A stretch of 64,000 nucleotides of DNA from the NCBI GenBank assembly GCA_963797765.1, contig CAWCQU010000004.1, positions 444,094-508,093 of the forward strand, in the 5' to 3' direction. The translations under genes were made by a program, and so were the position numbers. Under the pieces are notes generated by a model, which saw nothing but the letters and a program-made list of their open reading frames with translations, ran no database searches and was not told where the DNA came from. This document shows positions 1 to 64,000 of the stretch, piece by piece. Source of the stretch: an uncultured Acidobacteriota bacterium (GTDB taxonomy: Bacteria > Acidobacteriota > Terriglobia > Acidiferrales > UBA7541). Numbering within the stretch: position 1 is the stretch's first letter; each line of letters begins with the position of its first letter.

Positions 1-1316
1 TCTTCGGGATCGTTCAATTCCGAGAAGGCATTTCCCAGCTCGAATCCGCCGGCGAAAAATTCAAAGCGCTCCGTCAAGGAGGGATCGTCTTGGCGCTGTT
101 TCGAGAGCGGAGAAATCTCCACGGGAAAATCGTAGAGGATGGTGGGCTGAATTAAATGCTCCTCAGCGACCAGTTCAAAGAGTGTCCCCGTGATCGCGCC
201 GCCGGATGTCGAGTTCAAATCATCGACTTTGGTGCGGCCTGCCGGGGCGGCCCAAGCGTTGTAGCGCTCCGCAATCGCGCGCGGTCCATCCGTCCGCGCT
301 AATTCTTCAAGGGTGGGAGGCTGACCCGCGGCAGCGGGCCAATAACGCACAATGGATTCGCGCATCGTCAAGCGCTGCCAGCGGCTGAAATCGAGTTCGT
401 GCTGTCCGAAGCGCACGGTGGTGCTGCCGCAGACTTTTTTGGCAAGAGAGGCGAGCAGTTCCTCGGTCAGGTCCATCAGGTCATGATAATCGGCATAGGC
501 CTGATAGAATTCCAGCATCGTAAACTCGGGATTATGCTGCGTCGAAATGCCTTCGTTGCGGAAATTGCGGTTGATTTCGTAAACCCGGTCGAGGCCGCCG
601 ACAATCAAACGCTTCAGGTACAGCTCGGGCGCGATGCGTAAATACAAATCGATATCCAGCGTATTGTGGTGCGTCACGAAGGGCCGCGCTGTTGCTCCGC
701 CCGCGATGGGATGCATCATCGGAGTTTCCACTTCGATGTAGCCGCGCTCGTCGAAAAACCGCCGGATCTCGCGAATCATCAGGGCGCGCTTCTGGAAAAT
801 CTCGCGCACTCGCTCGTTTGAAATCAGGTCCACGTAGCGCTGGCGGTAACGAATTTCGACGTCGGAGAGTCCGTGCCATTTTTCCGGGAGCGGCAGCAGC
901 GACTTGCTCAGTAATTCAAGGCGCTCCACCCACACCGTCAGCTCATTGGTCTTGGTGCGAAACAGGCGGCCTTCGACACCGATCACATCTCCCAGGTCGA
1001 GTAGCCGGAACAATTCGTAGCCGCCCTGGCCCACCACATCGAGCTTCACGTAGATTTGCAACCGCTGTCCCTGTCCGGCGATGTGCGCGAAACCGGCCTT
1101 GCCGTGTAAACGCATCGCTACCAATCGCCCGGCAATGCGTACTGGTGGCCGATCGGCCTCCAGCTCCGCGGTGGATTTCTCGCCGTAGCGGGAGATGGCG
1201 CCCGATGGGGTTTCGGTGAAATCAAACCTGTGTGGATAGGCCTTATGGCCCAGGGCCTCGATCTCAGACAGCTTTTTGCGCCGTTGGAGATACTGGTCGA
1301 GCGGTTCTAAGGGCAA
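1..1316 (-). CDS. lysS: Lysine--tRNA ligase (class II), 3' end truncated by window edge; starts with TTG at 1316 preceded by AAGGAAGG
   Basis: Minus-strand translation gives ...[16 protein letters not shown]...[25 protein letters not shown]...[12 protein letters not shown]...[23 protein letters not shown], the class II LysRS motifs. It is absent from the ORF track because there is no stop codon inside the window. Confidence 0.9.
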
Positions 1317-1450
1317 GCGGAAGTCCTTCCTTGTTAATTCGTTTGGCAGTATAGCGAGCGCTTTCCACGACCGTCAAGGAATCCACCTAATGAATTCCTA
1401 CCCTTGATAGTGGGATTTGTTGTAATCTCACTTCCTTTCGGAGCCCAGCG

Positions 1451-2149
1451 ATGCGACAGGATAAACCGCCGGTCACCCGGCGCCGATCGGTGAAAGAAGA
1501 CTGGATTTCCTGGCTTCCACCAAAAAAACTCACAATGTTTCAGACGGTAATCCGTCCGTGTGAAACCGCCTACACGATGCTGAGCATCACCCTGAATGAA
1601 GCCATTTCCTTGCAGAGCCAAGGCAGCCTGGTGCGCGCGAACCTATTGATTGTTAACTCGCGGATTTTGCTGGACCGGATGACGGCTCCTCTGCTGGCTT
1701 TGCTTGCCGGCATGAATTCTCACGGCCGCCACTTCGGCACGCTTTCCTCGGTGGCCGCGCTGAACCCGGAATTTTACCGGAGCGAGACAGGACAACGGGC
1801 CGCTTCCTGGAATGCTCTTCTTTCCCACGTCCTGCTGAATGACCGTTCCCGGCTGTTTCACAAACTCTGCGCGTTAAGCAATATCGTGGAAGAGCTTGCC
1901 GGGGAATACCACGAGTCTGCCGGGAGGATCGTCGAGGCGCCGTTGATAAAGGCGGAGGAATCGTGGCAGAATGTCGAAATTCTCCACTACGATTTGAATA
2001 CCTGTTTACGTGAAGCGATCGTGGTACTGAAGTCGTTCCTCTGCGCGATGCCGGAGAGCGAACTCGCCGCTCTTGAAATCGAGTTTGCGCGACCGGTTCC
2101 GATACCCGTGCGCGACGCCCGGCCCAGGGTGGTACGAGCTTCTTCGTAG
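1451..2149 (+). CDS. hypothetical protein
   Basis: 232-aa ORF with genome-typical codon usage, divergent from lysS, upstream of an ECF sigma gene. No recognisable motifs. Confidence 0.45.
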   Translation: MRQDKPPVTRRRSVKEDWISWLPPKKLTMFQTVIRPCETAYTMLSITLNEAISLQSQGSLVRANLLIVNSRILLDRMTAPLLALLAGMNSHGRHFGTLSSVAALNPEFYRSETGQRAASWNALLSHVLLNDRSRLFHKLCALSNIVEELAGEYHESAGRIVEAPLIKAEESWQNVEILHYDLNTCLREAIVVLKSFLCAMPESELAALEIEFARPVPIPVRDARPRVVRASS

Positions 2150-2315
2150 ACGTGCGGGGCAATTCCGAAGAAAATAGATTCCGTTTATCCGGCCTCCGGC
2201 AATGCCAGGCGACTTGCAAACGTCCGGCCTGTTTGAGCGTGCTGGGACGGAACGGCAAGTACAACTTCTGGAGCGAGGGGCGCATCGGAACTACTGAAGC
2301 GTCCCGATTGGGATA

Positions 2316-2960
2316 GTGGCCCGAACGAGACGAGAGGAAACGGGAGAGCTGCCGGAGGCAGAAGCGATCCGGCTGGCCCAGCACGGCGACCCAGCGGCGT
2401 TCGAACGAATCTATCAATTACACAGCCGCCGAATTTATTCGCTGTGCCTGCGCATGGTCAGCAACACCGCCGAGGCAGAGGACCTGACGCAAGAAGCGTT
2501 TCTGCAACTCTTCCGGAAAATCGCCACGTTTCGGGGTGAATCAGCTTTTTCCACCTGGCTTCACCGGTTGGCCGTAAATGTGGTGTTGATGCGCCTGCGC
2601 AAGAAAAAGGTGTTGGAATCTTCCTTGGAGGAAGTGACCGAACCGGATGAGGAAAGTGGCGGTCCGCGGCGGGATTTTGGCGGGCCGGATTTGCGGTTGA
2701 ATGGATCGATCGACCGGGTGAATTTGCAGCGAGCGATCGAGGAACTGCCTCCGGGATACAAGCAGGTGTTCGTGCTGCACGACATGCAAGGCTACGAGCA
2801 CAACGAGATCGCAGATATTATGAGTTGTTCGATTGGTAACTCGAAATCGCAGCTTCACAAAGCACGCATGCGGCTGCGCGAGTTATTGCACGAAACCCAG
2901 CGGGACCAGGCCCGATCCGCACGACAGGCCGCCGCGGGCGAACTATCGGGTGAGGAATAA
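2316..2960 (+). CDS. ECF (sigma-70 family) RNA polymerase sigma factor
   Basis: Region 2 ([26 protein letters not shown]...[19 protein letters not shown]) and region 4 ([44 protein letters not shown]). Confidence 0.85.
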
Positions 2961-2966
2961 AGGAAA

Positions 2967-3617
2967 ATGGCTACGATCGGTTGTAATCAATTTATGGAAT
3001 TGACCGCGCCCTGGCTGGAAGGCGAACACCTTCCGGAGGCGGCGGCCCACTTGCGCGGGTGTCCTCAATGCCGTTCGGTTGTGACCGACCTGGAAGCGAT
3101 CCGGGCGGCGGCTGCCCATCTGGCGACGGAGGAAGTGGAACCGCCGGCGCGCGTGTGGCTGAATTTGCGCGAGCGGCTGGAAAACGAAGGATTGATCCGC
3201 CAGCCGGGATGGAGGGAACGGCTGGCCACAATCTTTTCGACGGTGCCGCGTCCGGCGATTGCAGGCGCTTTCCTTGGACTTTTCCTGGTGGCCGGGCTGT
3301 TGCTCGGGTATCAGAGCGATATGACGGCGAATCAAGATGCCTGGCTCAGCCGGACGCAGACTTCGGCATCCTCGCTGGGCTCGCAATTGGATGCCGCCGA
3401 GAAGGGAGCCGTTTCCTCCATCCGCGAACGCAACCCGATGGTGACTGCTTCCCTGAACCAGAACCTGGCCATCGTTGACAATATGATTGCGATGTGTGAA
3501 AAAAGCGTTCGCGAGGCTCCTCAGGACGAGATGACTCGCGACTTTCTCTACCAGGCTTATCAGCAAAAAGCGGATTTACTGGCTACCATGACGGAACGTG
3601 GGGTGAACGCACAATGA
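2967..3617 (+). CDS. anti-sigma factor, zf-HC2 type, single TM
   Basis: HLRGCPQC zinc motif near the N-terminus, a TM helix (IAGAFLGLFLVAGLLLGY), and it lies 7 nt after the sigma gene. Confidence 0.8.
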   Translation: MATIGCNQFMELTAPWLEGEHLPEAAAHLRGCPQCRSVVTDLEAIRAAAAHLATEEVEPPARVWLNLRERLENEGLIRQPGWRERLATIFSTVPRPAIAGAFLGLFLVAGLLLGYQSDMTANQDAWLSRTQTSASSLGSQLDAAEKGAVSSIRERNPMVTASLNQNLAIVDNMIAMCEKSVREAPQDEMTRDFLYQAYQQKADLLATMTERGVNAQ

Positions 3618-4489
3618 TGCTCGTACGCGGCCTTTCCCGATCTTCGGCTCCCAGGGCCGCTTATGTGCTGGCCGGGGTTATCTTCCTGGCCACGCCCGCG
3701 CTCGCGCATCACCTGGAAAAGCACTTTCCGGTTGTCGCCCATCCCATCGTCACCATTCATAATCCGAGCGGGACGATTACCGTGAAATCCTGGCCCAAGC
3801 AGGAAATCGCAGTCAGCGCCGACCATTTGAGCGACAAAGTGGAAGTGGAAGCGGAGCAAGATGGAAACCGGGTGGACCTGATTACCCGCGTGACTTCTGA
3901 GAACTGCAGTCCTGCGGACCTGGAAGCCAATTACGAAGTGACCGTGCCGGAAGATGCCGAATTGCAAATCCATAATGATTCCGGAGCCGTGGCCGTCACC
4001 GATGTGCTGGGCGATATGGCCGTGGATACGGTGGCTGCAGGCATTCAACTGGAAGATACGGCGGGCTACTTGACCGTGAAAACCGTCGGAGGCTCGTTCG
4101 ATTGCTTCCGATGTGGCGGCCGCATTGAGGCCCAATCCATCAGCGGAAATCTTCGCATTTTTGAGAATCGCAGTTCCAACGTGCGATTTCAGACGTCCAC
4201 GGGAAACATCCGCTTCGAAGGTGATTTCCTTCCCAGCGGTACGTATTTGCTGAAGAATTACAGCGGCACGATTGAAGTTCGTTTCTCTCCGCAAGATTCC
4301 TTCGACCTGCACGCCACTTCGCTCTATGGAAAAGTGATCAACGAAGCCAATCCCCTGAAACCGCCGGCGCATCCCACGCGCCAATCTCCACCGTTTGCCA
4401 AGAGCTTGCTGGGCACATTCAACGCGGGCCGCGCCAAGGTGGAGATGACTTCATTCAGTGGTATAATCAGCATTCGCAAGCGTGATTAA
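3614..4489 (+). CDS. DUF4097 (LiaG-like putative adhesin, beta-helical) domain protein with signal peptide
   Basis: ATGA overlap with the anti-sigma stop. Repetitive beta-strand pattern (ITVKSW.., VAVTDVLGDMAVDTVAAGIQLEDTAGYLTVKTVGGS..) typical of the DUF4097 family. Confidence 0.7.
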   Translation: MMLVRGLSRSSAPRAAYVLAGVIFLATPALAHHLEKHFPVVAHPIVTIHNPSGTITVKSWPKQEIAVSADHLSDKVEVEAEQDGNRVDLITRVTSENCSPADLEANYEVTVPEDAELQIHNDSGAVAVTDVLGDMAVDTVAAGIQLEDTAGYLTVKTVGGSFDCFRCGGRIEAQSISGNLRIFENRSSNVRFQTSTGNIRFEGDFLPSGTYLLKNYSGTIEVRFSPQDSFDLHATSLYGKVINEANPLKPPAHPTRQSPPFAKSLLGTFNAGRAKVEMTSFSGIISIRKRD

Positions 4490-4516
4490 CGCTGCAATCC
4501 CGCGGATGAATTCTTT

Positions 4517-5077
4517 TTGACACCGATGCCGCCTTCCGGCGAGACGCGCAATCCCAAAATTCTCTGCCTGATTGGATTCATGGGCTCCGGCAAGAGCACT
4601 GTCGCGCGCCTGCTGGCCCGCCAGATCGGCTGGTATGCCGTGGATCTGGACCGCGAGATCGTGGAGCGCGCCGGCATGGCCATTCCCGAAATTTTTAAGC
4701 GCCACGGCGAGCCTGCCTTTCGCGATCTGGAATACGCAGAGTTGGGGCGCGTTCTAGGCGAATCCATGGAACAAGGAAAGCGCCTGATTCTTTCGCTGGG
4801 CGGCGGCACGACCGCGCAGCCGCGCAGCCTGGAACGCCTCCGCGAAAATAATTGCACCCTGATCTGGCTACATTGTCCGGTGGAAGAACTGCTAAGGCGA
4901 TGCGCGCGCATCACCGACCGGCCGCTTTTTCGCGACGCGGATAGCTTTCGTAAACTGTACGAAGAAAGGCAACCCTCCTACGAACTGGCGGATTACCGCA
5001 TCGAAAGCGCAGTGGAGCCGCTGCGAGTGGTGGAGCAAATCCTGAATCTCGGAATCCATGAACGGGTGCCGGCATGA
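4517..5077 (+). CDS. aroK: shikimate kinase
   Basis: P-loop GFMGSGKSTV, DLD, LSLGGGT and the overall AroK layout. Confidence 0.85.
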   Translation: MTPMPPSGETRNPKILCLIGFMGSGKSTVARLLARQIGWYAVDLDREIVERAGMAIPEIFKRHGEPAFRDLEYAELGRVLGESMEQGKRLILSLGGGTTAQPRSLERLRENNCTLIWLHCPVEELLRRCARITDRPLFRDADSFRKLYEERQPSYELADYRIESAVEPLRVVEQILNLGIHERVPA

Positions 5078-5826
5078 AAATTCCAAAACAGTTTCGAGCT
5101 TTGGCCGCTCTTGCATTCCTTGTTGGGCTGGCTGCAAATCTTGCCGCGGGCGCGCATACTCCGCGGAACGCCGCGTCGCCGCTGGCCGCGCGCGCCGGCG
5201 GACAATTGAATTCGGGTTCCATCCTGGCTGAAGACAAGGGAAAGTTTCGTGTGCTGGTGGGCGGCGCGCCGGCCGGGCAGGAACAGTTCTCGATTGCGCC
5301 GGATGGCGTCAACTGGATCGCCCGCGGCAATGCCGAGGTGCAGGCGCCCAATGCTCCGTCCACGCGCGTTACCGGGACGCTTACGCTGAAGCCCGATGGC
5401 ACTCCCGTGAAATACGAATGGACTACACAAGGCGCGAAGAAAGCTTCTGCGACAGTGGATTTTGCCGGCGGCGTGGCCACCATCGAACTTCGCATCGAGG
5501 GTCAGAAGCCTTTTACTCAGCAGTTTTTTTTCCCTTCAGCCCGCATTCTGGTGCTCGATAATAATCTTTTTCACCAGTACGCGATTGTGGCGCGCCTTTA
5601 CGACTGGCAGAAAAAAGGGGAGCAGAGTTTTGCCGTACTGGTTCCGCAGACCATGACGCCGGGCGCCGTGAAAGTGGAAGCGCTGGGCGCGCAGGCGGTG
5701 GATGGAAAACAATTGGAACTGCTGCGCGTGAAAACCGAAGACCTGGAAGTGAATCTTTATCTGGATAATCTACGCCTGGTCCGCATTGCCGTTCCCGCTT
5801 CAAGCGCCGAAGTGGTCCGGGAATAA
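5074..5826 (+). CDS. secreted hypothetical protein
   Basis: ATGA overlap with the aroK stop. Signal peptide MKIPKQFRALAALAFLVGLAANLAAGA. Confidence 0.55.
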   Translation: MKIPKQFRALAALAFLVGLAANLAAGAHTPRNAASPLAARAGGQLNSGSILAEDKGKFRVLVGGAPAGQEQFSIAPDGVNWIARGNAEVQAPNAPSTRVTGTLTLKPDGTPVKYEWTTQGAKKASATVDFAGGVATIELRIEGQKPFTQQFFFPSARILVLDNNLFHQYAIVARLYDWQKKGEQSFAVLVPQTMTPGAVKVEALGAQAVDGKQLELLRVKTEDLEVNLYLDNLRLVRIAVPASSAEVVRE

Positions 5827-5930
5827 TCCGCCGCGAAACAAGAATTCCCACACAGAAATGCATTTTCGAATGATTACCGATCCTGATGGCCCATTTCTTT
5901 GAGGGATCCAGTAGCCGCAAGGGGCACGAC

Positions 5931-6719
5931 ATGGCAATTCCGTATTACCACGTTGATGCATTCACGGGTGAGCTGTTTGCGGGTAACCCGGCGGGGGTTT
6001 GCATCCTTTCCGCGTTTCTCGCGGATAGTATCCTGCAGAAAATTGCGGTTGAGAACAGGCACAGCAACACCGCCTTTGTTGTTCCTCGAGCGGATGGTGA
6101 TTTCGACTTGCGCTGGTTTACACCCAAACTCGAGGACGACCTGTGCGGGCACGCGACCTTGGCAGCCGCCTATGTGCTCGCGCTGCGGAAGCACAACGTG
6201 TGGCCGGTTCGCTTCCACACCCGCAGCGGAATTTTAACCGTCGCCCGGGACGGAGACAGCCTTGAAATGGACTTTCCCGCCATGCCACCTCAACCCTGTG
6301 AGACGCCAGTCGGCCTTTTACCAGCTCTGGGTTTGAAAACGGCGCTGGTAACGAAATCGCGCGATTACCTTGTGGTGGTGGATCAGGCTGAGCAAGTGCG
6401 AGCGCTCTCTCCCGATTTTGCCGCTCTTGCCAAGCTGGACATCGGCCTCGCCGGAGCGATTGTTACCGCTCCCGCCGAGGGTGACGTGGATTACGTCTGC
6501 CGATTTTTTGCACCTTCGATCGGCATCGCTGAGGACCCTGCAACCGGTTCGATACACTGCACGCTGGCTCCATATTGGGCGGCGAGGCTGGGTAAGGACA
6601 CGTTGCGTGCCCAACAACTCAGTGCCCGCGTTGGATCCATGCAGTGCACAATCGGCGGCGATCGCGTGAAGATCGCCGGCAGGGCGCGCTTGTACCTTCA
6701 CGGCACGCTCGAACTCTAA
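5931..6719 (+). CDS. PhzF family phenazine biosynthesis-like isomerase
   Basis: MAIPYYHVDAFTGELFAGNPAGVCIL at the N-terminus and the PhzF-like C-terminal half. The ORF track start at 5886 is probably too long. Confidence 0.8.
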   Translation: MAIPYYHVDAFTGELFAGNPAGVCILSAFLADSILQKIAVENRHSNTAFVVPRADGDFDLRWFTPKLEDDLCGHATLAAAYVLALRKHNVWPVRFHTRSGILTVARDGDSLEMDFPAMPPQPCETPVGLLPALGLKTALVTKSRDYLVVVDQAEQVRALSPDFAALAKLDIGLAGAIVTAPAEGDVDYVCRFFAPSIGIAEDPATGSIHCTLAPYWAARLGKDTLRAQQLSARVGSMQCTIGGDRVKIAGRARLYLHGTLEL

Positions 6720-6903
6720 AGCCTCTGCCTCCAGAGCGAGAACCTGACACCCATTCCTGTCAACGAATTCGCGGCCATCTGCCTTTAAAGAGGCGACGAG
6801 GTTTTGGCGGCGGCCGGAAGACAGCACAGAAGTCCAAAAGTGTCACTCTATTATTCAATACTCGAGAGCGGCCGCAAATACCTTCTGAACTTCGCGGCGT
6901 GCG

Positions 6904-9586
6904 CTATTTAACAATCAGGGTCACTTGCGTGGATTGTGTAACTCCCTGCGCAGTGGCCGTGATTGTGAGATTGTAAGTCCCTGCCGGTGTTCGGCCCGAG
7001 GGTCCACTGGGCCCGCCGGAGCAGCCTGCGATTGCGAGCAGCACCAAGGTAACGATGGGCACCGCGATTCGCACCCGGCGATTCTTGCGCGCCGCCAGTG
7101 AGAGCAGGATCAATCCCAATCCCGCCGCCAGCCACAAGCCGGGAACGCCGTGAAATTGATCCCAGGGCAGTGGAACGCGTGGCGCCCCCCAACTGCAGAA
7201 GGTGTTCAAGGTAATCGCGGTGACCGTGGGACTTCCCGGACTGAGCGTCGCGGTGGTGGGCGCGACAGAACAAGTGATCGAAGCGGCCGAGCTGGTGCAG
7301 CCCAATCCCACCGTTCCCGCGAATCCACCACTTCCCGCAAGGGTCAGGAAGAAAATGGCGGTGTCACCGGGATTTACGGTGAGAGTAGTTGCGGTGCCCG
7401 ATTGGACGGTTAGGGTAAATGTGTTGCTCGAGCCGGTGCCTGTGAGCGGAACCGAGTGGGGGCTACCCGGCGCATTATCAACAATCGTTATGGCGCCGGA
7501 ACGAGCACCCGCTACGGTGGGCTTAAATGTAACGGAAATGGTGCAGGTGCCATTCGCCGCGATCGGAGAAGCCGTCATACATGTGGTGGTGTCGGCAAAA
7601 TCGCCGCTCGGTGTGACCGAGGTGACCGTCAGCGGTGCCGTTCCTGTATTCGTCAAAGTCACCGTTTGCGCGGGGGAAGTTCCTCCGATCGCCTGGCTGG
7701 TAAACGTCAGGCTAGTGGGCGATAGCGAGACCGCTGGGCTAGCTGCGGCCGTGGTTCCCGTGCCGGAGAGAGTGATGAAGTGCGGGCTACCGGCATCCGT
7801 ATCGTTCACGGTGGCTGTCCCGTTCACAGCTCCGAGGGCAGTGGGAGAAAACGTCACGGCAAATGTGCAGGAAGAATCGGCGGCCAAGGTATTCGGCGCC
7901 ACCGGGCAATTATTAGTGATGCCGAATCCGGCTGTGGCCGTGATGGTACTGATCGTGACGGCAGTGGCGCCGCTATTGGTTACCGTAACGGTCTGGGGCG
8001 CGCTGGTGGTGTTTTGCGCCTGGTTGCCGAACGCCAGTGTGGACGGCGCCACGGTGACCGACGAACTCACGAAGCTACCGGCTTTGATAAACACATTGGA
8101 ATCCAGTGCTTCGTCCGAAGTATCGGCGATCGCGAGCTTGATGTGATTGGTCTGTCCGGCGTTTACAGTCGCCTGAACCGTCAGCACCACCGTCAGCCCG
8201 TCCATTTCCGTGTTCAGCGGCGCCACATTGGGGATCTGAAAATCATTGTTGACGAAGAACTGCGGATTTTGCGGATTGGTTCCCAGGGGGTTGCCGCCGT
8301 TCACATTGTTGATCGAGACAATCGTGGTGGTGCCGGGCAGAAGCGCCACGTTTTTTCCGTTGACGAAGAAACCAAATACGTCGTTAAACGCGCTGTTGGC
8401 AAACTCGTTGTATTCATCGGAGCTGAATACATATTGGAAACTCACCGAGTTGCTGGCGGGAACGAAATCGAACTGCAAAACGGCGGCATCGTCCGTTGTA
8501 TTCGGCGCTACCAGAGTGTTGAGATCGGTATCCCCCGGAGTCCCATTTGCAGTCGTGATCGCGGAGCTGCAATTTGGTCCAATCACATTGGAGACCGACC
8601 CGGTGCTCAACACGATTCCGGTATTCAGGCCCAAAATCCCAGCGCCCCCCGAGAAGCTTCCCGCGGCATTGTTCGCCCCGGTGTAAGTGATATTGCTTGC
8701 GGTGACGCCGGCGCCCAAGAGCGAATTGACCAGATCATTAGGAGTAAGCGTGGTGAGGTCGCTGGTGGTCAGCCCGCCCGCGCCTGCGCCCGTGCCTTCC
8801 GTGAAAATAGAGAATGAGCCGGCGCCCACCACATCATCCGTGACGGTGATTGTCCCAGCCTGATCGCACACCTGTGTGGGCGAAAATGAGACGTTAATCG
8901 TGCAGTTGGCCCCGGCGGCGAGTGAAGCTCCACAGGTATTCGTCTGAGAAAACCCGGTGCTGGCGGTGATCGCCGTGAAGTGAATCGTGGTGGTTCCGTT
9001 GTTAGTGACGACGACGGGCTGCGACGCGCTAGTGGTGCCGATCGCTTGTTTGCCGAAGGTCACAAAACTAGTCGAGATCGTGGGAGCGATTCCAGTACCG
9101 GTGAGAGTGACTATTTGCGGACTGCCGGTGGCATTGTCGGTCACCGTGAGGCTTCCATTTAACACGCCGGTCGCGGTCGGAGCGAAGCTCACGAAAATGG
9201 TGCAAGTGGCGTTGGGAATAACAGCCACGTTCAAGCAAGAATCGCCTTCAATCAGAAAGTTGGCGGTGATTTGTTCGTTTGTCACCGTAAGGTTTACGGC
9301 ATCCGTATTGGTGATGGTGACGGCGGACGACGAGCTGATGGCCCCGACGGGAAGATTGCTGAAATTGATGCTCATGGTGGAAAAGCTGATGGCCGGCGAT
9401 TTCCCGGGCAGGTCCGCGGTTACGTTTCCGTGTTGCTGCTGTTCCCACGCTCTGCGCGCGGGCGAAGTGGCTTGCGCATGTAGGCCTCTTAGTCAGTGGC
9501 GGTTCTTGCTGCTGTTGCGCCCAAGCGAATGAGCCCGAAATCAGTGCTGCGCAGACCAACGTGGTGGAATAGAGGAAACGCATCGT
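6904..9586 (-). CDS. Giant surface protein with repeated choice-of-anchor D-like Ig domains and a central choice-of-anchor L-like domain. The signal peptide (ATG at 9586) is out of frame with the body (ATG at 9375); there is a PEP-CTERM-like motif 56 aa before the end.
   Basis: Body repeats of the pattern TVTLTNTG..L.I.SI.....F.......C...L..G.SC...V.F.PT..G...G.L...DNA.GSP. The central domain is ...LQFDFVPASNSVSFQYVFSSDEYNEFANSAFNDVFGFFVNGKN.... MRFLYSTTLVCAALISGSFAWA follows a perfect RBS (GGAAAGGAG) at 9586 but is shifted by +1 relative to the 6904..9375 ORF. Confidence 0.7.
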
Positions 9587-9683
9587 CGAACTCCTTTCCC
9601 CTGAATGCTTGGAAGACTGCCCCACGAGGGCTGGCGCGGGTATCCCAGGGAAGCTCGGCCTCCCAGTCAGAAGAATGCGCGAA

Positions 9684-9712
9684 ATTTTGTCGCCGAAGTT
9701 GCTGACTGTCAA
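9684..9712 (-). promoter_or_regulatory. putative sigma-70 promoter for the adhesin gene (TTGACA-N17-CAAAAT)
   Basis: On the minus strand: TTGACA (forward 9707-9712), a 17-nt spacer, then CAAAAT (forward 9684-9689), about 100 nt upstream of ATG 9586. Confidence 0.3.
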
Positions 9713-9834
9713 GTAAAAACAGGCTGTGCCTCGCCAGAAGCACACTAGGAGTCCCGAAACTTCAATAACACAATCGAAGTGGTTGAAAAGAAAGATCCAC
9801 CCACCGAACTTTCTGCTCCAGGGAGAACGGTTCG

Positions 9835-9868
9835 TAAAAAAAAAGACCCGGGCGATCCCGGGTCTTTT
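9835..9868. terminator. bidirectional rho-independent terminator (A9-AGACCCGGG-cgat-CCCGGGTCT-TTTT)
   Basis: Perfect 9-bp GC-rich stem flanked by an A9 run and a T run. It ends the minus-strand operon running from 15224 down to 9900. Confidence 0.75.
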
Positions 9869-9899
9869 CAAGTAATTTACAATGCGCTCTTCTGGAACT

Positions 9900-11054
9900 C
9901 TACAGCGCGGCTCGACGCGACACTCGCGAGTGTTCCGGCGGCTTGGGCGTATCGAGTTCGACGTTTACGCTGACTTGCGTGCCCTTGCGGACTACCCCAA
10001 TCGCCACCGTCTTCTGATCGCGCCTGCTGCGCAGCCGCTCCCGCAGTTGATTGACGGTTTTCACCTGCTGGTCGTCCACCTTGTAGATTATGTCTCCGGC
10101 CTTGATTCCTGCTTTTTCCGCGGGCGTTCCGGGCCGGACTTCGCGAACCAGAACCCCCTCGTCGCCCGGTGCGTCGAAATACGAGCCCAGTTGTCCGCTG
10201 ACGTCTTCCGCGCTGACGCCCAGTTGCGGCGTGATTCCCAATTCCACTCGTTGCATATCCAACCCCAAATCCATCTGCGGCATTTCCAGGATGAATGGCT
10301 TCACATCCTTCATCACTCGCGCCATCGGTGAAGTTCGGTTGCCCACTTCCACGGAAACTTTTTCCGTCTTGCCGCCGCGCCACACTTGCAGCTCAATCGA
10401 CCTGCCGGGCGGCGTCTCGCGCACCATACGGCGGAATTGTAGCGTTCCCTCGATGTCCTGCCGTTCGTAGGAAGCAATCACGTCATTGGCCTTCAGGCCC
10501 GCTTTCGCTGCCGGACTATCGGCTTCCACTTCCGTCACCAGCACCCCACGAATCGCAGGCAGGCTCAGTTCCTTGGCTTTCTCCGCGGTTACCTCGGAGA
10601 TTTCCACGCCCAGCCATCCGCTTTCGTCGCCCACTTCGATCCATAGTTTGTCGGCGTCCACTTTGGGGGTCAGCTGGGCAGCCATTTCCCGCGCTTGTTT
10701 TTCGATATCCTGCCGGTCGGACTGAATTTCCTGCTGTGCGCTGGCCATGGCCGCCCTCACTTCTTCAAGACGGGCAAGCCGATCCGGTTCCATCTCGCTC
10801 ACCTCCCGGGCTACCCGCCTTCGGATCTCTGCCATCTTTGACGCCAATTCGCTGGCAATGGTCTTGAGGTCATCCTCGGAAATCTGCCCTGAATTCGCGG
10901 GAGAAACTTCCGAAGGCGCCTGCGCCGCTGGATGGCTGGATGCCAAAGCCATAGCAGCGGATGTCTTGCCTTTACATTGGGCAGACGGCAACGCCCAAAG
11001 ACTCAGCGCCAGCGTGCCCGCACCTGCCAGTGCCACATATCCACGAATACGCAT
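9900..11054 (-). CDS. secreted protein with two PDZ domains and a coiled-coil, no protease domain
   Basis: Signal peptide MRIRGYVALAGAGTLALSLWALPSA, strong SD (TAGGAGG). PDZ-like segments GWLGVEISEV...GVLVTEVEADSPAAKAGLKANDVI and GVLVREVRPGTPAEKAGIKAGDIIYKV. Confidence 0.75.
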   Translation of the reverse strand: MRIRGYVALAGAGTLALSLWALPSAQCKGKTSAAMALASSHPAAQAPSEVSPANSGQISEDDLKTIASELASKMAEIRRRVAREVSEMEPDRLARLEEVRAAMASAQQEIQSDRQDIEKQAREMAAQLTPKVDADKLWIEVGDESGWLGVEISEVTAEKAKELSLPAIRGVLVTEVEADSPAAKAGLKANDVIASYERQDIEGTLQFRRMVRETPPGRSIELQVWRGGKTEKVSVEVGNRTSPMARVMKDVKPFILEMPQMDLGLDMQRVELGITPQLGVSAEDVSGQLGSYFDAPGDEGVLVREVRPGTPAEKAGIKAGDIIYKVDDQQVKTVNQLRERLRSRRDQKTVAIGVVRKGTQVSVNVELDTPKPPEHSRVSRRAAL

Positions 11055-11085
11055 TCGTGCCTCCTAAAGTTCCACATCCCAACCC

Positions 11086-11832
11086 TCAGAGGTTGGGCCT
11101 TTCCGTCACAACCCGGATTCGTCCGTTCACCGTGCGAATCGAGACCGCGCTGCCACCCGAGCCTAGTTGACCGTGAAACGAGCGCGCGTTGAACGTACCC
11201 TGCGAAACCACCGGCAATTCTGACAAAAAGTCGCCATTCATCGAACGGACATCGAGGTTGGCTTTCGCGTTCGAGGGAACCGCAAGCACCACCGATCCGT
11301 TCACAGTGGAGAGTTCCACCGGATCGCCTTCTGTCAGCCGCAACAATTCCAATCGCAAATTTCCGTTTGTTGTGTGAGCGCTAAATCGGCCCGTGCTGTT
11401 GAGCACTTCCACGTTTCCGTTCACCGAACGCAGCCAGCCGTTCCCTTCGACGCCTCGAATCAGCACGCTGCCATTGACGGTCGCCACTCCGCCCAGCAGC
11501 ACCCGATACGGCACGTGGATGTGGTATTCCACGGCCACGTCCACCCCGCTATTCTGCGGGTAACGGGTATGCACCGAGATATTGGAATTCCCGGCATCCA
11601 CTTCAATCTTCACTCGCTCCGCATCTGCCGGATCCTCGTGCGCCGTCTTTACCGCCACAATTTCCACTTCTTCCTTTTCCCAGCCGTCCACTTGTACAGA
11701 CCCGTTTACATTCTCGAGCGAGAACGATCCCCCGCGCGAAAGCGGGTACGTGTGATCAAACACCTGGTCCACCGCGAAAGCCGGCGCCGTTGCAACCAAA
11801 CCGAACATCAGGAACCACAGGATTCGTCGCAT
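11086..11832 (-). CDS. DUF4097 family protein with signal peptide
   Basis: MRRILWFLMFGLVATAPAFA after SD GAGGGGGAAG, then repetitive SVNG.V strands. The ORF track start at 11910 is too long. Confidence 0.75.
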   Translation of the reverse strand: MRRILWFLMFGLVATAPAFAVDQVFDHTYPLSRGGSFSLENVNGSVQVDGWEKEEVEIVAVKTAHEDPADAERVKIEVDAGNSNISVHTRYPQNSGVDVAVEYHIHVPYRVLLGGVATVNGSVLIRGVEGNGWLRSVNGNVEVLNSTGRFSAHTTNGNLRLELLRLTEGDPVELSTVNGSVVLAVPSNAKANLDVRSMNGDFLSELPVVSQGTFNARSFHGQLGSGGSAVSIRTVNGRIRVVTERPNL

Positions 11833-11944
11833 TGCTTCCCCCTCACCGAAGCGTTCCGACTCTTTTTGCTTCCTGGGACGCTGCAGCCGCCTGCAACATC
11901 CACGATCCATTTGAACTTATCCAACCACTTCTACTTGGCCCTTT

Positions 11945-13324
11945 CTAATCCGGCTTGTCTGGTTTGGCCGGCTTTGCAGCCGGAGCCGGAGCGGGCGTAG
12001 GTTCCGGCTTCTGTACAATGCGCATCTGAGTTTCTATCTGTTTTTGGAGGTGCTCCATCTGCTGCGTATAAATTTGCTTCTGCAGTTGCAGGCAGGTGTC
12101 GCTCAGGATCAGCCGGATGTTTCCGGCCACCGTTCGCAGTTTCAGAACTCCACCGCCTCCGTTGAGCAAGCCTTCGGCGTGCACTACGCGGGCGCCGCCT
12201 TCGCTGCCTACGTAACTGATCTTCAAGGGGAATGCCGGATCGGCGATCACATGATGCTCATCGCCCAGTTGAATTTGCGCGTCGATGGTCAGCGGCAGCC
12301 ATTTAGGCAGGTACACCACGATGTCGCCATCGCCCGATTCCAATTCCGACGCACTGGCAAGCTTGGCTTCGGGTACGAACCATGCCGTGATTCCGCCTGT
12401 GCCGGTGGAGGCGCGCACCGGGCTTTGCACTTGCGTCAAGTAGATGCTGCCGTCGCCTGTTTCGAGCTGTGTTGGTCCCGCGAGGCGCGCCACGCGAATC
12501 CCGCCTCCGCCAGTCTGCGCGCGGATTGCGCCCCAGGCTTCGCCCACTTCGATTTGCCCGCCGCTGGTGGTGGCCACAAGTCCCGCGCCTGCGTGTTCCA
12601 GGGATACGTTGCCTCCGCCGGTATCGAGCCGCGCGATTCCGCCAACGGATCCCAGGTGTATATGGCCACCGCCCGTATGCAAGACGGCATTGTGGCCGAT
12701 TTTGCCCACGCTGATGTGTCCGCCGCCGGTGCTGACGGTGAGATCGTCCGTAACGTCTTTTACATGGATATGTCCGCCGCCCGTTTCCAGCCGCGCGCTT
12801 CCGTTCACGTTTCCGATAGTGATATCGCCGCCCGCGGTGGTGAGCAAAACGTGGCCCGACGCGTCTTCCGCGTCGATCGAGCCCGCTCCGGTGTTTACTT
12901 CCAGGCTGTACTTCACCGGAACTGTCACGTCGTAGGTAATCCACAAGTGTTCGACATCTTCGCGCCGCACGGCTTTTCCGTGCATGAGCACGCCATCGGG
13001 CAAATTCGCCACCATCACCAAAAATGTTTTGTTTTCTTTGTTGTTTGCCGGGATGGCTCCGCTTTGATCGGTTTCCACACGCACGCGAAAGCTCACTTCA
13101 TTGGTCTGCTGCATGTGAATATGTACGTCGCCCAGTTCAGTCCCGAGCTTCAGCCGCTGTCCTTCGTGCGCCGCGAGCTTTCCTGTTTTTTCTTCCAGCA
13201 GGCGCCGCTGCGAATTTCCCGGATTCAGCGAGTGGAATTTCTGTTTCCCGAACGCCGCCGGGATCAGCAATCCGCCCGCCGCCAGCGCCGCCGCAATCCA
13301 TCGAATTGGCACACGTCGATTCAT
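11945..13324 (-). CDS. DUF4097-like beta-helical protein with about 10 TGGGHIHV-type repeats, a coiled-coil and a Pro/Ala/Lys-rich tail
   Basis: Repeats such as LTTAGGDITIGNV, LETGGGHIHVKDV, VSTGGGHISVGKI, LHTGGGHIHLGSV, LDTGGGNVSLEHA. Confidence 0.75.
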   Translation of the reverse strand: MNRRVPIRWIAAALAAGGLLIPAAFGKQKFHSLNPGNSQRRLLEEKTGKLAAHEGQRLKLGTELGDVHIHMQQTNEVSFRVRVETDQSGAIPANNKENKTFLVMVANLPDGVLMHGKAVRREDVEHLWITYDVTVPVKYSLEVNTGAGSIDAEDASGHVLLTTAGGDITIGNVNGSARLETGGGHIHVKDVTDDLTVSTGGGHISVGKIGHNAVLHTGGGHIHLGSVGGIARLDTGGGNVSLEHAGAGLVATTSGGQIEVGEAWGAIRAQTGGGGIRVARLAGPTQLETGDGSIYLTQVQSPVRASTGTGGITAWFVPEAKLASASELESGDGDIVVYLPKWLPLTIDAQIQLGDEHHVIADPAFPLKISYVGSEGGARVVHAEGLLNGGGGVLKLRTVAGNIRLILSDTCLQLQKQIYTQQMEHLQKQIETQMRIVQKPEPTPAPAPAAKPAKPDKPD

Positions 13325-13356
13325 GGTGCTTGGGTTAAATATCTCCGGGATTCAAT

Positions 13357-14445
13357 TCAGTACTTTTCGCGCGGGCCCAAATCGCGGATCACCGATGCGC
13401 TTTGGATGCGAATGTAGGGATTGGAATCCTTCTCCATTCGCTCACGCAGTACTTTCAACACATTGGGATCTTCGCGAAAGTCGCCTTTTTCGGCCATGGC
13501 GCGCAGCGCGTTCATCGCTTCAATGCGCACGCCGGGATTCGAATCGTCCGCCAGCGCATCGAGAAGTGTTTTGCGGACCAGGTCCTGCGGCTCGGCGCCG
13601 TTCAATGCTTCAAGAGCTTTCAACCGAACTGCGGCATTTCCATCGGTGCGAACCGCATCGCACAGGGCCTGGCGGATGTCCGGATCGTTGCCACGAGCCT
13701 TCAAGAGTTCCACGGAATCGAGCCTCACGTCGGGGCTGAATCGCTTGTTATTGCGCAGCACGTAAAGCAGCACGCGTTTCACGTCGTTGTTATCCACCGT
13801 GCCCTGCAGCACCACCGGCTGCGCAGCATTCATCTGCACTTCGATTTTCGGCGCTTCGTTTCCGCTGCCCGGCGTCCAGTTGATTCCCGAAACGTCCGCC
13901 GAGCGCAGCGCCTGTTCATCAAACGGAAGAGTTCCCGCGGGTTGGGCGGGCATGATTCCGTTTGTCACAGAAGTGGAAACCGCTGTGGCATCCGGCCCAG
14001 GGAGCGAGTTCGCCACCCGCACCTGCTGCCGCAGCAATCGTGGCGCCAGCGTGCCCACCGAAAATCCAACTAGCACAAATAAAGTAGCGCTCAGCGCCGG
14101 GTGCAGCGCAAACCATCGTCCGGGAAAAAGAGTTTCGGACCAGCGAGCCAACACACCGCGAAATCCCGTGCGCGATTCCGCGATCTCATCAATTTTTTCA
14201 TCCAGCGCGGTGCGGCAACTTGCCAGCAGATTCGCGGGTGGCTCTTCTGTCCCTGCCGTAGCCACCACTTCCAACAGTCGTTGCTCGCCAGCCAGTGAAA
14301 TATTGCACGCGCGACAGCCGGCAACGTGAGCTTCCACTTCACTCCGTTCCTCGCGCTCCAGTTCGTCCGCGGCATACAGCACAATCCGCTGCTCGAATTC
14401 CGGGCAGGGCGCGCCTGACGATATTCCTTTTAATTCTTCCGCCAT
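13357..14445 (-). CDS. anti-sigma factor (zf-HC2) with TM helix and C-terminal HEAT/PBS-lyase-like repeats
   Basis: HVAGCRAC zinc motif, TM WFALHPALSATLFVLVGFSVG, and C-terminal repeats NAAVRLKALEALNG / NPGVRIEAMNALRAM / NPYIRIQSASVIRDLG. Confidence 0.75.
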   Translation of the reverse strand: MAEELKGISSGAPCPEFEQRIVLYAADELEREERSEVEAHVAGCRACNISLAGEQRLLEVVATAGTEEPPANLLASCRTALDEKIDEIAESRTGFRGVLARWSETLFPGRWFALHPALSATLFVLVGFSVGTLAPRLLRQQVRVANSLPGPDATAVSTSVTNGIMPAQPAGTLPFDEQALRSADVSGINWTPGSGNEAPKIEVQMNAAQPVVLQGTVDNNDVKRVLLYVLRNNKRFSPDVRLDSVELLKARGNDPDIRQALCDAVRTDGNAAVRLKALEALNGAEPQDLVRKTLLDALADDSNPGVRIEAMNALRAMAEKGDFREDPNVLKVLRERMEKDSNPYIRIQSASVIRDLGPREKY

Positions 14446-14483
14446 TTCTTGTTCCTCACCTTCCCAGCGTTATCACGGCAATT

Positions 14484-15224
14484 TCAAATCATATGGTTCA
14501 GCCGCGCGCGCATTTTTCGCGTCGCGCGAAACAGCGAATTCTTTACCGTCTCTTCCGAAGTGCCGAGCATCTCGCCGATCACCCGCAGCTTCAGTCCCTG
14601 ATAGTGCTTTAATTCAAATACCGTCCGTTCGCGCGGCGAAAGCAAATCCAGCGCCTCATTGATGTGCTTCCCAATTTCCTGGCCCATCAAATGCCGCTCG
14701 GGATTGGCTCCAGCGCGCACTTCCGGCTGGCGATCGAAAAAATCCGACGTGGCATTTTCGCCGTCATCGGTTGCCGGAGCTTGATCTTCCCGCCGCGAAT
14801 TCTGCCGCCGCAAGTGATCCAGGCACACATTCGTCACGATCCGGTAGAGCCAGGTGTAAAAACTGCATTCGAAGCGAAACCGGTGCAGGTTGCGGTAAAC
14901 GCGCAGAAAACTTTCCTGGTAAATATCGCGGGCATCTTCCGATCCGCGCATCAGGTGCGAAGCCAGCCGCAACACTTCGCGGTCGTATTTGCGCACCAAT
15001 TCCTCAAACGCCACGCGGTCGCCCGCCTGGGCTTTGCGGACCAGAGCCTGTTCGTCTCCTGTGTCCAATGCCGCTGGCCGCGTACTGGCCTCGAACGCGA
15101 CGCTCATCCCTGTAGAATGCATAGCCGGTTGCGATCCGCTCGCCTTTGGAGTTCGTTCAACTGCCCTGGCGAAATCCGCCACCCCCCGGCAGCCCGCCTT
15201 TGTCGCTATCTCTGATGCTTCCAC
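14484..15224 (-). CDS. ECF sigma factor with an N-terminal extension of about 60 aa
   Basis: Region 2 (VAFEELVRKYDREVLRLASHLMRGSEDARDIYQESFLRVYRNLHRFRFECSFYTWLYRIVTNVCLDHLRRQ) and region 4 (LSPRERTVFELKHYQGLKLRVIGEMLGTSEETVKNSL). Confidence 0.8.
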   Translation of the reverse strand: MEASEIATKAGCRGVADFARAVERTPKASGSQPAMHSTGMSVAFEASTRPAALDTGDEQALVRKAQAGDRVAFEELVRKYDREVLRLASHLMRGSEDARDIYQESFLRVYRNLHRFRFECSFYTWLYRIVTNVCLDHLRRQNSRREDQAPATDDGENATSDFFDRQPEVRAGANPERHLMGQEIGKHINEALDLLSPRERTVFELKHYQGLKLRVIGEMLGTSEETVKNSLFRATRKMRARLNHMI

Positions 15225-15296
15225 AGATATAGACGCAATGCCGGGCCGGGGGTAAGCGTCCGTTTTCGGACAAAGACCGCGAACGGGACTAACCGG

Positions 15297-15557
15297 TCAA
15301 CCTTTCTCCACTTTACGCTGCTCGCTGGAATCTTGCCTGCGCTGCTGCAGATGCGCTCCCAGGCGAATTAACCCATATACCGCCACGCAGATAGCGAAAT
15401 CCAGCGCCCAGCCGCCATCAAATCGAAATCCTTCATGCTGCAGCCAGGGCGGCAAATGCGGCACGAACGAGTAATAATAAATGGCGTTCCCGATCACTAC
15501 CGCGACCAGGTATTCCAGCCATTTTCTTAGGCTCAATCCTGCCAGTTGACGCGCCAT
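15297..15557 (-). CDS. small membrane protein, hypothetical
   Basis: 86-aa ORF with two hydrophobic helices between the sigma gene and recG. Weak support. Confidence 0.3.
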   Translation of the reverse strand: MARQLAGLSLRKWLEYLVAVVIGNAIYYYSFVPHLPPWLQHEGFRFDGGWALDFAICVAVYGLIRLGAHLQQRRQDSSEQRKVEKG

Positions 15558-15757
15558 CGAGAGGTCTCGCCTGCTCCTGTTGTGCCGGTCCGCTGCTCAA
15601 ATCCCAAGTCGCCATCCGGTCGCTGGAGAATCTTTATCCAAATATAGGTCAGACGTCTAGGCCCAAGCAAACACCGTGTTCCTCGTTTCGGCGATCCTCC
15701 GGGCGATGATATAAAAGACTACGTGCGGCCGATTCTCCGTACACTCCTTTAGACACC

Positions 15758-17899
15758 GTGCCCGTTGCTCTCGACAATCCGGTAAAATATTTGAAAGGCG
15801 TGGGCCCGCAGCGCGCCGGACTGCTGATCGAACGCGGCATCGAAACTGTGGGAGCTCTGCTCAATTATTTTCCGTTTCGCTACGAAGATCGCATCCATTT
15901 CACGCCGATCAATCAGATTCAGCCGGGACAAACGGCCACGGTCTTGGCGCGCGTCACCACTAGCGGGCTATTGTCTTATCATCGCGGCCGCAGCGCGCTT
16001 TACCATCTCGCCGTACGCGACGACACCGGGTCTCTTTACGCCGTATTTTTTCACGGCGGGTACCTGGAGCGGCGCTTCAAGACTTTGCAGCGCATCGTGC
16101 TGCACGGCAAAGTGGAAATCGATCCCTACCGCCCCGCCCGACTGCAAATGATCAATCCGGAGTTTGAATTGATCGGCGATTCCACCGGCGAAGGAGAACC
16201 CGATTCCACGGAAGTGGGCCGTGTCGTTCCCATCTATGAGGCGATGGGCAGCATCGGCTCGCGCATGTTGCGCCGGATTATCTACAGCGTGCTGCAGAAT
16301 CTTTCCTCGACGATTCCCGATCCGCTCCCGGCCGAGCTGATCAAGAGATTCCAGTTTCCGTCACGCCACGATGCGCTGATGTACGTGCATTTCCCGCCGC
16401 CGGGCGCCGATCTGGAAACGCTCAATCAATTCCGCAGCCCGGCGCATCTGCGTTTGATTTTCGAGGAATTCTTTTTTTATCAACTGGGAATCGCGCTGCG
16501 CCGCCAGCAGCATCGCGAAGAAAAAGGAATCGCCTTTCGCGTGCGCGAAGACCGCATCCGCGACGCCGTAAAGCGCATTCTTCCTTTCAAGCCCACCGGA
16601 GCGCAAAAACGCGTGCTGGCGGAAATTGTTTCCGATCTCGAGCGCCCCATCCCCATGCATCGCTTGCTCGAAGGCGACGTTGGCAGCGGCAAAACGCTCG
16701 TGGCATTCGAAGCGGCGGCTATCGTCATCGAAAATGGCTATCAGGTTTCGCTGATGGCGCCCACGGAAATTCTCGCCGTGCAGCATTATCTTTCCGCCAA
16801 GCGCATCTTCGAGCCCGTCGGCTACAAAGTGGAAATCATCATCAGCGGAATGAAGCGCGCCGAAAAAGACGCGGCCATCGAGCGCGTCCGCACGGGCGAA
16901 GCGCAATTCATCGTCGGCACGCACGCCCTGATCGAGGATCCAGTGGCCTTTGCGAAGCTCGGCCTGGTGATCGTGGACGAGCAGCATCGGTTCGGCGTGC
17001 TGCAGCGCAAGCGCCTGATCGAAAAAGGCGCGTCGCCTCACGTCCTGGTGATGACGGCCACGCCGATTCCGCGCACGCTCGCGCTTACAGTGTTCGGCGA
17101 CCTGGATCTTTCCGTGATTGACGAAATGCCGCCGGGGCGCACGCCGGTGGTCACGCGCTGGACCGGCGAAGCGCAGCTTGCCGGAGTGTGGGAATTTCTG
17201 CGCCGCGAAATCGAGCACGGCCGCCAAGCCTACGTGATTTATCCGGTGATCGAAGAATCGAAACAAGAATTAAAAGCGGCCACGGCCGAATACGAGCGCC
17301 TGGCGAAATCCGTTTTTCCAAAATTCAAAGTCGGCCTGCTTCACGGCCGGCTCAAAAGCGTGGAAAAAGAATCGGTGATGGAAAGTTTCCGCGGCGGCGA
17401 AATCCAGGTGCTGGTTGCCACCACGGTGATCGAAGTGGGCGTGGACGTGCCCAACGCCACGGTGATGGTGATCGAACATGCCGACCGCTTCGGCCTGGCG
17501 CAATTGCACCAATTGCGCGGCCGCATCGGCCGCGGCACGGAAAAATCGCAGTGCATCCTGGTGGCGCCGAAAACCGTCACGGAAGATGCGCGCGAACGCC
17601 TGGAAATCATGGTAGCTACCACTAACGGTTTTGAAGTGGCCGAAAAAGATTTACAATTACGCGGTCCGGGAGAATTTTTCGGCACTCGCCAGAGCGGCGA
17701 TCTGTCGTTCCACGTGGCGCATCCCTTGCGCGACCGCGAATGGCTCGAGCAGGCGCGCCGGCGAAGCTTTCGCGCTGGCGGAAGATTCCGCGCGCGCCGG
17801 CGAGTTAAACGGCTTGATACAGTATCTTGGCCCCGGCTGGCAAAAGAGATATTTGCTCGCGGCGGTAGGGTAGGCCAGCCGCGAGGAAGACGCGGCTAG
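15758..17899 (+). CDS. recG: ATP-dependent DNA helicase RecG
   Basis: Wedge domain N-terminus (VKYLKGVGPQRAGLLIERGIETVGALLNYFPFRYEDR), helicase motifs (GDVGSGKTLVAF, DEQHRFGV, TATPIPRTL, QLHQLRGRIGRG). The last ~45 codons are Arg-rich and an alternative frame is open there (see findings). Confidence 0.9.
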   Translation: MPVALDNPVKYLKGVGPQRAGLLIERGIETVGALLNYFPFRYEDRIHFTPINQIQPGQTATVLARVTTSGLLSYHRGRSALYHLAVRDDTGSLYAVFFHGGYLERRFKTLQRIVLHGKVEIDPYRPARLQMINPEFELIGDSTGEGEPDSTEVGRVVPIYEAMGSIGSRMLRRIIYSVLQNLSSTIPDPLPAELIKRFQFPSRHDALMYVHFPPPGADLETLNQFRSPAHLRLIFEEFFFYQLGIALRRQQHREEKGIAFRVREDRIRDAVKRILPFKPTGAQKRVLAEIVSDLERPIPMHRLLEGDVGSGKTLVAFEAAAIVIENGYQVSLMAPTEILAVQHYLSAKRIFEPVGYKVEIIISGMKRAEKDAAIERVRTGEAQFIVGTHALIEDPVAFAKLGLVIVDEQHRFGVLQRKRLIEKGASPHVLVMTATPIPRTLALTVFGDLDLSVIDEMPPGRTPVVTRWTGEAQLAGVWEFLRREIEHGRQAYVIYPVIEESKQELKAATAEYERLAKSVFPKFKVGLLHGRLKSVEKESVMESFRGGEIQVLVATTVIEVGVDVPNATVMVIEHADRFGLAQLHQLRGRIGRGTEKSQCILVAPKTVTEDARERLEIMVATTNGFEVAEKDLQLRGPGEFFGTRQSGDLSFHVAHPLRDREWLEQARRRSFRAGGRFRARRRVKRLDTVSWPRLAKEIFARGGRVGQPRGRRG

Positions 17900-17926
17900 A
17901 CAGGTTGTGGAAAAATGCACTTGGAT

Positions 17927-17986
17927 GTCATTCCGAACGAAGCGCGTAGTTTGCGTCCCGATTGTTTTGATCGGGGCGAGGAATCC
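17927..17986. repeat. REP-like nested stem-loop element, copy A (outer ATTCC/GGAAT, inner CCCGAT-tgttttg-ATCGGGG, then CGAGGAA)
   Basis: Same architecture as copies at 21571-21618, 40136-40176, 50157-50195 and 47456-47489. Confidence 0.5.
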
Positions 17987-18086
17987 AGAATAAATCCCAC
18001 GTGCCTGAGATGTCGGGATTTTCTCCATGCCTCTTCTGGAATGCCATTCCATCGCGGAGCAATTCTTGAATTTTTCCGCAAACTGT

Positions 18087-18105
18087 AAAGCCGGCCCCTA
18101 CATAG
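18087..18105. repeat. 19-nt module TAAAGCCGGCCCCTACATA, matching 50186-50205 exactly and 33487-33504 closely
   Basis: An 18/19-nt identical string sits immediately upstream of rsmD. The same module follows the hairpin repeat at 50157-50195. Confidence 0.45.
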
Positions 18106-18119
18106 GCGCGAAGAAAAAG

Positions 18120-18683
18120 ATGCGCATCATCGCTGGAAAATTCGGCAGCCGCCGCCTGAAAGGTCCGGGCAAATTGCGCCTGCGTCCCACCAGCGACCGC
18201 CTGCGCGAAACAATTTTTAATATTCTGGGCCCAACGATCGAAGGCTCGCTGTTTCTGGACGTCTATGCGGGCACCGGCGCGATTGGAATCGAAGCGCTCA
18301 GCCGAGGGGCGCGGGAAGTTGTCTTCATCGAGAAGCACGCGGCGGCACTGACGCTTTTGCATTCAAATCTAGAACAGCTCGGGGTGCGCAGCGGCGTCGA
18401 AATCCTGGGACTTGACGCCTTGCGCGGCCTGGAGATTCTTGCCAAGCGACACTACCTCGCTGACCTGATCTTTCTTGATCCTCCCTATGAGCTGGGCGAC
18501 GAATACGAACTCTGCCTCGATTTTCTCGATGGCCCGCACCTGATCGCCCCCTCCGGCCTTGTGATCGTCGAACACTCTCGCCGCCGGGAAATGCCGGATC
18601 GACTCGCGCACCTCGAACGAACGCGCCTGGTTGAGCAGGGCGACGCCAATCTCAGTCTTTACCGCCTGGCACTGGCCGCATAG
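18120..18683 (+). CDS. rsmD: 16S rRNA (guanine966-N2)-methyltransferase RsmD
   Basis: MRIIAGKFGSRRL...LDVYAGTGAIGIEALSRGA...IFLDPPY. The ORF track start at 18027 is too long. Confidence 0.8.
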   Translation: MRIIAGKFGSRRLKGPGKLRLRPTSDRLRETIFNILGPTIEGSLFLDVYAGTGAIGIEALSRGAREVVFIEKHAAALTLLHSNLEQLGVRSGVEILGLDALRGLEILAKRHYLADLIFLDPPYELGDEYELCLDFLDGPHLIAPSGLVIVEHSRRREMPDRLAHLERTRLVEQGDANLSLYRLALAA

Positions 18684-18836
18684 ATCCGCCCCGTGTTGGA
18701 CCAGCCTGCCTGCCCACTCGCTCGTTTTCTTTGCCATCCGGCCGGAATTTCGCATCGGCGGCATCTTGGCTGATTCATCAATCCTCCTTTTCGCCGCGTG
18801 CATCTTCGAACCCCCGCAAGCGTATAATTTATCGTT

Positions 18837-21504
18837 ATGCTGTTTACGCTGGAACGGCCCCCAACGAAGACTGGCGAATCGGCCTCGAAATCTGCTCGTC
18901 CGCCGCAATTCGGCGTGGCGTGGGAATCGCCCGCGCACTCGTTCCGGGGAAGCCTGAAGGCATTCTTCACTCGGTCGAAGCCGTTCAAGGTCAGCCCGGC
19001 GGTTATGTTTCGTAACTATTATGTGCATCCCTACCGGCCGCGCCTGGCTTTCCTGGCTTCCGTCTTGTGGCATTTGGTAGTGATCTTTTTGATCGTCACT
19101 CCGCTTTGGCATTTTCCAACGAGCAGCACATCCGCTGGCTCCCGTTCGAATTGAACTGACCTGGTATCCGCCGGCGCGTGATCTGCCCCCTCTCACCTTT
19201 CCGGGCGAACCAACAACCCCAAGCCCCGCTGGTGAAGAGGACAAACCGCTGCCGCCCGGCGGCTCCGATGCCTATCATCCCAGGCAGACGATTCTTTCTC
19301 AGCAACGGAACCCCACGCATCCACGGCAAACTTTGATTCAACCGGATTCTTCGCCCGAGCCTCCCAAGATCGTCCCGCGGATGCCGAATATCGTCGAGTG
19401 GGGAAATAATGCCCATGGCGCGAGGGCGCCCCTCCGGCTAACGCCGTCCACGCTGGCGCCGCGACTGCCGCAGCGTTCTGGTGCGGGTACGAATGCCAGC
19501 GTTCCGGAGATGCCTAATCTAGGAAAAGATCCCGGCGGATTGACTCTCGCGCAGAATTCCGCTACCGAGCCGAAAATGCCGGTTAGCGGGAACGCCGCGC
19601 CGCGCGCTTCGAAACGCTCCAGGAAATCCGAAGTTGCCGCGGCTCCGAAAATCGGGACTTCGAAAAGTGCAACCCCTGCCGAGCCGCTCACAGTGGCCGG
19701 CAACACGAATCAGCAGCCGAAGATTCCGCAGGGGCCTGCCTCTGCTCCACGAGCATCGGAGCCATTTCGCCCCGAAGACGTAATGGCCCCTCGAATTGGC
19801 AATACGACGAATAATTCGTCTTCGACGGAAGCGCTGGGCGGTGCCCCGAATTCCAAGCCATCTTCCGAAGTGAAAATGCCCGTGCCGGATGTTTCAGCGC
19901 CGGTTTCGAATCGCACTCGCACGGATAAGCCGGCACCGGCGCCCGAAATCAGGAATAGCGCGCCCACGTACGGAAAAATGGCGACCACGGGGAACCAGCC
20001 GCCGGATGTTAAACTGCCCACCGGAACGGCGTCCTCGCCACGAAAAAATTCCGCGCGCCAGCCTGAGAATGCCTCCGCTCCGAATCTGAAACACAACGTC
20101 CCGGCTGGAGGAACAGTTGCTGGAAATTCGAATCAGCCGCCGGATGTAAAAATGCCCACCAGTTCCACAGCCGCGCCGAAAGCAAATTCGGCGCGCAATT
20201 CCGATGCCGGCGCCGCACCGGACATTAAACAAAACGCTCCGGCCAATGGGAATTTCGCGGGCAATTCGAATCGGCCGCCGGATGTAAGGATGCCCGGCAA
20301 CTCCGCGGCGGCGCCAAAGTTAAATTCTGCACGAAACTCCGATGCCGGCGCGCCGCCTGATATCAAAAACAACGGTCCGGAATCCGGAGCGGCGACCGGC
20401 AACAACCGCCCGCCGCGCGATGTGAAGATGCCCTCCGGCTCCGCAGCCGCTCCCAAATCAAAGCCTGCGCGCCAATCGGATGCAGATGCAGGCGCGGCCC
20501 CCGATCTTGGTACCACGATAACGGGCAACGAGTCGGACACTCGTCGTTTGATCGCCCTTTCCGCCAATCCCGCGCCAGTCTCCCCGGAAGTTAAGGTGCC
20601 TGCAGGCAATCTTTCCGCGAATCTTTCCATTTCTCCGGAAGGAAACCGGCCAGGTGTTCCGGGCGGAGCCTCGGCTGCGAATCCCACGGGAAATGGAGGC
20701 AGTTCTCGCCCCGGCGATAAAACCACCATCACCGGCGGGGCGGCGGCTAGTGGCACCGCGCCTGGCTCAGGTGGCGGCACAAAAAATTCCACGAATCCGA
20801 CAGGGGTGAGCATTTCAGGCGGCAATTCGAGCCAATCTGCGACGATTTCGGGGCCACCGGCTGCGGGTCAAGAGCCGCGCGCTCCAGGTTCAGGCGAAGT
20901 TCCGGCTGCTTCCCAGCCGACGGCAAGTCTGCCCGCACCGGCCACGCCGCCGCGAAATCCATCCGCTGCCGCCGGAACTCCTCCAGAAACATCCGCTTCT
21001 GCTGCCTTGCCGGCGGAACCGGAACCGGTTAATCCCACAAGAACGCAACCTTCCACCGGGATGGACCGCATCGACGCCACGTCGTCGCCTGAAGAAATTT
21101 TGGGATCGAAGCGGGTCTACACTCTCTATATCAATATGCCCAATCTCACCAGCGCGACGGGAAGCTGGGTGCTGAATTTTTCGGAATTGCGGACGGAAAA
21201 TATTCCCGATCAGCCGGGCGCGGGAGACGTCACCGGACCGCAGCCGGTCCGGAAAGTCGATCCGAAATATCCGCCCTCCCTGATGAACGCACACGTGGAA
21301 GGCGAGGTGGTCCTCTACGCGATCATCCGGCGCGACGGATCGGTGGACAGCATTCAATTGATGAAAGGAGTCGAGGGCCAGCTCGATCAAAACGCCATGG
21401 AAGCTTTTGCACGATGGAAGTTCCGCCCCGCCACCCGCAACGGAACCCCCGTCGAACTCGAAGCCGTAATCCACATCCCCTTCCGCGCCGCCCCACCCAT
21501 GTAG
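18837..21504 (+). CDS. TonB family protein. The N-terminal TM anchor frame (18837-19154) and the Pro-rich plus TonB_C body frame (open from 19093, TTG at 19333) are separated by a frameshift.
   Basis: Frame 1: ...MFRNYYVHPYRPRLAFLASVLWHLVVIFLIVTPLWHFPTSSTSAGSRSN*. Frame 2: ...AHPLAPVRIELTWYPPARDLPPLTFPGEPTTPSPAG... continuing into PVRKVDPKYPPSLMNAHVEGEVVLYAIIRRDGSVDSIQLMKGVEGQLDQNAMEAFARWKFRPATRNGTPVELEAVIHIPF (TonB C-terminal domain). Confidence 0.6.
19990..20515 (+). repeat. about four tandem units of roughly 138 nt (46 aa) inside the TonB Pro-rich region (G-N-S-N-x-P-P-D-V-K-M-P ... A-P-K-x-N-S-A-R-N-S-D-A-G-A-x-P-D-I-K)
   Basis: Repeated peptide units AGNSNQPPDVKMPTSSTAAPKANSARNSDAGAAPDIKQNAPANGNF / AGNSNRPPDVRMPGNSAAAPKLNSARNSDAGAPPDIKNNGPESGAAT and others, with matching DNA. 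Confidence 0.55.
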
Positions 21505-21570
21505 TTTCGGCTCGGCTTGCGAACAACAATTATCGCTAAGCACTCCCTTCTCGTGTCCACACGTATCCCC

Positions 21571-21618
21571 GTCATTCCGACAGAGCCCCGATGCCGTTTC
21601 TCGGGGCGACGAGGAATC
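21571..21618. repeat. REP-like nested stem-loop element, copy B (GTCATTCCGAcagagCCCCGAtgccgtttcTCGGGGCGACGAGGAATC)
   Basis: Between the convergent tonB-like and aminotransferase genes. Shares GTCATTCCGA...CGGGGCGAGGAATC with copy A. Confidence 0.5.
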
Positions 21619-21685
21619 TCCTTACCATTCCCACCGCACACAAAAATGAGAATCCAGGCGGACTCAAACAACTCACTCGGTTCTT

Positions 21686-22822
21686 CTACACCGACAAAAT
21701 CGAAATCAGCCGCGCCATATCGCTCTCCGTATTGTAAAGGTGCGGCGAAATCCGCAATGCTCCTTCGCGCAAGCTTACAAACACCTGCGATTCCGTCAAC
21801 TTCTTGTGCATGGCGGCGGCTTCGCCTTCCCGCCTAGTTGACACGCAGATAAACGGACCCCGGTGTTGTGCATCTTCGGGAGTAACCAAAATGCAGCGGT
21901 CGCGCGGCAACCGTTCGATCATCCCGCGAATCAGGTTTTGATTGTGATTCCAAACCGTATCCACACCCACTCGCAGCAAATATTCGAGCGAAGCTTCCAT
22001 CGCCGCCAGATTCGTGAAGCTCGCCGTCTCTGGTGCGTCCCAACGGCGTGAGCCACTTGAGAATCTCAATTCTTCCACCGCCAACGAGCTGAAATTGTCC
22101 GCTCCCTCAAGGGCCGTCCAATTGGCAGGGGCTGGGCGCATCTTCCCGATCAGATCGCGGCGAATCCAGAAGAATCCTGTCCCATAAGGACTCAGCAGCC
22201 ATTTATATCCCGCACAGGCCAGAAAATCGGCGCCCAGCGCGGCCGCGTCGATCCTCATCGCCCCAGCGCACTGGCTCACATCGATCAGCAGGTACGCGCC
22301 CACGGCGTGGCATGCGTCCGCCAATCGGCGGGCATTGATTCGAACCGCGTTATCGAAGCGCACCAAGCTGGTTGAAACAACTTTCGTGCGAGGCCCGATT
22401 TGCGCGATGAAATCTTCCGCCGTCAAAAAGCGTTCGCGCGGAATTACGCGCTTCACGTGGATGCCTTCGGATTTTTCGAGCGGCAGCCAGATGGAAAAGT
22501 GCGCCGGAAATTCCCCGCTTGCCACCAGCACTTCGTCGCCCGCCTGAAAATCAATTCCGTGGGCCACCGCGTTCAATCCCCCGGTTGCCCCAGTGGTGAT
22601 GGCAATTTCATCCGCGCTTCCGCCGATCAGCCGGGCCGCGAGGGCCCTTACACGGTCCGGTAAACCGAACAGCAATCCATCGGGAATTTGATACGGTTTC
22701 CTTTTCCACTCGAGCGCCGCCCGGGCGGCTTTGACGGAAAGATCCGGCAGAGGCCCCTGCGACGCCACGTTCAGGTAAGTGGCGCCTTCAAAATCGGCGA
22801 AGTCCGAGCGATAATCCGTCAT
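21686..22822 (-). CDS. class V aminotransferase / cysteine desulfurase-family PLP enzyme
   Basis: Fold-type I PLP layout, with the conserved lysine in CAGYKWLLSPYGTGFFW. Confidence 0.75.
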   Translation of the reverse strand: MTDYRSDFADFEGATYLNVASQGPLPDLSVKAARAALEWKRKPYQIPDGLLFGLPDRVRALAARLIGGSADEIAITTGATGGLNAVAHGIDFQAGDEVLVASGEFPAHFSIWLPLEKSEGIHVKRVIPRERFLTAEDFIAQIGPRTKVVSTSLVRFDNAVRINARRLADACHAVGAYLLIDVSQCAGAMRIDAAALGADFLACAGYKWLLSPYGTGFFWIRRDLIGKMRPAPANWTALEGADNFSSLAVEELRFSSGSRRWDAPETASFTNLAAMEASLEYLLRVGVDTVWNHNQNLIRGMIERLPRDRCILVTPEDAQHRGPFICVSTRREGEAAAMHKKLTESQVFVSLREGALRISPHLYNTESDMARLISILSV

Positions 22823-22886
22823 GTAGAAACCTGCCTCTCAATTTGTCCGGGATCACAACGAACCATTCGATGCCGGCGTGATGCGT

Positions 22887-23573
22887 TTAGAAGTGATTCT
22901 GAAGATCGCGAAAACTGGCAATGATCAGCAGTTTCCCCGTGCCGCTTTCAAGTTCCGATTTCTCGATCTCCCACGTGGCCGGATGCGGAATAAAAACCGC
23001 GTTCAATCCCGCGTGCAGCGCGGGATTGATATCGCTGCGCGGGCTATTTCCTACCATCCAACTATTCGCCTTCACCACGCGCAATTGGTGCACCACGCGT
23101 TCATACGCGGGCAAATCCTTTTCCGCCAGAATTTCAATGGCGTCAAAAAATTTCTGCAAGCCCGACCGCTCCACTTTGGCCGCCTGTTCCGCGGCTTCGC
23201 CTTTGGTCAGCAGAATCAGCCGGTGGCGGCCTTCCAGGTAGGAAAGCGTTTCGGGAACTCCGTCCAGAATTCGCGGCGGCGTGTTTTCCAGCTCCAGCGC
23301 CATGCGCTCGATTTCCTTCACCAGTTCGCGGCGCGCCATGTTTCCTGCCAGCTTCAGGTAGCAATCTTCGAGCGAGCGGCGAAAACTGCGCACTCCATAG
23401 CCGTGCTGCCGGATATTGCGCCGCTCCGTTTCGTTCAGAATTCGCCGCGCGTAGTCGCGCGTAAATCCCAGCGGCTCGATATGGCCGAGAAAACAGTCGA
23501 TGGTCTGCTCGAAGAAAATATTGCTTTCCCAGAGCGTATCGTCGGCGTCGATCAGCAATGTTTGCCGTGCCAT
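22887..23573 (-). CDS. HAD-family hydrolase
   Basis: LLIDADDTLW (DxD motif I), ILLTKG (motif II), VGNSPRSD (motif IV). Confidence 0.8.
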   Translation of the reverse strand: MARQTLLIDADDTLWESNIFFEQTIDCFLGHIEPLGFTRDYARRILNETERRNIRQHGYGVRSFRRSLEDCYLKLAGNMARRELVKEIERMALELENTPPRILDGVPETLSYLEGRHRLILLTKGEAAEQAAKVERSGLQKFFDAIEILAEKDLPAYERVVHQLRVVKANSWMVGNSPRSDINPALHAGLNAVFIPHPATWEIEKSELESGTGKLLIIASFRDLQNHF

Positions 23574-23651
23574 TCAGCGATTCCTCTCCACGTTCCCTTT
23601 TGCGGTCACACCGATTGCATTTCACAATAAAATGAGGCAACTTCCGCGAAG

Positions 23652-23879
23652 TCAGGAAGCTTTCCGCACACCCACCACAAGTTTTTCCAGAATGCCGCGA
23701 GCAATTTTCTGAACTTCGCCAAATTGGGTGAGATATTCCTGGAACTCGCGGTTCAATTCGAGCGCGTCGCCGGCATCCAGCTTCGTTCGCAGGATCATGT
23801 CTCGCAAGCGAACCGGGTGGGGCAGCGTGGCGTCATCGCGTAATTCTTCGAGCGCTGTATTCGGGTCGTAGTGATACAT
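23652..23879 (-). CDS. small hypothetical protein (75 aa), probably co-transcribed with the HAD gene
   Basis: Good SD (GGGAGGGACGC-ATG) and a helical, charged composition. Confidence 0.5.
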   Translation of the reverse strand: MYHYDPNTALEELRDDATLPHPVRLRDMILRTKLDAGDALELNREFQEYLTQFGEVQKIARGILEKLVVGVRKAS

Positions 23880-23933
23880 GCGTCCCTCCCTGGGGATTTC
23901 GCGGAATCATTGTACTGCCATTTTGAAATGGGA

Positions 23934-24260
23934 TCAGGCCGCGGCGGGGAGAAATTCGTAACGTTCGATTCGCGCAGCGACCCCTCGAAAAGGACTCTGG
24001 TCCTCCACGCGGAGCACCTTGGCGTAGCAGCGGATATGCACATCGCCCGCCAGCGTGATGCGCTGCGGCAACGTGAGGACCAGTTCGATCGAATCGCCGG
24101 TTTCTACGGAAGAATCCACCATGAAGTAAAGACCCCGGAAGCTCACGTCGCGGGTCTCCGCGGATTGCTCCACAAAACCGTTGTCGGTGGGAATTCGAAC
24201 CTTGATGGGAAGCGCCATGTTGAAGCGGCGAGCGGCGCGACGCTCAACCGAATTTTCCAT
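23934..24260 (-). CDS. PilZ domain protein (c-di-GMP receptor)
   Basis: RRAARRF ... DVSFRGLYF, i.e. RxxxR and DxSxxG. Confidence 0.7.
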   Translation of the reverse strand: MENSVERRAARRFNMALPIKVRIPTDNGFVEQSAETRDVSFRGLYFMVDSSVETGDSIELVLTLPQRITLAGDVHIRCYAKVLRVEDQSPFRGVAARIERYEFLPAAA

Positions 24261-24468
24261 TGTGCCCTGCCCCCTGGCGCGTATCTGCCGCAAACCCTAG
24301 CAAATAGCCGTTTAAAGCGCAACGAGATTTCGGAACGTGATCTTTCGCCAGCGCGCCTCAAACTACACTTCTTAGATGCGCCAGCCATCGAAATTAATTC
24401 GTCGCGGGAAAAATAAGTAAGGCCACAGGCGCGGCGTTTGACCTGACCGCCCGGTGCCGCTAGGATGA

Positions 24469-25095
24469 ATGAACATGTTTCGCGCAGCCGTGATATCGGA
24501 GCGACGGCTTCACTCGCGCGCCCAGATCGAATTGCCGGTGCGATTGCGGTGGCTCACCCCGTTCGGCTACCGGTTCGCAATCAGCCAGACGATTGATGTT
24601 TCCCGCGCTGGCTTGCTTCTTGCGCTTCCGGAGCCGTGTGATCTTGGCGCTCGCGTTTGGGTAGCCATGCCGTTCGATCCCGCCGAAACGGCGGCACAGC
24701 CGGAAACTCCCGCTCGCATAGTCCGTTCGGAATTGATTTCTTCGACGAGATATCGAGTGGCGCTCGAATTTAAATCGCCAGCTCATTCGACGCAGCGCGG
24801 AGTTAAGCTCGAGCGCCGCAAAAGCGCGCGGGTTTTGCTCGCCTTGCCGGTGACCGTCCGTCCAGCCAACACGCCGTGGCCGGAGGAGACGATGACCACG
24901 GATATCTCAGACGGCGGCCTGCGCTTCGAGACAGCGCGCTTCTATACCGCGGGCGAATCCGTGCTCATCCAATCGCATCATGGCATCCAGGCTCGCAGGG
25001 GTGAAATCGCGGCGCATGTGGTGCGAATTGAAGCGGGCGCGGGCGAAACCGAACAGCGCGCTGCCGTCCAATGGATTGAGTTGCGGGATTCGTAG
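24469..25095 (+). CDS. tandem PilZ domain protein
   Basis: ERRLHSR...DVSRAGLLL followed by ERRKSARV...DISDGGLRF. Divergent from the other PilZ gene. Confidence 0.7.
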   Translation: MNMFRAAVISERRLHSRAQIELPVRLRWLTPFGYRFAISQTIDVSRAGLLLALPEPCDLGARVWVAMPFDPAETAAQPETPARIVRSELISSTRYRVALEFKSPAHSTQRGVKLERRKSARVLLALPVTVRPANTPWPEETMTTDISDGGLRFETARFYTAGESVLIQSHHGIQARRGEIAAHVVRIEAGAGETEQRAAVQWIELRDS

Positions 25096-25142
25096 CTTCG
25101 ATTTCCTGAGAGGAGCAGGACGTCAATTTTAACGAGGAAACG

Positions 25143-25817
25143 ATGGCTGACGTTTTCCATCGCACGGTGAATCTGAACGGCTCAGCCGGGAGGCTGGAGG
25201 GGCTGCTGTGGACTTCACGTCTGGATAATCCATCCGTTGTCGCGGTGGTCTGCCATCCGCATCCCCTGTTCGGCGGGACGATGCACAATAAAGTTGTGTA
25301 CCAAGCGGCGAAAACCCTGCACCGGCGCGGAATGGCGGTGCTGCGATTTGATTTTCGCGGCGTGGGATTGAGCGAAGGCGCTCACGACAAAGGACGCGGC
25401 GAAGCGGACGACGTTCGAGCGGCACTCGATTACCTCGCGGCGGAATTTCCATCGCGGCCGGTTCTGCTGGCGGGATTCAGTTTCGGCGCGTGGGTGGGAT
25501 TGCGGGTGGGCTGCCAAGATTCGCGGGTGACGGATTTAGTGGGACTGGGAATTCCTGTAAACGATTCCGATTTCTCCTATCTGCACGATTGCGCCAAGCC
25601 GAAACTTTTTCTGATCGGAGGGCGCGACCAGTTTGCCTCGCGGAATCGCGCCGAAAAACTTTTCTTGCAACTTCCCGAGCCGAAGAAACTTTTCTTCGTG
25701 AATGACGCGGACCATTTCTTCAAAGATCATCTTCCGGAAATGGCCGCTGCGCTCGATTCCTGGCTCGCCGGGCGCTATCCGGACTTGAAGGCGCTCGCGC
25801 CGGAACACGGCGGCTGA
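25143..25817 (+). CDS. alpha/beta hydrolase (dienelactone hydrolase-like)
   Basis: Nucleophile elbow GFSFGAW, SD GAGGAAACG-ATG. Confidence 0.75.
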   Translation: MADVFHRTVNLNGSAGRLEGLLWTSRLDNPSVVAVVCHPHPLFGGTMHNKVVYQAAKTLHRRGMAVLRFDFRGVGLSEGAHDKGRGEADDVRAALDYLAAEFPSRPVLLAGFSFGAWVGLRVGCQDSRVTDLVGLGIPVNDSDFSYLHDCAKPKLFLIGGRDQFASRNRAEKLFLQLPEPKKLFFVNDADHFFKDHLPEMAAALDSWLAGRYPDLKALAPEHGG

Positions 25818-25844
25818 TCTGATTTCACGCCAGCGATGTCACGC

Positions 25845-26980
25845 TCAGCGTCCCGCCTCGAACAATTTTAGAAATTGATCGCGCGGCGCCGGTTCGACGG
25901 CGGCGAGCGCAAGATTCGCGAGCACGTGCTCCGGTTTGCTCATGCCCACAAGAACCGTGGTAATTCCCGGAGCCGAACGCGCGAACTGCAAAGCGCGTTC
26001 ACGATCATTCGCCAGCCCCAACGCTTCGGCGACAAACGGCGGCAGGCCTTTCGCCAGCTGACCCTGCAGTAACGCAGCGCTGGTGACCAGCGTGATTCCC
26101 AGCGGCCGCGCCGCCTGCACCATGGAAACCTGCCGTTCGCCAACCTTCTGATTCGGGCGGGTGAGCGCTTCGTGCATCGCCAGGTTGAACGGCAACTGCA
26201 CGAAACGAAAATGATGCGCATCGCCGCCTGCCTCGCGCGCCAGCCCCAGCATTTCCTCGAGCGAAAGATAATCCTGCGCGGATTGGTCCTGCCGGAACGC
26301 GTTCCAGGTGGCCAGGCCGTACATGCGAATCTTTCCGGCGTTCACGGCCAGTTCCAGGAACTGAAATGCGGCGCGGACGCGGCCATGGAAATCGTCGCGC
26401 GAAATTTCGCCCAATTGGGTTTCGGGATTGTGCAGGTACAAAACATCGATGCATTCGACGCCCAGATTTTTCAGGCTGCGCTCGATTTGATTTTCCAGAA
26501 AGCCCGGCGCCAGGCAATGGCAGCCTGCGGCCACTTCGTCGGTGTGAAAAATCCCGCGCTCCACGTATTCGCTTGTGAAATAGGGCAGCGGATCGGCCGG
26601 CATTTCGCCATCCGCGGTGAGAAATCCCGCCTTCGTGCACAAAATGATTTCATCGCGCGAGAATCCGGCGGCGAGCAATTGCGAAGCGCCGCGCCGACGG
26701 ATCGCTCGCTGCGCTGCAGCCGGTAATTGATCGCCGTATCGATTAAATTCGCGCTGTTTTCGACCGCCGCGATCACGGCCTCGGTGTAGCCCTGATCGGT
26801 TGCAGCATCCGGCTCGCCGAGGTAAGTGCCGATTCCGATGGAAGAGGTCTTCAATCCATTTTGTTCGCGGAAATGTCCGGCAGCGGCCTTGGCACCTATG
26901 CGCTCGACGTAGCGGCGCGTTCCTTCGGGCGTTGCATAACCCGGAATCGAAGCAGCAGGCGATGAGGCTGGTGATGGCAT
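25845..26980 (-). CDS. aldo/keto reductase, interrupted by a -1 frameshift near 26676
   Basis: The N-terminal 105 aa (..GIGTYLGEPD..IDTAINYRLQRSERSVGAAL) are in ORF 26471..26980. The remainder (LAAGFSRDEIILCTKAGF...YLHNPE...) is in ORF 25845..26678. Inserting one base in cgcaattg would give ...SVGAALRQLLAAGFSRDEII.... Confidence 0.7.
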
Positions 26981-27033
26981 GGATCCTCAGTGGCGCGAAA
27001 CCCCACGCACAAACCGGGCAGTATAGCAGATGC

Positions 27034-28239
27034 TCATGGTGCGGCGGCCTCCGCGGGCGGGTTCAAAACGCGGGAGCAGGCGCGAATGATGCGCCGGTAA
27101 GGCCAATCGCGCGCGTGGAAAAATATTTCGCCCTGGCGCGGCTTCGAATAAAACCAGCGCGTCAGCAGGGCAAGATGTTCGCCCAGAACTCCCGGGTCCT
27201 TTCGCACCATGGAATCTCCATTTTCTTTTTCAACGTGTTCGGCAGATTCAGAAACTGAATCGATCGCGGCTGGCGGCTCCAATTTCGCGCGCAAGATTTC
27301 TTCCATGGAACGCGGCTGGCTGGAAAGTTCGCCGAAACGAAGCGCAAATGGCTCGGCAATAATTCCGGCGCGAATCACGAAAACGGCGATGGCATTTTCT
27401 TCGGCGGACTTTTGCAGTATTACCGCGTCGAGTTCGTCCACGCGGCGGGCCAGTTCCGGGAATCCTTTCAAAACAGTTTCGGCCTTTTCGATTTTTTTGT
27501 GCAACGCCGCGGCGCGTTCAAAATCGAGCGCGGTGCTGGCGGCTTCGCGCTCTCGTTCCATTTCGTCCGTCAGCGCCAGACCACTGGTCGAGAGGGTGAC
27601 GAGGACCCGCGAGACTTCCGCGTCATATTCTTCTTTCGAGCAGCCCGCGAAGCAGGGGGCCAGGCACATTTTCATCTCGGAATAAATGCAGCCTGGATAC
27701 GCGGGATCACGGCGGATTTTGATCTGGCAGCGGCGGATTTTGAAGAGATTCAGAAATTCGTCGGCGAAGGATTCCGCGAATTTGCGATTGGGAAACGGGC
27801 CGAAGTAACTGCCGCCATCGGCGGAAATTCGGCGCGTGACGTAGCAGCGCGGATAGGCGTTTTTCATATTTACTTTCAGCAGCGCGGGGGGACGGACGCG
27901 CAGCCAATCGCGATATTTTCGCGGGAAGAGCCAGCGTGCGTGTGCGTAGAGGACGAGGGATTGTTCGAGTTTCGATCCGACGATGCGGTAGCGAATTTTC
28001 GCGGCGATTGCGCGCAGGTTGAGGCGCTTGCTTGCGGGATCGGGCGGACGCAAAATCCGCTCGGCGGCACGGCGCAGATCGGCTGTGCGGGCGAGATATG
28101 GTTCGGCGCCTTCGGCGCTTGATTCGACGAGGAAGACTGCAGGGCGCGCGGGCAATGCCGCGAAGAATTCTTCTTCGCGCGCAGCGTCGAATTCCTGTTC
28201 GCAATCAAGCGGTAGCATCTCCCTTCTCTTAAAGCCCAA
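27034..28239 (-). CDS. UvrC-homologous protein (degenerate GIY-YIG region, UvrC central region, 4-Cys and UVR motifs) lacking the C-terminal RNase H/HhH part. Cho-like.
   Basis: ...YFGPFPNRKFAESFADEFLNLFKIRRC...PAYPGCIYSEMKMCLAPCFAGCSKEEYDAEVSRVLVTLSTSG...TALDFERAAALHKKIEKAE. The true start may be the ATG at 28218 (MLPLDCEQ). Confidence 0.65.
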   Translation of the reverse strand: MGFKRREMLPLDCEQEFDAAREEEFFAALPARPAVFLVESSAEGAEPYLARTADLRRAAERILRPPDPASKRLNLRAIAAKIRYRIVGSKLEQSLVLYAHARWLFPRKYRDWLRVRPPALLKVNMKNAYPRCYVTRRISADGGSYFGPFPNRKFAESFADEFLNLFKIRRCQIKIRRDPAYPGCIYSEMKMCLAPCFAGCSKEEYDAEVSRVLVTLSTSGLALTDEMEREREAASTALDFERAAALHKKIEKAETVLKGFPELARRVDELDAVILQKSAEENAIAVFVIRAGIIAEPFALRFGELSSQPRSMEEILRAKLEPPAAIDSVSESAEHVEKENGDSMVRKDPGVLGEHLALLTRWFYSKPRQGEIFFHARDWPYRRIIRACSRVLNPPAEAAAP

Positions 28240-28257
28240 CTCTTAAACGCAATTTCA

Positions 28258-28290
28258 TGCCGGAACTGAAGCTCCGACCTCCTAAAAACC
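28258..28290. repeat. Conserved motif copy S1: short hairpin plus GAAGCTCCGACCTCCTAAAAACC
   Basis: Shares a 21-nt core with 34612-34632 and 40693-40713. Lies 17 nt downstream of the acyl-CoA dehydrogenase stop on the minus strand. Confidence 0.5.
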
Positions 28291-28306
28291 ATTTGTGAGA
28301 TAGCTT

Positions 28307-29452
28307 CTAATAACTTTTCAAAACCCAGGAAGCGATGACCAGGCGCTGAATTTCGCTGGTGCCTTCATAAATTTCGGTGATGCGCGCGTCGCGATAATTT
28401 CGCTCGACCGGATATTCCTGGCTGTAACCGTTGCCGCCGTGGATTTGAATGGCTTTGTGAGTGACGCGCGTGGACATTTCGCTGGCGAAAAGTTTCGCGC
28501 TGGCGGCTTCCATAGTGAAGCGCGCGCCGGCATCCTGTTTCCAGGCCGCTTTGCGAGCCAGCAGGCGGGCCGCTTCAATTTCAGTGGACATATCGGCGAG
28601 CATGAATTGAATGGCTTGAAAATCGAAGATGGGATGGCCGAAGGCTTGGCGTTCCTGCGAATATTTCAATGCCGCTTCGAACGCGCCTTGAGCGATGCCG
28701 ATAGCCTGCGAAGCGATACCGACGCGCCCGCCATCGAGAGTTGACAACGCGACTTTGTAGCCTTCGCCTTCGTTGCCGATTCGATTTGTAGCGGGAACTT
28801 CGCAATCGTTGAAGACAAGCTCGGTGCAGGCGCTGGCGTGAATGCCAAGTTTCTTTTCTTCTTTTCCGACAGCGAATCCCGGCGTACCTTTTTCCACCAC
28901 CAACGCCGTGATTCCTTTCTCTCCTTTTTCGGGATGCGTGTTCACGTAGACGATGGCGGCATCGGCAGCTCCGCCGTTGGTGATCCAGGCTTTTGTGCCG
29001 TTGATTACGTAGCGATCGCCTTTGAGAACGGCCTTGGTGCGGAGCGCGGCGGCGTTCGATCCAGCTTGCGGTTCGGTGAGCGCGTAGCATCCGATTTTTT
29101 CGCCGCGCGCGTAGGGCAGCAGAAATTTCTCTTTTTGCTCGGCGGTGCCGAAGCGATGGATCGGATCGCAGTACAGTGAATTCTGCACCGAAAGAATGAC
29201 TGAGGTGGAAGCACAGACGCGGGCGATTTCTTCAATGACGATGGTGTAGCTGATGTGGTCCATTCCCGCGCCGCCTTCTTCTTCGGGGAACGGCACGCCG
29301 GTCAGGCCGAGTTCGGCGGCTTTGTGGAAAAGGTCAAAGGGGAAATGGCCTTTTTCGTCAAGCTCGCGCGCGCGCGGCTTTACTTCGGCTTCAGCGAACT
29401 CGCGGACGCTGCGCTGGAGGAGTTGCTGTTCTTCGGTAAGGTCGAGATTCAA
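28307..29452 (-). CDS. acyl-CoA dehydrogenase; TTG start at 29452 preceded by GGAAGGAG
   Basis: LNLDLTEEQQLL...AELGLTG..., the catalytic region, and the C-terminal ...YEGTSEIQRLVIA. Confidence 0.9.
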   Translation of the reverse strand: MNLDLTEEQQLLQRSVREFAEAEVKPRARELDEKGHFPFDLFHKAAELGLTGVPFPEEEGGAGMDHISYTIVIEEIARVCASTSVILSVQNSLYCDPIHRFGTAEQKEKFLLPYARGEKIGCYALTEPQAGSNAAALRTKAVLKGDRYVINGTKAWITNGGAADAAIVYVNTHPEKGEKGITALVVEKGTPGFAVGKEEKKLGIHASACTELVFNDCEVPATNRIGNEGEGYKVALSTLDGGRVGIASQAIGIAQGAFEAALKYSQERQAFGHPIFDFQAIQFMLADMSTEIEAARLLARKAAWKQDAGARFTMEAASAKLFASEMSTRVTHKAIQIHGGNGYSQEYPVERNYRDARITEIYEGTSEIQRLVIASWVLKSY

Positions 29453-30230
29453 TTTATAGCTCCTTCCATTTGAGTGCTGGAGGGTGCGAGAGCGGAATTT
29501 TGATGGAGGTCGGAGCAAAAAACGGGAGTCGAAAAAGGCTCTCGAAAACAGACGATATAGGAGCGATTAGAAAACTGTATCTCGTTGAATTTTCGGATAG
29601 TTGCGGCTGTGCGACAGTGGTTGCTTCTGGCGATTAGCCAGGCGATTAGAAATGGGCGGCTTCGCATGTGATTGACCCGGGAAACTTCACTCGCAGAATG
29701 CATCCCATGATGGCTGCGTCGCGACTTAGCTTCCGCATTACTGGAAGCATATTCCGGAAAAGAAACGCCGCAGAATCCCAGAGAGCCACTGTTGGTAAGG
29801 TGAAACGGACTGTGGAAACTCTCTGTTTTTTGACCGTTCGGAATCTCCGCAGCAGGATTCTTTGCAAAGAAGATATTTTCGTTGATCGTATCAAACGCCG
29901 CAAACATATAACGGCAAGGGGGTTTATGGCCTTTTTGAGAGATATCAGTGCAAATCCCCCGGCCGTTTTTCGCAGCTGCTGTTGGCGCCGCAAGCATGAA
30001 ACCTTCTCCAAATTCCCAACATAACAGTGTACCACGCGAGTGCAAGCGACACGGTTTCACGGACGCTACGCGAGCAGGCTTCTCCGCCCCCTGGGCGGCG
30101 CAGCCGGACGCAGCCATTTTGGTTGTTTCACCGGCGATTTATAGAGACGAAACTGGTTCGCGAATTGTGGCTCGGTTGACAGGAAGCAGCAGAAAATTGA
30201 AGTTGTGATGCAAGCACGGGAGAATTCGAG

Positions 30231-30731
30231 ATGAATGTGGAATTGGTGATTGCTGCGGCTACTGATGAGGAGCGTGAGTGGGCAGCGCGCTTGATGGCGG
30301 GAACTGATCCGTGGATCCGGTTGGGGAGGGATTTGGAGCGGTGCCGAGTGGTTTGCAATGACCGCGAGGATTTATTGTACATCGCACATTTGAAGGATGA
30401 GGCTTGCGGGTTTTTGTTGATGCGGAGGCGCGGGGTGGCGGGGGCTCCTTATATTGTTTCGCTGGCTGTGCGAGAGGATTTGCGGGGGACGGGAGTGGGA
30501 TCGAGGATGCTGGAATTTGCGGAGGATTTTTTTCGGGGGGAGTCGCGGAATATTTTTATTTGCGTGTCTTCGTTCAATGGGAGGGCGCGGGAGTTGTATG
30601 AGCGATTGGGATATTTAGTGGTGGGGGAGTTTAAGGATTACATTGTTGACGGGGAGTCGGAGTTTTTGTTGTGGAAAGGGCTTTACCGCAGAGACGCTGA
30701 GGGCGCGGACGGAAGGAGAACGGGAAGATGA
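30231..30731 (+). CDS. GNAT family N-acetyltransferase with atypical codon usage (G/T-ending codons)
   Basis: Acetyl-CoA binding motif VSLAVREDLRGTGVGSRML. Codons GGG/GTG/TTG/GAG/TTT dominate, unlike the GC3-rich neighbours. Confidence 0.75.
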   Translation: MNVELVIAAATDEEREWAARLMAGTDPWIRLGRDLERCRVVCNDREDLLYIAHLKDEACGFLLMRRRGVAGAPYIVSLAVREDLRGTGVGSRMLEFAEDFFRGESRNIFICVSSFNGRARELYERLGYLVVGEFKDYIVDGESEFLLWKGLYRRDAEGADGRRTGR

Positions 30732-30895
30732 TTCGGGGGGGGCGGAAGAAAAAAAAGAAAGAAAGAAAAGGAACCGGAGAGATTCTTCGGGCCGGTCTTC
30801 GGCCCTCAAAATGACAATGGTGGGATTTTTGCGGGATGCCATTAAGGCTGGGAGTGCCCTTGAGATTGGAGTAGGTGGGACAGCCTAAAGGCCGT

Positions 30896-30946
30896 CCCCA
30901 CTAAAAACTTGGAGCCTCGCCTGCCGGCATCGGCGGGCGAGGCTCT
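30896..30946 (-). terminator. Terminator for the SPFH gene: GAGCCTCGCC-N11-GGCGAGGCTC then CAAGTTTTTAG, followed by a second GTGGGGACGGCC/GGCTGTCCCAC hairpin
   Basis: 10-bp perfect stem immediately after the stop codon at 30947-30949, with a T5 run downstream on the minus strand. Confidence 0.6.
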
Positions 30947-33055
30947 TTAGGTGAGTGGCCGCGGAGATTGGTTAATCGCGGGGTGGTAGGATATTTGCTG
31001 GTTTAATTTTGTCGGCCTCGTTTGTGGCCGCGGTTGCTGTTGGTGATGGTTCGGGCTTGGCGGCTGCGCCGCTGCTGCCCGGATGGTGGGTGCGCTGCCA
31101 TTACCGCCACCGTTGTTTAGGAAGCGCATGGCGGCGGAGGCCAGGCCGTCGAGTGCGCCGCCGCTGCCCGAGCTGGTCACCAGGATGTCTGGGACGAACT
31201 TGGCACGGCCTTCGGCTAACGCTGATACTACGTTTACGATGGCTGTGGCGTTGGAGCCCAGTGCTTCGACCTGGGCTCGGTAGCCGCGGGCGCGAGCGAG
31301 GCCGATCGCCTCGACTTCGGCTCCACGGGCCGTGCCGGTCTGGCGGATGAATTCGGCTTCGCCAGCAGCTTCGGCGGTGCGGGCGTCGGCGTTATTTCTT
31401 TTGATGTCGATGCCGACTTTGGAACGGGCCAGATCGGCTTGCATATCGGCTGTGCCCTTGGCGCGCTCCATTTCGATGCGTTCATCCTGCGAGGCTCGTT
31501 GTTTGCGGAACGTTTCGATTTCCTGATTGGCGATTTCGCGGTGGGTCAGAACGATGACCATGTCCTCCGGCAGGATCACGTCCTGAATGTAAACGCCCTT
31601 GGTTTCCACCTGATATTGCTCAAGCTGCTGCCGGATGTGGGAGAAAGCATCCTCCTGCACCTGGCGGCGCGTCTCGATGAAGCGAATCGCGGGCATGCTT
31701 TGCAAGGTGTCGCGGAAATGATTGCCGACGGCGGCCTGCAAGACTTCGTTGACCAGGTTCTTCATGGTGCCGACCATCGAAATAACGCGCGGCGCCTTGG
31801 TATCGGGCACATGGATCTGCACCTGCAAATCGATCTTGAAGACGAATCCCTCCTTGCTCTTGGCGACGATTTGCTGCAGTTGCTTATCGAGATTATGCGC
31901 TTCGGAAACCGCGTCGGCCCAGTTCAGATTCAGGATCGCGGTCGGCACGATTTCCGGCTCGTAACAGCGCGGGTTGAGTGGATACTTCCCGGTGCGCAGC
32001 GGTTCCTGCCAGATGCCGCGGTGTCCGGGATGAACCAGCGAGCCATATTTGAAATCGGTTCCTGAAGTATCCTCCGTGGGCAGGCCAACGTAAGCCTTGA
32101 TCACGGCAACTTCGCCTTGATTGACGACGAGCATCGGAACGAGTTCGACGCTGACGAGAAACGGATTCAAGGCGTAGGCGCCGTAGAGCAACGGATCGTG
32201 CTGCAAACCAATGCGGCCGCCGTTATCCAGGAAGGCCTGGAAATCCTGGTAATTGTTGTGGAGATGATTTTTGTTTCCGAGCAAGCGCTCGATCACTTCG
32301 GCGTCGCCGGCTTTTTTGCTTTCCATTTCGGAAACGTCAGCGAAACCGCCGAGACGGCTGGCGATGTCTCCCGAAGGCAGAGGGTCGCCTTCGTAAGTGG
32401 TGACGATGCCGATGGAGTCGAAGGTGAGACTGTCCTTGGCCACGCGCGGCTGAGGCTCGATGCGCTTCAATTCCAGCTGATCGGGACGAAGGCCGAGCGC
32501 CTCGGGAGTAAGGCGAGTGGTCCTGCCCATCTTGGCGCGTAATTCGGGAGAGACGGGGAGGCCGTAAACCTGGCTGCGGGTGATGACCATAAATCCCACC
32601 GGATGAATCGGAACCAGAGTTCCGGGAGGAAGCACGGGCCGCTGCACACCTTTTTGGCCGCCCAGCTGAACGAAGCTGCGCAGGTTGGAGAAATTAGCGA
32701 ATTCCTTGCGATAGACAGCGGACTTCGCGCCGATCGGAAGGGACTGGCCGACCTGGGCGATGACCACTCCGATTTCGCCGGCGGGGATTTGCACCCAGGG
32801 ATATTTTTCGACGGAATAGGTGTAGCACAACTTCCAACGCAGTCCGGGCATTAGAAGATCGGCCTGGTAGCCGGGCTCTCCATCGAAAGCGATGGGATTA
32901 TCCTTCGAGAGCTTCTTCCACGAGAATCGCTTGGTGACTAGGCCCACTTCCGTGGGGCCGATTCTGTGGATGGAAGCGAGGATCGTGTAAAGAAACACGA
33001 ACAACACCACAACCGCGAGCAACGTGATGGAACTGAACAGTGTGTCGCTAAACAT
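30947..33055 (-). CDS. SPFH/band-7 (flotillin / YqiK-like) membrane protein with a large N-terminal region
   Basis: N-terminal TM (ITLLAVVVLFVFLYTILA), then a flotillin-like PHB plus coiled-coil (...IETRRQVQEDAF...EIETFRKQRASQDERIEMERAKGTADMQADLARSK...EAAGEAEFIRQTGTARGAEVEAIGLARARGY). Confidence 0.75.
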   Translation of the reverse strand: MFSDTLFSSITLLAVVVLFVFLYTILASIHRIGPTEVGLVTKRFSWKKLSKDNPIAFDGEPGYQADLLMPGLRWKLCYTYSVEKYPWVQIPAGEIGVVIAQVGQSLPIGAKSAVYRKEFANFSNLRSFVQLGGQKGVQRPVLPPGTLVPIHPVGFMVITRSQVYGLPVSPELRAKMGRTTRLTPEALGLRPDQLELKRIEPQPRVAKDSLTFDSIGIVTTYEGDPLPSGDIASRLGGFADVSEMESKKAGDAEVIERLLGNKNHLHNNYQDFQAFLDNGGRIGLQHDPLLYGAYALNPFLVSVELVPMLVVNQGEVAVIKAYVGLPTEDTSGTDFKYGSLVHPGHRGIWQEPLRTGKYPLNPRCYEPEIVPTAILNLNWADAVSEAHNLDKQLQQIVAKSKEGFVFKIDLQVQIHVPDTKAPRVISMVGTMKNLVNEVLQAAVGNHFRDTLQSMPAIRFIETRRQVQEDAFSHIRQQLEQYQVETKGVYIQDVILPEDMVIVLTHREIANQEIETFRKQRASQDERIEMERAKGTADMQADLARSKVGIDIKRNNADARTAEAAGEAEFIRQTGTARGAEVEAIGLARARGYRAQVEALGSNATAIVNVVSALAEGRAKFVPDILVTSSGSGGALDGLASAAMRFLNNGGGNGSAPTIRAAAAQPPSPNHHQQQPRPQTRPTKLNQQISYHPAINQSPRPLT

Positions 33056-33329
33056 AAAATTTTTCTCCGCTGGTGCGGGCACACTTCCACGCCCGCCGTC
33101 TGCCGCGCGCTCGCCGGGGTATAACATGGAACGCCTTGAGCAGGCGCGCGAATTCCTTCATCAGAACTGGGTGATGTGTGGAAAACGGTTGGAGCTAGTT
33201 TTTGGTGTGGGCCCTCGCAAGCCCGAATGCGGCGCGCGACGCTTCTAGGACAAACGTGCGCGGCGCGGACCTGAGATACTCTGCTCAATTATCGGATGCA
33301 GGCGTCTGGGGAAGGATTCGGGAATCGAA

Positions 33330-33450
33330 TGGTAATGGTAGTACCAAGATTTGTTACGTAAGTGATTTGTTATGTTTGTGGGATGTTCGTGAAGTAGGGG
33401 GAGTTCGTTTTTACCGCAGAGACGCAGAGGTCGCCGACGGAGAGTGAATG
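33330..33450 (+). pseudogene. Degenerate duplicate of the GNAT gene 3' end, about 110 nt, matching 30620-30725
   Basis: Nucleotide similarity (TTACCGCAGAGACGCAGAGGTCGCCGACGGAG versus TTACCGCAGAGACGCTGAGGGCGCGGACGGAAGG). Translated match ...YVSDLLCLWDVREVGGVRFYRRDAEVADGE versus ...YIVDGESEFLLWKGLYRRDAEGADG. Confidence 0.5.
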
Positions 33451-33454
33451 GAGC

Positions 33455-33505
33455 GCGGGCGAGGCCCTTCGAGGCTCAGGATAGACGGAAGCCGGCTCCT
33501 ACAAC
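33455..33505. repeat. Mosaic repeat module R1 (GGGCGAGGCCCTTCGAGGCTCAGGATAGA ... GGAAGCCGGCTCCTACAA)
   Basis: Related to 39624-39670 and 50115-50205. Overlaps the HIT gene stop codon. Confidence 0.45.
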
Positions 33506-33993
33506 TGCACTGTGAGGGCGCGGTGGAGTTTTTCGTAGGTGGTGGGGAGGTCTTCTGGTTCCATGCGGGTTTCGGCGATTGTGGTCATGAAATTGGCGTC
33601 GCCATTCCAGCGGGGTAGGACGTGGAGATGCAGGTGGCCGGTTACGCCTGCGCCTGCCGAGCGGCCTAGATTCATACCGAGGTTGAAACCGTTGGGTTGG
33701 TAGATTTCGGCCAGGGCGGCTTGGACTCGTTGGGCCAGGCGGATATTTTCGCACATGGTGTCGGGATCGGCGGCGGCGAAATCGGAGATGTGGGCGTAGG
33801 GAACGATCATTACGTGGCCGGTGGTGTAAGGAAAGCGATTGAGGATAATGAAATTTTTTTCGGCGCGCAGGACGATCTGAGTACGGACGTCGTCATTGAG
33901 AGCGATGGCGTCGCAAAAAATGCAGCGGTCGCCGTCGTCTTTTTTGGCTTCCGCGATGTAGCGGTAGCGCCAGGGAGTCCAGAGGAAGTCCAT
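33499..33993 (-). CDS. HIT family hydrolase
   Basis: HLHLHVLPR histidine triad. Confidence 0.85.
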   Translation of the reverse strand: MDFLWTPWRYRYIAEAKKDDGDRCIFCDAIALNDDVRTQIVLRAEKNFIILNRFPYTTGHVMIVPYAHISDFAAADPDTMCENIRLAQRVQAALAEIYQPNGFNLGMNLGRSAGAGVTGHLHLHVLPRWNGDANFMTTIAETRMEPEDLPTTYEKLHRALTVQL

Positions 33994-34004
33994 CCCTTTG
34001 GAGG

Positions 34005-34361
34005 TCAGCTCCGGGGAGATTCGCCGGCGGGAGGCGGAGTGGGCGGAGGCGGAGCTGCTTCCGCGGCTTTGGCGATGTTGACGAAATCTTTTAATTCCTT
34101 GCTGGGCTTGAAGAAGGGAATTTTCTTCGGCGGAACGTCGACTTTGGCGCCGGTCTTGGGATTGCGGCCGATGCGGCCGCGGCGCTGGCGAGTGCGGAAG
34201 CTGCCGAAGCCGCGAATTTCGATTTTGTCGCTGTGCTGCAGCGCTTGAATGATGGAGTCGAAAATGGTTTCGACGACCATTTCGGATTCCTTGCGCGGCA
34301 ATTCGGTAACCTTGGTCACTTCCTCGACCAAGTCAGCCTTCGTCATGGTGTGCTCAGTCAT
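34005..34361 (-). CDS. ihfB: IHF/HU family DNA-binding protein (IHF-beta-like) with a Pro-rich tail
   Basis: ..GFGSFRTRQRRGRIGRNPKTGAKVDVPPKKIPFFKPSKELKD.. arm motif. Directly downstream of rpsA, as in E. coli rpsA-ihfB. Confidence 0.7.
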   Translation of the reverse strand: MTEHTMTKADLVEEVTKVTELPRKESEMVVETIFDSIIQALQHSDKIEIRGFGSFRTRQRRGRIGRNPKTGAKVDVPPKKIPFFKPSKELKDFVNIAKAAEAAPPPPTPPPAGESPRS

Positions 34362-34600
34362 TGCTCTCGGCTCCTCGCGAGACTGCGCGGATTAGCGCGC
34401 GAAAATCACCGTTCCGGGCTGGTGCAGAACCGGTGGGGCGATGGACTGCCTGTGCATATCACTAATCTGCCTGCAAGGTAAATGAAATTTACGAGCGGCG
34501 GGTTCCGGCGGCACACAAGGTTGAAGGTGCAAACCGCCGCAACGCTCCTTCTGATCGGAAGCTTCAGGGGCTAAAGCCCGCTTCTCTTGCAAACGCAAAT

Positions 34601-34632
34601 GTCGGAGCTAAAGCTCCGACCCCCTAAGAACC
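34601..34632. repeat. Conserved motif copy S2: GTCGGAGCtaaaGCTCCGAC hairpin plus CCCCTAAGAACC
   Basis: Between rpsA and ihfB. Shares the AAGCTCCGACCCCCTAAGAAC core. Confidence 0.5.
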
Positions 34633-34713
34633 TGGGCTAATCTCAAATCGGGACCCCATTCAAATTCGGGTGCTGTACAAACTCCAAATGCTGAGACACG
34701 CAGCAGGGACAAG

Positions 34714-36762
34714 CTAAGAGGTCCCCCGCTTGGCCATAATGGCATCACCGATGGTTGCATTGGGCGACGACTTGGAGGAACGATACTCTTCCATGTCGCG
34801 GCGTTCGACCTGCTTTACGGCGGCGCGATAGCTCAAACTGATCTTGTGCTGGTCCTTATCCAGACGGATTACTTTGAAATCGTATTCCTGGCCAGGTTCG
34901 AGCTTTGTGGCGGACGATTTGCCGGCGCCGCCGCGAGGCTGATTCTGCTGTTGCTGGCGATCACCCTTGTGCTTGCGCTCTTCGATTTCGGAAATGTGGC
35001 AGAGGCCTTCGATACCTTCGGCCAAGGTGATGAAGACGCCGAATTCAGCGGCGCGGGCGACTTTGCCGCGGACCACGTCATTCAACTTATGGGATTGGAA
35101 CCAATTGGCCCAAATGTCGTTGAGCTGCTTGATGCCGAGAGAGAGGCGGCGATGCTCGGCATCTACTTTGATGACCTTGGCTTCGACCGTGTCACCCTTT
35201 TTGAATTTTTCGCTGGGGTGTTTGATGCGTTCGGTCCAGCTCATATCGCTGATGTGGATGAGGCCTTCGACACCTTCTTCGATTTCGACGAAGGCGCCGA
35301 ATTCGGTCATATTGCGGACGCGGCCGGTGACGACCGTGCCGGCGGGATATTTATCGACTACATCCTGCCAGGGATCGGGCGAAGTTTGTTTCAGGCCGAG
35401 CGAAATGCGGTGCTGATCGGGCTTCACTTCGAGGACCACGACGTCCACTTCGTCGCCCGCGTTGACGATTTTCGAAGGATGCTTCATGCGCTTCGACCAG
35501 CTCATTTCGCTGACGTGGACCAAACCTTCGACGCCCGGTTCGAGCTGGACGAACGCGCCGTAATCGGTGACGCCGACTACTTTACCCTTCAGGCGAGTGC
35601 CCACCGCGAAACGCTCGGGGACCGTGGCCCAGGGATCTTCCAGAAGTTGTTTGCGGCCGAGCGAGATGCGCATTTTTTCGCGGTCGAATTTCAGGACTTT
35701 GACCTGGATATCGTCGCCGGGCTTGACAACTTCTGAAGGGTGCTTGACGCGTCCCCAGACGAGATCGCTGATGTGCAGCAGGCCGTCCAGTCCGCCGAGA
35801 TCGACGAAGACGCCGTAATCAGTGACGTTTTTTACTTTGCCTGTAGTAACCGCGCCTTCGGAAATGGTTGAGAGCAGAGCCTCGCGCTGGGTTTTTAACT
35901 CTTCTTCGAGAATCGCGCGGCGGCTGACCACTACGTTGCCGCGCTTGCGATTTACTTTGAGGACGCGACAGGTGATTTCTTTTCCCTTCCAGGCGTCGAG
36001 ATCATGTGTGGGGCGCACGTCCAGCTGAGAGGCGGGCAAAAATGCCCGAAGGCCGATATCGACGACCAGGCCGCCTTTGATGCGATCCACCGCGCGGCCG
36101 GTGATGGTGGTGTGGTCGCGATAGGATTTTTCAATATTCTCCCAGACGCGGCGGCGGCGGGCGCGCACATGCGACAAGATCACGTAGCCATCTTTGTGTT
36201 CGTGAGTGCGCTCGACTTCAATGGTCTGGCCGGACTGGAAGGGGATGCCGCCGAATTCGACAAATTCCTGGGCGGGGACCAGGCCTTCCGTTTTGGCGCC
36301 GAAATCCACGACCACGCCGTGCTCATTCACCGCGACTACATGGCCCTCAATTGTTTCGCCTTCCGTTGGCGCTGCTTGGGGCTCGGAATACTGCTCAATC
36401 AACTGCTCCATCTGCTCATTGGACTCGGAGGTGTCAGCCGAATCAGCATGCTCGGGCGGCGCGGGTGCGACGGAATCAGCCACGGCAGCGGCAGAGGAAG
36501 ATTCGACGGACGGGGCTGGATGAATTTCGGCTTGGGCGGAGGGATCGAGTTCGGTGGAACGCGGTTCGGAGTGTTCCGTATCGGCAACCGCAGCTTGAGC
36601 AGAGTCGTGATGGTGGTCCGATGGATTCTCGACGGCGCCGGAGCCGGGTTCGGTAGCGACGGCGGTAGCAGCGGCGGCCATAGCCGGGGCTACGGAGGCA
36701 GTGGCGCCCAAATCGGCGGCTGCGGAAAGTTGTTGGTCTTGGTTTTCCATCTCTGGCAGCAT
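34714..36762 (-). CDS. rpsA: 30S ribosomal protein S1 (six S1 domains) with an acidic/Ala-rich N-terminal extension of about 150 aa
   Basis: Six S1 repeats (GHVVAVNEHGVVVDFG..., ...). Start assigned to ATG 36762 (GGGGAG, 7 nt, ATG); the ORF track start at 36819 is also possible. Confidence 0.9.
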   Translation of the reverse strand: MLPEMENQDQQLSAAADLGATASVAPAMAAAATAVATEPGSGAVENPSDHHHDSAQAAVADTEHSEPRSTELDPSAQAEIHPAPSVESSSAAAVADSVAPAPPEHADSADTSESNEQMEQLIEQYSEPQAAPTEGETIEGHVVAVNEHGVVVDFGAKTEGLVPAQEFVEFGGIPFQSGQTIEVERTHEHKDGYVILSHVRARRRRVWENIEKSYRDHTTITGRAVDRIKGGLVVDIGLRAFLPASQLDVRPTHDLDAWKGKEITCRVLKVNRKRGNVVVSRRAILEEELKTQREALLSTISEGAVTTGKVKNVTDYGVFVDLGGLDGLLHISDLVWGRVKHPSEVVKPGDDIQVKVLKFDREKMRISLGRKQLLEDPWATVPERFAVGTRLKGKVVGVTDYGAFVQLEPGVEGLVHVSEMSWSKRMKHPSKIVNAGDEVDVVVLEVKPDQHRISLGLKQTSPDPWQDVVDKYPAGTVVTGRVRNMTEFGAFVEIEEGVEGLIHISDMSWTERIKHPSEKFKKGDTVEAKVIKVDAEHRRLSLGIKQLNDIWANWFQSHKLNDVVRGKVARAAEFGVFITLAEGIEGLCHISEIEERKHKGDRQQQQNQPRGGAGKSSATKLEPGQEYDFKVIRLDKDQHKISLSYRAAVKQVERRDMEEYRSSKSSPNATIGDAIMAKRGTS

Positions 36763-36877
36763 CGAAATTCTCCCCGCGGTCTCGACTGTTCGCCGCGGAT
36801 ACTTCCTCGAAGATTCCACCCCTGAGGGATAGAGGGAAACGGGGATCCAGCGGCAGTAATGAATGATCTCGACACGG

Positions 36878-36907
36878 ATGATACGCGCCCGTGCGAGGGG
36901 TTGTCAA
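36878..36907 (-). promoter_or_regulatory. putative rpsA promoter TTGACA-N18-TATCAT
   Basis: Minus strand cgTTGACAacccctcgcacgggcgcgTATCATccg, about 110 nt upstream of the start. Confidence 0.45.
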
Positions 36908-36946
36908 CGGTACGGCCTGTGGAGTTTTGGATGGCAGGAGCGGCTA

Positions 36947-37852
36947 TTAGGCGCGAAAACGGCTGGCCTGGCGGATCTCCTTGCGGTAATCGGGCGCGGC
37001 CATTTCGATGGTGCGGCACATTTCATAGAGGCGGGAGCGAATGCGCTTGCCAATCCGATCGGTGAGGGAATCTTCGATGGCGGACGGGCGGCTGGAAGAA
37101 GATTGCGGAGCGGCGGCGGGATCGCCGTCGAGAAAATTAGTTGTGATTATGGTGATGCGCTTTTCGTTATAGCGGGTGTTTAAGATGTGGCCGACGGTTT
37201 CGAGGGCCCACGGGGATGGTTTGCTGGCTCCCAGATCGTCGAGCAACAGCACATCGGTGGTGAGGACAGGCTCAAGGACACCCATTTCGGTGGCTTGGTT
37301 TACCGGACTGTAGCTGGCCTGAATTTCCTTGAGCAGTTCGCGATAGTCGTAAAAAAGTCCGGTATGCCCGCGCAAGACGATCTGGCGCAGAGCGGCGACG
37401 GCCAGATGAGTTTTACCGATGCCGCACGAGCCCATCAAGAGCAAACCATGCTCGACGCCGACTGGAAAATCGCGCGCGAAACCTTCCACAACCAGCTTGG
37501 CTTGCGCCAGGCTGCGATTCCAGTTTGCTACTTCTTTTTGGGCGTCATGATCGTACTGTAAATCGGTGTCAAAACTTTCGAAGTCGCAATGAAGATAGCG
37601 CTGCGGAAGGCGAGTTCGTTCGAGCGTTCTTGAGTCGCGGTCTTCCGCTCCGCAATCGCAACGAACTGCGATGCGCGGCGCGCCTTGGGAAAATCCTGGC
37701 TTAGGATCGAGTACGAAAGCTTTGACGCCGTCGTCTTCAGCCCGTTTGGCGGCCGCTGCGGGAACGGGATGTTGAGATGCGGGGACGGAAACTTCGCCTT
37801 CGACAATTTTCCAACCCATGCCGCCGCACAAAGGACAATCGGGTCGCGCCAT
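36947..37852 (-). CDS. DnaC/IstB-family AAA+ ATPase with an N-terminal Cys4 zinc ribbon (putative helicase loader); no transposase nearby
   Basis: CPLCGG...CDCG; Walker A GSCGIGKTHLAVA; Walker B VLLLDDLG; ITIITTN. Confidence 0.65.
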   Translation of the reverse strand: MARPDCPLCGGMGWKIVEGEVSVPASQHPVPAAAAKRAEDDGVKAFVLDPKPGFSQGAPRIAVRCDCGAEDRDSRTLERTRLPQRYLHCDFESFDTDLQYDHDAQKEVANWNRSLAQAKLVVEGFARDFPVGVEHGLLLMGSCGIGKTHLAVAALRQIVLRGHTGLFYDYRELLKEIQASYSPVNQATEMGVLEPVLTTDVLLLDDLGASKPSPWALETVGHILNTRYNEKRITIITTNFLDGDPAAAPQSSSSRPSAIEDSLTDRIGKRIRSRLYEMCRTIEMAAPDYRKEIRQASRFRA

Positions 37853-38007
37853 GAAGCAAGCATAGGCGGCTCGTGGTTCCGACGCAAGTTGACTGGGCTG
37901 TGCAAGGCTGTGCGTCCTGTGGATAAGGGGAGGGACCTCGAACTTATCTTTCTGTGAAGTTAACGGAATTCACGGGATATTTTTGAACTTGCCGGCCCGA
38001 ATTTAGT

Positions 38008-38045
38008 TTGAGAAAAAGCACACAGCCAGGAGTGGCTGTGCTACT
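38008..38045 (-). terminator. Rho-independent terminator of the dnaJ-hspR transcript: AGCACAGCCActccTGGCTGTGTGCT then TTTTT, overlapping the hspR stop codon
   Basis: Minus-strand hairpin followed by T5. The same hairpin sequence recurs at 53531-53552. Confidence 0.6.
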
Positions 38046-38448
38046 GGGTGGATTTTTCTACGCGGATTACCTTGGGCGGGACGGCGCGAACGATGGCGGT
38101 GCGGGAGTGGCGTTGCTGCGCAGCGCCGAAGGTGCGGGCAAGCTCGTGACGGACGAAGCCGGTGAATTGTTCCATTTGCGATTGCATTTCGGCCATTTTG
38201 TCGCGCATGTTGAGGATCACTTCGATACCGGCGAGATTCACTCCCAGCTCGCGGGTGAGGGTGAGAATTACTTCCAGGCGCTCGAGATCCTGATCGGTGT
38301 AAAGCCGGGTGTTGCCTTGCGAGCGGGAAGGCTTGAGCAATCCGACGCGTTCATAGAGGCGCAACGTCTGGGGATGAATTTTGTATAGGTCGGCGACGAC
38401 GCTGATCATGTAACCCGCGCGCGATTTCTTTTTGGCCCGGATCGGCAT
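38041..38448 (-). CDS. hspR: MerR-family heat-shock repressor HspR
   Basis: MerR HTH (YMISVVADLYKIHPQTLRLYERVGLLKPSRSQGNTRLYTDQDLERLEVI). Lies 11 nt downstream of dnaJ. Confidence 0.75.
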   Translation of the reverse strand: MPIRAKKKSRAGYMISVVADLYKIHPQTLRLYERVGLLKPSRSQGNTRLYTDQDLERLEVILTLTRELGVNLAGIEVILNMRDKMAEMQSQMEQFTGFVRHELARTFGAAQQRHSRTAIVRAVPPKVIRVEKSTQ

Positions 38449-38458
38449 GATTCCCTCC

Positions 38459-39613
38459 TTACAACGCGGCGCGCGAAAATAGTTCCTTGCGAGGATCTTC
38501 CGGTGCGAGCTTGGATAGTTCGCGCAGCATATTGCGGACGCGCTCATCCTCGGGCCGCGGCACCACCACCTGGACTTCGACGTATTGATCGCCGCGCTTG
38601 CCCTGATGGCGCGCGACGGGAGCGCCTTTCTCGCGCAGACGGAATTTCTTGCCGCTATCGGTGCCCGGAGGGATGCGCACCAGCGCGCGGCCGTCTATGG
38701 TGGGAACTTCCACCTTGGCGCCGAGGGCGGCTTCTGAAACCGTGATGGGAACCACCGTGTAAAGATCGTCTCCGCGACGCTCGAAAAATGGATGAGGCTG
38801 CACGCGGATCAAAATGTAGAGGTCGCCCGCGGGTCCGCCCATAACTCCGGCGTTGCCATGAGCGGCGACGCGGACGCGAGAGCCCGTTTGCGCGCCTGGC
38901 GGGATTCGGACGTCAATCGTTTCGGCGCGGCGCACGCGGCCTTCGCCGCCGCACGTGCGGCAGACGGTGCGCAAGCGGCCAGAGCCGCCGCAGCGCGAGC
39001 AGGCCATCTGGAAGCGCATTTTGCCGCTGACTTCAGTGACTCGCCCACTGCCATTGCAGGCGGGACAAACTTGCTGTCCCGCGCCGCCGGCCGCGCCGGT
39101 GCCCCGGCAATCGGTGCAGGTATCGAGCCGGGTGATGGTGATTTTCTTTACCGTGCCGCGCATGGCTTCGGGAAAAGTGATGTCGATCTGGTATTCGAGA
39201 TCGGTACCGCGCTCCGGCTGCGGCGCGGCTTGCGCGGCATTCTGGCCGCGGAAAAATTGGCCGAACAAATCACGGAAACTGGTGCCGCCCGAGCCGCCAA
39301 AATCGAAGCCGCCAAAATCGAATTGTGCGCCGTCATCGCCTTGCCCCGCGGAAGGTCCGGGCGTAGGACCACCTGCGGAACCGGGTCCGGCAAATCCAAA
39401 CTGGTCGTACATCTGGCGTTTCTTGGTGTCGGAGAGGACTTCGTAGGCTTCCTGGATCTGCTTGAATTTCTCTTCGGAGGACTTGTCGCCGGGATTGAGA
39501 TCCGGATGATATTTTCTAGCAAGCTTGCGATAGGCTTGGCGAATTTCCTTGAGCGGCGCTTTGCGCGCCACGCCGAGCAATTCGTAATAATCCTGTTTAG
39601 TGGTTGTTGCCAT
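38459..39613 (-). CDS. dnaJ: molecular chaperone DnaJ
   Basis: J-domain with HPD ([14 protein letters not shown]), G/F region, four CxxCxGxG zinc motifs. Confidence 0.9.
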
Positions 39614-39623
39614 TTTTATCTAG

Positions 39624-39670
39624 CGGGACGCGGCCCTTCGAAGCTCAGGGTAAACGGGTGGCGCCCCATT
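39624..39670. repeat. Mosaic repeat module R2 (GGGACGCGGCCCTTCGAAGCTCAGGGTAAACGGGTGGCGCCCC) immediately upstream of the dnaJ start
   Basis: 27-nt core shared with 33455-33482; related to 50115-50143. Contains the palindrome CTTCGAAG. Confidence 0.45.
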
Positions 39671-39700
39671 TGTTTTATTCTCGTGCCGAATGCGCTCGAT

Positions 39701-40081
39701 CTACAGCTTGGCCCAACGCGCGTTTAGCTCGGACAGCTCCTGCTGCTCGCGCGCAAGATCCTCGCGGCGCTGGCGCTGCTCTTCCGAGCGAACGCCCATG
39801 GCCGCTTCTTTTGTGTTCGCTTTTTCGATCCAGCCGTCGACCCAGGCCACTTTTTGCTCGACGCTCGCGGAGTCGGAGCGAAAACGGAAAAACGTGCCGG
39901 AAATTTCTACCGAGCGTGGCGGAAAATCGGGTGGCGTATCACGCTGCATGTCGTAAAACAGACGGCGCCAGTCGGCGCTGGGTGATTCCGAAATCTGGAC
40001 CTGAATCAGATAATAATTGTCGCGAACTTTTTGGACCGCCTGCGGCGCACTAACCCGCCGAATACCGGTTGTCGTCGTCAA
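39701..40081 (-). CDS. hypothetical protein (126 aa) with a C-terminal coiled-coil, in the position where grpE would be expected
   Basis: TTG start with a GGAGAG SD. Protein-like composition, ...EEQRQRREDLAREQQELSELNARWAKL. No GrpE similarity is apparent. Confidence 0.5.
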   Translation of the reverse strand: MTTTTGIRRVSAPQAVQKVRDNYYLIQVQISESPSADWRRLFYDMQRDTPPDFPPRSVEISGTFFRFRSDSASVEQKVAWVDGWIEKANTKEAAMGVRSEEQRQRREDLAREQQELSELNARWAKL

Positions 40082-40135
40082 GACCGCTCTCCGATAAAAC
40101 CTCTGTCGAACGTCTCCCTGCTTGGTTCTAAAGAT

Positions 40136-40176
40136 GCCGCCCTCCCGACAGAATTCGTCGGGCGAGGAAGGGCAGC
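40136..40176. repeat. REP-like nested stem-loop element, copy G (GCCCT-CCCGACagaattcGTCGGG-CGAGGAAGGGC)
   Basis: Inner 6-bp hairpin plus the CGAGGAA tail; outer GCCCT/AGGGC pairing. Confidence 0.45.
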
Positions 40177-40203
40177 GCTACACGACCCCTATGACTTAGC
40201 AGA

Positions 40204-40395
40204 CTAGTTTACGAATTCCGGCGAGCAGCGGTGCTCCGCCGCGTGCGCTTTCAAACGGATCAGAGCCAAAATTCCCTGTTTTTTCAGTTCTGTCTGTTCT
40301 CCAGGAACCGGTTTTTCCACGCGAGCAAGGTCAAGCTCTCGTGAGCGGATTCCGATGAGGTTCAATTCGAGTTGTCTATATTCAGGGCAAATCAT
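40204..40395 (-). CDS. small hypothetical protein (63 aa; ATG 40395 after AGAAGGAAAA)
   Basis: MICPEYRQLELNLIGIRSRELDLARVEKPVPGEQTELKKQGILALIRLKAHAAEHRCSPEFVN. Good SD; the longer track ORF beginning at 40533 is unlikely. Confidence 0.4.
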   Translation of the reverse strand: MICPEYRQLELNLIGIRSRELDLARVEKPVPGEQTELKKQGILALIRLKAHAAEHRCSPEFVN

Positions 40396-40649
40396 AAGAG
40401 TTTTCCTTCTAAAATGTTTCCGGCGAAAACCCAAGAATCGAGCCCGCCGGTTTGCTGTTCGCGGGGCGGAGCGAGGTATGAAGGCAGCGTATGAACGCTC
40501 CGCCCGCCGGACAGATGTGCCGAAGCCGGACATTCAAACTCCTCTTACAAATACCACGACAAGTTTGCCGGCCTCAGTTCCAGGACTTTCCGACCAAAGA
40601 GTCGGAACGCCAAAGACGCATAAGCCCACTTTTTCTGGGACTTCTAATG

Positions 40650-40713
40650 CCGGAGCTTCCCGATCGAACACATCGGGACACAAACCGCGCGGAAGCTCCG
40701 ACCCCCTAAAAAC
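40650..40713. repeat. Conserved motif copy S3: nested hairpin (GGAGCTTCC[CCCGATcgaacacATCGGG]...GGAAGCTCC) plus GACCCCCTAAAAAC
   Basis: Starts 5 nt downstream of the dnaK stop (40718). Confidence 0.5.
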
Positions 40714-40717
40714 GATC

Positions 40718-42667
40718 CTAATTCGGCTTCTTTGATTCGTCGACGTCCACGAACTCGGCGTCGACTACATCTCCTTCTTTGTGGGGCGCGGGACCGGAAT
40801 CCTGGCCGGGCACCCCGGCTGAGCCACCGCCCGCGGGGCCGGCTCCAGCGGCCGCACCCTGCGCAGCCGTGGAGCGATAAAGCGCCTCGGCTACTTTGTG
40901 AGATGCGCGGGTAAGCTTTTCAGTGGCCGCATTAATTTTTTCCGTGCCTCCTTCGGAAAGCGCGCGCTTGGATTGTTCGAGGGCTTCTTCGACTTCCTTG
41001 ATGTCACCCTCGGCCAGCTTCTCGCGGTTTTCGTTCAAAACCTTTTCGGTTTGGTAGACCAGATTGTCGGCCCGGTTACGCGCTTCGACTTCAGTGAGCC
41101 GCACCTTGTCTTCCGAAGCGTGGGCTTCGGCTTCCTGGCGCATTTTTTCGGCTTCGTCCTTGCTCAGACCGGTGGAAGAAGTGATGGTGATCTTCTGTTC
41201 GCGGTTTGTAGCACGGTCCTTGGCCGCCACATTGAGGATGCCGTTGGCGTCGATGTCAAAGGTGACCTCAACTTGCGGAGTGCCGCGCGGCGCCGGAGGA
41301 ATTCCATCGAGATGGAATTTTCCGAGAGTGCGGTTTCCGCTGGCTACGGGACGTTCGCCCTGCAGCACGTGAATTTCGACGGACGGCTGATTATCCGCCG
41401 CGGTGGAGAACGTTTCCGCCTTGCGCGTTGGGATGGTGGTGTTGCGCGGGATCAGCGTGGTCATCACGCCTCCCAGCGTTTCCACACCCAGCGAAAGAGG
41501 AGTTACGTCGAGCAGCAGAATGTCCTTCACTTCGCCGCCCAACACTCCGCCTTGAATCGCAGCGCCGACCGCGACCACTTCGTCGGGATTCACGCCCTTG
41601 TGCGGCTCTTTCCCGCCGAATAGGCCTTTCACGATTTGCACCACGCGCGGAATGCGTGTCGAACCGCCGACCAGCACCACTTCGTCGATTTTTTCCGGCG
41701 GCAAGCTGGCATCGTTCAATGCCTGCTTCACCGGGCCGACGGTGCGTTGCAGCAGCGGTTCCATCAATTGTTCGAGCTTGGCGCGGGACATTTTCTGCTG
41801 CAGGTGCTTCGGTCCCGAGGCGTCGGCAGTGATGAAGGGAAGATTGATTTCCGTCTCCATCAATTGCGAAAGTTCGATCTTGGCTTTTTCGGCCGCTTCC
41901 TTGAGCCGCTGGATGGCCATGCGGTCTTTGCTGAGATCGATGCCCTGCTCTTTTTTGAACTCGGCAACCAGGAAGTCGATGATCACGTGATCGATATCGT
42001 CGCCACCCAGGTGAGTATCGCCATTGGTGGACTTCACTTCCACGACGCCTTCGCCCACTTCCAGGATGGAAATATCGAAGGTGCCGCCGCCCAAATCGTA
42101 CACGGCGATGGTTTCGTCTTTCTTTTTATCGAGGCCGTAAGCGAGCGCGGCGGCCGTGGGCTCGTTGATGATGCGCAGCACTTCAAGCCCCGCGATTTCG
42201 CCGGCTTGCTTGGTGGCCTGGCGCTGGCCGTCATTGAAATATGCCGGGACAGTGATCACAGCCTTGGTGACTTTCTCACCCAGGAAGTCCTCGGCGGCGG
42301 TCTTCAGCTTTTGAAGAATCATGGCGGAAATTTCCGCTGGGCTATACGATTTGCCGGAAATTTCGACGCGGGCATCGTCGTGCGGCCCACGGACCACTTT
42401 ATAGGGGACGCGCTTTATTTCTTCAGAAACTTCGTCATAGCGGCGCCCCATGAATCGCTTAATCGAATAAACTGTGTTTTCCGGGTTGGTGATCGCTTGC
42501 CGCTTGGCCACCTGCCCCACCAGGCGTTCGCCAGTTTTAGTGATCGCGACGACCGAAGGGGTCGTGCGCGCACCTTCTTGGTTGGGGATGACAACCGGCT
42601 CGCCGCCTTGCATGACGGAGACGACCGAATTGGTCGTACCCAGGTCAATTCCAATAATCTTACTCAT
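40718..42667 (-). CDS. dnaK: molecular chaperone DnaK (Hsp70)
   Basis: [14 protein letters not shown]..., DLGGGTFD, full Hsp70. Start at ATG 42667 after GGAGGAACAGGGCCG, not the longer track ORF. Confidence 0.95.
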
Positions 42668-42731
42668 CGGCCCTGTTCCTCCACTGGGTAGCCGCAGTCT
42701 GCGGTCCCGCTTTGCAAATCGAAACAAGGCG

Positions 42732-42762
42732 AGTATACACATTGAGTGTGCTATTGTCAAGT
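42732..42762 (-). promoter_or_regulatory. dnaK promoter (TTGACA-N17-TATACT) overlapped by a HAIR-like HspR operator (CTTGACA-N7-ACTCAAT)
   Basis: Minus strand cTTGACAatagcacACTCAATgtgTATACTcgcc, 60 nt upstream of the dnaK ATG. Confidence 0.5.
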
Positions 42763-43102
42763 TCCTTGCACATCCGTAAGTTTATGATAATACATGGTTA
42801 CATTGTACTTTAGGAGGTTTTTCCGAAAGGTTGGCCTGGCAGGGGGAGAATTGCTTGCTGGATGGCCTGGTGGGCCACTATGGATAAGAGTGCGCTGGAT
42901 CCCTGTCCCGCCATTGGCGGGATTGGGATGACTGCAAGTCCTGACAATTGCGAGTTCCAGGGATTTGCAATCTGCAGGGAACCCGAAACGAGGAGTTTGC
43001 ATCGGAGTTGGGGAGGCTTGCAAGATCGGCAATCGAGCTCGAAACTGGTGAGCAAACCGGGGCAAAAACGGGTTAGAATGAATTTTTAACCTGCACTAAA
43101 TC

Positions 43103-43852
43103 TTGGAGGAGAACTTGTCGCGCTCATTTCTTAAGGCGTCCACCTTTTTGCTCTGCCTGGCAGCCGCGATGCTCGTACTGGGGGCTACGCGAAGAGACCC
43201 GGCCCAACCGAAGAGCGCGTCGCTGGCGCTGCCGCCGGCCGATACGGCTCCCAATAAGACGGTGGGATCGTCAACCGCACCGATCACGCTGGTGGTCTAT
43301 AGCGACTTCGAATGCCCCGCGTGCCGGGCATTGTACGAGGACACGCTGAAGCCGTTGATGAGCGATTATATTGCCTCTGGCAAAGTTTATTTGGTGCACA
43401 AGGATTTTCCGCTGCAGATGCACAAGTATTCCCACGAAGCGGCACGCTATGCCAATGCGGCCGCGCATATGGGGAAATACGAGCAAGTGGCGGGAATTTT
43501 GTTTGATAATCAACAGACTTGGGCGGCGGATGGGAACGTGGTGAAATTCGTGTCACAAGCATTGCCGCCGGCGGAAATGAAGCGGGTGCAGGCGATGGTG
43601 GATAGCTGCCATGAAGGAAGCCCGACAACCGCGAAGGTGAAACCTACGAGCCTGAATGCCGCGGCGCAAACCGGCGGCGGGACCTGCCAAATCGATAAAT
43701 CGATTGATGAAGATGTGGAATCGGGAAAAGGCATCGCGGTGAACCAGACTCCCACGCTGCTGATCATCCATGCGGGCCACACGGATCGAATTGCGGGAGT
43801 GGTGAGCTACCCGGTGCTGAAAGCTTATTTCGATCAACTGCTCGGACACTAG
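43103..43852 (+). CDS. DsbA-family thiol:disulfide oxidoreductase
   Basis: Signal anchor, CPAC active site (FECPACRALYE). Confidence 0.8.
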   Translation: MEENLSRSFLKASTFLLCLAAAMLVLGATRRDPAQPKSASLALPPADTAPNKTVGSSTAPITLVVYSDFECPACRALYEDTLKPLMSDYIASGKVYLVHKDFPLQMHKYSHEAARYANAAAHMGKYEQVAGILFDNQQTWAADGNVVKFVSQALPPAEMKRVQAMVDSCHEGSPTTAKVKPTSLNAAAQTGGGTCQIDKSIDEDVESGKGIAVNQTPTLLIIHAGHTDRIAGVVSYPVLKAYFDQLLGH

Positions 43853-43863
43853 TTTTAATAATA

Positions 43864-44376
43864 ATGAGCGCGGAAAACAGGGCGAAGATTGGCCGCATTC
43901 TCCTGCTGCTGGGGCGGCTGGGGATGGGCGGAATTTTTCTTTACGCCGCGTACTCGAAGCTTTGGCCGCTGACGACCGTGAAGACCAACCTGGCGTTCTT
44001 CGCGATGCAGGTGGATTCGTATCAATTGCTGCCGTCTTCGATGGTGATGTTTGTGGCGAAGACGCTGCCGTGGTTTGAACTGGCGCTCGGGCTGGGATTG
44101 GTGATTGGATGGCCGTTGCGGCTGATCAGCAGCGCTGCGAGTGCGCTAATTCTGGGATTTTTTATCGTGATTGTTCGCAGCTATGCGATGGGATTGCAGA
44201 TTAATTGCGGCTGTTTTGGGCAGAGCGAAAAGTTGGATTTCACTAAGGTAATTCTGGATGGTTTGATGCTCGCGCTCACGCTGGCGGTGACCATCGGAGC
44301 GTTTCTGCGTCATCGCAGAATGATTAACGGCAGCTCCGCGGTTCCCCTTACTTCTCCTCAACTGAAAACAGAGTAG
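43864..44376 (+). CDS. DoxX/MauE-like membrane protein
   Basis: Four TM helices, a CGCFG motif, paired with the DsbA-like gene. Confidence 0.65.
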   Translation: MSAENRAKIGRILLLLGRLGMGGIFLYAAYSKLWPLTTVKTNLAFFAMQVDSYQLLPSSMVMFVAKTLPWFELALGLGLVIGWPLRLISSAASALILGFFIVIVRSYAMGLQINCGCFGQSEKLDFTKVILDGLMLALTLAVTIGAFLRHRRMINGSSAVPLTSPQLKTE

Positions 44377-44428
44377 AATTGTTCGCGGTTCAAATTTTTC
44401 GCGGATCAAGCCAACAGGCGGTATCCAC

Positions 44429-45007
44429 ATGAAAAGTCTTGAGGAATATCTTGTGCTTGCGGAAGAAGTGCACGGACATCTTTGCGCGGGGCAAGTGCTG
44501 GGAGTGCGCCTGGCGATGTATGGGGTGCGGGAATTGGGGATCGAAGATCCGATTCGCGAGCGGAAGCGGCTGGTGACGTTTGTCGAGATCGACCGCTGCG
44601 TGACGGACGCTGTGGCGCTGGTGGCCAATTGCCGGCTCGGCAAACGCGCGCTGAAATTTTTGGACTGGGGAAAAGTGGCGGCGACGTTCGTGGATTTGCA
44701 GACGAGACGCGCGGTGCGGATTGTAGCCACGGAGAAATCGAAGTCGCTGGCGCGGGAAATGTTTCCGGAGCTTGAAAAAGAGCCTGGGCAGCAGAAGGCT
44801 TACCAGCTTTTGCCGGACGATGAACTCTTTGAGAAACAGTGGGTGCAGGTGGAATTGCGTCCCGAGGATTTGCCCGGCTACAAAGGGCCCCGAGTAGTTT
44901 GCGCCGAGTGCGGGGAAGGAATTAATTTTAAACGCGAAGTGATTCAAGACGGGCGCACGCTTTGCCGCGGGTGCGCCGGCGAACGATATTGGAAACCACT
45001 GGAGTAA
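44429..45007 (+). CDS. FmdE/FwdE-family protein with a C-terminal zinc ribbon
   Basis: HGHLCAGQVLGVR...VEIDRCVTDAV... and CAECGEGIN...CRGCAG. Confidence 0.65.
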   Translation: MKSLEEYLVLAEEVHGHLCAGQVLGVRLAMYGVRELGIEDPIRERKRLVTFVEIDRCVTDAVALVANCRLGKRALKFLDWGKVAATFVDLQTRRAVRIVATEKSKSLAREMFPELEKEPGQQKAYQLLPDDELFEKQWVQVELRPEDLPGYKGPRVVCAECGEGINFKREVIQDGRTLCRGCAGERYWKPLE

Positions 45008-45129
45008 GCCTACCCCGGCTAATCCCGAAGTCTTAATAAGCCATAACCGTGCCGGCCTGAAGGCCGGCGCTACATTGCATTTCCAGTTGATTGCGCGGCG
45101 GAGTAGAATGCCGCGTTCCCTTGGAGGAT

Positions 45130-47399
45130 CGAATGCATCGTTCCCCTGAAAAAGGAAGGCGATTTGCGTTTGCAATTATTCCGATTGCTGCATTTGCAAT
45201 TTTTTTGCGGGTGCGGATGTTGCGCGCGCGCAGGGCGGCGGTAAAGAACTGACTGTAGAGCGCATCGCGAGCCATCCGAGCTTGAGCGGGACAAATTTGG
45301 AAGGCTTAGAGTGGGCGCCGGACGGCAAGCGGTTGAGCTATTTTCACCGGTTGGGCGAAGGGCGCGGTTCTCGCAACGAACTTTGGGTAGTGGATGCCGC
45401 CACGGGACAACACAGCGTGTTGGTGGACGCGGACAAGCTTTCGTCACTGCTGCCGCCTTCGAAATCCGCGCCTTCGCAGGCCACTGGCCTGGCGCGCGTG
45501 CAGGCTGACCGCTATCTATGGGCGCCGAACGGAAGAGCATTGCTATTTAGCAGCGATGAAGGGTTGGTTTGGCTCGATCTGAACACTCATGAAACGAAAA
45601 CCTTGATCACTTCGGATTCACCGGTGGCGGATGCAAGGATTTCGCCCAACGGCGAGTGGGTGAGCTTCGTGCGCGATCACAATCTGTGGACGATCGATCT
45701 TTTGACGCGAAAGGAGACGCAAGTCACGCGCGGCGGGAATAGCGAATTTTTGGAGGGCGAACTCGACTGGGTGTATCCCGAAGAACTGGCGCTGCACGAA
45801 GCGTATTGGTGGTCACCTGATTCGACACATATCGCCTATTTGGAGATGGATGAACGGCAGGTGACGAAATATCCGATCGTGGACTATCTCTCCTACACCG
45901 GCGCGATGCGAACGATGTTCTATCCCAAGGCGGGCGATGCGAATCCGATTGTGCGCGTGGGAGTGGTGGCGGCTACCGGCGGCAAGACGCAATGGATGAC
46001 AACCGGATCGAACACGGATATTTACATTCCGCGGGTGAATTGGCTGCCCGACAGCAAGCGCCTGGCAATCCAGCGGCTGAACCGCGCGCAAAACAAACTG
46101 GAACTGCTGCTGGCGGATTCGGAAGGCGGGACTTCGCAAGTGATCCTGACCGATTCGGACAGGTATTGGATCAACGTGAGCGACGATCTTTATTTTTTCA
46201 AGGACGGGAAGCGATTTCTGTGGTCGAGCGAGCGCACGGGATACCGGCACTTTTATATTTACGATCTCAGCGGCAATCAGATGGATCAGCTTACATCCGG
46301 GGACTGGCACATCATCGGCACACAGGGATTCGGCCCGGGCGCGGTGAACGAGCCCGCTGTGGACGAGGCGAGCGGCTACGTTTATTTTCTTTCGAACAAG
46401 GAGAGCCCCATCGAAACGCAGCTTTATCGAGTTTCGTTGAAGGACAAGCAGGTCACGCGCATCACGAGAGAGGCCGGGGCGCACTCGGTGCATTTTTCTC
46501 CGACGGCCAGTGCGTTCGTGGACAGCTACTCGAACGCGATGACTCCGCCGCGGCAGGACTTGTATCACGCCGACGGCGCGAGGATCGCGGTGCTGAATGA
46601 AAATGTCGTGGCGGAGCTGAATGAATATCATCTGGTGCCGCCGCAATTCATCGTTATTCCCGGAGCGGACGGCACGCCTCTTGAGGCGGCGGTGATTCGT
46701 CCGCCGGATTTCAGCGGCGCGAAAAAGTATCCGGTAATTTTGCACGTATACGGCGGACCGGGCGCGCAAACGGTGCGAAATGCCTGGGAGGGCGCGAATT
46801 TTCTGTGGCATCAAATAATGGCGCAGAAGGGATTCATCATTTTGGAGCTGGACACGCGCGGAACGGCGGGGAGGGGACATGCTTTCGAAACGCCGATCTA
46901 TCATCATTTCGGCGATCCCGAACTTGCCGACGAACTGGCCGCTGCCAAATATTTGAAGTCGCTCGATTATGTGGATGGCTCGCGAATCGGGATATGGGGA
47001 TGGAGTTTCGGCGGATTCATGACGGTGACGACGATGTTCAAGGCCGGGGACGTGTTTAAGGCTGGATTTGCTGGATCGCCGGTTACGGATTGGCGGCAGT
47101 ACGACACGATTTATACGGAACGCTATATGGGGAAGCCCCAGGACGATCCGGAGGGGTATCGGGATTGCTCTCCAGTGAATTTCGCCGCGCAGCTCTCCGG
47201 GAAACTCTTGATTGCAGCGGGCACGGGCGATGACAACGTTCATTTCGGCAATACAGTGGAGCTCGCGGAAAAGCTGATTCAAGCGGACCGCTACGCTGAG
47301 ATTGCGATCTATCCTGGGCGGGGACACGGCATCAGCGATCCGCCGGCACGGATCCAATTGTTTCAGCGGGTGACGAAATTCTTTCTTGATAATTTGTGA
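45130..47399 (+). CDS. S9 family dipeptidyl-peptidase (DPP IV-like). The signal peptide is out of frame with the body at a T7 run (45200-45206).
   Basis: C-terminal peptidase_S9 (GWSFGGFMT, ...D..H). Upstream frame MHRSPEKGRRFAFAIIPIAAFAIF... after AAGGAAGG. Adding one T to the T7 run gives ...AFAIFFAGADVARAQGGGKELTVERIASHPSLSGTNLEGLEWAPDGKRLSY. Confidence 0.8.
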
Positions 47400-47455
47400 G
47401 GCGAGCCTGAATCGAGGCGGCAGCTGTTCGTGGGGGACATTGAACTCTGGATCCC

Positions 47456-47489
47456 TCGTCCCGGTTAACAACATCGGGACGCAGAAGGC
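47456..47489. repeat. Possible degenerate REP-like copy H (GTCCCGgttaacaacaTCGGGAC-GCAGAAGG)
   Basis: Inner hairpin and a CGCAGAAGG tail that resembles CGAGGAA. Confidence 0.3.
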
Positions 47490-47860
47490 GCGCTGACGCT
47501 CGGGATGACACCATGAAGACATGTGACGCTGCGGATTCACAAGTTCAACGCCTTAACGGGTAATCCGGTTTTCAAAACATGAAAATTTGAATTCGCGCGG
47601 GGATGCGATGCAGTCTTCAAGCCCGCGTATCCAAGGTTTGCAGAGAGCCTTGATCGCCGCGATCCATCGTCGATCGCGGCTTGGCATCCCAACCCAAAGG
47701 CCATCAAGATTGTTTGGGCTAGCGGCACTTCTGGAGTAGTCTCAGGTCGGAAATTCCAGTCCGCCAGCGGATGGGGCAATTGGAACGACTTGTGTCACCG
47801 ATTCCGTGGAACCTCCGACAGGCCCGGTGAGTCTAATCCGAATAAGGATGAATCGAAACA

Positions 47861-48451
47861 TTGCCCGGGAAAAATAGATTCCGTGCCGCGATTTTCGCGA
47901 TTTTGCTGGGGAGCGCATGTATTGCGAGTGCGCGCGCGGAAAAGCGGGAAATCGATGTAGCGCACTCGATAATGAAAGTGCGTGTCTACAAAACTGGATT
48001 GTTTTCCGGGTTCGCGCACGACCACGAAATTTCCGCCCCGATTGCAAAGGGGACCGTTGAAGATTCGTCGAGCGCGAGCGTGGACCTGACTGTGGATGCA
48101 GGCAAGCTGCACGTGGAAGATCCGGACGTATCCGAGAAGGATCGCGCGCAAATCCAGCAAACCATGCAGGGGCCGCAGGTGCTGGATAGCGCGCAATTCC
48201 CGGAGATTCGATTTCATTCCACGCGCGTGCAGGCGGCGGGGAACGACCGCTGGACCGTTGAAGGGAATCTGACCCTGCACGGACAGACGCATCCCGTTCA
48301 ACTTACGGTTACGAAAAAAGAGAGAAAGTTCGAAGGATCAGCCGTGTTCAAGCAACGCGCCTTCGGAATCACTCCTGTGAGTGTGGCCGGCGGCACCGTG
48401 AAAGTGAAAGATGAAGTGAAAATCGAATTTCAAATCGTACTTGAGCACTAA
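47861..48451 (+). CDS. YceI family periplasmic (lipid/polyisoprenoid-binding) protein
   Basis: Signal peptide plus YceI-like fold (..VRVYKTGLFSGFAHDHEI...). TTG start. Confidence 0.75.
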   Translation: MPGKNRFRAAIFAILLGSACIASARAEKREIDVAHSIMKVRVYKTGLFSGFAHDHEISAPIAKGTVEDSSSASVDLTVDAGKLHVEDPDVSEKDRAQIQQTMQGPQVLDSAQFPEIRFHSTRVQAAGNDRWTVEGNLTLHGQTHPVQLTVTKKERKFEGSAVFKQRAFGITPVSVAGGTVKVKDEVKIEFQIVLEH

Positions 48452-48463
48452 GGGGATTCTCCC

Positions 48464-49540
48464 ATGAGCACTCTAGACGCAGTTCGCTCCGGGCCTTCCA
48501 TCGCCGCAACCGCCACGGCCGTCCCTCCTTACCTGATGTCGCGCGAGCAGGTGAAGACCTATTTTGAAAAAGCGTTCACGCTCGATCCACGGCGGCTGAA
48601 CGGCATTCATGCGGTGGTGGACAATTCGCAGATTGAAAATCGATTCAGCGTTTTCCCGCTGGATTATTTTATCGAGCAGCGGTCGCTGGCCCAGATCAGC
48701 CTGGAATATTCGGAGTGCGCGATCCGCCTAGGCCGCCAGGTGACGGAGGAGTGCCTGGAGCGCGCTGGTTTGAAAGCCACTGATATCGACATGTTTATCA
48801 CCGTCTCCTGCACCGGCGTGATGATTCCGTCGCTGGACGCGCACCTGATGAACCAGCTTGGATTCCGCTCCGACGTTCGCCGGTTGCCGATCACAGAATT
48901 GGGCTGCGCGGCGGGCGCCGCTGCGTTCACGCGCGCCTGGGAGTATTTGCGCGCTTATCCGGATCGCAATGTATTAATTGTGGCTGTAGAACTGCCAACC
49001 CTGACGTTTCAACGCGGCGATTTGTCGCAGGCAAACCTGGTTTCCTGCGCGCTGTTTGGAGATGGAGCGGGGGCGGCGATTGTGACCGGGCGGCCGACGG
49101 GCGGTCCGCAGATATTGGCTTCGGAAAGTTACCTGTTTCCGGATTCGATTGCGGCAATGGGATTCGATTTGCGGGATACGGGATTCCACATTGTGCTGTC
49201 GCGAGATGTGCCGCAATTAATCCGCAGCAAAATCAAGGGATTGGTAAACGGATTTCTGGAACAAAACGAGATTTCGCGCGAGCAGATTTCCGCGTTCATT
49301 CTCCACCCCGGCGGGCAAAAACTGCTGGCATACCTGGAAGAAGAATTGGGGCTTTGCCGCTGCGAGACACAGATTTCCTGGGATGTGTTGCGCGAGTACG
49401 GAAATTTATCGAGCGCGACGATTCTATTCGTGTTGCACGATTGGCTGACGAAAAAAACGATTGCCGCGGGGCAATTTGGCTTGATGGCGGCGTTTGGCCC
49501 CGGGTTCAGTTCGGAGATGCTGCTGCTGCAATGGAAATGA
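48464..49540 (+). CDS. type III polyketide synthase (chalcone/stilbene synthase family)
   Basis: Active-site Cys in VSCTGVMIPSLDA, GCAAGAAA, and the C-terminal HPGGQKLL...GFGPG. Confidence 0.9.
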   Translation: MSTLDAVRSGPSIAATATAVPPYLMSREQVKTYFEKAFTLDPRRLNGIHAVVDNSQIENRFSVFPLDYFIEQRSLAQISLEYSECAIRLGRQVTEECLERAGLKATDIDMFITVSCTGVMIPSLDAHLMNQLGFRSDVRRLPITELGCAAGAAAFTRAWEYLRAYPDRNVLIVAVELPTLTFQRGDLSQANLVSCALFGDGAGAAIVTGRPTGGPQILASESYLFPDSIAAMGFDLRDTGFHIVLSRDVPQLIRSKIKGLVNGFLEQNEISREQISAFILHPGGQKLLAYLEEELGLCRCETQISWDVLREYGNLSSATILFVLHDWLTKKTIAAGQFGLMAAFGPGFSSEMLLLQWK

Positions 49541-50142
49541 GCGCTGCTATTTACACCGCGTTTCTGGCACTGGTGGGCGTGGGACGGCTGATCGAGCTGC
49601 GCATTTCGCGGCGAAATCAGCAACGGCTGCTGGAACGCGGTGCGGAACGGGTGGTTGATCCGAATTTCCGGTGGATGGTGGCGCTGCACACAGGAATTCT
49701 GGTATGTGCGGCACTGGAAGTCTGGCTACTGCGCAGGCCGTTCATTCCGGCGCTGGCGGCGAGCATGGCGGTGCTTTTCGTAGCGGCGAACGCGGTGCGC
49801 TGGTGGGTGATTGCAACCCTGGCGGGCCATTGGAATGTGCAGGTGGTGTCGTCCACTCGATTGGGCGTGATTTCGAGTGGACCTTATCGCTGGGTGCGGC
49901 ATCCAAACTATGCGGCTGTTTTTGTGGAAATGATCGCGCTGCCAATGATTTATACGGCCTGGGTGACGGCTTTGTTGGGAGCGATTGCGCATTTATTTGT
50001 GCTGAGGGCGCGGCTGCGGGTGGAGGATGGGGCGCTGCTGGCCGATCCTGCGTATCGCGCCGCGATGGGCGACAAGCCGAGATTTTTCCCTAATTTCTTC
50101 GTGAGCGACAAAAAGGGCGCAGCCCTGCGAGGCTCAGGGTAG
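49531..50142 (+). CDS. ICMT/PEMT-family membrane methyltransferase (SrsB/BpsB-like), translationally coupled to the PKS
   Basis: GPYRWVRHPNY motif, multiple TM helices. Start overlaps the PKS stop (ATGGAAATGA). Confidence 0.8.
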   Translation: MEMSAAIYTAFLALVGVGRLIELRISRRNQQRLLERGAERVVDPNFRWMVALHTGILVCAALEVWLLRRPFIPALAASMAVLFVAANAVRWWVIATLAGHWNVQVVSSTRLGVISSGPYRWVRHPNYAAVFVEMIALPMIYTAWVTALLGAIAHLFVLRARLRVEDGALLADPAYRAAMGDKPRFFPNFFVSDKKGAALRGSG

Positions 50143-50205
50143 AAAGAAAAGGGCGCGGCTCCCCGATAAAATTCATCGGGGGCAGGAAAGCCGGCCCCTA
50201 CATAC
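50115..50205. repeat. Composite repeat: R3 module (GGGCGCAGCCCTGCGAGGCTCAGGGTAGA), then REP-like hairpin copy F (CCCCGATaaaattcATCGGGGG-CAGGAA), then the AAGCCGGCCCCTACATA module
   Basis: Joins in one place the modules that occur separately at 33455-33505, 39624-39670, 17927-17986 and 18087-18105. Confidence 0.5.
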
Positions 50206-50255
50206 AGACGAGGCGGGCAGAAGGTGATGGGCGCATCCAAGCGCGGAGTGAATCA

Positions 50256-51560
50256 ATGACGGACGTGCTCATTGCCGGAGGCGGGATCGCGGGTTCAGCG
50301 CTGGCCATCCTGCTTGGCCGGCAGGGATTATCGGTGGAACTGTTCGAGCGCGGAAGTTTTCCGAAAGAAAAACCATGCGGGGAAGGCTTGATGCCTGGCG
50401 GCATTGCCGTGCTGCAACGGCTGAGGCTGGCACAGGCCGTGGGTGGGACCCCTTTTTTCGGAGTTCGATATCACTCCGGAGAGCGGACGGCGGAAGGACG
50501 ATTCCCGAAAGTTGAGGGGTATCCCACGTTCGGACGCGGACAGCGCCGCAAAATTCTGGACGAAACACTTTTCAGCGCGGCGGCAGAGACCGACGGAGTC
50601 TCGGCGCATACGGGGACGCAGGTGACTTCGCTGCTGTGGGAAAATGGACGCGTGGCGGGAGTGGAGGTGGATGGCGAGCCGCATCGCGCCGCCCTGGTGG
50701 TGGCAGCAGACGGTGTGCATTCGAAACTGCGACACCTGGCGGGACTTGAAACGTCGTCGAAGCGCAAACGAGTGGCAGTGTGCACGCACTTCCGTCTGGC
50801 AGAAGGACAGGAACCGGCACCGTGGGTGGATATATTCCTGGGGGACAGGCACGAGCTGTATGTTACGCCACTGCCGAAGCGCGAAATTCTGGTGGCCGCG
50901 CTGGCAGATGCCCGATCGCTGAAAGAGCATCAGGCGGATGGCGTGGCCGCATCAATCGATCAAATTTTTCGCGGATGGTGGCAGGCGCAGCCCTCGCTGG
51001 CGAGACGACTGGAAGGCGCGGAACAGATTTCGGCGCTTCTCACTACATCGCCACTTGCCGGGGAAGCACGCGCTGCCGTGGCTCCGGGAATTGTGTTGCT
51101 GGGAGATGCCGCCGGCTTCACCGATCCAATCACCGGCGGCGGAATGACGCAGGCGCTGATGACCAGCGAGTTGCTGGCGCAAATGATTGTGCGGGGCTTG
51201 GCGGAGGACCGGGAGTGGCTTTCGGATGATTCTTGGATGGCGGCGTTTGATCGGCGGCGGCGGGCGATGCTGCGCGATTACCAGATTGTGACGCGGATGG
51301 TTTTGTGGCTGGCGGATCATCCGCGAATCGCGGCCCGCGCTTTCTCCGCGGTTCGTTCATGGCCCACGTTTCTCTCGCATTTAATCGGTGTGACCAGTGG
51401 TGCGCGCGGTTTACTGGGCGGGAGGGTTCGCGCACCCGCGCGCTTGCCCGTGGTGACGTTTACTAAAAGCTCTTTGTCCAAAAAGAAAGGCTCGGCTCCG
51501 TGGATCCCCGAAATCGGAGGACGTAGCATCCCTTCAGTCCGCGCGGATCATGCCGACTGA
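50256..51560 (+). CDS. FAD-dependent oxidoreductase (geranylgeranyl reductase / flavoprotein hydroxylase family; SrsC-like)
   Basis: N-terminal GGGIAGSA Rossmann motif, GD..G FAD motif (LLGDAAGFTDPITGGG). The C-terminal ~45 aa are low-complexity and overlap the next gene. Confidence 0.8.
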   Translation: MTDVLIAGGGIAGSALAILLGRQGLSVELFERGSFPKEKPCGEGLMPGGIAVLQRLRLAQAVGGTPFFGVRYHSGERTAEGRFPKVEGYPTFGRGQRRKILDETLFSAAAETDGVSAHTGTQVTSLLWENGRVAGVEVDGEPHRAALVVAADGVHSKLRHLAGLETSSKRKRVAVCTHFRLAEGQEPAPWVDIFLGDRHELYVTPLPKREILVAALADARSLKEHQADGVAASIDQIFRGWWQAQPSLARRLEGAEQISALLTTSPLAGEARAAVAPGIVLLGDAAGFTDPITGGGMTQALMTSELLAQMIVRGLAEDREWLSDDSWMAAFDRRRRAMLRDYQIVTRMVLWLADHPRIAARAFSAVRSWPTFLSHLIGVTSGARGLLGGRVRAPARLPVVTFTKSSLSKKKGSAPWIPEIGGRSIPSVRADHAD

Positions 51561-52443
51561 CAAGGTTCACAAGAAAAAATCGATGCGAAAGTTTTTTTAT
51601 AAGGCGATAGCTGTGTTCCTGCTTGCGTCCGTGCACGCGAGCGGAGTGGCAGCGGGATCGGAGGCGCTGCAGCCGCAGGCGCTGCTCGAGCAAGGCTATC
51701 ACGCCATGTACGAGCTGAAGTTCGATGCAGCGCGGCGGACATTTTCCGAATACATGGCCGCGCATCCTGAAGATCCGCTGGGCGATGCGTCGCTGGCGGC
51801 CAGTTACCTGTTTGAAGAATTCAACAGCAAGGGCGTGTTCACTTCGGAATTTTTCCTGGATGACAAGAAACTTCTGGGAGGCGTGGAGGGCCCGCCGGAT
51901 GAAGCGCGGCGCACGGGATTCTTCGCCGCTAATGGCCGGGCGCGCGAAAGGGCTCAACAAATCCTGAAGTCGAATTCACGCGATGCCAATGCATTGTTCG
52001 CTTTGACGATTGCCGACGGCATGGAATCGGACTATGACGCCCTGATTGCCAAGCACCAGCTTGCCAGCTTGAAATTGATGCGCCAGGCGGACGCGAGCGC
52101 GACGCTGTTGCTGGCGATCGATCCCAGCGCGCAGGATGCCAACGTGGCGCTGGGAGCCGCTACCTACGTGATCGGCTGCATGCCCAGTTACAAACGCGCG
52201 TTTCTTTGGATGGGCGGAGTACACGGAGACCGCGAGCGTGGGATGAGCCTGATGGAGCAGGCGGCGCTGCACGGGCATTACTTGCAGCCGTTTGCGAAAG
52301 CGATGCTGGCGCTGGCTTCGTTGCGCGAAAAACAGCCGGAGCGGGCGCGATCGCTGTTTGCGGGACTGGTGCAGGAATTTCCAGAGAATACCGTGTTTGT
52401 ACGCGAACTGGCGCTGGCCGAAAAAAGAGTTGCCCGGCAATAG
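51550..52443 (+). CDS. secreted helical-repeat (TPR-like) hypothetical protein
   Basis: Signal peptide (MRKFFYKAIAVFLLASVHASG from 51583), helical composition. Confidence 0.5.
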   Translation: MPTDKVHKKKSMRKFFYKAIAVFLLASVHASGVAAGSEALQPQALLEQGYHAMYELKFDAARRTFSEYMAAHPEDPLGDASLAASYLFEEFNSKGVFTSEFFLDDKKLLGGVEGPPDEARRTGFFAANGRARERAQQILKSNSRDANALFALTIADGMESDYDALIAKHQLASLKLMRQADASATLLLAIDPSAQDANVALGAATYVIGCMPSYKRAFLWMGGVHGDRERGMSLMEQAALHGHYLQPFAKAMLALASLREKQPERARSLFAGLVQEFPENTVFVRELALAEKRVARQ

Positions 52444-52482
52444 AGACCTGACGCAGGATTCTGGTCCCAGGAGAGTGTTGCC

Positions 52483-53473
52483 ATGATGCTGCGCAAGGTG
52501 GCTGTGGTTCTTGTGTTTGCGTTTTGTGTCGGCTTGATTCCCACGCATTGGATTTGCGCAGGATGCCGCTGCGCCTGCCCCGTTGCCATTCACTTTGCAT
52601 GAAGTGGGTAGCGGAGTGTGGGCGGCGATTGCGCTGCCACAGGGGAAAGCGGGATCGAATGCCGGATTTGTGATTGGAAGCGACAGCGTGGCAGTGGTGG
52701 ATACGTTTGTGACGGCAGATGCGGCGAAGGCCCTGCTGGCTGAGATTCGCAAGAAGACGAATTTGCCGATCCGGTTCGTGGTGAACACGCACTACCATTT
52801 GGACCATACCGCGGGGAACGGCGTTTTTGCGGAAGCGGGAGCGATGATCGTTGCGCAACGAAACGTGGCGCCGTGGCTGCGGACTGAAAATTTGAAATTT
52901 TTTGGTCCGAATCCGAAGCCGGAACAGAAAGCCATGGTGGAATCGCTGGCGCTGCCGCAGATTGTTTACGACCGTGGCGTTGATTTGTTTTTGGGGACAC
53001 GGCGGATTTCCGTGCGATTCCAGCCGGGCCATACAGGCGGAGATTCGGTGGTGGTGATTCCGGATGCGAGCGTGGTGTTCTGCGGCGATTTATTCTGGAA
53101 GCACACTTTGCCGAATTTGATCGATGCGACGACTTCGGATTGGATTGGGACGCTTGACCGGATCACCAAGACCGAGCAGACGGCGACATTTATTCCCGGG
53201 CATGGAGAAATCGGGAAGGTGGCGGATGTGGAACAATTTCGCGATTACCTGACGGCGCTGCGGAAGGCGGTGGGCAATGCGCAGGCCTCCGGAAAATCCG
53301 GGGACGCGATGGTGGAGACAGTGCTCCCGGTGATGAAGGAAAAGTATGGGGACTGGAATTTTTTCGATCATTTCTCGAAGCCGAATATCGCGCAGACTGC
53401 AGCGGAATTGAAGGGTGAGAAGAAAGTTCCGGTTGCCGCGGAGAAGTGGTTCACGTTTGATGGGCCGAATTGA
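52483..53473 (+). CDS. MBL-fold metallo-hydrolase (secreted). The signal peptide frame (ATG 52483) is shifted relative to the mature domain (TTG 52583) near 52553-52562.
   Basis: HYHLDHTAGN motif. Frame 1: MMLRKVAVVLVFAFCVGLIPTHWICA.... Frame 2: ...IGFAQDAAAPAPLPFTLHEVGSG.... A single base restores ...HWICAQDAAAPAPLPFTLHEV.... Confidence 0.7.
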
Positions 53474-53562
53474 GGCGGGGGTAGCACAGGCACTCTTGCC
53501 TGTGTAATTGAACACGCGGACAGTAAAACCACACAGCCAGGAGTGGCCGTGCTACTTGAAAA

Positions 53563-53594
53563 GGGCGGAGAGCGATCTCCGCCCCTTTTTTATT
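53563..53594. terminator. Bidirectional rho-independent terminator GGGCGGAGAgcgaTCTCCGCCC then TTTTTTATT, preceded by an AAAA run. Two more hairpins lie upstream (53485-53504, 53531-53552).
   Basis: 9-bp GC stem, T6 run. Lies between convergent genes. Confidence 0.75.
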
Positions 53595-53613
53595 GAGTGC
53601 GAACGAACGCGGC

Positions 53614-55116
53614 TTACCAGTGGACACGCACGCGATACGTTAGAGTTGAGGTGCCGTCTTTTTCGACTGGCACGTTGAAACCCAGCGCGAAGGCATCCAG
53701 CTTGATCCATTTGTAATTCGAGCTCAACACTTCCCAATCGCCGCCGATTGGTTCCTTCACTTCCACTGTCACGGGCGTGGTCTTGTGATTGCGAATGGTG
53801 ATTTGATATTCCATTTCGGAGACGCGGTCGCTGATGCGGCGGTAGTCCATTTGCTTGCGTTCGGAGACGATATCGAACGCGTTGCCGATGTGGAGATCGA
53901 GTTTTTCGTCCTTGGGAGTGTGGGTGATATTGGATTCGCCGACGAATTGCAGGCTGCCTTTTGAATCGGCCTGATAGACGCGTACGGTGCCGGCGGGAAG
54001 GGGCATGCCGAGCCCGGATTTTTCTTCGTTCTTGAAGCGGTAGTAAACCTGAACCGGTTCCTTGATGGGCGCGCCGATGGATTGGGAGTTGCGGAAGTAA
54101 TACTGCTGACCTTCGACCACGAATGCTTTTTCAACCGGGATTCCGGTGCCGTTCAACAGGCTGATTTGCTTTGACTCGCTGTTGCGGATGGATGTACGCC
54201 GCTGCAGGGAATAGAGATGATATTCGGAAAAAGATTCCTGCGCGAAAGCCTCTTCCTTGGACACCATCACCTTATCCATCATTCTGCCGTTCATGGGCGC
54301 GGCTTGAGGCGATGGAACTCGATTGACTTCCCCGGCGACCAGTTGCAATTTTGCGTTCTTGAATGCGGCGCCGCTGTTGTTGATAAGGGTGACCCAGCCG
54401 TCGATGTCAGCGGATTTTTCGTCGCGAGTGACTGTGAGAACGTAATCGGCGTTCCAATTCATTCCCGCGGTTAGATAGGAAGCCTCGACGCGCTGGGCTT
54501 GCGAGCCTTTGTTATCGAGAGACCAGACCAGAGTGGGTACGCTGTAGAGATTTTCCGGTAGTTCCGGGAAGCTATATCCATTCGTGGAAACTCCGGTGAC
54601 GATCTGGTTGCCGATTTTCCACACGGGGCCGTTATTATCGGCGAGCAGAGTGGCCTTCACTTCCTCCCACGTGACATCTTTCCCGGAGTAGACCGGCCTG
54701 GTTAAAGTGACCTCGCGGCCCACGTATTTCTGGAGCAGCTTTTGCGGATCGAGCAGGTCGTATTCGTAATTCTGTTCGAGCACGCCAAGTTTATCCGGCT
54801 CGGTGAGAGAACGGATGTGCACGGTGGCGGGATTGATGGCCGCGGCGACGTCTTCAAATCGCAGTGGGAATAAGCCGGCAGGCAAATTGAGCTGGCGGGT
54901 ATCGCGGATGAGGGCCAGGTTTGAGTTGTAGACCGTGACAGCCAGATCGATCTGATCTTTTTGAGTTGTGGCGGCGATGCCGTCCGGACTCTCCGCGGGG
55001 GCGGCATGAGCTTTCGCCAATAGATGACTGGCGAAAGGCGCGATCGTCAAAATCAAGGCCACCGCCGCAAGCAACAACGCTCTTTTCCACGTTTTGTCCA
55101 TCCATGCGTTTCGCAT
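53614..55116 (-). CDS. DUF4139 (with N-terminal DUF4140-like) domain protein, secreted
   Basis: Signal peptide LLLAAVALILTIAPFASHLLAKAHA and the DUF4139 family layout. Last gene of the sigma/anti-sigma operon. Confidence 0.7.
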   Translation of the reverse strand: MRNAWMDKTWKRALLLAAVALILTIAPFASHLLAKAHAAPAESPDGIAATTQKDQIDLAVTVYNSNLALIRDTRQLNLPAGLFPLRFEDVAAAINPATVHIRSLTEPDKLGVLEQNYEYDLLDPQKLLQKYVGREVTLTRPVYSGKDVTWEEVKATLLADNNGPVWKIGNQIVTGVSTNGYSFPELPENLYSVPTLVWSLDNKGSQAQRVEASYLTAGMNWNADYVLTVTRDEKSADIDGWVTLINNSGAAFKNAKLQLVAGEVNRVPSPQAAPMNGRMMDKVMVSKEEAFAQESFSEYHLYSLQRRTSIRNSESKQISLLNGTGIPVEKAFVVEGQQYYFRNSQSIGAPIKEPVQVYYRFKNEEKSGLGMPLPAGTVRVYQADSKGSLQFVGESNITHTPKDEKLDLHIGNAFDIVSERKQMDYRRISDRVSEMEYQITIRNHKTTPVTVEVKEPIGGDWEVLSSNYKWIKLDAFALGFNVPVEKDGTSTLTYRVRVHW

Positions 55117-55320
55117 TGTTTTTCCTCTCGCGATGCAATTGTGTTGCTCTTCCCATGTTAGAACGAAGCTGGTTCATTTTCTTGCAGGTGATTTGTTGAG
55201 ATGAGATCGCCATTCTCCTGAATAGCGTTTTGTCCGGCGCCAATCGGGAGATTGGCGTTCCCGGAAAACCGGCGCGTGCAGGATTATGGCGGAGGTTGTA
55301 ATGGCTTTGAAAATTGTGAG

Positions 55321-56679
55321 TTACTTCGGTTGCCAGGTTTTGCCGCCATCTTTCGTGGAATACATACTCCCGTCGGATACGGTTACGTCAGCATGTTTGG
55401 CGTCCTTGGCCATCACGTTCACCAAATCCATGCTTGTGGGCGCGGAGAGAGTCTTCCATTTGGCGCCATCCGTCGTAAGCATCACAAGGCCCGCATGGCC
55501 CACCACCCAACAGATGCTTGTGGAAGGGGCTTGGGCAGCGGTAAAGACCCGCTTCGCATCCACAAACTGTTCCTGCCAATTCCGGCCCGCGTCCTTGGAT
55601 ATTTCGATTCGTCCTTGACCGGAGATGCGCCACATCACCTTGAGGTCGGGAGAATACACGATAAGTTGAATTGCGCGAGAGTCCGCGGAGGCGCGGCTTC
55701 CCTCGACCGTTGGGGCTTGCGATGTGGATTGCGGGAGCCGGCCGGCGAACACACCTTGCCTGGCGGTCTTCTGCGCTTCCGATTCCCTTGCGACCGGTGC
55801 ATTTGTGCTGTCCGCGGATTTCAGATTATTTCCGTTTGTCATCGCAGCGATTGCGGCTGGCGGGGGCGGTTGCGGCGCGGTCATGGGCGGAGGCGGTGCA
55901 GGCGCGGGCACAGGCGCGCTGGATGCTCCGCGCGCGACGGGCGCTGCGGGCGCCGCGGACGATTCAAGCGTGGCCATGCTTGTGGCTTGCTGCGCACTGG
56001 CGGACGGCGCCCCGGATGTGTGCTGCTTTTCCTCGTCGCGACGTTTGGCGAACATCGCGCCGCCGGCTGTGCCGCGAGTGCTTTCTGATTCACCTCCGAC
56101 GGAAGCGGAATTCGAGAAAGCAGACTTCGGTTTGGCGGTAGGCTCTTTTTCTCGCGCTTCATTCTTGGAAAGAAGCGGAACGGATGTGCGATCGAGTTTC
56201 TTCTGCGGCGCGGATGCGCCGGGCGCAAGTTGCAACAACTGGTCGGTGCTTCTTCCGTTCAGCGGCAGCGATTTCGAGTCCTTGAGCGGCGCATCCTGAA
56301 ATTGCGCGACTTCCGTTGCCGCCGGTTTTTCTTTCGCCGTCTTTAGCGACGGCCGCGCAATCAAAATTACGAACACTGCCGCGGCCACGGCCAACGGCGT
56401 CACCCAAAGGGAAACCAAGCGCCAGTTCCAAACTCTGGCTTTCGTTTTATCCTGAGGCGGCTCGGCGCGAACCATCACCGCAAGGTATTGCTGGCACTGC
56501 GCACAATTTGCGAAATGTTGTTCGACGCGCGTTGTCTCGGAATCGTTCAAGGACCGGTCGTAGTATGCGGCGAGAAGATCCGGATCAGGGCAGCTCTCCT
56601 GCCTTGCATCCGATGCGGGCACAATTGATTTCCGGAGCAGCCCGGTGAGCGTCTTCTCTACTTTGTGTTGCTCTGGCAT
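55321..56679 (-). CDS. anti-sigma factor (zf-HC2) with TM, a long disordered Pro/Ala/Ser-rich periplasmic linker and a C-terminal BNR/Asp-box beta-propeller-like domain
   Basis: HFANCAQCQQ; TM LWVTPLAVAAAVFVILIA; BNR-like SKDAGRNWQ, TTDGAKWKT, TKDGGKTWQ. Confidence 0.7.
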   Translation of the reverse strand: MPEQHKVEKTLTGLLRKSIVPASDARQESCPDPDLLAAYYDRSLNDSETTRVEQHFANCAQCQQYLAVMVRAEPPQDKTKARVWNWRLVSLWVTPLAVAAAVFVILIARPSLKTAKEKPAATEVAQFQDAPLKDSKSLPLNGRSTDQLLQLAPGASAPQKKLDRTSVPLLSKNEAREKEPTAKPKSAFSNSASVGGESESTRGTAGGAMFAKRRDEEKQHTSGAPSASAQQATSMATLESSAAPAAPVARGASSAPVPAPAPPPPMTAPQPPPPAAIAAMTNGNNLKSADSTNAPVARESEAQKTARQGVFAGRLPQSTSQAPTVEGSRASADSRAIQLIVYSPDLKVMWRISGQGRIEISKDAGRNWQEQFVDAKRVFTAAQAPSTSICWVVGHAGLVMLTTDGAKWKTLSAPTSMDLVNVMAKDAKHADVTVSDGSMYSTKDGGKTWQPK

Positions 56680-56734
56680 CCATGCTCCTTCTCTTAGAAC
56701 GCTGCGCGCGGCGTTTCTTGCATCGCCGGCCGCG

Positions 56735-57715
56735 TCATTCTCCGCTGGAAAGAACTTTCGCCAAATCGAACGGCCATTCTTCCTTGGCGTATTCGTAACA
56801 GAGCTTCACTTGCGCATCGCTTAAGCGTTTTTTGACGCGCAGCGCCTGGTCGACCTGCGCGCGCAGATCACGCCGCAAGCGGTCGAGTCTGCGCGAGACA
56901 GTCGCTTCGTGCTCGCCCAGCAGGCGCCCGATTTCGGCCAGCGTCAGTTCCTGAATGTAATAGCACGAAAGCCGCAAGCGATCCCCCGCGTCGAGGGCGG
57001 CGAGAGCTGAAGACAGCTCCGCCTGCAAGATGGCCAGATATTTTGCGCGTTCCGAATCCGGCGCTTCGAACGTTGCAGGGTCGGGCAATTCGCGCGGGGG
57101 ATCGCCTTCCGCGCTTTCGTCCAGGGAATCCGTGCGCCGAGTGCGGCGCAGTTCGTCCACGTGACGCTGCGCCAGAACCGCGCGCAGCCACGTGGTCAGC
57201 TTGCTGCGCCCGTAAAAATAATCGAACAGAGAGCGCCGCTGCCCATCGCGTTCCGCCAAGCCGTACAATTGCGCATAGAGAGAATCGGCCAGTTCGCGGC
57301 CTTGCGAATCGCCCGCGATGGCGCGCGCCGCCCGGTAGAGTTCCGGCCTGTATTCTTTCATGAAGTGTTCCCATGCCAATTCATTACCATCGCTGCAGGC
57401 GCAAGCCAGCGCCAGATCGTGCAAGCGTAGCGAATCGAAATAGGCGGCCAGCGACCCTGGCGCCGCTCCTTCGCCACAAAACCGCTGTGACTTCGCAGCG
57501 CTGCGCTCGAGGGCCAGCCCAAATCGCTCGACCGTTAGTCCCCACTCCGAAGGCACAGCCGCTTTGGCATAAAAAGTTTTGACGAGTGCAGAAGGAAGAT
57601 GCGGCGGCTCACTTTCCGGCACTTCTGGGGGCACTCCTGTACGCACTTCGCCGTCAAGCCCGCCCCGGCGGGCTGTACCAGTTCGATCGGACTGGAGAGG
57701 TCGGTAGTTGAGCAT
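56735..57715 (-). CDS. ECF sigma factor with an N-terminal extension of about 100 aa
   Basis: Region 2 (ELAWEHFMKEYRPELYRAARAIAGD...LFDYFYGRSKLTTWLRAVLAQRHVDELRR) and region 4 (LSCYYIQELTLAEIGRLLGEHEATVSRRLDRLRRDL). Confidence 0.8.
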   Translation of the reverse strand: MLNYRPLQSDRTGTARRGGLDGEVRTGVPPEVPESEPPHLPSALVKTFYAKAAVPSEWGLTVERFGLALERSAAKSQRFCGEGAAPGSLAAYFDSLRLHDLALACACSDGNELAWEHFMKEYRPELYRAARAIAGDSQGRELADSLYAQLYGLAERDGQRRSLFDYFYGRSKLTTWLRAVLAQRHVDELRRTRRTDSLDESAEGDPPRELPDPATFEAPDSERAKYLAILQAELSSALAALDAGDRLRLSCYYIQELTLAEIGRLLGEHEATVSRRLDRLRRDLRAQVDQALRVKKRLSDAQVKLCYEYAKEEWPFDLAKVLSSGE

Positions 57716-57992
57716 TGCCAGAGCCGGCGCCGTGAATGCGGCCCTTTCTAGAATGATACCCGAATCCGAGGCTCGAGTTGCTTAACAGGTTGGGCGAATT
57801 GTTCCGATGATTCCTTCGAACTCTTTTGAAACGTGGAACGCCCAACCCGCATCTGCTACTTTGACAAGCTGGTCGTACAAACCTATGATTGACGCGCACT
57901 CGTGATCGGAGTCAGGCCAGTGATTTCCCGGCTACGTTCAACCCGAAATACTCCTTCAACATTCCGCATAATTTTATTTGGGAGGCCATTGT

Positions 57993-58691
57993 ATGTCAGA
58001 CATTGAAAAGCCGCGGCCGGGGAAGGGCGTGCTGGAAGCGGATGAGCGAACGTCCGGACCGTCCACGAATGGCGACGGACCAGGCGGGTTTTCGCGACGG
58101 GCATTTATTCGCGGCACGGGAATCGCGGGAATCGCGGCTTCGGCGGGGGTGTTGATCGGAGAAGAGATTCTGAAGGCGAGCACCGGGGCAGCGGGCGGAG
58201 TGGTGGGGCCGGGAGCGGTGGCGATCACTCTGAATGTGAATGGGCAAGCGCACCAGTTGAATTTGGAGCCGCGGGTGACGCTGCTGGATGCATTGCGGGA
58301 CCGGCTGGATTTAACCGGGGCGAAGAATGTTTGTGATCGTGGGACGTGCGGGGCTTGCACGGTGATCGCGGATGGTAAGGCGATTTATTCGTGCACCACT
58401 TTAGCGATTGATGCCGAAGGGCAGCGGATCGAGACGATTGAGAGTTTGGCGCCGGAGGGACATCTGCATCCGGTCTCGCAGGCGTTTGTGGATAATGACG
58501 CGCAACAGTGCGGATTTTGCACGCCTGGATTTGTGATGGCGTGCAAAGCGCATCTCGATCACGAGCCGCATCCGACGGCGGAAACGATGCATCGCGCGCT
58601 GGGCGGGAATCTGTGCCGCTGCGGAACCTACATTGGGATGCGCAAAGCAGTGCTGGAAGCCGCGACGAAAATGAAAGGAGGGCGAGCCTAA
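57993..58691 (+). CDS. (2Fe-2S)-binding small subunit of a xanthine dehydrogenase / aldehyde oxidoreductase-family enzyme, with a TAT signal
   Basis: SRRAFIRGTGIAGIAASAGV twin-arginine signal; CDRGTCGACTV and CGFCTPGFVM...CRCGTY cluster motifs. Confidence 0.85.
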   Translation: MSDIEKPRPGKGVLEADERTSGPSTNGDGPGGFSRRAFIRGTGIAGIAASAGVLIGEEILKASTGAAGGVVGPGAVAITLNVNGQAHQLNLEPRVTLLDALRDRLDLTGAKNVCDRGTCGACTVIADGKAIYSCTTLAIDAEGQRIETIESLAPEGHLHPVSQAFVDNDAQQCGFCTPGFVMACKAHLDHEPHPTAETMHRALGGNLCRCGTYIGMRKAVLEAATKMKGGRA

Positions 58692-60826
58692 TGGCTGACT
58701 ATCACTGGCCGCCGGCTGACAAACGCAGCCTGATCGGCAAACGAATCTCGCGCATTGACGGGCCGTGGAAAGCTTCCGGCCGCGCAAAATATTCTTTTGA
58801 CGTGAACCGGCCGGGAATGCTCTACGGCAAGATGCTGTTTTCGCCGTACGCGCACGCGGTGGTGGTGAAACTCGATACCACGGAAGCGGAAAAAATGCCG
58901 GGCGTGAAAGCAATTCACAAATTCCTCGAAGGCGGAACAGATACGGATGTGAAGTGGCAGGGCCAGGAAATCGTGGCGGTGGCCGCTGAAACGGAAGAGC
59001 AGGCGCGCGATGCGGTGCGAAAGATTCACATCGAGTTTGCGCCGCTTTCGTTTTTAGTGGCGGATACGGATCCCGAAAAGGCCGGCAAGGAATATACGCA
59101 AGCGAGCGCCGAACAGACCACCGGCGATCCCGCGAAAGGATTCCAGGAAGCCGAGGTGACCATCGAAGGGCACTATGGCGCGCGCGTGATCACCCATTGC
59201 TGCCTGGAATCGCACGGCCAGGTGACGGAATGGGAAGGCGACACGCTCAACGTTTGGGCCTCGACTCAGAACCTGACTGGTATCGCCGGAGAATATGCCG
59301 GAGCGCTCAAGATCCCCGCGAATAAAGTTCACATTGTGACGCCGGTGATGGGCGGCGGATTTGGAAGCAAATTTCCGGCGGATAGCTGGGGAATCGCGTG
59401 CGCGCAGTTGGCGAAAAAAACGGGGCGGCCGGTGAAGATGATGCTCGAGCGCGACCAGGAGTTGCTGGCGGCGGGAGCGCGTCCTTCGCTGCACGCTCGC
59501 GTGAAAGTGGGCGCGAAAAGCGATGGCACGCTGACCGCGTGGGAATCGCGGTCGTGGGGAACGGGCGGAGTGATCGATGCGGGAGCGCCGAATCTTCCGT
59601 ATGTGTTTCGCGTGCCGAATCGCAGCTCGCAACATACTATCGTGCGCACCAATATCGGTCCGGCTCGCGCGTGGCGGGCGCCGAATCACCCGCAAATGTG
59701 TTTGATCACCATGTCGGCGCTTGATGATCTGGCGGCGAAACTAAAGATGGATCCGGTGGATTTCTATCAGAAGAACATTGCGATCACCGGGGACCGTGCG
59801 TCGAATTACGCGGAAGAACTGGTGAAGGCTTCCGAAATCATGGAATGGAAGAAGAAATGGCACCCGCGCGGCGACACGGCGAGCGGGCCGATCAAGCGCG
59901 GTATGGGCGTTTCGATTCATACCTGGGGAGGTCGCGGACACCAGAGCAATTGCGCAGCGCTGATTCATTCGGATGGCTCGGCGGAGGTTTCCCTCGCAAG
60001 CCAAGACCTGGGCACGGGTACGCGCACGGTGATCGGAATCGTGGCGGCGGAATCGTTTGGCCTGCCGCTCGAAGCGGTGAAAGTAAATATCGGCGACAGC
60101 CGCTATCCGCCTTCCGGCCCTTCGGGCGGTTCGACCACGGTGGGCGGGGTTAGTTCCTCGACGCGGCGCGCCTCGATTGATGCGTTGAATCAACTCTTTG
60201 AGAAAGTTGCGCCGTCGCTGGACACGAAGCCCGATCAACTGGAAGCGGTGGGCGGCCGGGTGCGCGTGATTGGGAATCCGGCTAAGAGTATGACCTGGAA
60301 GCAGGCCTGCGCGAAGATCGGCACCACGCCGATCACGGGAACGGGCAAGACCAGCCCGGATTTGATTTCAAGCAGCGTGGGCGGCGTGCAAATGGCGGAA
60401 GTGACCGTGGATACGGAAACGGGAATCGTACACATGGAAAAAATGGTTGCGGTGCAGGATTGCGGATTGGTGATCGACGCGAAGACGGCGGAGAGCCAGG
60501 TGTTCGGCGCTTGCATCATGGGCGTGACGTACTCTTTGTTCGAAGAGAAAATCATGGATGACCTGACCGGGAAATGCCTGAATCCGAATATGGAGTTTTA
60601 CAAGCTGGCCGGGATCGCCGACGTGGGAGAAATTGTGGTGCACATGATGAGCGGGCCGGGCTACGACGATCGCGGAGTGATTGGACTGGGCGAGCCGCCA
60701 ACGATTTCACCGGGCGCGGCGATTTCAAACGCCGTCGCGAACGCGATCGGAGTGCGCGTGCCGGAACTGCCGATCACGCCCGAGCGCGTGCTGGCCGCGC
60801 TGGAAGCGAAAGGAGGCGCTGCTTAA
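58691..60826 (+). CDS. molybdopterin-binding large subunit of the same enzyme
   Basis: Start ATG overlaps the small-subunit stop (TAATG). Aldehyde oxidase/XDH a/b hammerhead and Moco domains. Confidence 0.9.
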   Translation: MADYHWPPADKRSLIGKRISRIDGPWKASGRAKYSFDVNRPGMLYGKMLFSPYAHAVVVKLDTTEAEKMPGVKAIHKFLEGGTDTDVKWQGQEIVAVAAETEEQARDAVRKIHIEFAPLSFLVADTDPEKAGKEYTQASAEQTTGDPAKGFQEAEVTIEGHYGARVITHCCLESHGQVTEWEGDTLNVWASTQNLTGIAGEYAGALKIPANKVHIVTPVMGGGFGSKFPADSWGIACAQLAKKTGRPVKMMLERDQELLAAGARPSLHARVKVGAKSDGTLTAWESRSWGTGGVIDAGAPNLPYVFRVPNRSSQHTIVRTNIGPARAWRAPNHPQMCLITMSALDDLAAKLKMDPVDFYQKNIAITGDRASNYAEELVKASEIMEWKKKWHPRGDTASGPIKRGMGVSIHTWGGRGHQSNCAALIHSDGSAEVSLASQDLGTGTRTVIGIVAAESFGLPLEAVKVNIGDSRYPPSGPSGGSTTVGGVSSSTRRASIDALNQLFEKVAPSLDTKPDQLEAVGGRVRVIGNPAKSMTWKQACAKIGTTPITGTGKTSPDLISSSVGGVQMAEVTVDTETGIVHMEKMVAVQDCGLVIDAKTAESQVFGACIMGVTYSLFEEKIMDDLTGKCLNPNMEFYKLAGIADVGEIVVHMMSGPGYDDRGVIGLGEPPTISPGAAISNAVANAIGVRVPELPITPERVLAALEAKGGAA

Positions 60827-61840
60827 ATGAAAGCTTTCGCATATGCAAGTCCATCGTCGCTGGCGGATGCGTTTCCGTTGCTGGGTTCGAATTGGGGCGC
60901 GACGGAAGTGATGGCCGGCGGCACCGACCTGATCAGCTTGATGAAGGAAAATGTTGCGCTGCCGGACCGCGTGGTCAACATCAAAAAGATTCGCGAACTC
61001 GAAGGGATTCGTGAAACCAAGGAAGGACTGCGGATCGGGGCGCTGGTGAAGTTCGAAGAGCTTGAAGCGAACAAAACCATCGCCGCGGAATATCCGGCGC
61101 TGCACCAAGCGATTCGCGAAGTGGCCAGCCCGCAGATTCGCAATATGGGCACGATTGGAGGGAATCTGTGCCAGCGGCCGCGGTGCTGGTATTACCGCGC
61201 GGGATTTGGATTGCTGGCGCGCGATGAGCAGGGGAAAGCTCTGGTGCCCGACGGCGACAATCGTTATCACGCGATTTTCGGAAATTCGGGGCCCGCGTAT
61301 TTCGTGAGTCCTTCGACCGTCGCGCCAGTGTGGATTGCACTGGGAGCGAAACTGCGGATTGCGGGGCCGGGCGGGGTGCGGACGATTCCGGTGGAAAAGT
61401 TCTTCGTGATCCCGAAAAGCGAGACCGAGCGTGAACACGCCATTGCGCCGAATGAAATCATCACCGAAATTGTGATTCCATCGTCCTCACGTGGATTGCG
61501 CAGCGCCACGTACGAGGTGCGGCAGAAGGAACAATTCGATTGGCCGCTCGCCATGGCGACTGTGGCTCTGCGGATGAAGGGCGAGACGGTTGAGAGCGCT
61601 CGCATTGTGATGGGACATGTGGCGCCGATTCCGTGGGTGGCGACCGATGCAGAGCAGTGGCTGGCGGGAAAAACGCTGAACGAGGCGAATTCCGCGAAGG
61701 CAGCGGACGCGGCAGTTGCGAATGCCACGCCGCTGAGCCGCAATCGCTATAAAGTGCAACTCGCTCGCGTAGCTGTGAAGCGCGCGCTGATCGCGGCATC
61801 CGCACATCACGCTGCAGCCGCCGCGAAGGGAGGCGAATAA
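60827..61840 (+). CDS. FAD-binding subunit (CoxM/PaoB-like) of the same enzyme
   Basis: FAD-binding PCMH-type domain (AGGTDLISLMK..), CO dehydrogenase flavoprotein C-terminal domain. Confidence 0.85.
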   Translation: MKAFAYASPSSLADAFPLLGSNWGATEVMAGGTDLISLMKENVALPDRVVNIKKIRELEGIRETKEGLRIGALVKFEELEANKTIAAEYPALHQAIREVASPQIRNMGTIGGNLCQRPRCWYYRAGFGLLARDEQGKALVPDGDNRYHAIFGNSGPAYFVSPSTVAPVWIALGAKLRIAGPGGVRTIPVEKFFVIPKSETEREHAIAPNEIITEIVIPSSSRGLRSATYEVRQKEQFDWPLAMATVALRMKGETVESARIVMGHVAPIPWVATDAEQWLAGKTLNEANSAKAADAAVANATPLSRNRYKVQLARVAVKRALIAASAHHAAAAAKGGE

Positions 61841-61842
61841 TC

Positions 61843-62094
61843 ATGCCGTTCGATCCCACCACTAAGCCCGGCACGGCCGGGCGGCCCGGCTTGATCGCGT
61901 TGATTCGCGAAGGCGAAGTGTGCCGCTGTTTGCGCTCAAAGAAGATTTTTTATCAAACGGAAGCGGACGAAGCGGAAGCGGCGAGTGGCGCACCTTTCTG
62001 GTGCCAGTTGACGCAGACTGTGATTGGGCCGGATCGACAGATTGTGGGCCTTGACCATTGCCGGCCTGGACGCAGTTGCTGCGAGACTGCTTAG
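61843..62094 (+). CDS. small Cys-rich hypothetical protein (83 aa), start coupled to the stop of the FAD subunit
   Basis: TAATCATG junction. Seven Cys residues (CRC...C...C...CC). Confidence 0.4.
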   Translation: MPFDPTTKPGTAGRPGLIALIREGEVCRCLRSKKIFYQTEADEAEAASGAPFWCQLTQTVIGPDRQIVGLDHCRPGRSCCETA

Positions 62095-62185
62095 GCAGTG
62101 CCTCAAGATAACAACCGCTGCAATCGCGATTTGATTCGACTGTCTTAGAGTGGGAAAATGAAGGTTCGATCTTGGGAGGTATGCC

Positions 62186-62860
62186 ATGAATGTAAAAGCA
62201 ATTTTAACCGTGCTGGCTGTGGCGTTTTTGATTCCGGCGGTTTCATTTGCCGCGCCGGGCGCGACGATCTCCGGCAGCTACGTGGAATTCCGCAACGCGG
62301 ACGTCTACACCGGGCCTTGCTTTGCCATGGGCGAAGTTGGATTGACGGGACAGGAAGCGGTGCTGGCCTGGCACATTGCCGAAGGCAATTGGTCTGGAGT
62401 CTCGATTGAAGGACTGAATGTTGTGGCCGTGGTCCGCGCAAGTGCGACGATCGGCGATCCTTATGCGAATCCGCTTCCCGCCCGCGCCGTGATGTTGCTT
62501 GACGCTCGCGCAAATGACGCCCAACGCGCCGCTTTGGTTGAGTTCGCGCAAGCTCAGTCTCCCGCCCTGCTTGGCAATATCATCGCGGTGGAATCGCAGC
62601 CGATCACGTTCACCGCTGGCGCGCAGCACGGCGCTGTCTCCGTCACCGCCGGCAACTTGCTCCAGCTTTCCACCCGATCACTAAACGAAGGCGATGCGAT
62701 CTGCCACAACGAAGCGGTGTTCTACCAGCCGCTCGCCGCCCACCTAGTCCACTCGATGCCGGTAGTCGAAACCTCGAGCACCTATAACGGCAATCATCTT
62801 GGAGTCACCTGGAACGATTCCGGCCGGCGCAGCTCCTTCGTCGGCTCCTTCGCCGAATAG
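62186..62860 (+). CDS. secreted hypothetical protein
   Basis: Signal peptide MNVKAILTVLAVAFLIPAVSFA; SD GGGAGG. Confidence 0.55.
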   Translation: MNVKAILTVLAVAFLIPAVSFAAPGATISGSYVEFRNADVYTGPCFAMGEVGLTGQEAVLAWHIAEGNWSGVSIEGLNVVAVVRASATIGDPYANPLPARAVMLLDARANDAQRAALVEFAQAQSPALLGNIIAVESQPITFTAGAQHGAVSVTAGNLLQLSTRSLNEGDAICHNEAVFYQPLAAHLVHSMPVVETSSTYNGNHLGVTWNDSGRRSSFVGSFAE

Positions 62861-63096
62861 CGGATTCGAACAAATTGTTCATCGTCGCTCCCCAGGCGGA
62901 GAGCTCTGCGATTTTTGCGCGGGTGCTAAATTCAAAAACCAGTTGAAAGAACTTGCATTGGCCGGTTGTTCCGGGCGTAGATTTGTTGTGGAGGTTACTT
63001 TCTGGAAGCGAGGTCGCCAGCGAGTGACTCCTGCAGAAACCACTCTCAGGATTCAGTTGCACCGGAGCCCGAACCCGTCGTTCAATTGAATCCTCC

Positions 63097-63636
63097 ATGT
63101 ATGTCTGCCCAAAATGCGAGCAATCGATCAACCAGGCCAGCGAACTGTGCCCCTATTGTGGCGCCGACCTTACCGCGGTAGAAGAACCGGAAGCGCAAAC
63201 GGGAAAGAAACGCAGCTTGGCCAAAGCGCTGATTCTGTGGGGAGTGGCGATCGGTTTCCTGTGGCTAATGGTGTGGATCGCGCTGCCATTGCGCATGCTG
63301 AATCCGACCATGCAGTCGGAAAGCCACGCGCTGGAAGCTCTGAAAAACCTACGCGCTTCACTTTCGGACTATTCCGGATCGGAAGGCGCTTACCCTCCGT
63401 CGCTCGATGCGATGGGCAATTCCGCGGCGCACGCCGCCGCTCAATGGGCGCTGAGCGCCGGATACCAAATGCAATACACTCCCGCGCAGCCGGGCGATGA
63501 CGGGCGCGTGCATGGCTACACGCTTGTTGCCCGGCCGAGCAATTACGGATTCCGCAGCTTTTTCTGCGACGAAACGGGCATTGTGCGTTACACGCGCGAA
63601 GACCGGCCCGCCACCGCGCAAGATCCCCCCATCTAG
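63097..63636 (+). CDS. membrane protein with an N-terminal zinc ribbon (CPKC...CPYC) and one TM helix
   Basis: MYVCPKCEQSINQASELCPYCGADL, TM ALILWGVAIGFLWLMVWIALPL. Confidence 0.5.
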   Translation: MYVCPKCEQSINQASELCPYCGADLTAVEEPEAQTGKKRSLAKALILWGVAIGFLWLMVWIALPLRMLNPTMQSESHALEALKNLRASLSDYSGSEGAYPPSLDAMGNSAAHAAAQWALSAGYQMQYTPAQPGDDGRVHGYTLVARPSNYGFRSFFCDETGIVRYTREDRPATAQDPPI

Positions 63637-63695
63637 CTATCACCGTGTGCCCACTCGAAAATCATCGCTCGCGAATAAGCCTTGCCACCAGGCGC

Positions 63696-64000
63696 GTGAG
63701 CGCAATCTTGTTCGCGATCTTGTGCTTTTCTCTGCTCGCCGGTGCGCAGCAATCGAGCAAAGATGAACCAGGCGGGCAGACGACTTCACAAACTTCAAGC
63801 CAAAATACCGAACAGCAAAAAAAAGACGACATGCAGGACATGCCCGGAATGGATCATCACCGCATGGCCGGCGCACCGGCGGGCCAGCACGATCGAATGC
63901 ACAAGCACCAGGAAACTTTTCTTCAGGAAATTGTTCATCACGGTACTTCGGGCACAAGCGCGGAGCCCAATTCCACTCCGCATGACATGCTGATGACCAG
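63696..64000 (+). CDS. Partial (runs off the right edge) secreted His/Met-rich protein with a CopB/PcoB-like N-terminal MDHH motif
   Basis: GTG/TTG start, signal peptide SAILFAILCFSLLAGAQQ, then ...MQDMPGMDHHRMAG...DRMHKHQ.... Not in the ORF track because the window edge truncates it. Confidence 0.35.
   Translation, partial: MSAILFAILCFSLLAGAQQSSKDEPGGQTTSQTSSQNTEQQKKDDMQDMPGMDHHRMAGAPAGQHDRMHKHQETFLQEIVHHGTSGTSAEPNSTPHDMLMT

Follow-up and report, generated by a model that had tools for sequence, protein, structure and literature searches.

In the 64-kb stretch of DNA analysed (hereafter the window), a gene of the minus strand encoding an acyl-CoA (butyryl-CoA-type) dehydrogenase (ACAD; 28307-29452; Pfam Acyl-CoA_dh_N/M/1) is followed by a spacer of 780 nt (29453-30230) and, on the plus strand, by a gene encoding a GNAT N-acetyltransferase of 166 aa (30231-30731; Pfam Acetyltransf_1). 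Beyond a purine tract and several hairpins, two further genes of the minus strand encode an SPFH/Band-7 membrane protein (30947-33127; Pfam Band_7) and a HIT-family hydrolase (33505-33999; Pfam HIT). ACAD starts with a TTG codon at 29452 preceded by the ribosome-binding site GGAAGGAG, and a 381-aa gene call of the relative L001 maps onto it. The drop in GC content between ACAD and SPFH that had drawn attention to this locus was found again, with values of 0.527 over 29453-30946 and of 0.508 over 29453-30230 for a window mean of 0.579. Both intervals represent the window minimum at their respective scales (1494 nt and 780 nt) and lie ca. 3.2 sd under the mean. The dip is genuine but modest, and non-coding DNA together with the T-ending two-fold codons of GNAT would account for it.

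No convincing ORF had been seen in the spacer by the original prediction, and the analysis leads to the same view: an ORF that would encode 222 aa on the minus strand (29449-30117) is judged spurious. Its GC3 is 0.50 against 0.62-0.71 in real genes, it has no match in Pfam or NCBIfam, its substitutions relative to L151 are distributed over codon positions as 26/24/29 without periodicity, and a 13-nt deletion has occurred within the corresponding region of L002. A real gene in the spacer was rejected on the combined lack of a domain and of codon periodicity and on this 13-nt indel. In an exhaustive search of spacer ORFs, all matches covered the ACAD-proximal end; one of them is a 182-aa ORF of L001, the only matching ORF whose locus was looked up and which was placed at this locus. 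The four spacer ORFs used as a concatenated query returned 0 matches, a weak negative given that the same query also missed the known L001 ORF. The ORFs of 182-233 aa that gene callers put before ACAD in several relatives are likely to be spurious as well, a judgement that derives from the ORF of the window, L001 and L151, to which the test was confined.

Comparison with relatives suggests that the spacer consists of two promoter/leader blocks around a lineage-specific middle. The ACAD-side block (29453-29656, minus strand) is conserved and non-coding, being alignable at 75-88% in 8 of the 8 clade relatives compared (the L146 contig does not extend to it), and would contain the leader and the likely promoter of ACAD; its fold is ordinary (z -0.24). 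The box GCGATTAG, which reads CTAATCGC on the minus strand, occurs at 29563, 29630 and 29642; these three copies are invariant in the alignment, are the only such sites in the 64 kb, with none in the outgroups, and may form an operator array for ACAD; one copy is missing from L002 through the 13-nt deletion. On the GNAT side, a second conserved block (30114-30230, plus strand) likely holds a promoter and a 5' leader, with CCATTTTGGTTGTTTC (30114-30129) and AAACTGG (30150-30156) kept in 10 of the 10 clade sequences aligned. The promoter, operator and leader roles given to these blocks are putative and are read from sequence conservation. Between them lies a middle part (29657-30113, no strand assigned) that could be attributed to no gene, RNA family or repeat. 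It is alignable to L001 and L151 only, and not to L002, L007, L144, L145, L147 or L086. It differs from L001 by two 1-nt indels and is 86% identical to L151 (just 72% in the sub-block 29781-29900), against 60-74% at 4-fold sites. This middle part may have been swapped freely among lineages; in the relatives it frequently carries pieces of REP-like repeats.

It is highly improbable that the 780-nt spacer is a functional non-coding locus, be it an sRNA gene, a decayed gene or a replication origin. The identity of 86-93% found over the spacer within the window/L001/L151 lineage does exceed the 60-74% of 4-fold sites, and a predicted sigma-70-like site (29672-29699) is also kept in L151, yet the middle part is replaced in other clade lineages and the spacer contains no internal terminator. 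An sRNA or a decayed gene, as proposed by the original prediction, received no support: Rfam gave no match over 29453-30230 at gathering scores nor at E up to 5, fold energies are ordinary (z -0.45 and -0.17 for 29657-30113), and protein homologues were found only for ORFs matching the conserved ACAD-proximal block. The empty Rfam search and the ordinary folds, including that of the ACAD-side block, led to the rejection of an sRNA or riboswitch; for a covariation test, the alignable sequences were too few. As for an origin, the cumulative skew minimum is close by (ca. 25 kb of the window), but the spacer contains only 3 DnaA-box-like sites (up to 2 mismatches) for 2.1 expected, and oriC was rejected. 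The intergenic regions from 23 to 38 kb showed no DnaA-box cluster. A polarity switch in GC skew is located a few kb from the spacer, though without such a cluster. Finally, a MITE with terminal inverted repeats at 29705-29720 and 30107-30122 was discarded, its left arm not being kept in L151 and no other copy being found.

The GNAT product matches Pfam Acetyltransf_1 (PF00583) over residues 39-128 with 50.8 bits (cut-off 20.7) and displays the acetyl-CoA motif A (Q/R-x-x-G-x-G/A) as RGTGVG at residues 85-90, of which G88 and G90 vary little or not at all across the family alignment. The widespread family to which it belongs can be recognised by CVSSFN, a motif without variation. The searches yielded 154 homologues as well as 313 genome loci, the loci by alignment-based scans, single-protein scans of genome and metagenome contigs having given none. 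The nearest homologues, with 60-64% identity, belong to Terriglobia and other Acidobacteriota, and the outgroup orthologues sit at the recR locus. Substitutions relative to L151 fall on the three codon positions as 14/7/21. Because dN/dS is 0.17-0.21 and the family invariants are kept, GNAT is, as judged from its pattern of substitution, a functional gene under purifying selection. Assignment to RimI (TIGR01575) was rejected, the score of 38.0 bits being well below the equivalog cut-off of 86.4; the name "RimI" carried by homologues in source annotations is automatic, and the designation of the gene at 43864-44376 as a "true rimI" was found to be unsupported. A toxin-antitoxin GNAT of the TacT/AtaT/KacT type was also discarded, as no RHH/DUF1778 partner gene lies upstream: the only same-strand ORF in that position (29948-30208, 86 aa) has no Pfam match and is frameshifted by a 1-nt indel relative to L001 and L151. 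Likewise, no antitoxin-type partner occurs beside the outgroup GNAT orthologues. A defence system was not retained, PADLOC giving no match for GNAT or SPFH.

The 3' side of GNAT appears to be a small variable hotspot. A 42-nt direct repeat, D1 (TTTACCGCAGAGACGC...), for which 0 matches are expected by chance, occurs on the plus strand within the GNAT 3' end (copy 1, 30682-30723) and between SPFH and HIT (copy 2, 33410-33451), the two copies bracketing a 2.7-kb segment with SPFH. Copy 1 encodes a clade-specific C-terminal tail, YRRDAEGADGRRTGR, while outgroup GNATs stop ca. 15 residues earlier. In L146, the D1 element is located just past the GNAT stop codon; in L151, a single hybrid copy is found without SPFH, and the 3' end of GNAT aligns to 33410-33481 of the window. 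It can be envisaged that, in the window lineage, a dispersed D1 became fused to the GNAT 3' end, where it would now code for the tail. SPFH is a variable cargo 3' of GNAT that occurs in part of the clade only: it is found in L001, L002 and L146, is missing in L151 and is replaced by a TIR-like gene in L007 and L152.

In the 3' region of GNAT, a G8 run (30735-30742) and 30 nt of polypurine sequence resembling (GAAA)n together occupy 30735-30773 on the plus strand. The polypurine tract that had been placed at 30735-30770 is real, although its limits were off by a few bases: the pure run spans 30744-30773, and no other run of purines or pyrimidines in the window exceeds 19 nt. It is identical in L001, purine-rich and variable in L002, short in L146 and absent from L007, L144, L145 and L151. 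The tract would be low-complexity sequence at the D1/SPFH junction. Three hairpins were read from the sequence further downstream (30789-30807, 30876-30901 and 30912-30945, no strand assigned), in a region (30725-30960) that folds with -96.9 kcal/mol (z -3.83) and whose hairpins are partly kept in L002 and L146. The last of them abuts the SPFH stop codon and is followed on the minus strand by CAAGTTTTTAG; it is a predicted terminator common to the convergent GNAT and SPFH genes.

The most unusual property of this locus is the strand asymmetry of GNAT. With a coding-strand GC skew of +0.51, this gene has the highest 500-nt value in the window (ca. 4 sd out), and the G- and T-ending codons noted by the original prediction are indeed frequent (G3 0.51, T3 0.26, C3 0.11), two-fold codons ending in T and Leu being encoded by TTG. 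The codon usage is nevertheless not "foreign-looking" as had been proposed, since GC3 is normal for the window (0.62) and the anomaly consists of an excess of G over C and of T over A: the G/T-ending codons belong to an asymmetry between the strands of this transcription unit and are not the GC signature of a donor. The GC3 skew, +0.63, is about twice the local background (+0.25 +/- 0.13). An 80-nt skew profile and the base composition delimit a zone of extreme asymmetry at 30140-30780 (plus strand; G 39.8%, C 13.1%, A 22.8%, T 24.3%) that starts at ca. 30140 and extends from the 5' leader of GNAT through its ORF to the beginning of the 3' region. In this zone, G-tracts, GGA and GGAG reach the highest densities of the window or fall 1-2 counts short of them, and 30140-30800 contains 20-22 G-tracts per 500 nt against 5.8 +/- 3.2; a G-quadruplex was rejected, as the latter interval has no four G3+ tracts with loops of 1-7 nt. 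The skew also touches codon positions 1 and 2, with TTR preferred to CTN for Leu, and amino acids needing C make up a fraction of 0.13-0.17 in the clade GNATs against 0.227 +/- 0.03.

All GNATs of the clade display a skew of +0.36 to +0.54, against -0.09 to +0.18 in ca. 80 outgroup orthologues; none of 78 such orthologues shows the bias. It begins ca. 100 to 200 nt before the gene and either ends at the stop codon, as in L007, where the same-strand TIR-like gene located directly downstream has a skew of only +0.15, or runs into the 3' region, as in the window. HIT presents the mirror image of the GNAT GC3 skew, with a coding-strand value of -0.68 against -0.25 to -0.40 in its neighbours and +0.08 and -0.32 in the outgroups. 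A continuous regional strand effect over HIT and GNAT was rejected, the HIT-GNAT junction of L151 being unskewed.

The history of the locus can be read from the outgroups L150 and L148 (n=2), which carry the co-directional string S1-HU-HIT-ACAD without GNAT and whose ACAD is 87-88% identical to that of the window, compared with 94-100% within the clade. In these genomes, HIT either adjoins ACAD, with 67 nt between the two genes in L150, or the order is HIT-DinB-SDR-ACAD, and GNAT, SPFH and the long spacer are all missing. HIT is orthologous to its outgroup counterpart (70-73% identity), and ACAD and HIT are the native flanks of an insertion. Every lineage with an ACAD at least 94% identical has the reverse-oriented GNAT and the long spacer at this place; GNAT occurs in all clade loci, and the order ACAD-spacer-GNAT wherever the contig extends to the ACAD side, the L146 contig, which does not reach that side, showing GNAT-SPFH instead. 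Relatives with the same segment, locus and composition, named by the original prediction as evidence that would count against its proposal, were found in at least 7 species-level lineages. Of the proposed horizontally acquired insert, the insertion itself stands when compared to L150 and L148, and its recent date does not, since it is clade-wide at the same site. The segment is an old insertion rather than a recent acquisition, because at least 7 species-level relatives carry it at the same locus; it has been inherited vertically in the clade, with a working GNAT gene.

A recent foreign island, in which a different organism was the source of GNAT with its flanks and codon usage is the signature of the donor, would explain why 29453-30946 has the lowest GC and GNAT the most deviant codon usage of the window, and why the segment is missing from both outgroups; the GNAT family is found in several phyla with comparable levels of identity and does move between lineages. 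This explanation is nonetheless quite improbable. Site and composition are the same in at least 7 lineages with synonymous divergence of 0.6-0.8, the closest homologues are from Acidobacteriota, and GC3 is typical of the genome; donor signatures do not usually look like strand skew. When compared to a genomic island, the composition does deviate, with the lowest GC and the highest skew, yet it does so as a strand skew with normal GC3, and the segment is absent only at ACAD identities of 87-88%, not from close relatives. Mobility genes are also missing, with no integrase or transposase domain in the neighbouring genes, as judged from L001 gene calls around the locus, no tRNA gene across the whole 64-kb window, and no match in searches of plasmid and phage DNA. 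Recent HGT was rejected on synteny and composition common to the whole clade.

The comparison shows instead that, in the ancestor of one Terriglobia ("Ca. Acidiferrales"-like) clade of soil Acidobacteria, a cassette made of GNAT and its own upstream region entered between HIT and ACAD, reversed relative to S1-HU-HIT-ACAD, and has been inherited vertically ever since. The insertion would have separated ACAD from its upstream neighbours, and a new ACAD promoter/operator block and the GNAT promoter/leader may now face each other over the long spacer. The asymmetry would have arisen a single time, in the stem lineage and no earlier than the insertion, and since been inherited and slowly eroded; this is the leading reading of the skew, although a tentative one. 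The whole account, i.e. an old inherited insertion with an asymmetry set up once and later eroding, is given about an even chance of being correct. It has to contend with the fact that no donor of such composition is known, the nearest homologues being normal in skew. HIT is a further difficulty, as this native neighbour shifted in place, within the clade, to the mirror-image GC3 skew, arguing for a local process and against a composition brought in from elsewhere. The non-coding HIT-GNAT junction of L151, being unskewed, provides a counterpoint to that argument.

We do not think that present-day hypermutation produces the asymmetry. An ongoing mutational cause is unlikely because rates resemble those of ACAD and dS is not raised; local hypermutation of GNAT was rejected on dS values equal to those of ACAD (0.56 vs 0.57 and 0.73 vs 0.78 for GNAT and ACAD, respectively). 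Polarised singleton changes indicate that G was lost 34 times and gained 11 times overall (26 vs 2 at position 3), as an eroding skew would have it. In the same test, however, the ACAD control loses its own commonest base, C, in a similar way (63 lost, 25 gained), and the G loss in GNAT may partly be a parsimony artefact. The skew might alternatively be actively maintained over the GNAT unit, either by selection on RNA (Rho) or by a mutation bias of the non-template strand linked to transcription or R-loops. This we consider possible but rather unlikely. It would accommodate a skew that includes the non-coding 5' leader in every lineage, alters amino-acid content and is of equal strength in lineages dS 0.6-0.8 apart, in an arrangement that exists only since the insertion put GNAT antisense to its neighbours. 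It agrees less well with the net loss of G among polarised substitutions, with per-site rates that are ACAD-like and a dS that is not raised, and with the use of TCN for Ser and mostly CGN for Arg, so that C is not shunned wherever possible.

Rho-loading (rut) regions are C-rich, G-poor and unstructured. The antisense RNA of GNAT has the same composition over a length exceeding the minimum of ca. 80 nt for such regions, with ca. 40% C and 13% G over 640 nt and a folding energy of -0.12 kcal/mol per nt against -0.36 in ordinary genes. Along a Rho route, the C-poor sense mRNA would escape Rho, while the C-rich antisense would act as a Rho-loading region and halt read-through from S1-HU-HIT(-SPFH) before ACAD. 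In its strongest form, the GNAT cassette would be a compositional transcription insulator, selection having removed nearly all C from its sense strand after the antisense landing within a co-directional string of strongly expressed genes. This proposal is very unlikely to be correct. Active maintenance of the skew also has against it the strong hairpin terminator already present at the SPFH stop codon, and no case of an entire gene moulded in such a manner is known to us. Deliberate codon de-optimisation, by which GNAT would shun C-ending codons and keep its translation low or slow, is scarcely more convincing. C-ending codons look preferred in the genome, S1 and HU having a C3 of 0.45-0.47; the C3 of GNAT is the lowest in the window and those of S1, HU and HIT the highest, and the choice of TTG for Leu and of T-ending two-fold codons would also fit. 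The untranslated leader, codon positions 1 and 2 and amino-acid content are affected too, however, and the G3/C3 balance in this part of the window tracks the DNA strand and not the expression level.

For annotation, these data mean that the gene encodes a GNAT of a widespread and uncharacterised family with a CVSSFN motif, not RimI, and that the "island" goes back to an old insertion, now fixed, and not to a recent horizontal transfer. A compositional anomaly that seemed foreign is in fact the strand skew of one transcription unit throughout a clade, strong enough to alter the amino-acid make-up of the protein. If the asymmetry set up once is a relic, as preferred here, the locus would be a dated example from which the slow pace of skew erosion can be measured. 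If selection maintains it, e.g. through Rho, the logic of transcription termination would be able to shape coding sequence; were the insulator to exist, a whole coding gene, amino acids included, would have been reshaped into a directional Rho-loading site.

Among known systems, the GNAT protein resembles the N-alpha-acetyltransferase/RimI-like group of the GNAT superfamily, with which it shares the full Acetyltransf_1 domain and the R-x-x-G-x-G motif, and the solved structures that it matches best are those of N-terminal acetyltransferases from archaea and eukaryotes. It differs from the RimI group in scoring below the RimI cut-off, in belonging to the distinct CVSSFN-motif family and in having a repeat-derived C-terminal tail. 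The locus is similar to a genomic islet at a recombination hotspot with short dispersed (REP-like) repeats at its borders in that its cargo varies (SPFH, a TIR-like gene or nothing) and in that 42-nt direct repeats bracket SPFH, one relative (L151) having a single-copy "empty" site; it is unlike an islet in lacking an integrase, a transposase and a tRNA gene, and in that GNAT is fixed clade-wide. With rut regions, the likeness is compositional only, the antisense of GNAT having much C, little G and almost no structure for more than 600 nt. In Borrelia, Chlamydia and Lawsonia, leading-strand genes are enriched in G and T (PMC2671203, PMC2089121, PMC2031905). Compared with such replication- or transcription-linked codon asymmetry, GNAT is shifted in the same direction, a shift that likewise affects each of the three codon positions as well as amino-acid content (PMC2671203), and, unlike an asymmetry that extends over a replichore, the shift concerns here one transcription unit of ca. 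640 nt and, in mirror form, HIT.

The segment at 29453-30946 lies between an acyl-CoA dehydrogenase gene (ACAD; 28307-29452) and a gene encoding an SPFH/Band-7 protein (30947-33127), followed by those for a HIT hydrolase (33505-33999), HU (34011-34367) and ribosomal protein S1 (34714-36819), all on the minus strand; it carries a GNAT N-acetyltransferase gene on the plus strand (30231-30731). Searching with ACAD gave a clean gap, with one group of loci 94-100% identical and the remainder at 88% or less. At the locus level, the outgroup comparison comprises two loci, L150 and L148 (ACAD 87-88% identical), in which S1, HU, HIT and ACAD form a gene string on a single strand, with 67 nt between HIT and ACAD in L150 and DinB-like and SDR genes between them in L148. 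GNAT, the SPFH gene and the long spacer are absent from both. GNAT occurs in every locus of the group sharing at least 94% identity (L001, L002 = L006, L007 = L152, L144, L145, L146, L147, L086 and L151, all metagenome-assembled sequences like the outgroups, some of the long-read assemblies being frameshifted, e.g. L151 and L002). In all contigs that extend to ACAD, it is reverse-oriented upstream of that gene, with a spacer of ca. 780-1520 nt; the L146 contig ends before ACAD and shows GNAT then SPFH. Values of dS among clade members range from 0.56 to 0.78, with those of GNAT close to those of ACAD (0.56 vs 0.57; 0.73 vs 0.78). Absence from the outgroups, presence at all loci of the group and this level of divergence support the view that the segment was inserted into the ancestral gene string, though long ago. 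The original prediction of a horizontally acquired insert therefore holds as far as insertion relative to the outgroups is concerned; relatives carry the same segment at the same locus with similar composition, which refutes a recent transfer, and a foreign origin is not supported.

The GNAT product has a complete Acetyltransf_1 domain (50.8 bits vs a cut-off of 20.7) and the acetyl-CoA motif RGTGVG, and solved structures match it at the general N-acetyltransferase level only. Its assignment as RimI was rejected (38 bits vs the RimI cut-off of 86.4), and the name "RimI" found in source records is not to be trusted. The family, in which a CVSSFN motif is invariant, is well populated: a clustered database holds 154 proteins, and genomes representing species contain 313 loci, spread over Acidobacteriota, Bacteroidota, Gemmatimonadota and others. 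Distant orthologues (64% identity or less) are located elsewhere, for instance after dnaX-ybaB-recR, and dN/dS in clade comparisons is 0.17-0.21.

The 778-nt spacer between ACAD and GNAT (29453-30230) falls into three parts. The ACAD-proximal block (29453-29656) aligns at 75-88% in eight clade relatives, the L146 contig not reaching it, and contains, on the ACAD strand, three copies of CTAATCGC (GCGATTAG on the plus strand at 29563, 29630 and 29642), a TATAT element and a GGAAGGAG ribosome-binding site. No further copies of the box occur in the 64 kb and none in the outgroups; one is missing from L002 via a 13-nt deletion. This block may represent ACAD's own promoter, operator and leader, which would be needed because the insertion separated ACAD from HIT. 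At the other end (30114-30230), two motifs, CCATTTTGGTTGTTTC (30114-30129) and AAACTGG (30150-30156), are kept in all 10 clade sequences and presumably belong to the GNAT promoter and leader; the promoter, operator and leader roles in both blocks are predicted from conservation. The middle (29657-30113) is alignable only to L001, of the same species, and to L151, and is swapped for unrelated sequence in L002, L007, L144, L145, L147 and L086. A REP-like element of the window (33457-33500; …GAGGCTCAGGATAGACGGAAGCCGGCTCCTAC) has copies in the ACAD-GNAT spacers of L002, L145, L147 and L086 and none in the window's own spacer. The middle differs from that of L151 by a single 1-nt indel and shares 86% identity with it (72% in the sub-block 29781-29900), whereas 4-fold sites of the flanking genes reach only 60-74%; parts of it are therefore constrained in this sub-lineage. 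Two 1-nt indels (30028 and 30057) within 31 nt of the spacer separate the window from L001; L151 agrees with L001 at the second, and they may reflect real polymorphism or assembly error.

In silico analyses lent no support to the suggestion that the spacer holds an sRNA or a decayed gene. Its middle gave no Rfam match up to an E-value of 5, no plasmid or phage DNA match and ordinary fold z-scores (-0.45 and -0.17), and no terminator was found inside the spacer. A 222-aa minus-strand ORF (182 aa in L001) shares 4 nt with the start of ACAD and remains open in L151; at the corresponding position of other relatives, gene calls give ORFs of 215-233 aa. It was rejected as a gene because its substitutions are even by codon phase (26/24/29, vs 14/7/21 in GNAT), its GC3 is 0.50, indels of a length not divisible by three disrupt it, and an exhaustive search returned only ORFs aligning to the conserved ACAD-proximal end, one being that of L001. 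A plus-strand ORF of 86 aa immediately 5' of GNAT is frameshifted relative to L001 and L151. These data bear out the claim that 29453-30230 contains no convincing ORF.

The 3' end of GNAT acts as a small hotspot of variation. The SPFH segment is flanked by two copies of D1, a direct repeat of 42 nt, at 30682-30723 and 33410-33451 (0 matches expected by chance). The first supplies the 16 final codons of GNAT and so explains why the protein ends in YRRDAEGADGRRTGR, those of the outgroups being ca. 15 residues shorter; in L146, the element lies just beyond the GNAT stop codon. In L151, the region corresponding to 30682-33451 (6321-6770) has a single hybrid D1 copy and lacks the whole SPFH segment, the 3' end of GNAT aligning with window 33410-33481, so that the SPFH gene was gained or lost via D1 recombination. 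At the place of SPFH, L007 (8762-9694, plus strand), equivalent to L152 (5414-6256, minus strand), has a gene for a TIR-like effector of 280-310 aa matching PADLOC PDLC00733 (E 1e-11), PHROG 16139 (E 9e-41) and, weakly, Nuc_deoxyrib_tr, which is possibly anti-phage cargo. Directly 3' of the first D1 copy, the predicted polypurine tract was recovered with coordinates a few bases off at most: a G8 (30735-30742) precedes a 30-nt purine run (30744-30773), the longest purine/pyrimidine run of the window (runner-up, 19 nt). The tract is identical in L001, variable and (GAAA)n-like in L002, short in L146 and missing where D1 or SPFH is missing; we read it as a probable slippage-type low-complexity junction sequence. 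Three hairpins follow (fold z -3.83), the last of which (30912-30945) adjoins the stop codon of SPFH and is a predicted terminator for the convergent genes.

Several other features were recorded in the window, which has no tRNA gene and no Rfam family at gathering score. A 401-aa protein (27034-28239, minus strand) with the UvrC middle region and UVR motif only, which UvrC and DEDD-exonuclease fusion models match in part, is adjacent to ACAD throughout the clade and is not found there in the outgroups. Another short dispersed repeat, D2 (28257-28290 and 34599-34632; 34 nt, 85% identical, hairpin-like), sits in the gaps between this gene and ACAD and between HU and S1, and is also found in L001 and L002. 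A stretch of ca. 1.1 kb (39614-40717) whose ORFs are all short and low in GC3 (149 and 126 aa; GC3 0.45-0.47) may be a second long noncoding region. Cumulative GC skew increases from 0 to 10 kb, decreases up to 25 kb and increases again to 62 kb, a pattern that implies either inversion of a 15-kb block or, near 25 kb, an origin-like switch in polarity; the sign changes at the same genes in L152, and the intergenic regions from 23 to 38 kb contain no cluster of DnaA boxes. With up to one mismatch, TTATCCACA occurs at 23 sites vs 5.8 expected (perfect at e.g. 37918-37926 and 58487-58495), scattered rather than clustered and oriented with local skew, probably a composition effect. In a 128-aa gene (57974-58360, minus strand), skew on the coding strand is -0.32 (G3 0.17, C3 0.49), and the antisense strand has the window's second-highest density of G-tracts, 19 per 500 nt.

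Compositionally, the segment is low in GC, as had been proposed: at 0.527, and 0.508 for 29453-30230, vs a window mean of 0.579, these are the 1494-nt and 780-nt minima of the window, ca. 3.2 sd under the mean. The atypical codon usage attributed to GNAT was likewise confirmed, this being the most skewed gene of the window (coding-strand GC skew +0.51; G3 0.51, C3 0.11, T3 0.26, A3 0.12; next genes, ca. 0.25), and the 500-nt skew peak (0.515, start 30176) is ca. 4 sd out. Since its GC3 (0.62) is typical of the window and G prevails over C, the codon bias is a strand skew, not a GC-content anomaly. In the first eight clade genes measured, skew is +0.36 to +0.54 (G3 0.46-0.58, C3 0.07-0.20), vs -0.09 to +0.18 in ca. 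80 outgroup orthologues regardless of GC. Clade 4-fold sites have 0.53-0.74 G and 0.05-0.19 C, and codon positions 1 and 2 are likewise shifted. Leucine is encoded by 11-15 TTR vs 2-5 CTN codons in six of seven clade genes, with L144 as an exception (CTN 10, TTR 7), the outgroup average being 12 CTN and 2.7 TTR. The share of amino acids with obligate-C codons (P, H, Q, T, A) is 0.13-0.17 in clade proteins vs 0.227 +/- 0.031 in outgroups. GNAT is the skew maximum in every clade locus; the skew starts ca. 90 nt upstream of the ATG in the window and ca. 200 nt in L007, and ends near 30780 and at the stop codon, respectively, the next same-strand gene in L007 having only +0.15.

Several causes of this skew were ruled out: hypermutation, as dS of GNAT equals that of ACAD; a G-quadruplex array, as no motif is present, though G-tract density in the GNAT zone is the window maximum and the GGA and GGAG densities are at most one or two counts below theirs; an antisense gene, as all ORFs on the opposite strand are short; and local replication skew alone, the plus-strand GC3 skew of GNAT being +0.63 vs +0.25 +/- 0.13 for 22 neighbouring genes. 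Polarised singleton changes in seven lineages (G loss 34 vs gain 11; at position 3, 26 vs 2), with per-site rates resembling those of ACAD, suggest that the clade ancestor had a larger G excess, which is now eroding; as the ACAD control has a similar excess loss of its commonest base (C, 63 vs 25), part of this signal is a known parsimony bias.

A composition purely imported with GNAT is argued against by HIT, whose coding-strand GC3 skew (-0.68; G3 0.12, C3 0.59; -0.70 and -0.49 in other clade members) mirrors that of GNAT on the same DNA strand. Its neighbours range from -0.03 to -0.40 over three loci (S1 and HU, -0.19 to -0.36) and the outgroup HIT genes, orthologous at 70-73% identity, have +0.08 and -0.32. 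Because this gene is native and the mirror skew confined to the clade, something acted in place on the same strand; the noncoding HIT-GNAT junction of L151 is not skewed, so the two genes do not form one continuous zone. A role of Rho in the skew is possible. Rho-loading regions are generally C-rich, G-poor and unstructured. Through the insertion, GNAT came to lie antisense to a string of strongly expressed genes, and its antisense RNA, also C-rich, G-poor and nearly unstructured (-0.12 kcal/mol per nt vs -0.36 for ordinary genes), would suit Rho loading, a resemblance only.

Overall, the segment reads best as a GNAT cassette that was inserted long ago in reverse orientation and is fixed in the clade, with a divergent regulatory spacer on one side and, at its 3' end, a variable region bounded by repeats. 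Its one unusual feature is an extreme GC skew, present throughout the clade but limited to the cassette, that reaches into protein composition. Leading-strand genes of strongly skewed genomes favour G over C and T over A at all codon positions and in amino-acid content (PMC2671203); the same pattern is found in GNAT, but limited to one cassette.

Follow-up and report, generated by a model that had tools for sequence, protein, structure and literature searches.

Does a type III polyketide synthase (PKS) locus in an uncultured Acidobacteriota/Terriglobia MAG encode, beside the enzymes for a phenolic lipid, secreted proteins that would handle that lipid on the far side of the inner membrane? Alkylresorcinols and related phenolic lipids are made by bacteria of several phyla and alter envelope properties; to our knowledge, the route by which they leave the inner membrane of double-membraned bacteria has not been established. 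The locus lies in a window of 64,000 nucleotides (the whole stretch of DNA analysed) and consists of six real ORFs that run in one direction and share a single terminator (Table 1), with no convincing terminator found inside the + strand unit upstream of 53563-53594. The leader is presumed to be the operon promoter region; no + strand ORF of at least 80 aa was found in it, and neither sigma-70 consensus promoters nor Rfam families were matched in the region, leader included.

Table 1. Features of the locus, in coordinates of the window
Feature	Coordinates	Strand	Remarks
Leader, DPP-IV peptidase gene to yceI	47400..47860	+	461-bp intergenic
yceI	47861..48451	+	YceI family, PF04264
Type III PKS	48464..49540	+	Chal_sti_synt N + C
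ICMT/PEMT methyltransferase (MT)	49531..50142	+	PF04140
FAD oxidoreductase, geranylgeranyl-reductase-like branch	50256..51560	+	PF01494
TPR-like protein gene	51583..52443 (alternative start 51550)	+	sub-threshold TPR matches only
MBL hydrolase	52483..53473 (catalytic ORF 52583-53473)	+	PF00753
Intrinsic terminator	53563..53594	+	9-bp stem, 7 GC pairs, then CTTTTTTATT

The PKS (358 aa) matches the N- and C-terminal Chal_sti_synt domains at 74.6 and 82.2 bits (Pfam cutoff 27), and its catalytic triad of C148, H281 and N314 is intact and invariant across 30 homologues. Among solved structures it matches M. tuberculosis PKS11 best (223 bits), with whose catalytic cysteine C148 aligns (Ser in the mutant entry 4jat). 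The score against THNS, 195 bits, is not far under this, which is compatible with an RppA/THN-type enzyme whose product would be a non-lipid aromatic polyketide and which has no connection with its neighbours. However, a neighbor-joining tree, in which proxies from annotated plasmid and chromid records stood in for SrsA and BpsA, splits the RppA/THNS clade from the lipid-primed/ICMT-linked clade with 100% bootstrap for both, and places the window PKS in the latter with PKS11, CylI and the ICMT-linked PKSs of Streptomyces, Bacillales and Azospirillum. The RppA/THN reading is also at odds with the obligate ICMT partner, as opposed to the P450 or cupin partners of RppA, and we regard it as extremely improbable. 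The enzyme is predicted from its sequence to be a long-chain alkylresorcinol/alkylpyrone synthase, in line with its earlier assignment to the SrsA/BpsA lipid type; the JGI label on its homologues is 'alkylresorcinol/alkylpyrone synthase', and a search of contigs with the single PKS sequence returned three near-identical loci.

When the start of the methyltransferase is corrected to the ATG at 49531 (MEMSAAIY...), it overlaps the PKS stop by 10 nt (ATGGAAATGA), and the same overlap is kept in relatives, so that the two genes appear, as the first-pass annotation had proposed, to be translationally coupled. The 203-aa protein matches PF04140 at 79.9 bits, contains the motif GPYRWVRHPNY and four to five hydrophobic helices of integral-membrane type, and has Ma-ICMT (4a2n) as a PDB match. 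The lipid-pathway assignment had been held to depend on this pairing being conserved, and the methyltransferase gene follows the PKS gene in 83 of 86 related loci. Bacillus subtilis BpsAB and its Bacillales relatives (L096, L105) have the same order, PKS then ICMT-family methyltransferase, and this two-gene minimal unit is also seen in many acidobacterial loci; the Bacillales units, whose PKSs are ~36-38% identical to that of the window, nevertheless have neither a flavoprotein nor secreted partners.

SrsABC of Streptomyces griseus comprises an alkylresorcinol synthase, an ICMT-type methyltransferase and a flavoprotein hydroxylase; SrsB, as well as BpsB, O-methylates, and SrsC is reported to hydroxylate the ring to give an alkyl-methoxy-hydroquinone/quinone. 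The equivalent operon of Streptomyces sp. NBC_01237 (L095) encodes the same three protein types in the order PKS-MT-FAD, with identities to the window proteins of 38-40% for the PKS, 44% for the MT and 32% (E 7e-22) for the flavoprotein, the last sharing the CGEG and GDAAG motifs. The Streptomyces flavoprotein is a putative SrsC orthologue by its position in the operon. The 10-nt overlap of the PKS and MT genes sets the window locus apart from the Streptomyces operon. Domains, gene order and homology to this operon all agree with the SrsABC and BpsAB logic that had been suggested for the locus.

The flavoprotein (434 aa; PF01494 at 64 bits) carries the motifs GGGIAGS, KPCGEGL, AADGVHS and GDAAGFTDPITGGG. 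Its top NCBIfam match is the GG-reductase superfamily TIGR02032, KPCGEGL is typical of GGRs, its best PDB match is digeranylgeranylglycerophospholipid reductase, and there are weak halogenase matches at the N-terminus. On these grounds the protein could be a halogenase, or a true C=C reductase of the geranylgeranyl-reductase type whose substrate is an unsaturated side chain; the pathway would then end in a methyl ether, saturated or halogenated, and not in a quinone. Yet the TIGR02032 score, despite the PCGEG-type motif, is 117.7 bits against a trusted cutoff of 158.8, and the same motif set is present in the Streptomyces gene in the srsC position. The halogenase matches span the FAD-binding N-terminus only, and that part of the reading was rejected. 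We consider this alternative improbable as a whole and favor, by analogy with SrsC, a predicted ring hydroxylase; given its geranylgeranyl-reductase-type motifs and the lack of a close characterised relative, the nearest solved structures reaching only ~60 bits, the protein could be a reductase or another enzyme.

The core PKS-MT-FAD set is ordinary. Picocyanobacterial hidABC (hierridin; PMC8086630) and operons of Planctomycetota (PMC10896814), which we liken to the locus by description, have the order MT-FDO-PKS, reversed with respect to the window, and the planctomycete MT-FAD-T3PKS operons make C15/C17 alkylresorcinols (PMC10896814). The secreted partners are the less ordinary part. They had been described as foreign to known srs and bps clusters, which holds for the Streptomyces operon, where YceI and the TPR-like gene are both missing; in the planctomycete-related 'Saltatorellus ferox', however, the methyltransferase and type III PKS genes of one operon are preceded by genes for a lipoprotein and for a 'lipid/isoprenoid-binding protein', partners that the paper mentions but does not analyse (PMC10896814).

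The first of these partners, YceI (196 aa, TTG start), matches PF04264 at 87.7 bits (cutoff 23.7) over profile positions 3-149 of 150, and begins with a predicted signal peptide, MPGKNRFRAAIFAILLGSACIASA, cut before RA (KNRFR N-terminus, hydrophobic stretch, ASA/RA junction). Its PDB matches, to TT1927b, BcnA/BcnB and E. coli YceI, are weak (≤32 bits). The YceI/BcnA lipocalins are secreted members of the same Pfam family whose barrel holds long-tailed phenol or quinone lipids (octaprenylphenol or UQ-8 in the YceI structures), and they usually pair with cytochrome b561 (PMC9113575), whereas the window YceI is very divergent in sequence and has a polyketide cluster for a partner. Among related loci, YceI and the flavoprotein occur together in seven, YceI alone in two, the flavoprotein alone in one and neither in 33. 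In both YceI-only loci the gene is a degraded remnant, one of them (L006) representing decay where the flavoprotein gene has been lost. The two genes are found together in two orders, YceI-PKS-MT-FAD and PKS-MT-FAD-YceI, and are gained and lost together across at least six genomic contexts; in L072 they form a two-gene insert between the MT and TPR-like genes of a locus that otherwise matches the PKS-MT-TPR-like loci. The secreted YceI that had been annotated upstream in the operon is thus a recurrent companion of PKS-MT-FAD.

The TPR-like protein (286 aa from 51583, MRKFFYK..., with a signal peptide; 297 aa from 51550) is all-helical and secreted by prediction, and belongs to a large family annotated only as 'hypothetical', with weak sub-threshold matches to Iml2/TTC39 (PF10300). 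Flanking genes were clustered after greedy non-overlap filtering of the ORFs, as all-against-all comparison in this GC-rich DNA was swamped by shadow ORFs. The TPR-like gene follows PKS-MT in 31 of 43 well-flanked loci (26 + 5), in at least four flanking contexts, although these counts are not independent because most such loci share one syntenic block. When the model of the protein is compared with known folds, the top matches include the TPR domain of PTPIP51, reported as a lipid-transfer domain (PMC10243591), and the periplasmic TPR-like lipid binders TatT and BstC, the latter a sterol binder (PMC10942540, PMC11713862); generic protein-binding TPR proteins match equally well. The likeness to TatT/BstC and PTPIP51 does not extend to the sequence level: PF16811 (the TatT/BstC T-component) matched none of 40 family members at E values up to 10, and a search of PDB sequences with the family profile gave nothing meaningful. 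The protein is a candidate for lipid binding, or for an adaptor role, in the periplasm. A natural TPR-like-YceI fusion, modeled confidently and without a linker, occurs in at least 21 protein clusters. One protein that joins a TPR-like domain to a C-terminal PKS fragment (P0262) seems to be a chimera of assembly or gene calling and was discarded as evidence; no TPR-like homologue was found in a plasmid collection.

When the neighborhood is compared with loci that lack the PKS genes, YceI-PKS-MT-FAD emerges as a four-gene cassette between the DPP-IV peptidase gene and a resident TPR-like gene. The leader is kept in a 98%-identical relative (L001) and missing from the cassette-less loci, where the spacer from DPP-IV to the TPR-like gene is ~108 bp; no repeats or mobile-element scars were found at the cassette borders. 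When four TPR-like homologues were sampled by way of the TPR-like gene itself, three (L098/99, L100/101 and L103) lay at the same chromosomal site in the order DPP-IV, TPR-like, DUF4139, without a PKS cassette, so that the place of this gene in the operon may partly reflect where the cassette lies. The annotated secreted TPR-like partner thus stands as a recurrent protein with a predicted signal peptide, but one that is resident at the site also in the absence of the cassette.

These cassette-less sites would also be explained if YceI and the TPR-like protein served envelope lipids or quinones in general, as a periplasmic system (for example for isoprenoid quinone carriage or as an antioxidant) unrelated to polyketides, the PKS cassette having landed beside the TPR-like gene or sharing stress regulation with it. 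No PKS gene lies within 7 kb of the one fusion gene looked at (L106), and YceI proteins elsewhere bind UQ-8 and have cytochrome b561 as their partner (PMC9113575), as such a system would suggest. It accounts less readily for an adjacency to PKS-MT that recurs in at least four flanking contexts and two gene orders, or for a YceI that is present almost only where the flavoprotein is and decays after its loss (L006), and an unrelated bacterium has a lipid-binding protein in its T3PKS operon (PMC10896814). We regard a general system of this kind as somewhat unlikely.

On balance, and with moderate confidence, we read the locus as an acidobacterial phenolic-lipid pathway of the SrsABC/HidABC type joined to a periplasmic lipid-handling pair. 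In this pathway, the PKS would be primed by a long-chain fatty acyl thioester and would add malonyl units, yielding an alkylresorcinol or alkylpyrone, as its family placement suggests, and the membrane methyltransferase, its translation coupled to that of the PKS, would O-methylate the ring in the manner of BpsB and SrsB. The GGR-like flavoprotein would most likely then hydroxylate the ring, as SrsC does, to give an alkyl-methoxy-hydroquinone/quinone, this being the least certain of the enzymatic steps. On the periplasmic side, the secreted YceI beta-barrel could take up the amphiphilic phenol or quinone, and the TPR-like protein may act as a second binder, or as an adaptor with YceI, for delivery to the outer envelope. 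That both proteins are recurrent and predicted to be secreted fits periplasmic handling of the lipid.

A bolder version, which we consider doubtful, is that the two proteins are a hitherto unrecognised two-component periplasmic shuttle, sometimes fused. Its cargo here would be a ubiquinone-like alkyl-methoxy-benzoquinone, the product of PKS-MT-FAD, which it would pick up at the inner membrane and deliver to the periplasm or outer membrane. If this were so, these acidobacteria would have a polyketide-derived envelope quinone or antioxidant; acidobacteria are menaquinone-based. From the locus and its relatives, two secreted proteins come forward as candidate carriers, one of them from a large family without an assigned function that is also found fused to YceI. 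For this abundant 'hypothetical' family of soil Acidobacteriota, this is a first functional lead.

The first-pass annotation had attributed export or periplasmic handling to all three secreted neighbors, which is consistent with what we find for YceI and the TPR-like protein but not for the MBL hydrolase. The MBL gene is an inconstant neighbor of the cassette, present in L001, L003, L012 and L102 and absent from L004 and from all cassette-less loci, and is probably not part of the pathway's function. In the window, a 1-bp insertion near 52543, as judged against L001, puts its signal peptide (ATG 52483, MMLRKVAVVLVFAFCVGLI; segment 52483-52543) and the catalytic domain in different reading frames. 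The catalytic domain matches PF00753 at 79.4 bits and the SoxH-like TIGR04559 at 152 bits, below cutoff, and contains the HYHLDH (HxHxDH) motif, NTHYHLDHTAGN.

Six co-directional genes on the plus strand of the window are flanked by a DPP-IV/S9 peptidase gene and a convergent DUF4139 gene. Twelve nucleotides separate yceI from the polyketide synthase (PKS) gene, the PKS and methyltransferase (MT) genes overlap by 10 nt, and 113 nt lie between the MT and FAD oxidoreductase genes; the next junction, with the gene for a secreted TPR-like protein, is either a 22-nt gap or an 11-nt overlap, depending on the TPR-like start. Rfam gave no match anywhere in the six-gene region. Among public sequences the nearest is a locus at 98% identity from an uncultured Acidobacteriota MAG (L001), where the FAD gene is matched as three pieces in differing frames (L001 8900-10170), which suggests indel errors of that assembly.

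Features of the six-gene locus and its flanks (window coordinates)
Feature	Position	Strand	Remarks
DPP-IV/S9 peptidase gene	45282-47399		left flank
yceI	47861-48451	+	
type III PKS	48464-49540	+	
ICMT-family methyltransferase	49531-50142	+	
FAD oxidoreductase	50256-51560	+	
TPR-like protein	51583-52443	+	sub-threshold TPR matches only
metallo-beta-lactamase-fold (MBL) hydrolase	52583-53473	+	
terminator	53563-53594	+	3' of MBL gene; sole strong one on + strand
DUF4139 gene	53614-55116	minus	right flank, convergent

The first-pass annotation proposed a phenolic-lipid pathway of the srsABC or bpsAB type, and the PKS and MT both agree with this. The PKS triad (Cys148-His281-Asn314) is invariant in 30 homologues, with Cys148 aligned to the mutated residue of the PKS11 C138S entry. 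The best solved relative is the alkylpyrone synthase PKS11 of M. tuberculosis (223 bits), followed by THNS/RppA (195 bits) and the alkylresorcinol-forming CylI (190 bits); there are thousands of acidobacterial homologues at 60-70% identity, many labelled 'alkylresorcinol/alkylpyrone synthase' by JGI. Neighbour-joining analysis, for which reference sequences were reconstructed from PDB alignments and annotated replicons, unites THNS with a P450-linked Streptomyces PKS in one clade (100% bootstrap), and the window PKS falls in its sister clade (100% bootstrap) together with all acidobacterial homologues, PKS11, CylI and ICMT-linked PKSs from Streptomyces, Brevibacillus, Lysinibacillus and Azospirillum, apart from the RppA-type, non-lipid enzymes. 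The MT, which has an ICMT domain, an RHPNY motif and 4-5 hydrophobic helices, is conserved 3' of the PKS in 83 of the 86 loci with sufficient downstream sequence, and the overlap of its start with the PKS stop, ATGGA(A/C)(A/C)T(G/A)A, is kept across relatives. The biosynthetic core is thus of a known kind, on solid evidence.

Some related loci carry further genes beside this core. A large AMP-binding/PP-binding/acyltransferase (Aas-like) protein is encoded directly 3' of PKS-MT-FAD-YceI-TPR-like at comparison locus L013 (10645-13098) and is a possible source of the fatty-acyl starter; no such gene was found near the cassette in the window. A divergent acyl carrier protein and ketoacyl synthase upstream of PKS-MT in another acidobacterial genome (L010 4224-5717) are a possible alternative supply. 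On Azospirillum lipoferum plasmid AZO_p3 (L097 4989-10871) genes for an SDR oxidoreductase and a TRAP transporter lie 3' of the PKS and ICMT genes, and the common PKS-MT-TPR-like block of acidobacteria likewise has an SDR 3' of its TPR-like gene; SDR may be a further recurrent tailoring partner.

The FAD protein is remote from all solved enzymes (top match 60 bits). Its motifs (GxGxxG, DG, GD, KPCGEGL and GDAAGFTDPITGGG) resemble those of the geranylgeranyl-reductase family, with a score under that family's cutoff. A replicon of Streptomyces sp. NBC_01237 has PKS, MT and FAD genes in the same order as here, of srsABC type, and its third gene product shares 32% identity (E 7e-22) and all four motifs with the window protein. 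SrsC has been described as a monooxygenase or hydroxylase working after methylation (PMC6669644; PMC8086630), and MT-FAD-T3PKS operons of planctomycetes and cyanobacteria make or derive from C15/C17 alkylresorcinols (PMC10896814). On the basis of these parallels we read the FAD protein as probably SrsC-like in activity; the geranylgeranyl-reductase-like motifs would also suit a reductase role.

The six window proteins were mapped onto 94 PKS-anchored loci, and arrangements were counted in the 43 whose flanks reach 0.8 kb or more upstream and 3.5 kb or more downstream. PKS-MT-TPR-like is found in 26/43 and PKS-MT only in seven; YceI, FAD and TPR-like are all present in five, and YceI and FAD occur without TPR-like in two. 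YceI occurs without FAD in two loci, as a degraded C-terminal fragment only, and FAD without YceI in one. YceI and FAD thus travel together (Fisher test, p ~ 9e-6, uncorrected for phylogeny). The order is YceI-PKS-MT-FAD-TPR-like in the window and comparison loci L001, L003-5, L012, L093 and L102, and PKS-MT-FAD-YceI(-TPR-like) in L013, L014, L015 and L072; the last has the BipA and SDR flanks that PKS-MT-TPR-like loci have, with FAD-YceI inserted between the MT and TPR-like genes. Nearly all PKS-MT-TPR-like loci belong to one syntenic block and so represent few independent events. The TPR-like gene adjoins PKS-MT in at least four differing flanking contexts.

Among loci selected by their TPR-like gene instead, one homologue (63% identity) was found in a full cassette, and three others (56-62% identity) lie in the same chromosomal neighbourhood as DPP-IV - TPR-like - DUF4139, lacking YceI, PKS, MT, FAD and MBL. 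The TPR-like gene is therefore resident in this lineage, and YceI-PKS-MT-FAD is a four-gene insertion/deletion directly upstream of it; a search for repeats found none marking the cassette borders. In several Terriglobia the site lies within a conserved neighbourhood (window 43864-47399 and 53614-57715), with Thioredoxin_4 (only in relatives L004, L012, L098 and L103), MauE-DoxX, FmdE plus zinc-finger and DPP-IV peptidase genes to its left and, on the minus strand to its right, genes for DUF4139, a BNR-like protein with an anti-sigma-like N-terminus and a sigma-70-like factor.

The MBL hydrolase, also proposed as a secreted partner, can be discounted, as its gene is missing from every cassette-less locus and also from L004, where the cassette is present. 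Its signal peptide (MMLRKVAVVLVFAFCVGLI...) and catalytic domain lie in different frames (window 52483-52583); the window has one additional base near 52543 (CCCACGC versus CCC-CGC in L001, where the gene is intact), so either this base is a sequencing error or the gene has recently become a pseudogene.

The proposal of secreted YceI and TPR-like partners holds in that both recur beside PKS-MT, but it is weakened by the three TPR-like homologues that stand without the cassette. The TPR-like protein has a signal peptide and more than 2000 homologues, annotated as hypothetical without exception; a profile search returned 287 clusters (50% identity) under a threshold of E<1e-30, rising to 1426 under E<1e-10. 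AlphaFold predicts with confidence (pLDDT 90.6) a fold that is helical throughout, and ordinary protein-binding TPRs reach similar scores in fold comparison. No sequence relation to TatT was detected, and Iml2/TTC39 gave weak matches only, in 33 of 40 family members.

One family representative, of 442 aa, has a YceI domain besides its TPR-like domain, as well as a signal peptide; the TPR-like part is 39% identical to the protein in the window (E 2e-52). At least 21 separate clusters at 90% identity show this fusion (422-466 aa, 46-62% identical), drawn from several independent data sources. Its model runs from the last helix, which stops at 273, to the first strand of the barrel, which begins at 275, with a high-confidence junction. 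By a Rosetta-stone type argument, the fusion suggests joint action of the two proteins. No PKS adjoins the one fusion gene with readable context, so the pair may serve more generally as a periplasmic lipid module, attached to the polyketide cluster in some genomes.

In solved YceI structures the barrel typically carries octaprenylphenol, octaprenyl phosphate or ubiquinone-8 (PMC9113575), long-tailed phenols and quinones that would be chemically near the predicted products of this pathway. YceI may handle the FAD-modified lipid, as hydroquinone or quinone, which would fit the tight FAD-YceI linkage; full-text literature searches found no paper combining YceI with a type III PKS or alkylresorcinol. 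The case for a periplasmic handling module is suggestive but incomplete. The biosynthetic core being already known, the novelty rests in the recurrence of secreted partners, in their fusion to one another and in the behaviour of the cassette, all observations of moderate weight.

Other architectures occur among representatives of clusters related to the TPR-like protein. In P0254 and P0286 the domain is C-terminal on prolipoprotein diacylglyceryl transferase (Lgt) and on a GT87-like membrane glycosyltransferase, which would again place the domain on the periplasmic side of membrane enzymes that handle lipids, unless these predictions are read-through of two neighbouring genes, which is possible. 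In the predicted protein P0262 (397 aa) the domain is joined to a type III PKS fragment, the final ~100 residues. Chimeric assembly or a deletion is its most likely origin, and it points to another TPR-like/PKS adjacency.

Follow-up and report, generated by a model that had tools for sequence, protein, structure and literature searches.

It is quite probable that the short repeats of this window (the whole stretch of 64,000 nucleotides that was analyzed) belong to a family of GTAG-tagged REP elements of uncultured Acidoferrales, which would be non-autonomous, moved by the RAYT transposases of the lineage, and optionally provided with a cassette in the loop. Read 5' to 3' on the tag strand, the full element consists of an unpaired GTAG, a GC-rich arm of approximately 9 bp, a loop of 2 to 4 nt, an optional 21-nt cassette (GTTTACCCTGAGCYTCGAAGG), the complementary arm and, often, a T-rich tail. 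As in other GTAG-type REPs, these are short, GC-rich, repeated stem-loops with an unpaired GTAG at the foot of the stem and many dispersed, mostly extragenic copies; the cassette is present or absent as a unit, and the lineage contains RAYT genes flanked by GTAG hairpins. REP/RAYT systems have been described mainly from Proteobacteria and Cyanobacteria. The family is new for the Acidoferrales, an abundant uncultured soil lineage, and its loop-cassette variation is undescribed; surveys from 2013 and 2018 listed for Acidobacteria only Y1 genes that are TIR-associated or have an atypical CnGA foot, and no GTAG REPs (PMC3733652; PMC6006769).

Repeat elements in the window

The sequence-only reading had distinguished two modules, R and P, at four sites (the 50115, 33455, 39624 and 18087 regions), and the letters at these sites are as it gave them. 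When at most 3 mismatches were allowed, searching the window for the R core (CGAGGCTCAGGGTAGA) resulted in 3 matches, all on the plus strand (33470, 39639 and 50128), whereas 0.35 were expected and none of 100 shuffles reached 3. Compared as 34-mers, the R copies are 79% to 82% identical. The P core (AAGCCGGCCCCTACA) was found with 0 or 1 mismatch at 18088, 33489 and 50188, each on the plus strand, and three further matches with 3 mismatches were at chance level. A wider search of the window detected no further cassette with up to 5 mismatches and one extra match to the P head with up to 2 (GTAGGTTCCGGCTT at 11997, plus strand), which was taken for a chance match. The R and P strings of the window are real and non-random. 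The elements that contain them are listed below; their GTAG-first reading is that of the minus strand, and arms are quoted as plus-strand letters.

50115–50123, minus strand: tag-distal arm of REP unit 1, GGGCGCAGC, a 9-mer common to 8 of 122 related copies
50124–50144, minus strand: variant of the 21-nt loop cassette, CCTGCGAGGCTCAGGGTAGAA (plus-strand letters), 3 substitutions from the consensus
50151–50159, minus strand: tag-distal arm of REP unit 2, GGGCGCGGC, which the DNA fold pairs with 50190–50198 around an inner hairpin
50160–50186, minus strand: nested hairpin cassette, TCCCCGAT-AAAATTC-ATCGGGGG-CAGG
50187–50201, minus strand: loop AAA, tag-proximal arm GCCGGCCCC and CTAC, formerly the P module; the minus strand reads GTAG-GGGCCGGC-TTT
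33457–33502, minus strand: complete cassette-bearing REP with decayed arms (arm GGGCGAGGC, 33457–33465; cassette CCTTCGAGGCTCAGGATAGAC, 33466–33486; loop GGAA; arm GCCGGCTCC, 33491–33499; tag CTAC, 33499–33502)
39625–39667, minus strand: complete cassette-bearing REP that has lost its tag (arm GGGACGCGGC, 39625–39634; cassette CCTTCGAAGCTCAGGGTAAAC, 39635–39655; GG; arm GTGGCGCCCC, 39658–39667)
17927–18105, minus strand: composite repeat of approximately 180 nt, which aligns over its length with positions 4430–4640 of related locus L074 (minus strand)

The arm of REP unit 1 is that of a canonical copy in L129, a contig of the window's own assembly (TGTAGGGGCGCAGCATG-cassette-GCTGCGCCCC); in the window this arm stands without a partner arm or tag of its own. 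REP unit 2 forms a stem-loop (50151–50201; -19.9/-20.3 kcal/mol, z -2.3/-2.9), and its counterpart in L120 has a plain TGAA loop (GGGCGCGGC-TGAA-GCCGGCCCC-TAC). The hairpin nested in unit 2 occupies the junction that is used elsewhere by the 21-nt cassette, after the tag-distal arm and before the loop, and three more outer palindromes of the window, at 17957, 40144 and 40659, likewise enclose this CCCGAT..ATCGGG hairpin. The last part of unit 2, 50187–50201, is orthologous to GAAGCCGTCCCCTACAGAC in L120/L121; the adjoining sequence on the 3' side is conserved and that on the 5' side is unrelated. The 33457 and 39625 copies folded no better than shuffles (z +0.5 and +0.3, respectively). The region 39624–39670 had been read as R only; a diverged partner arm is kept there (39658–39667), and just TAC of the tag is lost. 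The composite repeat begins with a palindrome (GTCATTCCGA..GAGGAATC) that encloses the CCCGAT hairpin and ends with half a REP (18086–18101, TAAA-GCCGGCCCC-TAC), previously read as P only, for which fold analysis found no partner arm; its last approximately 40 nt can be aligned to L120. The CTAC tag is present at 18098–18101, 33499–33502 and 50198–50201 and lost at 39668. With partly decayed arms and one lost tag, the window copies are old. All REP units of the window except one share one polarity, but the sign of the GC skew switches inside the window, and no link between element orientation and replication direction was drawn from this.

Several elements overlap or adjoin gene ends. According to Pfam and the gene calls, the R element at 50115 gives an ICMT-family gene its last 9 codons and TAG stop (50140–50142, inside the cassette), and a HIT gene on the minus strand ends with the TAG that appears as CTA at 33499–33501. 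The 39625 element lies between two minus-strand genes and ends 12 nt from the dnaJ ATG (39613, minus strand), and the P element at 18088 lies 15 to 18 nt before the rsmD ATG (18120). The elements rewrite gene ends, as the stops of ICMT and HIT in the window and of the RAYT gene in L101 illustrate, and they also occupy intercistronic leaders such as that of dnaJ. New stop codons and 3'-UTR or intercistronic hairpins would be by-products of their spread for the neighboring genes. A preference for GTAG as a stop codon was considered and found not convincing: an open frame of 80 codons or more runs in phase into the tag in 18 of 70 copies, and the figure for control frames is 22 of 140.

A dispersed family of tagged hairpins

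The modules are not confined to the window, since at least 117 stretches were found in other genomes (GTDB species genomes, Acidoferrales MAGs), where we estimate a chance expectation of approximately 1. Nor are they parts of a coding sequence, since 99 of the 107 classifiable copies are intergenic. Across the family, R consists of the tag-distal arm of a GC-rich hairpin followed by a 21-nt loop cassette (CCTTCGARGCTCAGGGTAAAC), and P of the loop, the tag-proximal arm and CTAC, which on the other strand read as the head of a 5'-GTAG REP. Anchored 9-nt matching and pair counting took the place of a search for exact helix runs that pair the R flank with sequence downstream, which proved too stringent and in which shared stems had contaminated the swap control. 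Among the 123 copies with enough flank (out of 125 pattern matches), the 9 nt before the cassette match the downstream arm at 8 or 9 of 9 positions in 41, whereas approximately 7 to 8 were expected from shuffled or swapped partners. Pairing in the unfiltered alignment of 122 distinct copies amounted to 62% of the cells, versus 52% after shuffling (0 of 500 reached the observed value) and 36% to 47% after sliding, with a covariation score of 0.249 versus 0.145. These 122 copies contain 71 distinct arm 9-mers, and G-U-compatible changes are present in the stem. Between L012 and L067, the orthologous sites show compensated changes at two base pairs and an identical cassette. Since the sequence of the P arm changes with that of the R arm, P is not a fixed motif. 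Canonical copies fold into GTAG, a stem of 9 to 10 bp and a loop of 23 nt.

CTAC directly follows the arm in 68 of the 122 copies, and a looser screen without control found, in 22 more, one of six variants that differ from CTAC by one substitution, at any place in the stretch. Among perfect hairpins of at least 8 bp, cassette-bearing ones excluded, GTAG was the most enriched 5' foot (5.3 per 1000 occurrences versus a median of 0.74). All loci were scanned for this ranking, from which two inflated tags, TTAC and TGGA, were discarded because their top positions were artefacts of an N-run in L045. When the window alone was searched leniently for a hairpin next to GTAG, with 1 mismatch and loops of up to 50 allowed, GTAG ranked no better than control tags. 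The same stems also exist in cassette-free versions (GTAG-GGGCACGGC-at-GCCGTGCCC and GTAG-GGGCGGGGC-tt-GCCCCGCCC) and were seen with loops of 2 to 4 nt. Of the intergenic copies, 34 lie between convergent genes and 7 between divergent genes, and orientation relative to the flanking genes, which the sequence-only reading had proposed to tabulate, shows no bias in tandem contexts (32 versus 26). On the tag strand, the hairpin often continues into a T-rich tail (GTCTTT, TGCTTTTT). A phage association was rejected, IMG/VR having given one match.

The 21-nt loop cassette

The true modular piece is the 21-nt cassette inside R, which is present or missing as a unit at orthologous sites. The sister genome L130, whose DnaJ is 94% identical, has the same REP at both of these sites and lacks the 21 nt in each, with TTGTAGGGGCCGGCTTCA-GCCGCGCCCC downstream of the HIT gene and AGGGCGCAGCCC-GCCGCGCCCTAG upstream of dnaJ. 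L132, L133 and L134, taken as outgroups to polarize gain versus loss, have no REP upstream of dnaJ. The ICMT–FAD spacer contains a whole simple REP in L120 and not in the window, and L122 has neither. At the junctions of the 21-nt indels and of this REP indel (three orthologous sites), neither a target-site duplication nor a terminal inverted repeat was found. The cassette is present in at least 5 stem families at the same junction; it is flipped relative to the tag in one copy (L031), nested in itself in another and arranged in tandem in L117, and L113 contains tandem 129-nt units. Since the cassette pattern itself served to retrieve the loci, the uniformity of the cassette reflects ascertainment in part.

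Because the junction is the same in at least 5 stem families, because the unit is polymorphic at two orthologous sites without direct repeats, and because flipped, self-nested and tandem copies exist, a further reading is possible, if doubtful: the 21-nt cassette, and likewise the CCCGAT hairpin, would be mobile or exchangeable units that are placed in, or swapped between, REP loops at the fixed junction of loop and tag-distal arm without target duplication. If the cassettes are mobile, REP loops would be landing pads for smaller elements, giving rise to 'Russian-doll' palindromes, and this would point to hairpin-loop-directed joining of single-stranded DNA by RAYTs in vivo. The cassette pattern may also have arisen from precise losses that happened repeatedly or from gene conversion among REP copies, and the cassette could be a putative conserved protein- or RNA-binding motif shown on REP scaffolds. 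The same hairpins with and without the cassette, also at orthologous sites of sister genomes, constitute a natural experiment, and the polymorphism provides a handle on the action of RAYTs on REPs in vivo (cut sites, joins and exchange of halves).

RAYT genes, related systems and alternative explanations

Using E. coli RayT as the query, tblastn detected 4 ORFs in 0.92 Mb of related loci, all of which pass the Pfam Y1_Tnp (PF01797) cutoff, and a protein search added two more homologues (L126 and L129). GTAG hairpins flank the RAYT genes of L063, L079, L101, L126 and L129, in inverted orientation in L101, and in L129 a canonical cassette REP lies 350 nt upstream of the RAYT gene. The flanking REPs are mostly of the plain-loop type, with heads (GTAGTGGC..., GTAGAGGC...) that are not identical to P; those of L129 (GTAGTGGC) differ from P (GTAGGGGC), and those of L101 and L126 (GTAGRGGCYGGGCTTYAGCCC) resemble the P head. 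No RAYT gene was found in the window by tblastn with E. coli RayT, and none of the best 120 homologues of the L101 RAYT is on the window's own contig. Cleavage and strand-transfer biochemistry comes from E. coli TnpA-REP only (PMC3479197), and from it we infer that the Acidoferrales elements are mobilized by RAYTs. As HUH/Y1 transposases, these would cut and rejoin the elements as single-stranded hairpins, which would spread them and might also yield half-element joints and loop cassettes.

GTAG-tagged REPs and RAYT (TnpA-REP) transposases together form REPtrons (Nunvar 2010, PMC2817692; Di Nocera 2013, PMC3733652; Messing 2012, PMC3479197; Quentin 2018, PMC6006769). The window family shares with them an unpaired GTAG directly 5' of a GC-rich stem of 7 to 10 bp, sub-families with compensated stem changes, an occasional overlap with stop codons and an intergenic location, mostly on the 3' sides of genes, and REPtrons, like L101, have Y1/HUH genes flanked by inverted hairpins. 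Catalogued loops of GTAG REPs measure 2 to 20 nt (PMC3733652), whereas the loop of cassette-bearing Acidoferrales copies measures 23 nt. Unlike in REPtrons, one cassette is found in at least 5 stem families and is polymorphic as a unit, and a second, hairpin cassette uses the same junction. The combination of a hairpin with a 5' guide tetranucleotide for a Y1 HUH enzyme, without target-site duplication, is also that of IS200/IS605-derived PATEs and IS608-type single-strand transposition; unlike in those systems, no IS ends, TnpB or fixed target tetranucleotide were seen with the Acidoferrales elements. E. coli BIMEs and REPINs (inverted REP pairs with set linkers) resemble the window in being built from REPs, with clusters and mixed sub-types, and one inverted REP pair of another sub-family is present at 53481–53555. 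The elements described here differ from BIMEs in being single hairpins or two direct units, without alternating Y/Z units or recognizable linker motifs. Streptococcal BOX elements (boxA-boxB-boxC) are short intergenic repeats whose copies also vary in the presence, absence or number of an internal module; their modules measure 45 to 60 nt and have a fixed order. To our knowledge, BOX elements have no GTAG foot and no RAYT association.

We also weighed the reading with which the analysis of this DNA began, a BIME-type mosaic in which three independent short motifs (R, the hairpin and P) are shuffled into different orders. Its assignment to REP-class dispersed repeats, the raw material of BIMEs, was borne out, and halves do occur with different partners: the R half at 50115 has no partner arm of its own, a different left partner is joined to the P half both at 18088 and in L074 and L120, and relatives have REP clusters (the tandem units of L113 and tandem cassettes of L117). 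However, arm covariation across the family contradicts the independence of R and P, which are the two sides of one hairpin, the two units at 50115–50201 are in direct and not alternating orientation, and the 39625 copy does have its partner arm. The arrangement of E. coli-type BIMEs, at least two alternating REPs with conserved linkers, was absent at 50115–50201, 33457 and 39625, and we regard a mosaic as distinctly improbable. An origin as pieces of an ordinary MITE or insertion sequence, bounded by terminal inverted repeats and moved by a DDE transposase, would fit the composite at 17927–18105, which is MITE-sized and recurs in another genome, and acidobacterial Y1 transposases have been tied to long TIRs and not to REPs (PMC3733652). 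The units, however, measure 30 to 55 nt, the indels lack the marks of such elements, and a GTAG foot with the stem immediately after it is the signature of REPs (PMC6006769), which makes this origin extremely improbable.

Two further explanations were considered. Hairpins selected as terminators or 3'-end stabilizers of mRNA, and spread by duplication or gene conversion without a dedicated transposase, would account for the excess of copies downstream of genes and their scarcity between divergent genes, for the T-rich tail on the tag strand and for a terminator-like match on the minus strand at 50126–50114. Both orientations are nevertheless equally common while the tail follows the stem in just one, a 23-nt loop makes a poor terminator, a terminator scan gave no match for the 33457 and 39625 copies, and the GTAG foot and the RAYT genes with the same kind of hairpin would stay unexplained; we consider this explanation unlikely. 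A role as a strand-specific RNA with a fold of its own, either a small RNA or a cis-regulatory leader, in which the loop would be the functional part and the stem would be kept for RNA folding, agrees with the covariation of the stem around a highly uniform loop, with the G-U-compatible changes and with the copy before dnaJ. Against it, the copies have no orientation preference and unrelated neighboring genes, the cassette is dispensable at orthologous sites, and its orientation relative to the tag is reversed in L031. Rfam 15 at gathering thresholds gave no match in the whole window, and permissive searches (E≤10) around one window copy and one canonical copy gave chance-level hits (E 0.17 to 9, 10 to 18 bits versus cutoffs of 45 to 81); a tRNA/tmRNA search gave nothing. 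The promoter role that the sequence-only reading had proposed to test found no counterpart in a pattern scan for sigma-70-type promoters at the three R sites and one weak match at 18062–18089 (minus strand, 9 of 12 positions, 0.2 expected), which overlaps the P half. None of the promoter or terminator matches at the four sites recurs between sites, and we judge an RNA function very unlikely. RAYT-moved REPs with an optional loop cassette are the explanation that we prefer.

Most of the RAYT homologues are on contigs of 1 to 3 kb. The contig of L120 stops in non-coding DNA adjoining repeats of this kind, 246 nt upstream of the FAD gene. The elements described here probably break metagenome assemblies.

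Architecture of the repeat family

To follow the repeat modules R and P outside the window, we scanned one genome per GTDB species for GCCCTKCGARGCTCAGGRTARA. At least 117 stretches matched, against a chance expectation of about 1 (estimated by us for 596 Gb and a 22-mer in which four positions are two-fold), showing that the modules are not confined to the window. Among the matches listed, almost every one belongs to a MAG labelled Acidoferrum, Acidiferrum, Acidoferrales or Terriglobia. Side by side, 125 matches have a single architecture in common: the 9 nt located 5' of the conserved core can pair with a 9-mer that lies a few bases 3' of it, and CTAC usually follows directly after this second arm. 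Example copies are:

GGGCACGGC[core]cgtGCCGTGCCC-CTAC
GGGCGGGGC[core]caaGCCCCGCCC-CTAC
GGGCGCAGC[core]catGCTGCGCCC-CTAC
GCGGCGGC[core]caaGCCGCCGC-ACTCC

The arms were complementary at 8-9 of 9 positions in 41 of the 123 copies with enough flank, whereas 7-8 are expected with shuffled or swapped arms. Pairing and covariation were computed on the unfiltered, ungapped alignment of 122 distinct copies. Helix pairing reached 62% of cells versus 52% with shuffled partners (observed value reached in 0/500 shuffles) and 36-47% with partners slid 1-3 columns, and the covariation score was 0.249 versus 0.145. The arms comprise 71 different 9-mers among the 122 copies, and two core variants cover 96/122 copies, a uniformity partly explained by the way the loci were fetched. 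When folded, canonical copies leave GTAG unpaired ahead of a 9-10-bp stem that closes a 23-nt loop. Because the arms are complementary and covary, and CTAC comes after the second one, R corresponds to the tag-distal arm plus a loop insert and P to the loop, the tag-proximal arm and the tag. The BIME-type modular recombination proposed by the sequence-only reading is thus replaced by two sides of one hairpin.

On the opposite strand P reads GTAG-GGGCCGGC-TT, the head that PMC3733652 and PMC6006769 define for GTAG-type REPs. Membership of the GTAG-REP superfamily is supported, on sequence grounds, by structure, tag, dispersal and a lineage-level association with RAYT, the Y1_Tnp (PF01797) transposase of REPs. 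The sites are not a BIME in the defined sense; the only inverted REP pair of the window (53481-53555) belongs to another sub-family. For Acidobacteria, the 2013 and 2018 surveys reported only TIR-associated or atypical Y1 genes (PMC3733652, PMC6006769).

Copies and other repeats in the window

The earlier readings of the four sites were exact in sequence. Gene context was taken from Pfam and deposited gene calls on a 940-kb metagenome contig (ENA ERZ25039458 contig_4901) that includes the window:

50115, + strand: R; the R string provides the final nine codons of an ICMT-family gene and its TAG stop
33499-33501: CTA, the stop of the minus-strand HIT gene
39625, + strand: copy flanked by a 126-aa gene and by dnaJ, whose ATG is 12 nt away
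18088, + strand: copy upstream of rsmD

The R core matched three times (33470, 39639 and 50128, all + strand; at most 2 mismatches in 16 nt), with a chance expectation of 0.35 and three matches reached in 0/100 shuffles; as 34-mers, these copies are 79-82% identical to each other. The P core also matched three times (18088, 33489 and 50188, all + strand; 0-1 mismatch in 15 nt). A wider search of the window gave no further cassette (the 21-nt loop unit) and a single additional match to the P head (GTAGGTTCCGGCTT, 11997, 2 mismatches), which we took for a chance hit.

At 50115-50144 the arm and the cassette are present and the partner arm is absent. Six bases after this unit, a second REP (50151-50201) has arms GGGCGCGGC / GCCGGCCCC followed by TAC and encloses a CCCCGAT hairpin, and the DNA fold predicts the same nested structure (z -2.3 and -2.9). 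This hairpin occupies the junction used by the 21-nt cassette in other copies, and the same hairpin type is nested in three more window palindromes (17957, 40144 and 40659). For the copies at 33457 and 39625 the fold is no better than that of shuffled sequence, so we consider them decayed. The 39625 site had been described as R only; its partner arm is present though diverged, and the tag is the sole loss. At 18088, described as P only, the P half is indeed there but forms the end of a composite repeat of approximately 180 nt that is found again in a related locus (L074) and partially in L120, the closest relative.

The spacer between the ICMT and FAD genes is 31 nt long and element-free in a 63%-identical relative. 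In L120 (79% relative) it contains a P half at the window's P position, approximately 55 conserved nt and then an extra simple REP that is missing from the window; similarity between the two ends exactly 5' of the P arm. The plain REP GGGCGCGGC-TGAA-GCCGGCCCC-TAC, the hairpin-free form of 50151-50201, is present in L120.

The window contains other repeats:

53481-53504 (+), 53532-53555 (-), 38021-38044 (-): second REP sub-family, GTAG-CACAGCC-loop-GGCTGTG; the 53481-53555 copies are an inverted pair (REPIN/BIME-like) between convergent genes
53563-53592: bidirectional terminator-like hairpin after that pair
28257-28290, 34599-34632, 40659-40714: palindrome GTCGGAGCT-AA-AGCTCCGAC then CCCCTAAGAACC (AGGAGG-like on the opposite strand); the 40659 copy has a CCCGAT hairpin in its loop
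30682-30723, 33410-33451: repeat TTTACCGCAGAGACGCWGAGG, second copy directly 5' of the R element
17927-17985 (+), 47446-47510 (-): outer palindrome GTCATYCCGARCG...CGAGGRATC around a CCCGAT..ATCGGG hairpin
40144-40190: nested hairpin GCCCT[CCCGACAGAATTCGTCGGG]CGAGGAAGGGC-AGCGCTAC, GCTAC tag
45052-45072: simple REP GCCGGCC-TGAA-GGCCGGC-GCTAC
30732-30775: long run of purines (GGGGGGGCGGAAGAAAAAAAAGAAAGAAAGAAAAGG) in the upstream spacer of an SPFH-domain gene

Across the whole window CTAC lies on the + strand in all REP-type units but one, whatever the gene direction; GC skew is negative at 8-24 kb and positive from 24 kb onward. In related loci, the 21-nt cassette accompanies the CACAGCC stem (L019, L069, L108) and the GTCGGAGCT/AGCTCCGAC stem (L033, L050, L059, L096), and stems of the latter family covary in L070/L079. 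L074 carries the GTCATYCCGARCG outer palindrome around a different inner hairpin, CCCGC-tcct-GCGGG. A flank similar to TTTACCGCAGAGACGCWGAGG, AAGACGCAGCGGCC, lies 5' of cassette REPs in L003, L009, L025 and L041, pointing to possible larger composite units.

The 21-nt loop cassette

The same stems occur with a minimal loop, in related loci as GTAG-GGGCACGGC-at-GCCGTGCCC-gtcttt (L049, L095) and GTAG-GGGCGGGGC-tt-GCCCCGCCC (L092), and in the window itself as GTAG-CACAGCCA-ctcc-TGGCTGTG. Long- and minimal-loop forms differ by exactly 21 nt, CCTTCGARGCTCAGGGTAAAC on the CTAC strand, positioned between the tag-distal arm and the original loop. In a sister genome (L130/L131; DnaJ 94% identical, gene order from dnaK to HIT as in the window), the sequence downstream of HIT is TTGTAGGGGCCGGCTTCA-GCCGCGCCCC versus TTGTAGGAGCCGGCTTCC-[GTCTATCCTGAGCCTCGAAGG]-GCCTCGCCC in the window, and upstream of dnaJ it is AGGGCGCAGCCC-GCCGCGCCCTAG versus GGGGCGCCACCC-[GTTTACCCTGAGCTTCGAAGG]-GCCGCGTCCCGCTAG. 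Presence and absence at two orthologous sites indicate that the cassette is a real unit, and slippage between direct repeats is unlikely because the junctions share at most one base. The REP upstream of dnaJ is absent in three more distant relatives, so the difference may reflect either gain or loss of the cassette.

Across related loci the cassette was found in at least five stem or tag families, including the CACAG and GGAGCT palindromes, both of which are cassette-free in the window. Its orientation relative to the tag is flipped once (L031), it lies inside another cassette once (L075), and it occurs in tandem in L117, L010, L087 and L112. A full-text literature search, judged mostly from titles and abstracts, yielded no report of REP loops that carry a conserved cassette.

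Another locus (L113, 541-1295) contains four cassette REPs, three in a tandem array of 129-nt units and the fourth approximately 430 nt beyond with the same flanks, a cluster of the kind associated with REPtrons. An orthologous cassette REP in two species (L012 872-937, L067 2219-2284) has alignable flanks and an identical cassette; the stems, GGGCACGGC/GCCGTGCCC versus GGGCGGGGC/GCCCCGCCC, differ by two compensated pairs, from either compensatory change or conversion to each genome's prevalent stem. Cassette REPs also occur in MAGs assigned to other phyla (L064, Burkholderiales; L069, Eisenbacteria; L068, L018/L066, L046, L052, L079). Those of L064 and L069 are identical including their flanks, which points to mis-binning of acidobacterial contigs rather than to spread across phyla.

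Placement, RAYT genes and likely mechanism

Ninety-nine of the 107 classifiable copies are intergenic (34 convergent, 32 and 26 tandem in the two orientations, 7 divergent), so the shared strings are not coding parts; the 8 "genic" copies all fall in uncertain 5' extensions of called ORFs. Like REPs, these copies lie at the 3' sides of genes, avoid promoter regions and have no preferred strand. This placement argues against a strand-specific RNA element, as do two negative results: no Rfam match and, in a pattern scan, no promoter-like site at any of the three R sites. The sole promoter-like match (18062-18089, minus strand) is weak and overlaps the P half.

Using E. coli RayT as tblastn query against 0.92 Mb of related loci, four ORFs were detected, all above the Pfam Y1_Tnp cutoff. 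The one in L101 has upstream hairpin-CTAC units, a cassette-like REP 230 nt away and downstream GTAG-hairpin units; its stop codon is the TAG of a GTAG tag. Those in L063 and L079 have GTAG hairpins on their flanks. A search with the L101 protein gave 427 homologues (E<=1e-20), several named RayT by JGI and mostly on 1-3-kb contigs. One of them, P0190, is encoded on a 1.57-Mb contig from the same assembly as the window, with GTAGTGGCGGGTCTTCAGACCCG hairpins on its flanks and, 350 nt upstream, a canonical cassette REP, TGTAGGGGCGCAGCATG[TTTACCCTGAGCCTCGAAGG]GCTGCGCCCC, whose arm is identical to that of the window's 50115 copy. Another homologue has P-like GTAGAGGCYGGGCTTTAGCCC units on its flanks. 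Among perfect hairpins of the related loci, GTAG remains the foot with the highest enrichment once those bearing the cassette are excluded. The RAYT flanks and this enrichment indicate that the lineage has bona fide REPtrons.

The E. coli TnpA-REP depends on both the hairpin and GTAG; it cleaves at CT dinucleotides and is capable of strand transfer (PMC3479197). By analogy, the copies would most likely be non-autonomous single-strand hairpin elements processed by a RAYT. RAYT cutting and rejoining, or conversion between copies, may account for half-element joints, for gain or loss of REPs and for loop cassettes, and effects on genes (borrowed stop codons, a hairpin in the dnaJ leader) would be side effects.

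A different, longer Y1_Tnp ORF (Pfam 25 bits) is present in L055 (2685-3482). No GTAG hairpins were seen beside it; it has IMENGVP text at both ends, and a glance at the adjoining sequence suggests restriction-modification-like genes on either side.
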